From IMG/VR virus record IMGVR_UViG_2934853166_000001: DNA of 22,776 bases; one strand, written 5' to 3'. The position numbers and the translations under genes are program-made. The DNA is from an uncultured virus (IMG/VR IMGVR_UViG_2934853166_000001). Lineage: Duplodnaviria > Heunggongvirae > Uroviricota > Caudoviricetes. Position 1 is the stretch's first letter, and every line of letters begins with the position of its first letter. The notes below the pieces were generated by a model, which was not told where the DNA came from, searched no databases, and was given only the letters and a program-made list of their open reading frames with translations. Positions 1 through 22,776 of this stretch are shown in pieces.

Positions 1-260
1 GTTGGTGCGGTGTCCCCGCCCTGGAGGATCCGATACCAGGCGTAGATGCGGGACGCGGACCCGTCGGCGTAGGGCCACGTCACCCCGGGTAGCAGCGTCC
101 ATCCGGCGGGCGTGGACATGGTGAGGGACCCGCCGGACACGTGCCCCACGAGCAGGCCAATGTCGCCGGCAGCCCATCCCGCCGGGAAGGATGTGGCGAA
201 GCTGGTCGCAGTCGCGGAGCCGGGGTTGCCGGAGGCGACACCGACGTAGGAGACCGCCAC
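1..260 (-). CDS. Putative virion structural/receptor-binding protein, N-terminal part (runs off the window)
   Basis: Not in the ORF track. GTG at 260 follows a GGGGAGG RBS and the frame is open to base 1: MAVSYVGVASGNPGSATATSFATSFPAGWAAGDIGLLVGHV...STPAGWTLL...IYAWYRIL. The P-x-G-x-x-AGD / P-x-GWT pattern is typical of beta-sandwich phage tail/fibre domains. Confidence 0.75.
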   Translation of the reverse strand, partial: MAVSYVGVASGNPGSATATSFATSFPAGWAAGDIGLLVGHVSGGSLTMSTPAGWTLLPGVTWPYADGSASRIYAWYRILQGGDTAP

Positions 261-276
261 GGCGACCTCCCCGCAG

Positions 277-1203
277 TCAACGCATCAGGTCGACGAACGC
301 GGCCCGCTCGCGGTCCCTCACGTACGTCTGCCCTGACGGGTAGGCCAGGGTGGCGTGCAGATCGCAGTTGCCCCGGTAGAACCAGGCGACGTATGGCACG
401 TCCGGCAGCGCCCGCAGGAAGGCCATGTTGTCCCGCATCGCCTGCGCGCAGATCGCGCCGTCGAGGTCGTAGGTGGTCCCCGACTTGAGGGCCGGCTTGC
501 GTTGAATGCCCCACTCGGGAATCACCAACGGCCGACCAACCCGCCGGGCCGTGGCGAGCGCGAAGCCATTCCGCTCGGCCGGGGTGCGATAACGCTCATA
601 TCCGGTGTCGTAGATGTCGAACCCGACCGCGTCCACCCCGGGATAGGTGGCGACCTGCCCGAAGTCGGTCCACCACGAGGCGCTGCGGGTCGCCGCGTAC
701 TCGGTGAACACGGGCACCAACCACACCTCACGCCGACGCGGGTGGTCGGCCAGGGCCTCCAGCAGTTCCTTCCACTCCTGCCGATGCTCGGCGGGGGTAG
801 GGTCCCCGGAGTCTTGCTGCTCTGGTTCGTGGTCGAGGGTCACTAGGTCGATCACGCCGCGTCGGGCCGCCGGACGCGCCGACAGCCAGTCGCGGATCAG
901 CGCGGGCGAGGTGGTGCGAGACCAGTCCTTGAACGAGTAGTGCAGCACCGTTTGGGCTGGCACTTCGGCGAGCATTCCCGATGACCACGGGGCGATGCCT
1001 TTGCCCGGCGCGCTGTAGAGCCGCATCAGTCGGGGCTGCGGGTAGCGGGCCGCCATCCGCTGGATATCCGTCACCGTGCTGTCCGGTGGGCACCAGCCGA
1101 GCAGCGTTGACCGTGCCTCTACGGTGATCGTCGTCGCCGTGACGGTGGTGTTGCCGGCTGCGTCGCGGACCCGCCCGGTCAGGACGACCGTGCGGGTGGC
1201 CAT
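277..1203 (-). CDS. Glycoside hydrolase, clan GH-A / GH26-like TIM barrel, with an N-terminal Ig-type beta-hairpin
   Basis: Motifs LDHEPE (acid/base), YPGVDAVGFDIYD, PLVIPEWG (nucleophile) and terminal VAWF. Start overlaps the upstream stop (TGATG). Confidence 0.8.
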   Translation of the reverse strand: MATRTVVLTGRVRDAAGNTTVTATTITVEARSTLLGWCPPDSTVTDIQRMAARYPQPRLMRLYSAPGKGIAPWSSGMLAEVPAQTVLHYSFKDWSRTTSPALIRDWLSARPAARRGVIDLVTLDHEPEQQDSGDPTPAEHRQEWKELLEALADHPRRREVWLVPVFTEYAATRSASWWTDFGQVATYPGVDAVGFDIYDTGYERYRTPAERNGFALATARRVGRPLVIPEWGIQRKPALKSGTTYDLDGAICAQAMRDNMAFLRALPDVPYVAWFYRGNCDLHATLAYPSGQTYVRDRERAAFVDLMR

Positions 1204-1475
1204 CAGGCGACCGTGACCGTAAACCGGCCGGGCGCGGACGGGTCCTCGACGATCGTCACGCCCGGGTCGTTGGCGGTCAGCTCGTAGGTGAGCGGATCAC
1301 CGACGGTGAGGATCGTGTTGGCGGTCGCGGTCGCACCGTTCGCGTCGGTGACCGTGCCGGACAGGGTGATGGTGCGGGCGTCCGGGTCGAACGCGTCGAT
1401 CCACACCTGCACTGCCTGGCCAGGCTGCACAGTGTCCGGGGAGGCAGAGATGGAACGGATGATCGGGGCGGCCAT
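1203..1475 (-). CDS. Small Ig/PKD-like beta-sandwich protein (90 aa), putative virion appendage subunit
   Basis: ATG at 1475 follows AGGA. Sequence SASPDTVQPGQAVQVWIDAFDPD...GDPLTYEL and a TVTDANG turn are typical of PKD/Ig-like repeats. Confidence 0.75.
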   Translation of the reverse strand: MAAPIIRSISASPDTVQPGQAVQVWIDAFDPDARTITLSGTVTDANGATATANTILTVGDPLTYELTANDPGVTIVEDPSAPGRFTVTVA

Positions 1476-1498
1476 GGAGGTTCCTATCTGAATCATGG

Positions 1499-2035
1499 TC
1501 AGAGGGTGTCGCCGAGCCACGCGAACGTGACACCATCGGCGGCGAGCGGGGCGGTGTTGGCTGCGGTCCGGCGAGCCCAGAACGCGCGCACCTGGCCGGG
1601 GCCAATGTCACCGAGCGACAGGGCGGCACCGGAGGTGGTCGGCGTGGAGAACGTCACCCCGGCCGGCGCGGTCGTGTCGTTGGCGATCTGCACCGCCTGC
1701 GCCGACGACGAACCGACAGCCGACGCCGCAGTGGGGTCCACACCGATAGCCACCGACGCCCCACCAGAAACCTCAGCGGACATGTACACCTTCGCCGACT
1801 GGAGCGTCAGGCTGCCGTGGGTGTTGTGGACGAACACGCACGCATAGTCGACCTGACTCGCGGCGTTCTCGCTGCCGGTGATGTTCGGGAACAACCCGTT
1901 GGTGCTGCCGTCGGCGATCACCGTCGTCGACACGTACTTGCCGAGAGACGACCCCACCACCCCGGCCGTGGTGTTACCAGCCGACCCGGACGTGGTGGAC
2001 AGGCGGAACACAATGTCGGACGCGACGATCGCCAC
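1499..2035 (-). CDS. Putative virion structural protein (178 aa, Gly/Ser/Ala/Thr-rich beta protein)
   Basis: GGGGGTG RBS. The pattern MAIVASDI...SLG...LFPNI..SEN....DYACVFVHNTH...LGDIGPGQVRAFWARR resembles a recurring phage structural family. Lies in the morphogenesis operon. Confidence 0.75.
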   Translation of the reverse strand: MAIVASDIVFRLSTTSGSAGNTTAGVVGSSLGKYVSTTVIADGSTNGLFPNITGSENAASQVDYACVFVHNTHGSLTLQSAKVYMSAEVSGGASVAIGVDPTAASAVGSSSAQAVQIANDTTAPAGVTFSTPTTSGAALSLGDIGPGQVRAFWARRTAANTAPLAADGVTFAWLGDTL

Positions 2036-2045
2036 GGCGCACCCC

Positions 2046-2492
2046 CTACTCGGTGTCGATCACACCTGCGCGCTGGCAGGCGGCGATGATGTCGTCTCGG
2101 CCGGCGTCATCCGGGTAGGTGACCCCGGCGAGGTTGGCGTATGCCTGCCATGCGTCCAGGCCGCTACCCCGGCCACGGTGGGGTGGCGGCGGGGGAAGCG
2201 ACGGCTTCTCCGCCGGCTCCGGCTCGGCGGCCTTCACCGGCTCGTCGTCGTCGCTGTCCGGCGGCACGTCGGGTGCCGGCTCGGACACAGGCACCACCTC
2301 GGCTGGCCGCGCCTGCCGGTCCGGCTCCGACACCGGCACCGGGTCGCCCGGCCCCCCACCGTCCGCCGAAGCGGGGGCAGGAAGCCGGGCGTCCAACAGC
2401 TTGTACAGCTCGGTGACCACGTCGAGGACCGCCGCCACATGCTCGGCGGTCGACGTGTCCGGAGTCGGCAGGAATCTGCTGTGCAGAGTCAC
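2046..2492 (-). CDS. Hypothetical head-associated protein with Pro/acidic linker and C-terminal helix-extension-helix-like motif
   Basis: GTGA overlap with the upstream gene. C-terminus GSGLDAWQAYANLAGVTYPDDAGRDDIIAAC resembles small HeH/Rho-N-like modules found after capsid genes. Confidence 0.65.
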   Translation of the reverse strand: MTLHSRFLPTPDTSTAEHVAAVLDVVTELYKLLDARLPAPASADGGGPGDPVPVSEPDRQARPAEVVPVSEPAPDVPPDSDDDEPVKAAEPEPAEKPSLPPPPPHRGRGSGLDAWQAYANLAGVTYPDDAGRDDIIAACQRAGVIDTE

Positions 2493-2674
2493 AACAGCCC
2501 CCCATCGAGAGCGTTGAGAGCCTGCGCAACCTTCTGCGCTCGCCCCGCACTGTCGCCGCAGTCCGCCATGACCATGCCCCCTGTCAGGTCAACCACCAGA
2601 TAGTTGGAGGTGTCACCGACCGCCGCGCCCGCGTCGGCCGCGTAGAGGCCACGGACCACGACGTAGCGGGTCAC
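2489..2674 (-). CDS. Hypothetical protein (61 aa)
   Basis: GTG start overlaps the capsid gene stop and its stop overlaps the next start, so it fills the gap exactly (VTRYVVVRGLYAAD...ALNALDGGLL). Confidence 0.65.
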   Translation of the reverse strand: MTRYVVVRGLYAADAGAAVGDTSNYLVVDLTGGMVMADCGDSAGRAQKVAQALNALDGGLL

Positions 2675-3906
2675 GACTTGAGGCCGGTCGAAGCCACCGA
2701 AGACTTCGGGTCCATCAGGGTGCCGCCGAGGACCATGCGGACCCGGTACTGGATGGCGTCGTGTTCGAAGTCGCCCTCCTCCGGGGCGACCGGCCCGCCG
2801 CCGACCCGCATCGCGTTCGGCGACTTCACCCACAGCTCCGGGGTTTCGTGGCCGATCAGGAAACCCAGCTCCATGGCGGGGCGACCCACGTTCGGGTTCG
2901 CGAAGACGTACCAGGCAGTGTTGCCGGAGGTCGTGTTGACGATCGGCAGCCACGGGTTGACCACCACCTGGACGCGGTTACGCATCCAGTTGGTGACCCG
3001 AAGCTGGTCGTTGCCGGTGCCCGGCCCGCCGCCGGTCGCGGCGAGGATCTCGGTGGCGTTGATGATGTTGTTCGCGGCCACCTCCAGCGCGGGGGGCACC
3101 ACGAGGGTGACACCCTCCACGTAGATCGGCCCGCCGTCGGAGTCCTTCTGCTGGCCGAGAACCTGCATGGCCTGCTGGAGAGACGAGATCGACAGCTCCG
3201 GGTTCGCCGTCACCGTCGACCCGATCACCGTCGAGTTGATGATGTTCCGGTTGCCGGTGGAGAAGAACGTCGAGTTGGGGCCGGACGCGTCGGAGAACAG
3301 CTGCGCGGCGAACTTCTCCTCCGTGCGGCGGGCGGCGTTGCCGAGGCGGGTCGGCAGGTCGGTGAGGGCGTCGAGGTCGTCGTTGACCATCGTCTCCCAC
3401 GACACGGCGATCTGGTCGCCGTACTTCGCCACCGAGTAGCTGTACGCGTTGTCGGTGACACTGCGCACCTTGTACGGGGCGAGTTCCTTCACCTGGTTGA
3501 GGGTCGCCTCACCGCCGTCGAGCGTGTACCGCTTCACCGTGCGGAAGTCGCGGACCCGGCCCCGCTTGGCGTAGGTGGGCCACTGCACCGGCCGCGTCTG
3601 GTAGGCGGCGAGAAGCTGCCGGTCGATGATGTCACCGAACAGCACCGTGAAGTCGGCCCGACTCATCGCCTCCTGGAAGGCGACGGTGGCCCGACGGTCA
3701 CCCTCGATGGTGCCCCGGTACAGGCGGGTCAGACTCATCAGCCGCTGCCGGTAGTCGCGGGACTCCTGGCGGCGCTGTTGGCGGTTGGACAGCGGCATGC
3801 CGTCCGCGCCGAAGATCGCGTTGGTGCCGGCACCCTCGGTGCCGGCCTGGTAGGTGTCGAGCTGGCCCAGAGTTGCGGTGCCAGCGTCGAGCAGAGCGGA
3901 AGTCAT
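2671..3906 (-). CDS. Major capsid protein (HK97 fold, Mu gpT-like family)
   Basis: 411 aa with GAGGAG RBS. Motifs EAMSRADF, VRDFR, KYG..IAVSWETMVNDDLDAL, LVVPPALE, VVNPWL, FL.GHETPEL, DAIQYRVR. Located after the protease and cement genes. Confidence 0.92.
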   Translation of the reverse strand: MTSALLDAGTATLGQLDTYQAGTEGAGTNAIFGADGMPLSNRQQRRQESRDYRQRLMSLTRLYRGTIEGDRRATVAFQEAMSRADFTVLFGDIIDRQLLAAYQTRPVQWPTYAKRGRVRDFRTVKRYTLDGGEATLNQVKELAPYKVRSVTDNAYSYSVAKYGDQIAVSWETMVNDDLDALTDLPTRLGNAARRTEEKFAAQLFSDASGPNSTFFSTGNRNIINSTVIGSTVTANPELSISSLQQAMQVLGQQKDSDGGPIYVEGVTLVVPPALEVAANNIINATEILAATGGGPGTGNDQLRVTNWMRNRVQVVVNPWLPIVNTTSGNTAWYVFANPNVGRPAMELGFLIGHETPELWVKSPNAMRVGGGPVAPEEGDFEHDAIQYRVRMVLGGTLMDPKSSVASTGLKS

Positions 3907-3920
3907 GTGCGCTGGTCTCC

Positions 3921-4277
3921 TCAGTAGCCGACGCGAACGGGGATGGTGGTGGTCGCGCCGCTGCTGACCGCAGCCATCGCGTAGCCGAACCGGACCCCGT
4001 TCGTGGAGTCCTTGTTCAGCTTGTGGGGGGTGGCGGCGGTGTCGTAGTACAGGATGTCGCCGGCCGCGATCGCCGCGTCGGTGGTCGTCTCGCCCTTGAC
4101 GGACAGGTCGAACGTGCCGTTGAGGGCGACGGTGGTGACACCGTTGGAGTCCTCGGCGGTCAGCGCCACACCCGGGAGCTGCCCGAACAGCACCGGGTCA
4201 CCGGACTGCGGGGTGGTGGGGGCGGTGCAGACCAGCGGCAGGGACTCGGTCCACATGTAGACGGTGTTCTTCGCCAT
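3921..4277 (-). CDS. DUF2190-family capsid cement/decoration protein
   Basis: MAKN start, SGDPVLFGQLPGVAL, G.FDL, AIAAGDILYYD and FGYAMAAV...VRVG pattern. Lies between protease and major capsid genes. Confidence 0.85.
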   Translation of the reverse strand: MAKNTVYMWTESLPLVCTAPTTPQSGDPVLFGQLPGVALTAEDSNGVTTVALNGTFDLSVKGETTTDAAIAAGDILYYDTAATPHKLNKDSTNGVRFGYAMAAVSSGATTTIPVRVGY

Positions 4278-4279
4278 GA

Positions 4280-6196
4280 TCAGCCACGGCCCTTCGACGC
4301 GATGGAAGCTTGGGCCTCGTTCAGCCCGAGGGTGTCGGAGAAGAAGCTCTTGAGTTCGGCGTCGAACCCGTCGTCGGCGGGCGACTCCTGCCGGGGTGCG
4401 CCGAGCCCGTACGGCTGGCCAACACCGGCCTCTTCGAGGGCCTGCGCGCGGGCGGTCCGCACGTAGGTGGCCTCGTCGGCGATGACGGCGGTGATCCGCT
4501 CGCCCAGGACGGTCGTGTCGACGGCACCCTCGGCGGTGGTCGGGACCGCGTCGAGGATCCGGGCCGTCACCCTGGACCCGATCTGCCCGGCCACGTCGGC
4601 GTGCTCGGGGGAGCGCAGCGCGGCAGCGACAGCCTCAGTGGCGTGGGCCCGGTTCCGCAGCGCCGTGTTCTCCGACTGCTGGGCGGTGAGGGCGGCCTGC
4701 ACGGTGGCGAGCTGCTGGGTGACCGGAGTGAGGGCCTCGGTGAGGGCGGCGGCGACGAGCGCCTGCACGTCCACGCGCGGCGCGGCGGCCTCGGCGGCCG
4801 GGGCCGGCGGGTTGGTGGGGGCGGTGTCGACGACCGGTGCCGTCCCCGCCTCGGCCGGCGGCGTGCCGGTCGCGGTACCCGACATGTCGGGTCCTCCTTC
4901 GATGGGTGGGTTGGGTGCGGTCGGCGGGGTGCCGTCCGTCACGTCATCAGGGGTGGTACTGGCCGGCGGCGGGGTCGCCTCGGTGGGCGTGGGATCCGGC
5001 GTGGTGCAGGCGGCGGTGGCCTCTTCCGCCTGGGCGGTCTCCGGCGCGGGCGGCTCATCCCAGCGGTCCCGCTGAAACAGTTGCGGCGCATCCGCATCGA
5101 CCCGGGCCGTCCACGCCTGCAACGCGTCGCCGATCGCGCCCGACAGGGCGATCCGCTCGTCGCGGGACAGCCGCCCGTCGCCGTACATGTCGTCGGCGAG
5201 CTGCGTGAGCGCCAGATGCAGGCGGGACTCCAGCCACGCCCCCACATTCCGGGCCTCATCCACCGAGACGCTGTGCCCGACGGATTCGAGCACGGAGATG
5301 ATCGCGCCTCCCGCCGCTGGCTTGGTCACGAAGTCCACGGACCGGCCCGACTCGATGCGGTCGACCACGAAGCAGTCCCGGCCCTCGTACTCGCCGTGGT
5401 TCCCGGTGACCCATGCTCGGATGGACATGCCGATGTGCTCGGCCATGCTGGTGAGGGTTTCCCGCCACGGATGAAACAGTTGGACCTCAGCCACCAGCGA
5501 CTGCGACTCTTCGTCCCAACGGGCGTCCTCGGTGAGCACCCCGGCGAGGTTCTTGATCGAGCCGGAGGGGCGGGCGGCGTCCTCTTCATCGGTGGCGTGA
5601 TCGACGAAGGCTTGGCAGCCTCGGGCCCACGCCTTGTTCGCGGCGGCTGCCCGCAGCACCTCGGCCGGGTAGGCGTTTCCGTTGAGCGAGACTCCTGCGC
5701 GGATGAGACGCACAAGCATGCGGCCCGGCGTAGTGACGGTGGTACCGCCGACTGTCGCTTCCTCAACGCTTGTGCGCTCGACCTGGATGGTGTCGGCCTC
5801 TCCGGCGCTGTTGTTGCGCTTGTCTCCGGGCCAGTACCCGACCACATCCCGATGCAGTTCCGAGCAGTAGCCCTCAGGGTCGCTCATCTTGCCCTTGAGG
5901 GCTTTGACGCACCGAGTCCAGTCGCCCGCTGTGCCCCAGCCGATCTTGATTGCCCCGGGTCCAGATGTCCAATATTTCCGAAGTGTCGCAGCATTGCCGG
6001 ACTCGGCTTGATCGCAAGATGACTCGCCCTCACCCGCAGCCAGGCTTGGCCCGCTTTCCGGGCTCTCAGCGGCTTCCGCCTCCGGAGCGACAACCGCCTC
6101 GCTTGCCTCTCGCGTAACCAGCGCCGAACGGAATGCCGCCTCCGAGTACCGGCCGCCCTCTGAACTGAGGCTGATCTTTACGGGTCGCGTCGACAT
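4280..6196 (-). CDS. Prohead maturation protease-scaffold fusion with an N-terminal extra domain
   Basis: ATG at 6196 follows AGGAGG. Protease motifs IRAGVSLNGNAYP, FVDH (His), IGMSI (Ser), SVDFVTKPAAGG, then a Pro/Thr linker and an Ala-rich coiled-coil scaffold. Confidence 0.88.
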   Translation of the reverse strand: MSTRPVKISLSSEGGRYSEAAFRSALVTREASEAVVAPEAEAAESPESGPSLAAGEGESSCDQAESGNAATLRKYWTSGPGAIKIGWGTAGDWTRCVKALKGKMSDPEGYCSELHRDVVGYWPGDKRNNSAGEADTIQVERTSVEEATVGGTTVTTPGRMLVRLIRAGVSLNGNAYPAEVLRAAAANKAWARGCQAFVDHATDEEDAARPSGSIKNLAGVLTEDARWDEESQSLVAEVQLFHPWRETLTSMAEHIGMSIRAWVTGNHGEYEGRDCFVVDRIESGRSVDFVTKPAAGGAIISVLESVGHSVSVDEARNVGAWLESRLHLALTQLADDMYGDGRLSRDERIALSGAIGDALQAWTARVDADAPQLFQRDRWDEPPAPETAQAEEATAACTTPDPTPTEATPPPASTTPDDVTDGTPPTAPNPPIEGGPDMSGTATGTPPAEAGTAPVVDTAPTNPPAPAAEAAAPRVDVQALVAAALTEALTPVTQQLATVQAALTAQQSENTALRNRAHATEAVAAALRSPEHADVAGQIGSRVTARILDAVPTTAEGAVDTTVLGERITAVIADEATYVRTARAQALEEAGVGQPYGLGAPRQESPADDGFDAELKSFFSDTLGLNEAQASIASKGRG

Positions 6197-6227
6197 GACG
6201 CAGCGCCTCCTGCCTCCGTGCTGGTAG

Positions 6228-6269
6228 AACGACGAACGCCACCGGCGGTCTCCGGTGGCGTTCGTCGTT
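6228..6269 (-). terminator. 18-bp perfect inverted repeat, putative intrinsic terminator after the HNH gene
   Basis: AACGACGAACGCCACCGG-cggtct-CCGGTGGCGTTCGTCGTT, 8 nt past the HNH stop codon. Confidence 0.75.
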
Positions 6270-6277
6270 ATCAAGAT

Positions 6278-7063
6278 TTACGGTCGGACGCGCTGCTTCG
6301 ACTTCCACCGCAGCCATTCGATGAGGAACTTGTCACCCTTGCTGCTGTTGCAGGAGCGGCACGCTGGCACCAAGTTACCTTCGGCGTGTCTCCCGCCCCG
6401 GTTCAGCGGAACGAGGTGGTCGATAGTCTCGGCTGGCTGCGGACAGTAGGTGCAGGACCCGGCTCGAAGGCGACGAAGCACCTTGGCGGGAACCGGCAAG
6501 ACCTCGGCTTCCTGGAGCCGCACGCGCCGCGCGTGCACGTATCTGTAAACAACCTCAGGAGAACGATTCCGGCCCGCACATCGCTTGCTGCAATAAATCT
6601 TGTTCGTTGCTGCGGTAACAAAAACCACGCCACACACTAGACATGGTCGTTCGACCTTCGGTCGAGCCGCATAATAACGCGCGTGCAGATGCCATAGGCT
6701 GCCGCACCGGCGTGAACAGAACCGCGACTGATTCCAGTGCTGACGTATTACCGGAGACCCACATCGCGCACATGCCCGCATGGGCGGGTCCGCCACAGGT
6801 AGCCCTAGACGCTGACGGTTCCGGCCGCGCTGGTAGCAGGCATCGGTGCAGTAGACGGTGCCATGATGGCGACCTTCAAGGCTGGTGGCGCAGACAGGGC
6901 AGGCGGCGAGAGTGGGCTTGTCTGCCTCGGGCTTGCCCCGGTGCCGCCGCTCCTTGGACCTACGACGGCATCGTTCGCTACAGAAGCGCCGGTTACGGCT
7001 CGGGGACTCGTCGTCAAACTGCGCCGAGCAGGCGGCGCAGTTTTTGATGGTAGGCTCGCGCAT
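6278..7063 (-). CDS. HNH endonuclease with four N-terminal Cys4 zinc-finger repeats
   Basis: ATG at 7063 follows GGAGG. Four CxxC...(F/Y)C(S/T)xxC repeats, then CTYC...IDHLVPLNRGGRH...NLVPACRSCNSSK (McrA-type HNH). Confidence 0.9.
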   Translation of the reverse strand: MREPTIKNCAACSAQFDDESPSRNRRFCSERCRRRSKERRHRGKPEADKPTLAACPVCATSLEGRHHGTVYCTDACYQRGRNRQRLGLPVADPPMRACARCGSPVIRQHWNQSRFCSRRCGSLWHLHARYYAARPKVERPCLVCGVVFVTAATNKIYCSKRCAGRNRSPEVVYRYVHARRVRLQEAEVLPVPAKVLRRLRAGSCTYCPQPAETIDHLVPLNRGGRHAEGNLVPACRSCNSSKGDKFLIEWLRWKSKQRVRP

Positions 7064-7094
7064 GCGAGAACCTCCGCAGAAGGTGATCGCCACA

Positions 7095-7139
7095 GCCCGG
7101 GGGTGTTAGCGCACCCGCCGGGCCCTTTCGTTCATTATC
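7095..7139 (-). promoter_or_regulatory. Putative HNH-specific promoter (-10 GATAAT) and 5' leader hairpin
   Basis: Minus-strand GATAAT at 7134-7139, followed by the hairpin GCCCGG-C-GGGTG-cgctaa-CACCC-CCGGGC (7095-7123) and then the RBS. The -35 match is weak. Confidence 0.5.
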
Positions 7140-7198
7140 GCAGATCAGACCACATTGGACACCCCGCTATCCTTGCACCGAAAGCGATCTACGACACG

Positions 7199-8284
7199 TC
7201 AGCGCCGCTGGTCGGCGATCCGGTTCAGGTCAGTGAGTGGGCGCGGCGTGTACGAGGGACGCCATGCGGGGTTGTCGCGGCGCACGGCAAGGGCCGCCCA
7301 GTCGATGCGGCCGGCGCGCAGCAAGGCGAGGCGGGCGGGGCCCATGACTTGCCGTTGCTGGTCGTCGGTGAGCGCATCGAATGCGGTCTGCCGGTCGGGG
7401 ATGCTGTCGGCTGGTTCGTTGAGGTCGATGCCGAGAGCGCGCCACGGTTTCGCCTTGGGGGCGCGGGCGCAGCGGCCTTGCTGGTGGTCGAGTGGGCCGG
7501 CGGAGTCCAGTGGGTGGACGGTGCCGTGGAGCGCCCAGCAGGAGGGGCATGTTCGGGCTGCGCCTTTGCCGGTGACGGTGGCCAGCCACACCCAGCCGTC
7601 GAGGACGTCGGCGTTGGCTTCGTGCGCGTAGCGGGCTGCGACCCGGTACGCGTCGAGCGTCTCCGTTCGAGCGATGGTCACGGCCCGGTTTGCGCCGCCG
7701 CTGAAAGCACCATTCACGGACGCGACCATGCGGCGGGCGGTATCACGCGGGTTCGCGCCCAGCCTCACCCCGCGTACCAGTTCCCGGCGCATCGCCGCCG
7801 ACGCATCCGCCGACAGGGGCCGGGTTTGGGCGGTGATCTGCTGGGTCACTCGCGTCCGGATCACGTCGAGGGCCGACGGCAGGATCCGCGCGGTCACCCG
7901 GTCGCGCATAGCCTGCCGGTATTGGGCGGGCATCTGTGAGGCGATCACGTCTGGTTCGGCGGAGACTGTGGCGGCGATGGCGAGCCCGGCGGCGGCGATG
8001 ACGGCGGCAGTGGTCGCGGCGGCGAGGCCGTCGAGTTCGGTGTCGGCGGTGTCGAGGGCCTGCTGCACCTGTTCGACGCGGGCGATCTCTACCGGGTTGG
8101 GCCAGCGTCCGCGTTCAACGGCCCACGCCACCAGCACGTCGACTGCTTCACGCCAGGTGGGGGCGATGCGGTCCCATGCTTGCACCCACTGCGCGGCGAG
8201 GTCGCGTACGGCGTCGTCCGCGTAGCCGCCGACGGCGGTGCGCATGGCCCGGATGAGTTGCAGGGTGCGGGAGGTGACAGGCAA
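7199..8284 (-). CDS. MuF/SPP1 gp7-like minor head protein (short form, no toxin extension)
   Basis: Motifs RAVTIARTETLDAYR, GWVW.A.....RTCPSCWALHG and DHQQGRCAR. Lies between portal and protease; TTG start. Confidence 0.88.
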   Translation of the reverse strand: MPVTSRTLQLIRAMRTAVGGYADDAVRDLAAQWVQAWDRIAPTWREAVDVLVAWAVERGRWPNPVEIARVEQVQQALDTADTELDGLAAATTAAVIAAAGLAIAATVSAEPDVIASQMPAQYRQAMRDRVTARILPSALDVIRTRVTQQITAQTRPLSADASAAMRRELVRGVRLGANPRDTARRMVASVNGAFSGGANRAVTIARTETLDAYRVAARYAHEANADVLDGWVWLATVTGKGAARTCPSCWALHGTVHPLDSAGPLDHQQGRCARAPKAKPWRALGIDLNEPADSIPDRQTAFDALTDDQQRQVMGPARLALLRAGRIDWAALAVRRDNPAWRPSYTPRPLTDLNRIADQRR

Positions 8285-8303
8285 CCTGCACCCCCGGCGG
8301 TTG

Positions 8304-8312
8304 TGCGACGAT
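8304..8312 (+). promoter_or_regulatory. Putative extended -10 element (TG-c-GACGAT) for a leaderless transcript
   Basis: Sits 7 nt before the ATG at 8320, with no SD sequence in between. Confidence 0.4.
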
Positions 8313-8319
8313 CCCTGAC

Positions 8320-8535
8320 ATGACCGTGAGGCAGAAGTTCGACCTTGGTGATCTTGTCGAGGTCACCTACGTTGAAGACGGGATACGTCGCACGTACCGA
8401 GGGGTCGTCCTCGAAGTTGACGAGCGTCTAGTGATTCAGGTGACTTACGGTGGGAACGGCCCGGTGGGGGCGGGGTGGCACGTGGCCCCCTACAACCACG
8501 CGGGGGATGTCAGCGTCATTAAGGTCTCCTGCTGA
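8320..8535 (+). CDS. Small beta-barrel (SH3/KOW-like) hypothetical protein, antisense to the late operon
   Basis: 71 aa filling an otherwise empty intergenic gap. FDLGDLVEVTY...YRGVVLEVD..LVIQV fits an SH3-like strand pattern. Candidate promoter upstream and hairpin downstream. Confidence 0.65.
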   Translation: MTVRQKFDLGDLVEVTYVEDGIRRTYRGVVLEVDERLVIQVTYGGNGPVGAGWHVAPYNHAGDVSVIKVSC

Positions 8536-8579
8536 CCTTCATCAGTTTCTCCCCGCGCGCTCCTGTCGGGGGGTTTGGC

Positions 8580-8614
8580 GTCGGGGTGGCCGGACCGTAG
8601 ACGGCCACCCCGAC
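8580..8614. terminator. 13-bp inverted repeat between convergent genes
   Basis: GTCGGGGTGGCCG-gaccgtaga-CGGCCACCCCGAC, with no clear U-tract. Confidence 0.55.
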
Positions 8615-8628
8615 ACGATCAGAGGCGG

Positions 8629-9042
8629 TCAGATGCCGCCGCGCTCCCGGTCCTCCACCGAACCCGGGGCCGGCTCACCCTCCACACCCGGAACCGGGGC
8701 CGGCTCCACGATCGGCGGCTCGTAGCCGTCGTCCGCCGACGCCGCCGCGTCCCGCAGCGCATCCACGTCGGCCTTCATGCCGTCCACGATCGCCTGCTGC
8801 TCCTCGGACAGCTCGCCGTCCTGGAGTTCCTGCACCCGCGTCTCCAGGCGGCCGATCGCGTCACGCAGGTTGGTCGACGACGCGGCCTGCGCCTCGGCGA
8901 GCCCGTTGAGGCGGTTGCGGAGGTCGTTCATCTCGTCGCTGAACTTGGCCATGATCCGTTTCTCCTGCTCGTGTAGTTCCTTGCGGAGCCTGGTGATTCC
9001 GAGGCTCCGGCGGAGTTCCCGCCACACCCGCATGCCGGTCAC
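8629..9042 (-). CDS. Coiled-coil hypothetical protein
   Basis: GTGA overlap with the portal stop. Heptad-rich helical body and acidic Pro-rich tail; exact start uncertain. Confidence 0.7.
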   Translation of the reverse strand: MTGMRVWRELRRSLGITRLRKELHEQEKRIMAKFSDEMNDLRNRLNGLAEAQAASSTNLRDAIGRLETRVQELQDGELSEEQQAIVDGMKADVDALRDAAASADDGYEPPIVEPAPVPGVEGEPAPGSVEDRERGGI

Positions 9043-10775
9043 CCCCGTCTGCGTCGTGCCCGCTTGGGTGGTGCGGGGATGGGCAGGGCGAGCTGTTCGG
9101 TTGCTGGCCCGTCACCCGGATCCGGCTCATCGCCGCCGGATGGATCGTCGTCGTCGGGGGTCATTGGTCCGGGGCCGGTGTCGGCGGGGTCGCCGCCTGC
9201 TCGCTGCCGGTCCGCCGCCGGGGACCCCAACGGCTGCGGCCACAGAAACTCCCCGTCGGGACCGACCATGGCCTCCACAAGCTGGTCGACATTGCGGACA
9301 CCGAGCGCGGTGAGCAGCAGCCGAGCCACCACCTCCGGTGGGATCGTGCCCGTCCCGCTGGCCTCCACCACCGCTGTCACCACAGCCTGCGGGTCGATGC
9401 TGTCCAGGCGCGGCCACTCAATGTCGATGGTCGCGTCAGTGTCGCCGTCCAGGGCGAGCACATCCCGGCCCGTGTACGGGTCAACGCTGATGCTGCCCTT
9501 CAACGGGCCTTCGGGAGCCCGCACCGATTCGGTGATGACGTAGCGGAGGATCCGGTGCAGCACCTGCGACCACAGGTCGCGGCGTTGCCCCATCGCCGTC
9601 TCGGTCGGCTTGTCGAGGGTTTCGGCCGTGGCCCGCGCCCCGGTCACGCCGGGGTCGCCGAGCAGCATCGTCACCGGCACGTCGAGGGCGGCAGCCACCA
9701 TGGCGGCGAGGGGCCTGCCGGAGTCGGCGTCGAGCGTCGCACCGCTCTTGGAGACCGCCTCCAACTGGACGTCGGGGGGCAGGATGGCGGTCGCACCGGC
9801 GTGCATCGGCTCACCGGTGGTGGGGTCGCGGGCTGGCGGCGCGGCCAGGCGGGTGCGAACGGCAGCGTTCCGTCCGCCGGGCGCGCTGGCCTTCCACGCG
9901 TACCGGGACAGCGACCGCATCAGCCGCGCCCAGTCCTCCAAGAACTCCTTGTAAGCCTTCGCCCAGTCGATCGCCGCGTACGAGTCAGGGATGCCGCGCA
10001 ACCAGCCGAGCGGCTGGTTGACCGGCACGTGCAGCACCGGCACAGCCCAATCCACCTTCACGCCGGCGTACATGCCGGGCCGGGTGGTGGGCCTGTAGTC
10101 CACCGCCGGATACAACTGCTTCCGGGACTCTCGCACCGGGTTGCCCCGCCCGTCGCGGCCCACATGCGTCCACTGCCGCAGGTAGAACCAGGGGGTAGCG
10201 GCGTCCTCCGGGTCGCAGATCACCTCGGCGATCTCATCCGCCGGCAGGACCCGCGCCTGCACATGCCCCGTCTTCGGGCGGGTGAACAACGCCAGGAACA
10301 CTTCACCGTCGCAGCCCAGGCCGAACGTCTCCAAGGCGTCGCGGGCCTGCGCGCCCGTCAACGTCCGCTGGTTGCCGGGGTCGTCGAGGAACGCCTTCAC
10401 AACCGCCTGCACATCCTGCTCACGGTCCTTACGACCATTCGCGCGGGCGGTGATCTCCACACCCTGACCCCACACATACGAGCTGCGCAGGTTCAGGCCA
10501 CGGCGGATCAGCGGGCTCTTGAGCGCGAACAGGCGGCATATCGCCCGCATCTGCGTCATCGCCTCAGGGGAGAACTCGTGCTCGCCCTGCGCGGTCAGCC
10601 GGATCCAACCCGGCTCGTACAGGGCCCGCTGCAAGTCGGCGACCGTCTCTTGCAGCATCTCGTTGTTGTTCGTCTCCTGCTCCAGCCGTTCGAGCAGCTT
10701 CACGACCTGCTCTTGCGACACCACCTCGGCGGACGGGGCGACCTCGGCGACAGCGGCAACCTCAGACACGGTCAC
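9039..10775 (-). CDS. Portal protein
   Basis: 578 aa directly after terL. Motifs SPLIRRGLNLRSSYVWGQGV, DGEVFLAL, EI..VICDPED, GIPD.YAAIDWA and VP..LLGD....ARATAETLD.P. Confidence 0.88.
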   Translation of the reverse strand: MTVSEVAAVAEVAPSAEVVSQEQVVKLLERLEQETNNNEMLQETVADLQRALYEPGWIRLTAQGEHEFSPEAMTQMRAICRLFALKSPLIRRGLNLRSSYVWGQGVEITARANGRKDREQDVQAVVKAFLDDPGNQRTLTGAQARDALETFGLGCDGEVFLALFTRPKTGHVQARVLPADEIAEVICDPEDAATPWFYLRQWTHVGRDGRGNPVRESRKQLYPAVDYRPTTRPGMYAGVKVDWAVPVLHVPVNQPLGWLRGIPDSYAAIDWAKAYKEFLEDWARLMRSLSRYAWKASAPGGRNAAVRTRLAAPPARDPTTGEPMHAGATAILPPDVQLEAVSKSGATLDADSGRPLAAMVAAALDVPVTMLLGDPGVTGARATAETLDKPTETAMGQRRDLWSQVLHRILRYVITESVRAPEGPLKGSISVDPYTGRDVLALDGDTDATIDIEWPRLDSIDPQAVVTAVVEASGTGTIPPEVVARLLLTALGVRNVDQLVEAMVGPDGEFLWPQPLGSPAADRQRAGGDPADTGPGPMTPDDDDPSGGDEPDPGDGPATEQLALPIPAPPKRARRRRG

Positions 10776-10787
10776 CCCCAGGTGCGG

Positions 10788-12314
10788 TTAGACCGGCGAA
10801 ATCTCGAACCCGGCGTCGTCGGCGTCCTCAAACACGTCCTCCGACAGCGGCGGCGTAGCCGGGGCAGTGAGGATCAGCGCGTCCGCTCGGTCAGGGGACG
10901 GCATCCCCCGCTTACGCATCTCATCCTTCGACTCGATCTGCACCTGACCGCGAGCCGTGTACCGGTACTTGATCGCACCCAACTGGGCGGCAAGCTCATC
11001 GTCGTCCGGATCGAGGTCGATGTCGCCGTCCTCAAACCTGGTCCGGAGGGCCCAGGCCCACTCAGCCCTGGCGTTGACGAAATGCTCGCGGTCCACGGCA
11101 GCGCCGCCGGCTTGCATGTCCACCACGTCGTGGCCGAACTCCACAAGCTGGTCGACCACGCCGCCGCCGACACCTACGCCGTCAACGCGGACCTCATGCA
11201 CCGACCGGTCACGAACCGTCTGCACAACCCGCCCGGTCGTCTCGGTGGTGGACTGCTTCGAGTAGTCGCCGATGATCCGTGCCACCGCGCCCTGCCGCAA
11301 ACACAGGATCGTGCGATCGGATCCGAAGCGGGCCACGTCCACACCCAGCACCGACCACGGGCCCGGCTCGCATGAGCGTTCCTGCGCGGCCCGGATCCAC
11401 GAAGGGGGAATCAGCACGTCCTCGCCGATGTCGGGGAAATCGCCCAGCACCTTCGAAGTGAACCGAGGCGACTCGACACCCCAGCGGCGCATCTTGTCCG
11501 CAACCCACTCGGGGTCGAGCATCAGCGGACGCAGACCGTCGGGCACGAACTCTTCCGACGGACCCAAGCCCAACTTCTCGAACAGTTCAGCGAGGCCGGG
11601 CTGCTCGGCGATCCGCTCCGCCGTCATGTTCGGCGTCTCCAACCCGGAGATGCGGATGACGCTCCACCCGGATCCTGGCTTGCACACCTGGTGAAACTCG
11701 GTCGCCGGATCGTCCGGGTTACCGATCGCGAGGATGCGGCAATCCCGGTTGGTGGTGATCGCCTCAACGGCAGTCCACAACTGGGCAGGGATACCGCACG
11801 CCTCATCCAGGATGACCAGCACGTAGCGGCGGTGAATGCCCTGAAATCCGTGTTCGTCGGTGTCGGCAGGCTTCCGGCCGAACCCGATCAGGGTACCGTC
11901 GTCAAGCTTCCACTCATCCGACTGCAACACCCGACCGGGTAGGGGAGACCCACGGCTGGCGGCCTTCTTCGCGGCAGCGCGGATCTCCTCCCACAGGATC
12001 GCGTGAACCTGCTTGTAGGTGGGCGCGGTCGACACAACGAACGCCTCGCCGGGCGGGTGCGTGTCCAGCCACCAAGCGGCGATGCGCGACGCGATCCACG
12101 ACTTCCCGGCGTTATGGCAAGACTTGACCGCAGTCCGGCGGTTGTCCCGCACACTCTCGGCGATCTCCCGCTGCTTCGACCACAAATGCTCGCCGAGCCG
12201 ATCCTGACACCAGCCCACCGGATCCGTCAGGTACGGCGACACCGGCGGCGGCTCGAACATCCGCGCAGCGGCCTCGAACGGATCCAAGGCGGGAGCGAAC
12301 AGGGAAGCCGACAC
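10788..12314 (-). CDS. terL: Terminase large subunit
   Basis: Walker A SCHNAGKS, Walker B VLVILDEA, coupling motif IGNP, RNase H-like GVDVARFGSD and SPDRADA. GGAGG RBS. Confidence 0.95.
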   Translation of the reverse strand: MSASLFAPALDPFEAAARMFEPPPVSPYLTDPVGWCQDRLGEHLWSKQREIAESVRDNRRTAVKSCHNAGKSWIASRIAAWWLDTHPPGEAFVVSTAPTYKQVHAILWEEIRAAAKKAASRGSPLPGRVLQSDEWKLDDGTLIGFGRKPADTDEHGFQGIHRRYVLVILDEACGIPAQLWTAVEAITTNRDCRILAIGNPDDPATEFHQVCKPGSGWSVIRISGLETPNMTAERIAEQPGLAELFEKLGLGPSEEFVPDGLRPLMLDPEWVADKMRRWGVESPRFTSKVLGDFPDIGEDVLIPPSWIRAAQERSCEPGPWSVLGVDVARFGSDRTILCLRQGAVARIIGDYSKQSTTETTGRVVQTVRDRSVHEVRVDGVGVGGGVVDQLVEFGHDVVDMQAGGAAVDREHFVNARAEWAWALRTRFEDGDIDLDPDDDELAAQLGAIKYRYTARGQVQIESKDEMRKRGMPSPDRADALILTAPATPPLSEDVFEDADDAGFEISPV

Positions 12315-12323
12315 GTCGACCTC

Positions 12324-12956
12324 CTACGCCGCAGCCCCACTCGCCACCGACCGAAGGCGGAACGGCACCACTCTCGCCGCCGTCGTCTGCTGCTCGGGCG
12401 TCAGGTCCAGGTCGCCGAGGATGGCCTTGATGACCCCGGCGAGCATTGCCCCCTGCTGCTCGGCCAACCGGACGCGCCTCTCTTCAAGGCCAGATCCGAT
12501 CGCCTCCTTGCACACCTTCACCAGGTGCAGGCGTTCCCGCTGCCACAACTCAACCCAGACGTTGACCTTCGCCGCCCGAGTGGTGTCGACGCCGGGGAAC
12601 TCGCCCGCGTCTTTGGTGACTTCTTCGGTGACACCCCACACGACGTCTTCGGTGCGCAACGCCTGCACCTGCTCGTGGAGCCAGGCGACGGCACCGGCCG
12701 TGCGGTGGACTTCCTCCAGTAGGGCGTCGCGGGGGTCAACCTCGCGGGAAAGCCCGAAGGTGACAACGGCCTTCACGGCTTCGGCTTCCTGGATGCGCTT
12801 CTCCGCCGCCGCCCGAACCTGCCCAGCTTTCCCGCCGTGTTTGATGCACACCCGGCCGCCTTTGATGGGCCAGGCGGTGCATTGTTTGCCGGTGGATTTG
12901 GCGTGGCCGTTGCACTTGTCGGGGTTGTGGGGTGTGCCGCATGTCGCGCAGGTCAT
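12324..12956 (-). CDS. terS: Terminase small subunit (N-terminal C..C..C..HGG zinc motif)
   Basis: ATG at 12956 follows GGAGG. KCNGHAKSTGKQC...VCIKHGG motif and helical C-terminus; directly upstream of terL. Confidence 0.8.
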   Translation of the reverse strand: MTCATCGTPHNPDKCNGHAKSTGKQCTAWPIKGGRVCIKHGGKAGQVRAAAEKRIQEAEAVKAVVTFGLSREVDPRDALLEEVHRTAGAVAWLHEQVQALRTEDVVWGVTEEVTKDAGEFPGVDTTRAAKVNVWVELWQRERLHLVKVCKEAIGSGLEERRVRLAEQQGAMLAGVIKAILGDLDLTPEQQTTAARVVPFRLRSVASGAAA

Positions 12957-12981
12957 GGGGTACACCTCCGCGCTGCTGGGT

Positions 12982-13206
12982 TCAGGCGTCGTGGTCGACC
13001 GCGATGAGGACGGTTTCGGTGGCCGGCTGGTTGGGGCCGGTGGTGTAGCCGTTGCCGTTCTCGTCGAGGCGGAATCTGACTACTTCGACGCCTCGGTGGT
13101 CGATGGTGACGGTCTTCATGGTGTCGGCTTCTACGGGGTTGAGGCCGAGGTCGCGGAGGAAGCCGAGGATTCTGCTGAGGGGCACGCGGTGGGGGTCGTT
13201 GCTCAC
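12982..13206 (-). CDS. Hypothetical protein (74 aa), first gene of the late operon
   Basis: GTG at 13206 follows AAGGAGG; sequence MSNDPHRVPLSRILGFLRDLGL... Confidence 0.7.
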   Translation of the reverse strand: MSNDPHRVPLSRILGFLRDLGLNPVEADTMKTVTIDHRGVEVVRFRLDENGNGYTTGPNQPATETVLIAVDHDA

Positions 13207-13229
13207 GGGTGCCTCCTTCGGCGGGTGGT

Positions 13230-13269
13230 GTTCCCGGCCCGGGGCCACCCGCATGTCCGGGCCGGGAAC
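13230..13269 (-). promoter_or_regulatory. 13-bp stem-loop in the late-operon leader
   Basis: GTTCCCGGCCCGG-(14 nt)-CCGGGCCGGGAAC, immediately upstream of the first late RBS. Confidence 0.6.
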
Positions 13270-13299
13270 GGTCGGGGGCGCGGGTGCCGGGGAATGCCG

Positions 13300-13335
13300 A
13301 AAGCCCGCCGAGCGGCGAGGGCTCAGGCGGGCTTT
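13300..13335 (-). terminator. Terminator-like hairpin just downstream of the late promoter
   Basis: On +: AAAGCCCGCC-GAGC-ggcgagg-GCTC-a-GGCGGGCTTT. The stem ends in TTT on both strands. Confidence 0.6.
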
Positions 13336-13357
13336 GGGGACACTTCTCCCGTGCGTG

Positions 13358-13386
13358 ACTGTGACGGATCACGGCGATCTTGTCAA
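13358..13386 (-). promoter_or_regulatory. Putative late promoter TTGACA-N17-CACAGT
   Basis: Perfect -35 (13381-13386), 17-nt spacer and a -10 of the xAxxxT type (13358-13363). Overlaps the 3' end of the HTH gene and points into the terminase operon. Confidence 0.7.
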
Positions 13387-13800
13387 CTGGGCTCGCCGTT
13401 GTCGGTTCTGGGTGATGGTGTTTGCGGCTTCCCGGACGTGTTGGGCGAGGTAGGTGCGTGACTTGCCGCGCCATCCGAAGCGGGGCAGGAGCGGCTGGTC
13501 GGGGTGGTGTGGGTGGGGGGTGCATGCCCATTGGCGGATGACGTCTTCGCTGACGTTGGCGAGTTGGGCGGCTTCGGCGGTGGTGATGGCGTCGGTGTCT
13601 TCGGCGGTGACGGTTTGGGGGATGACCCAGGTTTCGCCGAATAGTTGGGCGGTGGCGTCTGCTTCTGCGCAGGCGTCGGGGTTGGCGGCGTTGGCGATGG
13701 CCCGGTACATGTGGGCGATTTTTTGGGCGCGGTCGGTGGCGGTGTCGCCGGGGTAGGGCCAGGGTTGGCGGCGGCCTTGGATGTCGAGGTCGGGGTTCAC
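13369..13800 (-). CDS. Helix-turn-helix DNA-binding protein (MerR/excisionase-type HTH), candidate late regulator
   Basis: C-terminal 143 aa of the 525-aa track ORF, with GTG overlapping the upstream stop. Contains ITTAEAAQLANVSEDVIRQWA...RTYLAQHV. Confidence 0.8.
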   Translation of the reverse strand: MNPDLDIQGRRQPWPYPGDTATDRAQKIAHMYRAIANAANPDACAEADATAQLFGETWVIPQTVTAEDTDAITTAEAAQLANVSEDVIRQWACTPHPHHPDQPLLPRFGWRGKSRTYLAQHVREAANTITQNRQRRAQLTRSP

Positions 13801-14534
13801 GCGTTGGCTCCGGCGCGGGCGGGCCACACGAGTTGGGTGACGTATTGCTGGTAGTCGGTGTGGGGCCAGGTGGTGTGGCAGTTGTTGCAGTACACGTCGC
13901 AGGGATCGTGTTCGTGGCGGGGGTCGTCGCGGTGGAGTTCGTTGTATCCGCAGGTGGAGCAGGTGCCGGGTAGGTGGGTGGTGCGGTGGGTGCGGCCGAG
14001 CATGCCCCGGGCGCGTGCGTGGAGGTGTTGGAGGTGGTGGATGGCTTGCCAGCCGGTGATCGGGGTGGGGTCGTCTTCGCAGCCGGTGGGGTACACGTCG
14101 GCGGCTTCGATGGCGGCGAGCTGGCGGAGGCGTGGGGCGAGGATGGTGATGGCGTGTTGGAGTGCGGCACCGGGCCGGCGGGGCTGGTCGGGTACCCAGT
14201 TGGAGAGGCCGCAGTGGTCGCGCACGATTTCTTCCCACGTGACGGCCACGTGCACGATTTCGGCTTGTAGGGCTTCTGCCGCGCCGTTGAGGGGCATGGG
14301 GGGTGCGGCTTTGCCGGTGGGCTGCATGTGGAGGGCCTGCGACAGGCTGGGGGCTTGGAGCTGTTCGAGGTCGACGTAGTCGTAGACGAGGCTGCGGATG
14401 TCGCGTTCGGCGGCTGCAAGGCACGCGTCGCAGAGGGGACTGCTGGTGGTGTCGGCGGGAGCCTTGGTGGTGGGGTTGTAGGCGCGGCACCGGGTGTCGG
14501 AGACGCAGTGTCCGGTGGGGGTGGTGTGGTGCAT
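13797..14534 (-). CDS. Zinc-finger protein, candidate late transcription regulator
   Basis: GGAG RBS. Cys motifs C....RC, LCDAC, CSTC and CNNC...W. Occupies the slot just before the late promoter. Confidence 0.75.
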   Translation of the reverse strand: MHHTTPTGHCVSDTRCRAYNPTTKAPADTTSSPLCDACLAAAERDIRSLVYDYVDLEQLQAPSLSQALHMQPTGKAAPPMPLNGAAEALQAEIVHVAVTWEEIVRDHCGLSNWVPDQPRRPGAALQHAITILAPRLRQLAAIEAADVYPTGCEDDPTPITGWQAIHHLQHLHARARGMLGRTHRTTHLPGTCSTCGYNELHRDDPRHEHDPCDVYCNNCHTTWPHTDYQQYVTQLVWPARAGANA

Positions 14535-14642
14535 GTGCTGGGTCTCCGATCAGGCGTGGGTACGCTGGGCGGTGACCTTCACGCGGGGGCGTGGGGTGGC
14601 TTGGTGGCGGTCCGTTCTGGGGAGGGCGGGCCGCCGCTGCCG

Positions 14643-14870
14643 TTAGGTCGTGGATCGCTTCCACAGATCGGTGTCGCAGGTGCGGCAATGCACGGATAGC
14701 CAGCCGAGGATCGAGTTTTCGGCGATGGTGTCGTGTTCGAGGTGCTGCTGGAACATGTCTCGCACGTCGGGCGGAAACTCGTCTAGGCGGAGGGTCAGCG
14801 ATACGGGCATTTTGTGGGTGTGGACGGTGACGTTGTGCCACCACTTCTCTGCTGGCATCTCGGCGGTCAC
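14643..14870 (-). CDS. Hypothetical protein (75 aa, HxH...CxxC)
   Basis: GTGA overlap with GGAGG RBS. Confidence 0.65.
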   Translation of the reverse strand: MTAEMPAEKWWHNVTVHTHKMPVSLTLRLDEFPPDVRDMFQQHLEHDTIAENSILGWLSVHCRTCDTDLWKRSTT

Positions 14871-15064
14871 TGCGCCTCCATGATTCGCCGCCACGTGGTG
14901 TGGCTGTCGGCGTCGAGCTGTTCGGGGGTGGGTGGTGTGGCCGCATGCGTGTGGTCGCCTGCCGGCCAGTTGTAGATCAGGGTCGGTTCGGGTTTGCAGA
15001 GCTGCCAGTCTTCGATGACGTCGTCGGGCTCAACGCCGCACTGCCAGCAGCGCACCTCGGTCAC
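14867..15064 (-). CDS. Hypothetical protein (65 aa, CxxC...HxH)
   Basis: GTGA overlaps at both ends; sequence VTEVRCWQCGVEPD...GDHTH. Confidence 0.65.
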   Translation of the reverse strand: MTEVRCWQCGVEPDDVIEDWQLCKPEPTLIYNWPAGDHTHAATPPTPEQLDADSHTTWRRIMEAQ

Positions 15065-15297
15065 CGCGCCGGGTTGCTGCGAGGCGCGTCCTGTGCCGCC
15101 TGGCGGGCGCGGTGCCGCCGGTAGGCGTGATGGCCGAACAGTGCGGTGGCGACCGTGTAGGTGAGGATGATCGCCCACGTCGGGGGGTGTACGGCCCACG
15201 CCCACAGAGCCAGCAGGGCCGCCATGGCCAGGTACAACACGGCGAGTGCTGCGATCCGTGGGCTGTTGTCTCGCATCCAGCGACGGGTGTCGGTCAT
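15061..15297 (-). CDS. Small membrane protein (two predicted TM helices)
   Basis: ATGA overlap. Hydrophobic segments IAALAVLYLAMAALLALWAWAV and WAIILTYTVATALFG, followed by a basic tail. Confidence 0.7.
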   Translation of the reverse strand: MTDTRRWMRDNSPRIAALAVLYLAMAALLALWAWAVHPPTWAIILTYTVATALFGHHAYRRHRARQAAQDAPRSNPAR

Positions 15298-15525
15298 CGT
15301 GGGCTCCATTCGGTGCGGTAGCCGGACTCGGTCGAGAACGCTGCGGCCAACGCACGCGCGGTCGGGCAGGGGTAGTCGAGCCAGGTGGCCTCGCAGGCGG
15401 GCGGTTCCGCGCACACCGCGCAGACGGTGCGTGTGCCGGCCTGCTCGGGGCCGTGTTCGGCGAGGACTGCGGGCTTCGGCGGCATCGATCTGCTGGCCGA
15501 GCCACGGCGCGAGGTGTTCGGTCAT
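15294..15525 (-). pseudogene. DUF6221-like paralogue 4, internally deleted and frameshifted
   Basis: MTEHLAPWLGQQIDAAEAR lies in one frame and AVLAEH...YPCPTARALAAAFSTESGYRTEWSPR in another. The span is 232 nt (not a multiple of 3) and the central DPxRxL motif is missing. Confidence 0.7.
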
Positions 15526-15938
15526 GGCCGCCACGCCTCCCGGTATCCGGGCCAGGTCGCGTACGCCGAGGCGATTGACTTGACGTCATCCAGGTAGGCG
15601 ACGGCGGCAGCTTGGCTGATGTCGTTCGGCCAGCCTCTGGCTTTGGCGTGTGCCGCATGGTCGGCGGCGGTCTTGTATCTGGCGATGATGGCGCGGTGGG
15701 CGGCCACCAAGGCGAGCACCTGTTCGGGATCGTTGCCGGCGATGTGTTCGCCGTGTTCTTCTTCGAGATCGCCGTATAGGCCGGTGACGATCGACCCAGG
15801 ATGCCTGGACGCGTCGGCGGGGTAGACGCCCCCGCCGGGGCTGTATGTCCAGTTGGCTCCGTGGTTGGCGGCTGCGTGTGCTCGCTGTTCGATGCGGTCG
15901 AGCACCCCGGTCAGCCACGGCGTAGGGTCGTCGGTCAC
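15522..15938 (-). CDS. DUF6221-like protein, paralogue 3
   Basis: VTDDPTPWL...HIAGNDPEQVLALVAAHRAII...IASAYATWPGYREAWRP; GTGA overlap. Confidence 0.8.
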   Translation of the reverse strand: MTDDPTPWLTGVLDRIEQRAHAAANHGANWTYSPGGGVYPADASRHPGSIVTGLYGDLEEEHGEHIAGNDPEQVLALVAAHRAIIARYKTAADHAAHAKARGWPNDISQAAAVAYLDDVKSIASAYATWPGYREAWRP

Positions 15939-16234
15939 GTCGGCCGCCATTCCTCGCGGTAGCCGTCCTGCTCGGCGTACGCCAGGGCGAGGTGCTCCCG
16001 CACGCGGACGGCCATCCCGTCCGTGGCTGCCTCTGCGCCGTTTCGGACGTATTCTGCGGCGTCGTCGAGGACACGCCGCTTGGCGTACACGTCGCCGATC
16101 AGGAAGTCGCCTGTCTGGGTCAGGAAGCGGGCCGCCTCGCCGGGGAGGGCGTACGCCATGGTTTTGAGGGTTTCGCCCTTGAGGCGCTGGTTTTCGAGCT
16201 GCTGGTCGAGCCACATGGCGAGGTCGTCGGTCAC
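15935..16234 (-). CDS. DUF6221-like protein, paralogue 2
   Basis: VTDDLAMWLDQQL...DVYAKRRVLD...LALAYAEQDGYREEWRPT; GTGA overlap. Confidence 0.8.
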   Translation of the reverse strand: MTDDLAMWLDQQLENQRLKGETLKTMAYALPGEAARFLTQTGDFLIGDVYAKRRVLDDAAEYVRNGAEAATDGMAVRVREHLALAYAEQDGYREEWRPT

Positions 16235-16659
16235 TGCTCTCCCCACATCTCCTGGTAGCCGGGTCGGTCGTCGTAGACGGCGGCGAGGGCACGCCGCTCC
16301 GGGCAGTCGTTGACGTTCGCCACAACCGGGTCGTCGCAGTCGCCTTCGTAGCCGCATCCGTGGCAGCAGTTATCAGACGACCATCCGGCAGAGTCGGGGT
16401 AGACGTCTGCGCGTCGGCGGTGGATGTCGAGGATAGTGCGCTTGAACGCGACCTCACGCAGGGTGCGGCTCGGGTCGTTGAGTGCCATGTGTTCGGCTGC
16501 GCCGTCGATGTACACCCAGTCGACCACGTCGTCCGGCGGATTGCCGGCGTGGATGGTGCCGTCGAGGGCCCATGTGCGGTCTTTCTCAGGCACCCTGAGT
16601 GCGGTGCGCTCGTCCTCGTCGATCTGGGCGTGGAGCCAGGCTGCCTGCTCGTCGGTCAT
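16231..16659 (-). CDS. DUF6221-like protein, paralogue 1
   Basis: MTDEQAAWLHAQIDEDERTA...HMALNDPSRTLREVAFKRTIL...CPERRALAAVYDDRPGYQEMW. Confidence 0.85.
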   Translation of the reverse strand: MTDEQAAWLHAQIDEDERTALRVPEKDRTWALDGTIHAGNPPDDVVDWVYIDGAAEHMALNDPSRTLREVAFKRTILDIHRRRADVYPDSAGWSSDNCCHGCGYEGDCDDPVVANVNDCPERRALAAVYDDRPGYQEMWGEQ

Positions 16660-16838
16660 GCGGACTGCCCCGGTGATGAGTCGGAGAGCAGCGGCCCGAT
16701 GGTGTCACGGACCTCGTCGGCTATCCGCGCAGTCTCGTCGGCGAGTTGTCTGAGCGCGGGCCGGACGGCTTCGGTGAACGTGGCGGCGACGTGTTCGGCG
16801 GATTCCGCGATCAGCGCGAAGGGGTTCGGGTGGGTCAT
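16656..16838 (-). CDS. Hypothetical helical protein (60 aa)
   Basis: GAAGAGG RBS; stop overlaps the next start. Confidence 0.6.
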   Translation of the reverse strand: MTHPNPFALIAESAEHVAATFTEAVRPALRQLADETARIADEVRDTIGPLLSDSSPGQSA

Positions 16839-16845
16839 GGCCTCT

Positions 16846-17091
16846 TCATCCTCGGAGAGCGTCGATGACGATGTTCCGTTTCGTTCTGATCCGTGCGGCT
16901 AGCCCGTCCACGGTGCGCGCCTCCGGGTGTGACGTTGACCGTGCGTCGCGGATGGCTTGGTCGCGGACGTGTTGGGCTTGTTTGAGGGTTGCCCGGCCGT
17001 TGGTGATGAACTCTTGACAGGCTGCGGCTCGCGCCACCGGGTCGGCAATGCGGTTGAGCGCCGCAATGGTGGCGTTTTCCCTGGTGGGCAT
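16846..17091 (-). CDS. Small HTH-like regulator (81 aa), probably leaderless
   Basis: ATG lies 6 nt after TACAAT. The segment VRDQAIRDAR...TVDGLAARIRTKRNIV resembles a helix followed by an HTH. Confidence 0.7.
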   Translation of the reverse strand: MPTRENATIAALNRIADPVARAAACQEFITNGRATLKQAQHVRDQAIRDARSTSHPEARTVDGLAARIRTKRNIVIDALRG

Positions 17092-17097
17092 GCATTT

Positions 17098-17141
17098 ATT
17101 GTACGTGTTGCGTGCCGCATATAGCATGCGTCATGGCGCAT
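17098..17141. promoter_or_regulatory. Overlapping divergent promoter elements with operator-like palindromes
   Basis: Minus-strand -10 TACAAT (17098-17103). Plus-strand TTGTAC-N17-TAGCAT (17099-17127). Palindromes TGCGtgcCGCA (17109-17119) and ATGCGTCATGGCGCAT (17126-17141). The patch is AT-rich. Confidence 0.6.
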
Positions 17142-17443
17142 TATTCGCGTTTGCTGCCGCAGTTTTTGGGCCGCATCCAGTACGACTCTTCGGTGTAGTC
17201 GAATCGCTCCCACCCGTCGCGGCCGGCGTGAACGTTGCGCACCCATCCGTCGCCGTCCGGTGGCACGTCGGAGTAGTCCCACGCTTTCCGCTGGCCTTCG
17301 GTGGTGGCGTACTCCCAGTCGGGGTGTGCCATGTCGGCGTGAAGCTCTGGGTCGGTGCGTCGGCGCTGCTGGGCGTAGTAGACGGCCATGCTTTCGGCGT
17401 GGGTGCGCTGCCGGCAGAGGGCATGGGGGATGGTGTCGTTCAC
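17141..17443 (-). CDS. Hypothetical protein (100 aa, Trp-rich)
   Basis: GTGA overlap and GGAGG RBS; sequence includes DWEYATTEG...GDGWVRN...GWERFDYTEESYWMRP. Confidence 0.75.
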   Translation of the reverse strand: MNDTIPHALCRQRTHAESMAVYYAQQRRRTDPELHADMAHPDWEYATTEGQRKAWDYSDVPPDGDGWVRNVHAGRDGWERFDYTEESYWMRPKNCGSKRE

Positions 17444-17658
17444 GGATGGCCTCCGGTGGGTTCGTCGGCGGCGTCGAACAGGTCGGGTCCGTCCTGCGGT
17501 TCGGCGCGCGGCCGGGGGATGGCTGGCGTGGTGAGGCCGTACCGCCGGGCGCATTCCGGCCCGTACCCGCCCGGCCCGGGGTGTTTGAGCACCTTCCGGC
17601 AGAACGGGTTGGCGCAGCGCAGAGGTTCGGGTGCGCCCGGCAGCAGCGGCAGGGTCAT
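17440..17658 (-). CDS. Small zinc-finger protein (DUF6011-like)
   Basis: C....CRKVL......GYGPECA motif; ATG lies just after the ligase stop. Confidence 0.7.
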   Translation of the reverse strand: MTLPLLPGAPEPLRCANPFCRKVLKHPGPGGYGPECARRYGLTTPAIPRPRAEPQDGPDLFDAADEPTGGHP

Positions 17659-17662
17659 CGGG

Positions 17663-18247
17663 TCAGCCGGTCGGGAAGTCTCGGCGCTTGAGCTTCGCGC
17701 GCCTGCCATCCGGGTGATGCCACACGATGCCCTCCCACTTCGGGTGGGCGAGTGTCCAGTTCCGCAGACCGTCGAAGTCGAGACGCAAGTCCGCCAGGGC
17801 GACGTCGTCCACCGCAGCCCGGTAGCCGTGCCGCACCAGCAAATGTTCCGACACGTTCTCCGGGTTCCCGTTGACGCGCGGCCCCACCAGCTCGTAGGTG
17901 GCGTCTGCCTGCGGGATCCGGCCGATCGGGTGGTCGATGATGTCGCGGGTGAGGGCGTCGGCGTGGAACTTGGCGAACGACGACTGTTCGATGGGTTCCC
18001 ATCCGACCGTCTTGCCGGTGGTGTCGTCGGTCATGACGGGCCGGTAGCCGGCGGGGGTCTTCTTGCCGGGCTTCACCTCGCGGCGCGCCCACCAGTGGTT
18101 GCCGTCGAACAGCACGCAGGTTCCGTCGTATTTGCGGGTGGGGGTGCCTTCTCCGTCGAGCACCCACTTGCAGTCGGGGTGTACGTCGGGGGTGACGTGC
18201 CGCATGTCGTCGGGGTTGCGGAGGAACAGGGTGGGGATCTTGCGCAT
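17663..18247 (-). CDS. DUF5565 / RLIG1(C12orf29)-like ATP-dependent RNA ligase
   Basis: ATG at 18247 follows GGAG; starts MRKIPTLF. Nucleotidyltransferase motifs KYDGT (I), TYELVGPRVNGNP (III), EGIVW (IV) and AKLK (V). Confidence 0.8.
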   Translation of the reverse strand: MRKIPTLFLRNPDDMRHVTPDVHPDCKWVLDGEGTPTRKYDGTCVLFDGNHWWARREVKPGKKTPAGYRPVMTDDTTGKTVGWEPIEQSSFAKFHADALTRDIIDHPIGRIPQADATYELVGPRVNGNPENVSEHLLVRHGYRAAVDDVALADLRLDFDGLRNWTLAHPKWEGIVWHHPDGRRAKLKRRDFPTG

Positions 18248-18270
18248 GGTTGTCTCCGTTCGCTGGCGGT

Positions 18271-18660
18271 TCAGTGCTGCTGTGCCGGGTTGGGGGTGGG
18301 CTCGGGTACCGCGCCGGTCCGTTCGGCGGTTGTGGGGGCGCTCAGCGGGCCGGGGCCCCACTCTGGCGCGAACGCCTCACCGAACTGGTCACCGTCGCCG
18401 CGATGCCATCCGACGTGACCGGCGGGCAGCACGCACGTCTGCCGTGGGGCGTGGGTGACAGTCGGACACCAGTCGCCGCAGCGGCCGACAGCGCGGTTGG
18501 CCACCGTGAGGGCTGCTACGAGGCCGGCGCGCACAGCATCCCTCTCCACTGACACCGCGTCGCCTTGGCTGATGGGTGCGCGGGCTTTCCACGTGGCGGC
18601 GTAGGCGCGGCTGTATGCCTCCACCATGGCGTCGGTGACGAGCAGCGGAATGTCGGTCAC
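18271..18660 (-). CDS. Hypothetical protein (VTDAMVEA helix plus C..C.L..GH.GWH metal-binding motif)
   Basis: GTGA overlap and GAGG RBS. Confidence 0.7.
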   Translation of the reverse strand: MTDIPLLVTDAMVEAYSRAYAATWKARAPISQGDAVSVERDAVRAGLVAALTVANRAVGRCGDWCPTVTHAPRQTCVLPAGHVGWHRGDGDQFGEAFAPEWGPGPLSAPTTAERTGAVPEPTPNPAQQH

Positions 18661-18932
18661 GGCGTCGCCTCACTGGTTTGGTTGGTGCGCTCGCAACCCG
18701 GGGTGGTGCAGCGGGCAACGTCGCCGTCCCACTCGACGGTGACGACCGGTCGACCGTCCGGGCCGGTGCGGTCGGAGTGCCCGGGGATCGGGCACATCCA
18801 GAAGCGGATCCTCACGCCGCCCAGGGCGTCGAGCATCTCGTCGAAGGTGAGTGTCTGGTCGAGCTGGCAGCCGTCCCCGTTGAGGGGCAGGCAGATAGCG
18901 TGCGTGCAGCCAGCGTGAGGGGCATCGGTCAC
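18657..18932 (-). CDS. Hypothetical Cys/His-rich protein (91 aa)
   Basis: GTGA overlaps at both ends; GGAGGTG RBS. Confidence 0.7.
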   Translation of the reverse strand: MTDAPHAGCTHAICLPLNGDGCQLDQTLTFDEMLDALGGVRIRFWMCPIPGHSDRTGPDGRPVVTVEWDGDVARCTTPGCERTNQTSEATP

Positions 18933-19291
18933 GGGGTCACCTCCGGGATGGGCTGGATCTCGTGTTCGAGCACGCCGAGCATGTTGGCGATGTCTTCGCC
19001 TGCCGCCTCAAGGCCACGCGCGAACGCCCGATGCATGGCGGCCTGCCGCTTGTCCCGCTCGCCGCCGGTCTTGGCGCGTTCCTGGGAGCGTGTGTAGCCG
19101 GTGGTGGCCCGGTAGCCGGCGGCGTGGTCGTGCAGCTTCCAGTACAGGTGGGTGAGGGTGGCCGTGTAGGCGGCGTCGGCTGCCGCCTGGAACGCTTCGC
19201 CGGTGCCGAGCCCTTCCCGATCGGTGTAGGCGGCGCGGGTGGCGGCGCGTACCGCCTCGGGGGCGGACACGCGGTGCGGGGCGGTGGTCAC
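18929..19291 (-). CDS. Hypothetical helical protein (120 aa)
   Basis: GTG at 19291 overlaps the upstream stop; GAGGTG RBS. Confidence 0.7.
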   Translation of the reverse strand: MTTAPHRVSAPEAVRAATRAAYTDREGLGTGEAFQAAADAAYTATLTHLYWKLHDHAAGYRATTGYTRSQERAKTGGERDKRQAAMHRAFARGLEAAGEDIANMLGVLEHEIQPIPEVTP

Positions 19292-19872
19292 TGCTGCACC
19301 TCGAATTCCGTCCACGGGCCGGTCAGCGTCGAACCGTCCCGATACTCGGTCACCGTCCGCCTGCGCCCGTCGAGGGGCACCCGATGCAGACGCCTCGCGG
19401 CGCTCACCTCGCGGGCAAGTCGGGTGTCGAACTCGTCTGCTGGCCACGAGTAGCTGATTCCGTTGACGCCCCGGCCGGGTGCGGCCCGGTCGTCGACCCA
19501 GTTGATGTCGGCCTCAACGGTGGTCGTTCCTCCGCCGTCGGCGTCCAGGGCGTTGAGGACGGCGGTGGTGACATGCCCTCGTTCGGTCAGGGCCACGAAT
19601 CGGTTGACCTCGCTGAGGGCACGGGTGAGGGCGTTGAACGCGGTGGTGTAGCGGTGACGGCTTCCGGAGTACGGGGGGAGCTTCGATGCAAACCGAGCGG
19701 GGATGGTCGTGTCGGTCGGTTGCGTCTCGGTGACGGGCTCGCCCTGGGCCCGGTCGTATGCGGCGAGTAGGCAGGTGTAGTCGTCGCACAGGTGCGCGCC
19801 AACGATGCCGTCGGCGGTGGTGGACGGCTTGCCGCAGGACTCGCAGGGGGTGCGCTCGGTCGTGTCGGTCAC
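19288..19872 (-). CDS. Hypothetical protein with N-terminal CxxC...C....C zinc motif (194 aa)
   Basis: GTG at 19872 overlaps the upstream stop; GAGGAGG RBS. Confidence 0.7.
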   Translation of the reverse strand: MTDTTERTPCESCGKPSTTADGIVGAHLCDDYTCLLAAYDRAQGEPVTETQPTDTTIPARFASKLPPYSGSRHRYTTAFNALTRALSEVNRFVALTERGHVTTAVLNALDADGGGTTTVEADINWVDDRAAPGRGVNGISYSWPADEFDTRLAREVSAARRLHRVPLDGRRRTVTEYRDGSTLTGPWTEFEVQQ

Positions 19873-20141
19873 GCCCACGCCTCCTCACGCAGCGCCTCCG
19901 CGAACTCGTCCCGGCTGTACGGCCACTCGATCAGCTTGGCGTTGTAGAACACCGAGTGCGGCAGGTTCTTGGTCCGCTCCTTGGCGTCCTGCTCGTCGAG
20001 GAACGTCGCCAGCTTCTCCGCCTCCGCCCGGTCGAGGAACGGAACCAGCTCGTCGGCGGCTTGGACGTGGACGGCCCACAGGTCGGGTGGGGTGGGCATG
20101 CCGGGCAGCGGCACATCGGTCGTAGTCAGGGTGTCGGTCAT
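19869..20141 (-). CDS. Hypothetical protein (90 aa)
   Basis: ATGA overlap; sequence includes LWAVHVQAADEL...WPYSRDEFAEAL. Confidence 0.72.
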   Translation of the reverse strand: MTDTLTTTDVPLPGMPTPPDLWAVHVQAADELVPFLDRAEAEKLATFLDEQDAKERTKNLPHSVFYNAKLIEWPYSRDEFAEALREEAWA

Positions 20142-20416
20142 CGGTGGCTCCCATCGGTTTCGGCGGCTTGGATGTCATCCCAGCCGGGCTGGTAGTCGGG
20201 GTGCTCCACACCTGCCACGCACATCGCCATGCAGTACGGGCACCGGTACTGGCCGAGCGGCACGCCGACGAGTTGTTGCGGCTCCCACGGCCACGGGCAG
20301 CGTTCGCCGTCCTCGTTGAGCGGCGCGGTGATGGTCAGGTCTTTCGACAGGTCAATGTGGGTGGCGTCGGCGGGTGCGATGTCCTGCCAGCGGCGGGTTG
20401 CGGTCGTGTCGGTCAC
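20138..20416 (-). CDS. Hypothetical protein with CPWPW...CPYC...HPDY motif (92 aa)
   Basis: GAGGAG RBS; stop overlaps the next start. Confidence 0.75.
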   Translation of the reverse strand: MTDTTATRRWQDIAPADATHIDLSKDLTITAPLNEDGERCPWPWEPQQLVGVPLGQYRCPYCMAMCVAGVEHPDYQPGWDDIQAAETDGSHR

Positions 20417-20426
20417 GGGTGTCTCC

Positions 20427-21029
20427 TCAGGCGGGGATCAGGGGTTCGGGTGCGGTCGGGTTGAGCAGCCGGGCCAGGCGGACGCGAGACGGCATCGTGA
20501 CGGTGCGGGCCTCCGGGTTGATGTGGATAACGGGCAGCCCGAGCTGGTGGGCTTTGCTCACCGCCGAGTAGGTGCCGCCGTCGCGCTTGGACGGGCACCA
20601 CACCGCCACCACGGCGTTGGAGGCAACCAGCATCCCGTCGTTGCGCTTGTGCAGCAGCGACACGGCGACCCGCTTACGGGCGCGCTCGGCCAGGCCGGCG
20701 AGCGTCCCGTACACCACCTCACGGTCGGCCAGCTCCCGCAGCCGCTCCCACTCGGCGACAGCCTCCGGGTTGCGCCGCCTCCACGGGTCGGGCTGCTCGG
20801 GGAACGGGATATGCGCGGTGTACGCGACTTCGGCGAGGTGAAGGGACTGCGCCCACCACATGTCCGCGCCCAACGCCATGCCGGTGGCACCGCAGGTGAG
20901 GCCGTGGTGGTCGCGGAGTTTCACGGCGATCCGGTCCAGTTCGCCGCGCACCCAGTCCACGGCGTCGTCGGACAAGTGCTGGGGGCGGTGGCCGGTCACC
21001 ATCACCATCGGCCACACCGGGCCGGTCAC
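20427..21029 (-). CDS. SLOG-superfamily protein, YspA/DUF1273-like
   Basis: Motifs VTGHRP, TGMALGADMWWA, HIPF.EQ...W, RNDGML, VAVW.....GGTYSAVSKA and PVIHINP. Confidence 0.88.
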   Translation of the reverse strand: MTGPVWPMVMVTGHRPQHLSDDAVDWVRGELDRIAVKLRDHHGLTCGATGMALGADMWWAQSLHLAEVAYTAHIPFPEQPDPWRRRNPEAVAEWERLRELADREVVYGTLAGLAERARKRVAVSLLHKRNDGMLVASNAVVAVWCPSKRDGGTYSAVSKAHQLGLPVIHINPEARTVTMPSRVRLARLLNPTAPEPLIPA

Positions 21030-21769
21030 GACAGCGCCCCGTCAATCAGGGCGAAGCGGGGCCGAGGCGGACCGCCAGCAACCATCGGTTGCGACGGTGA
21101 CGCAGAAGACACAACCAGCCGGAGAGCCGGGCGCTCCCACCCGTCAACCTCGGGCGGCGGCACCCACTTCGGATCCAAGCCCTGCCACAGCGCAGGCCAG
21201 TCCAGCGAGATGTGTCGGGCCAGCGCGCCACCCGCGTTCGCCGGGGGCCGGGGAATTTCGACGGAAGCGCACGCCTCCCTGTTCGCCCGGGTCTGCTCCT
21301 GCCACCAGTCCGTGTGCCGCCGGCATGCCCCGACCATGCGCCGCCGACCGGTCGCCGGGTCGGTCAACGTCGTCGCCACCGTGACCGTCTTGCCGCACCT
21401 CGGCTTCCGTGGGGTCTTCGCCCCGCACACCGTGTGACCGCGTTTACCGCCGGGCTGGTCGGCCCACAGGTCGTAGCGGCGGATGTCCTTCGTGAGGACG
21501 TCATGCACGCGCCACACGTCCGGGCGGGTCTCTTGCGCCGTCCACTGGCCGAAGCTGTTCATCGCCGGCCGGGTGGCAACCGGGTACAGGTCGCGGGCCG
21601 CAGCTTCCACACTCCAGCCGTTCTCGCCTTCCGGCGGGTCACGCAGGATGGTGGCGCGGGCAAGCCACATGCCGACAAGCAGAAGGTCGCCGGTCACGTC
21701 GGGGTCGGCGTGTAGGGCGGCAATGGTCTGGTTGTAGCGGCGCAGGTCGGTGTACGACGGGTCAGTCAT
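21026..21769 (-). CDS. Hypothetical protein with a CCCH-like zinc motif (247 aa)
   Basis: ATG at 21769 overlaps the upstream stop (ATGACTGA); contains CGAKTPRKPRC...ACRRH. Confidence 0.72.
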   Translation of the reverse strand: MTDPSYTDLRRYNQTIAALHADPDVTGDLLLVGMWLARATILRDPPEGENGWSVEAAARDLYPVATRPAMNSFGQWTAQETRPDVWRVHDVLTKDIRRYDLWADQPGGKRGHTVCGAKTPRKPRCGKTVTVATTLTDPATGRRRMVGACRRHTDWWQEQTRANREACASVEIPRPPANAGGALARHISLDWPALWQGLDPKWVPPPEVDGWERPALRLVVSSASPSQPMVAGGPPRPRFALIDGALS

Positions 21770-22034
21770 GGATGCCGTCCATCCGGTGTAACTCCAGGGC
21801 GTGCCGGGCTGCCTCACCCCGACGCACCGCCCGCTCCAACACCTGCCGCACCGCAGCCAGCAACTCCGCATACTCGGGTGCCGTGTCGTCCGTGGGCACC
21901 ATCAGGTTGCCGCGCAGCTCGGCCGAGCCGGGCCAGCCCATCCGCACGTAGCCGCGACCGTGGCCGGCGGTGGTGAACCCGGCGGCAGTCAAGGCGGCGA
22001 CCAGACGCAGGCCAGCGTTGTTCGGGGCGGTCAC
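21762..22034 (-). CDS. Hypothetical protein (90 aa), possible HicA/dsRBD-like fold
   Basis: GTGA overlap; sequence LVAALTAAGF...GRGYVRM....NLMVPTD followed by a helix. Confidence 0.6.
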   Translation of the reverse strand: MTAPNNAGLRLVAALTAAGFTTAGHGRGYVRMGWPGSAELRGNLMVPTDDTAPEYAELLAAVRQVLERAVRRGEAARHALELHRMDGIHD

Positions 22035-22603
22035 GCGGCCACCCCCGCCGTGTCGGCGCACATCACGCACCGGGGAACACCAAACCGGTCCAGGACGCCG
22101 TCAGACGAACGCCTGCACGACACGCACACCCCAAGCATCGGCTCCGGGCCCAGGAACACGGCGTGCTCCCCAACCACCCACGCAAACGCCTGGGCGAAGG
22201 TGTGCCTGTACGGGATCGGCGTGTACGGGGACCGCCACGGCGACGAGTCCGTGCAGTAGAAGGGCCGCCACCCGTAGGCCATCAGGAAAGCCCGCCGGCC
22301 CTCGCGCCGGACATGCCGGGCGACCCTGTCGGCGGGGGTGCCGCAGGCGAGCTGGGCGTGGATGCTGCGGGCAGCATCGGCGGCGTGGTCGGCGTCCGTG
22401 AGACGTGTGGCGCTGATCCGCCCGGCGTCGGCTACCCGCAGAGGGTGGGCGGGAACGCTCTGCCCGCCGTCGAGGCACGACCGGCGAGACTCGGCCCGAC
22501 AGGTGAGGCAGGGAATGTCGGAGGCGCGTACGACGGGGTAGGCGGCCAGGTAGGCGGCGCGTGTGTCGTCGGCGTACCGGTCGGCGGTGATCGTGTCGGT
22601 CAT
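22031..22603 (-). CDS. Zinc-finger hypothetical protein (190 aa)
   Basis: ATG at 22603 follows GGAGG. Motifs CLTCRA....SC......AHPLR and C-terminal CVSC...CVMC. Confidence 0.75.
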   Translation of the reverse strand: MTDTITADRYADDTRAAYLAAYPVVRASDIPCLTCRAESRRSCLDGGQSVPAHPLRVADAGRISATRLTDADHAADAARSIHAQLACGTPADRVARHVRREGRRAFLMAYGWRPFYCTDSSPWRSPYTPIPYRHTFAQAFAWVVGEHAVFLGPEPMLGVCVSCRRSSDGVLDRFGVPRCVMCADTAGVAA

Positions 22604-22776
22604 GCGGCGGCCTCCATCCGCTCGTGTCGGGCAGGGTTCAGGGGCGGGCAATCCTGCGGGTCGTGCCCGCACACACCAGGAACCAGGAAGGTGATGCCGT
22701 CGCGGGACGCCGTCACCCGGCCATCCGGGCGGACGGTCACGTCGTAGTCGTTGCGGGACAGCCAGTCGGCGGCCAT
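22600..22776 (-). CDS. Hypothetical protein, possibly 5'-truncated by the window edge
   Basis: Open frame MAADWLSRNDYDVTVRPDG...MEAAA* ending in an ATGA overlap with the next gene. Confidence 0.6.
   Translation of the reverse strand: MAADWLSRNDYDVTVRPDGRVTASRDGITFLVPGVCGHDPQDCPPLNPARHERMEAAA

Follow-up and report, generated by a model that had tools for sequence, protein, structure and literature searches.

The window, the whole 22,776-nt stretch of DNA analysed here, derives from an uncultured virus (IMG/VR record IMGVR_UViG_2934853166_000001) whose host is an actinobacterium. According to the ORF calls, all genes of the window lie on the minus strand. A small prophage gene and the hydrolase gene that follows it form a pair in the late operon, between head and tail genes and outside any lysis cassette. 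The features discussed below, in order of coordinate, are the following.

3..260, minus strand: first part of the downstream gene, which runs past the edge of the window; match to PHROG 6079 'tail protein' (E 9.8e-11)
277..1203, minus strand: hydrolase gene, 308 aa, encoding a clan GH-A-type glycosidase (PF11790-like) as judged from a sub-threshold Pfam match, relatives and homologues
514..516, minus strand: E230 in an EWG motif, candidate nucleophile, invariant in 30 sequences
817..831, minus strand: HEPEQ, residues 125-129, candidate acid/base glutamate motif; H125, E126, P127, E128 and Q129 invariant in 30 sequences
1120..1197, minus strand: N-terminal hairpin of the hydrolase, residues 3-28, assigned as the F-G strands of a split PKD-like domain from alignments, fusions and the fused-form model
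1201..1205, minus strand: TGATG, in which the stop of the small gene (TGA, 1203-1205) overlaps the hydrolase start (ATG, 1201-1203) by one base, read directly from the sequence
1203..1475, minus strand: small gene, 90 aa from its ATG (ORF and translation; homologues share the same start Met); its product has PKD/Ig-like strands A, A', B, an inserted hairpin, C, C' and E, and ends right after E (homology, models)
1284..1301, minus strand: GDPLTY, residues 59-64, second half of a split loop motif and start of strand C (alignment)
1302..1379, minus strand: internal beta-hairpin of the small protein, residues 33-58, a 26-residue F-G-like insertion in the B-C loop (gap relative to an uninterrupted homologue)
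1380..1388, minus strand: DPD, residues 30-32, the part of the split loop motif that precedes the insertion; D30, P31 and D32 invariant in the homologue alignment
1499..2035, minus strand: gene upstream of the pair, 178 aa, PHROG 13135 (unknown function); its place beside the pair is not kept in other contexts

The hydrolase and the settings of the gene pair

The hydrolase is probably a clan GH-A-type enzyme. The window protein scored 18.1 bits against Pfam PF11790 (Glyco_hydro_cc), below the cut-off of 21, which is passed by four relatives (P0031, 29.4; the L005 enzyme, 25.3; P0045, 22.0; P0042, 21.2). Thirty homologues were collected, and relatives are named GH26 by their source databases. 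Two conserved catalytic-type glutamate sites, E126/E128 in HEPEQ and E230 in EWG, are present and invariant in this set (n = 30); by analogy with clan GH-A enzymes, HEPEQ holds the candidate acid/base glutamate and E230 is the candidate nucleophile. A PDB sequence search with the hydrolase family gave nothing meaningful, an NCBIfam search returned no hits, and a PDB sequence search with P0054 gave no meaningful match either. The distant enzyme of locus L017, which had no family match in domain-family searches, was considered as an unrelated catalytic type. It was rejected as such because its HE and AEWG motifs resemble those of clan GH-A and hhalign gave a weak match for its N-terminal part. 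Inspection by eye revealed no obvious N-terminal signal peptide in either the small protein or the hydrolase.

The small gene and the enzyme gene travel as a unit through three different genomic contexts. Besides the late-operon position in the window, they include two loci (L005 and L006) in which a holin gene comes immediately after the pair, and a phage-free chromosomal locus among housekeeping genes. Because of these last two settings, the virion location of the pair is uncertain. In the 88%-identical relative, the downstream gene encodes a 444-aa repeat-rich tail-like protein. An N-terminal domain fused to the hydrolase in P0031 and P0036 was tried as a relative of this 444-aa protein and rejected (BLASTP E 7.9); it matches PHROG 26064, of unknown function.

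The family was found in only 2 of the 401 genomes of the class sampled. Among deposited phages, blastn of window positions 1-4300 and tblastn of the hydrolase found no relatives, and the only match to the small protein and to P0080 in tblastn was the tail-fibre domain of a Nitratiruptor phage. No viral contig was found with P0080 and P0071 as single queries.

A conserved split PKD-like architecture and its natural fusions

The small protein belongs to a broad family of proteins of about 90 aa. Its 19 close homologues are 89-96 aa long, and an exhaustive profile search returned 617 family representatives at E <= 1e-3, with 71 stand-alone forms among the best 150. Searches of curated collections gave only sub-threshold Pfam scores for the small protein (RNase_II_C_S1, 19.7 bits with a threshold of 26.6; Ig_VWA7, 14.1 with a threshold of 27) and no match in PHROGs or NCBIfam. 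The insertion and the missing strands probably break the curated domain models for this protein.

An uninterrupted homologue is the tail-fibre domain of Nitratiruptor phage NrS-2, in which the DPDGD-LTY stretch is contiguous and the F-G hairpin is present in cis. In BLASTP, the small protein of the window matched this domain at E 5e-10, and the one gap, of 26 residues, coincided exactly with residues 33-58 (DPD|GD). Similarly, hhalign aligned the small-protein family with it over 97 columns (probability 98.1%, E 1.4e-13) and placed the same 26-residue gap. The preliminary description of this DNA had held that the small protein is a PKD/Ig-like domain without its last two strands, that a hairpin splits its DPD|GDPLTY motif and that this hairpin is an internally inserted copy of the missing strands. 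The homology with NrS-2 and the C-termini of the stand-alone members bear out this account, with the insertion located in the B-C loop.

Conservation of the arrangement is complete in the members examined. The internal hairpin is present in 90 of 90 stand-alone members and is exactly 26 residues long in 78 of them. The distance from strand E to the C-terminus is at most 17 residues in all 90 and at most three in 79; therefore, none of them carries the C-terminal F-G strands.

The missing strands are found at the start of the next gene. Residues 33-58 of the small protein align without gaps to residues 3-28 of the hydrolase with 12 of 26 identities, as described before, and the corresponding nucleotides are identical at 47 of 78 bases. 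Pairwise BLASTP of the two hairpins gave an E of only 0.009, with a 14-residue core as its best segment. A comparison of profiles from 59 small proteins and 30 hydrolases aligned the same hairpins (hhalign E 1.5e-4, probability 52%), and MAFFT, unprompted, placed the hydrolase N-termini on the internal hairpin. Judging from these alignments, the internal hairpin is a paralogue of the F-G hairpin. The earlier proposal that the hydrolase opens with exactly the two strands missing from the small protein is likewise upheld.

Nature also provides both halves in a single chain. A search for longer homologues from the small protein found none at E <= 0.01, and fusions emerged only in the exhaustive profile search. 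The single-ORF fusion P0059 is 367 aa long and has three cluster members from several Micromonospora records; a second, 78%-identical fusion is a metagenome gene (L019:657-1757). In these natural fusions, the hairpin follows directly after strand E in cis, and the internal hairpin is also kept in this lineage beside the terminal one.

AlphaFold2 predicted residues 1-125 of the L019 fusion as a confident PKD/Ig sandwich (pLDDT 93.7, pTM 0.78, all five models at least 85.8) of nine strands, including the terminal hairpin (94-104 and 109-118). In a comparison with known structures by VIA-align, the fused-form model matched 96 chains at Z >= 8, with 83-92 residues aligned at Z 9-10 and matches covering the range from residue 1 to about 120. 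In particular, PKD domains were matched nearly whole, as with 4u7k_A (85 of 86 residues, rmsd 2.2, Z 9.3), and 4xed_A aligned over 83 residues (rmsd 1.9, Z 9.4). The small protein modelled alone reached a pLDDT of 80.2, a pTM of 0.54 and, at best, Z 5.3, and its strand C was predicted as coil; this contrast with the fused form is confounded by the use of different proteins and of alignments 69 (fused) versus 20 (alone) rows deep. The GDPLTY stretch, coil in this model, is a strand (62-68) in the fused form, and the internal hairpin comprises strands 34-43 and 49-58 in both models; strand contacts were inferred from aligned ranges only. Structural matches of the models include phage Ig-like domains, such as the lambda gpV C-terminal domain, T5 pb6, the phi29 capsid and the SU10 tail. 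A Foldseek search against the PDB gave no match at E <= 0.001 for either model.

Proposed docking of the two halves and its alternatives

The two genes meet in the same way wherever they are separate. The stop/ATG overlap (TGATG) occurs in 11 of 11 split loci, out to a member at E 5.7e-11, and in all 11 the enzyme opens with the hairpin. Translational coupling typically shows itself in such an exact overlap at a conserved Met, and the sequences thus suggest that the enzyme is translated by termination-reinitiation. No obvious Shine-Dalgarno-like run was seen in the 20 nt upstream.

The preliminary description had also raised a frameshift fusion across TGATG, by which a programmed -1 frameshift, or another recoding event, would produce a single fused polypeptide from the two frames. 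Frameshifting reportedly joins Ig-like domains onto phage proteins in some cases, single-ORF fused relatives exist here, and no stop interrupts the hydrolase frame over the 21 to 490 codons before its ATG. However, open frames of this length are expected by chance at about 69% GC, and no conserved slippery site was found near the junction in the 11 split loci. An in-frame X XXY YYZ heptamer is missing in eight of them; in the other three, a CCCGGGC heptamer sits 61 nt before the stop, where a shift would replace the conserved strands C' and E. The coupling signature at the junction also speaks against recoding, and this part of the earlier account is not supported and seems very improbable.

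We consider it probable that a PKD-like domain is split over two translationally coupled genes and reassembled in trans, tethering a GH26-like glycosidase. The 90-aa protein would supply strands A to E together with an extra hairpin in the B-C loop, and the first 28 residues of the glycosidase would supply the missing F-G hairpin. After synthesis, the enzyme hairpin would slot into the open sheet of the small protein, a two-strand fold complementation. The product would be a non-covalent complex with an Ig-like module at the N-terminus of a clan GH-A (GH26-like) glycosidase. Filling of the acceptor groove by the enzyme hairpin is supported in cis, by the predicted model of a natural fusion, and the split halves would bind in trans. 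The substrate of the complex may be a glycan of the cell envelope, reached from the virion or during lysis. Among the three readings in the preliminary description, this hairpin-mediated hetero-complex, listed there as an alternative, is the best supported. The internal hairpin would then most likely widen or stabilise the half-domain; its retention in the fused lineage speaks against this reading, which does not account for the purpose of that hairpin.

The internal hairpin might alternatively make the small protein a self-sufficient, closed Ig-like domain, with the enzyme hairpin reduced to a relic or a strap on the barrel and the two genes merely co-expressed; the hydrolase hairpin could indeed pack on its own barrel instead. 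On its own, the small protein has roughly as many strands as is normal for such a domain, and its Ig-like model is of moderate confidence, with 58-65 of the 90 residues aligning to Ig domains of invasin, FdeC or lambda gpV at Z of about 5; on this argument, the hairpin is therefore part of the core. Covariation likewise assigns a core position to the inward-facing side of hairpin strand 1, where residues at 40-66, 9-40 and 26-38 form size-compensating pairs, and the insertion occurs in every stand-alone member. A closed monomer is nevertheless unlikely. The enzyme hairpin is conserved across enzyme subtypes, always at the coupled junction, and in the fusions it comes directly after strand E and closes a canonical PKD fold, one whose model scores far better. 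Moreover, loop lengths indicate that the insertion cannot occupy the F-G slot of its own chain in the canonical antiparallel register, because its strand directions would be reversed.

The universal presence of an F-G paralogue in stand-alone forms also fits a polymer, in which the internal hairpin of each subunit would enter the empty F-G groove of the next and the hydrolase hairpin would cap the last groove, giving an enzyme-tipped fibre. Mean-field direct coupling analysis (mfDCA) gave an antiparallel diagonal between hairpin strand 1 and strand C (0.63 at i+j = 104; 0.41 at 106) comparable in strength to the genuine B-E (0.70) and A-B (0.53) ladders, and this ladder cannot form within one chain. 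In addition, the sequences that lack D44, at the tip of the hairpin, all lack D60 as well (4 of 4). Against this, the effective number of sequences is only about 79 and the 44-60 signal rests on four sequences; the pair 36-68 is outside the top 45 couplings, and the coupling that scores highest, 40-66, is compatible with a contact inside one chain. The insertion also persists in the fused forms, even though their groove is already occupied in cis. The covariation signal is ambiguous, and such a polymer, which would be chaperone- and usher-free and assembled in the actinobacterial cytoplasm or on the phage particle, seems unlikely.

Comparison with known systems

Donor-strand complementation and exchange are established in the chaperone-usher pili (Fim, Pap, Caf1). 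There, as in the arrangement proposed here, a gene encodes an Ig-like fold without its C-terminal part, and beta-structure from the N-terminus of another polypeptide fills the gap; C-terminal Ig strands are likewise absent from the acceptor in 90 of 90 stand-alone members. Unlike in the pili, where one strand is lacking, the gap here is a two-strand hairpin, the proposed donor is an enzyme and not a pilin, and the acceptor itself has a paralogous hairpin. Neither protein has an obvious signal peptide, and a scan of the neighbouring ORFs in the window and in L005, L006, L008, L010 and L012 turned up no chaperone or usher gene.

Engineered split CnaB2 domains, including SpyTag/SpyCatcher, are Ig-like domains cut into a large catcher and a short tag. 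In both cases, a large 'catcher' and a short C-terminal beta 'tag' would reassemble and tether a cargo. The system described here is natural, however, with overlapping genes for the two halves, a two-strand hairpin as the tag, placed at the cargo's N-terminal end, and no indication of isopeptide chemistry.

Phage structural Ig-like domains (lambda gpV, T5 pb6, phi29, SU10 and NrS-2) probably belong to the same fold class as the small protein and share the phage late-operon setting, and the NrS-2 tail-fibre domain is in addition a direct sequence homologue of the small protein. These domains are contiguous in one chain, whereas the domain here is split over two genes and carries the 26-residue insertion. 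In phage lysins with two components or several subunits, PlyC for example, a catalytic subunit is combined with binding subunits that are made separately. Here too, a catalytic chain has a small non-catalytic chain encoded next to it, and the pair in L005 and L006 adjoins a holin gene. In contrast to PlyC, the catalytic domain is GH-A/GH26-like and not a recognised peptidoglycan hydrolase, association would occur by completion of one shared domain, and the pair in the window lies between head and tail genes rather than in a lysis cassette. In the parts of the literature covered by a full-text search, no paper was found on a split Ig/PKD domain common to a small protein and an enzyme.

If the halves bind, the pair would be a natural 'tag and catcher', in which a 28-residue hairpin at the start of an enzyme completes the small Ig-like protein of the preceding gene. 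Phages and actinobacteria would then also build multi-gene enzyme complexes by fold complementation, a principle familiar from pili and engineered split domains. This would explain a widespread family of unannotated 90-aa proteins and may provide a compact non-covalent docking pair for protein engineering. The evolutionary puzzle is that every split form retains a second copy of the donated hairpin within the acceptor.

The late operon and the gene pair

The window (GC ~69%) encodes a siphovirus-type late operon, and all genes of interest are located on its minus strand.

Features of the late operon of the window
Terminase (weak match)
Mu-F-like protein
HNH endonuclease
Protease/scaffold protein
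Cement/decoration protein
Major capsid protein
148-aa protein, C-terminus matching a head-tail connector PHROG
178-aa protein, PHROG 13135
1203-1475 (-), small gene, 90 aa, after the PHROG 13135 gene
277-1203 (-), hydrolase gene, 308 aa, after the small gene, with the beginning of another gene behind it

In a relative with 88% identity, the gene downstream of the hydrolase encodes a 444-aa repeat-rich tail-like protein and is followed, on a by-eye reading, by head-tail joining, major tail, chaperone and tape-measure ORFs. The nearest homologues come from Micromonospora in every case, and the contig recorded for the window's own hydrolase is 353 kb long. Thus, the window is a prophage in a Micromonospora-like genome.

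The gene at 6278-7093 (minus strand), flanked by the Mu-F-like head gene on one side and the protease/scaffold gene on the other, encodes a 271-aa protein that combines a CGNR zinc finger with an HNH endonuclease domain. A 664-aa protein (4280-6274, minus strand) resembles a fusion of protease and scaffold: it has a PHROG 6439 segment, a segment of head-maturation protease type and a long tail rich in Ala, Pro and Thr. Positions 13001-20000 show a marked strand asymmetry, the GC skew reaching +0.32 and the AT skew falling to -0.38 between 13 and 15 kb; ORFs of this region had no Pfam match except for DUF6221 (15522-16457) and an RNA-ligase-1-like segment (17663-18361).

The two hairpins and the gene junction

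The preliminary description aligned residues 33-58 of the small protein with residues 3-28 of the hydrolase at 12/26 identity, and placed a TGATG overlap between the two genes. Checked in the sequence, the coordinates, both 26-residue segments, the identity and the overlap are as claimed. The pairwise match is weak by itself (BLASTP E 0.009, 14-residue core), but the similarity holds at the family level: when 59 small proteins were compared with 30 hydrolases in hhalign, exactly these hairpins were aligned (E 1.5e-4; probability 52%), and MAFFT, unprompted, set the hydrolase N-termini onto the internal hairpin of the small protein.

The small protein had been described as Ig-like, without the terminal strands and with these carried as an internal insertion, and this anatomy is borne out by an uninterrupted domain and by the stand-alone members of the family: the last two strands are missing, and a copy resembling the F-G hairpin interrupts the B-C loop. 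In an annotated tail-fibre protein of the Nitratiruptor phage NrS-2, DPDGD-LTY is contiguous, and strand E is followed by the F-G hairpin in one chain. This domain aligns with the window small protein (E 5e-10) with a single gap of exactly 26 residues, corresponding to residues 33-58; against the family profile, which includes a fused form (E 1.4e-13, 97 columns), the gap is identical and the alignment continues through the F-G hairpin. The stand-alone set (n=90) comprised 19 close homologues and 71 proteins from a broad profile search. The internal-hairpin segment is 21-30 residues long in all 90 and exactly 26 in 78, while no more than 17 residues follow strand E in any member (at most three in 79/90).

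In the hydrolase family, the glutamates of HEPEQ and EWG are invariant. The window hydrolase falls under the threshold of Pfam PF11790 and its relatives over it; relatives are named GH26 in their source records. Two related proteins, P0031 (524 aa) and P0036 (508 aa), have a hydrolase domain of the same type without the hairpin, fused to an N-terminal 200-residue region that matches PHROG 26064 (E 1.7e-43).

The gene junction was compared at 11 loci with separate ORFs, leaving out same-contig duplicates (L001, L003, L004, L013, L014 and L015) and a partial fusion (L016). At all 11, the small-gene TGA and the enzyme ATG have the A in common and the enzyme starts with the hairpin. These loci include a second enzyme subtype (L005; hhalign E 7e-28 to the window hydrolase family) and a distant pair (L017; family E 5.7e-11), whose 345-aa enzyme had no family match and contains GH-A-like motifs. 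A frameshift fusion at TGATG, also suggested previously, is unsupported: an in-frame slippery heptamer is absent at 8/11 loci, and at the other three CCCGGGC is found 61 nt upstream, and a shift at that point would exchange conserved strands for other sequence. TGATG is ordinarily read as termination-reinitiation, by which the two genes would be coupled.

Natural fusions and the role of the internal hairpin

The best-supported account, which we consider probable, is that of a split PKD-like domain rebuilt in trans: the small protein and the enzyme hairpin would reassemble into a PKD-like domain, which would tether the Ig-like module to the glycosidase. Single-ORF fusions present the same elements in one chain. 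P0059 (367 aa; three cluster members, several Micromonospora records) and a metagenome gene with 78% identity (L019:657-1757) both contain strand E, a five-residue turn, a canonical F-G hairpin and the catalytic domain, in that order. No single-base change would turn the split junction into their linker; both are genuine fusions rather than sequencing errors.

AlphaFold2 predicted residues 1-125 of the L019 fusion (69-row alignment) with pLDDT 93.7 and pTM 0.78, all five models reaching at least 85.8. The model has nine strands, including the internal hairpin (34-43/49-58), strand C (62-68) and the terminal hairpin (94-104/109-118). VIA-align returned 96 chains at Z >=8. PKD domains are almost fully covered (4u7k_A, 85/86 residues, rmsd 2.2, Z 9.3; 4xed_A, 83 residues, rmsd 1.9, Z 9.4), and the lambda gpV Ig domain aligned over 87/91. 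As these matches span model range 1 to ~120, about 35 of 120 residues are extra, a surplus consistent with loops and the 26-residue insertion, whereas the terminal hairpin falls within the aligned core. In contrast, the window small protein alone (20-row alignment) gave pLDDT 80.2, pTM 0.54, coil at residues 59-72 and a best Z of 5.3, a difference that is only suggestive because both protein and alignment depth differ.

A second copy in Micromonospora rubida (L016, G002:C12) encodes P0028 (309 aa), in which small-protein residues 1-34 (through DPD-SR) run into one G-like strand and then the hydrolase; strands C to E and the greater part of both hairpins are deleted. This copy is followed by a gene resembling the window's downstream tail-like gene, and appears to be the product of a deletion in a prophage that is decaying.

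Covariation among the 90 sequences (effective number ~79) recovered the A-B, B-E and C'-E ladders and the hairpin. It also set the inward-facing side of the first hairpin strand (strand 1) in the core, with pairs 40-66, 9-40 and 26-38 compensating each other in size; thus, the internal hairpin is structural rather than a loose arm. The preliminary description proposed that small subunits chain into a polymer by exchanging hairpins, which we regard as unlikely. Some room for it is left by a diagonal that pairs strand 1 antiparallel with strand C (0.63 at i+j = 104; B-E 0.70) and by D44 at the hairpin tip (1344-1346), which is replaced only where D60 (1296-1298) is also lost (4/4; D60 is lost without a D44 change in eight sequences). 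Neither can be satisfied within one chain, because only a three-residue turn separates strand 2 from C; with a straight hairpin, D44 and D60 would be ~30 A apart. However, the covariation statistics are thin, and the strongest covarying pair is also compatible with a within-chain arrangement.

The proposed split-domain arrangement is functionally like donor-strand complementation in chaperone-usher pili and like engineered split Ig-like tags. The pair does not belong to the pilus systems, however: no chaperone or usher is present among the neighbouring ORFs scanned, its host is an actinobacterium, and an enzyme would be the donor, giving two strands. No description of such a split domain was found among full-text literature listings and abstract openings.

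Genomic contexts and breadth of the family

The small gene and the hydrolase travel as a unit across contexts. In prophages of the window type and of a second type (L008), head genes flank the pair on one side and head-tail joining genes on the other; in L005 and L006 the pair comes after tail genes, one of them for an SGNH tail protein, and immediately before a holin. In L010 and L012 it is found among Spo0M, methyltransferase, D-Tyr-tRNA deacylase, PfkB kinase and indigoidine-synthase-A-like genes, with no phage gene in 8 kb; judged by the sizes of the flanking ORFs, L009 and L011 share this pattern. The L019 fusion is flanked, on a by-eye reading, by acetyltransferase-like and DivIVA-like ORFs. 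Thus, the virion fibre proposed previously is one possibility among several, and some of these contexts are equally compatible with a lysis accessory or with a cellular enzyme derived by domestication. In the four Micromonospora genomes L009-L012, the pair occupies one conserved chromosomal locus among housekeeping genes, and no obvious signal peptide was seen by eye in either protein there.

The family of the small protein is broad and lacks annotation. Among 1.84 billion representatives, a profile search yielded 617 matches at E <=1e-3 (135 at E <=1e-10), and 71 of the best 150 are proteins of at most 130 aa aligned end to end. The split domain may also join further cargo. In P0054, the small domain forms the C-terminus behind an unrelated 270-residue region, which had no match in Pfam, PHROG, NCBIfam or PDB sequences, and stops again after strand E. 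P0054 is 358 aa long, and its small domain keeps the internal hairpin.
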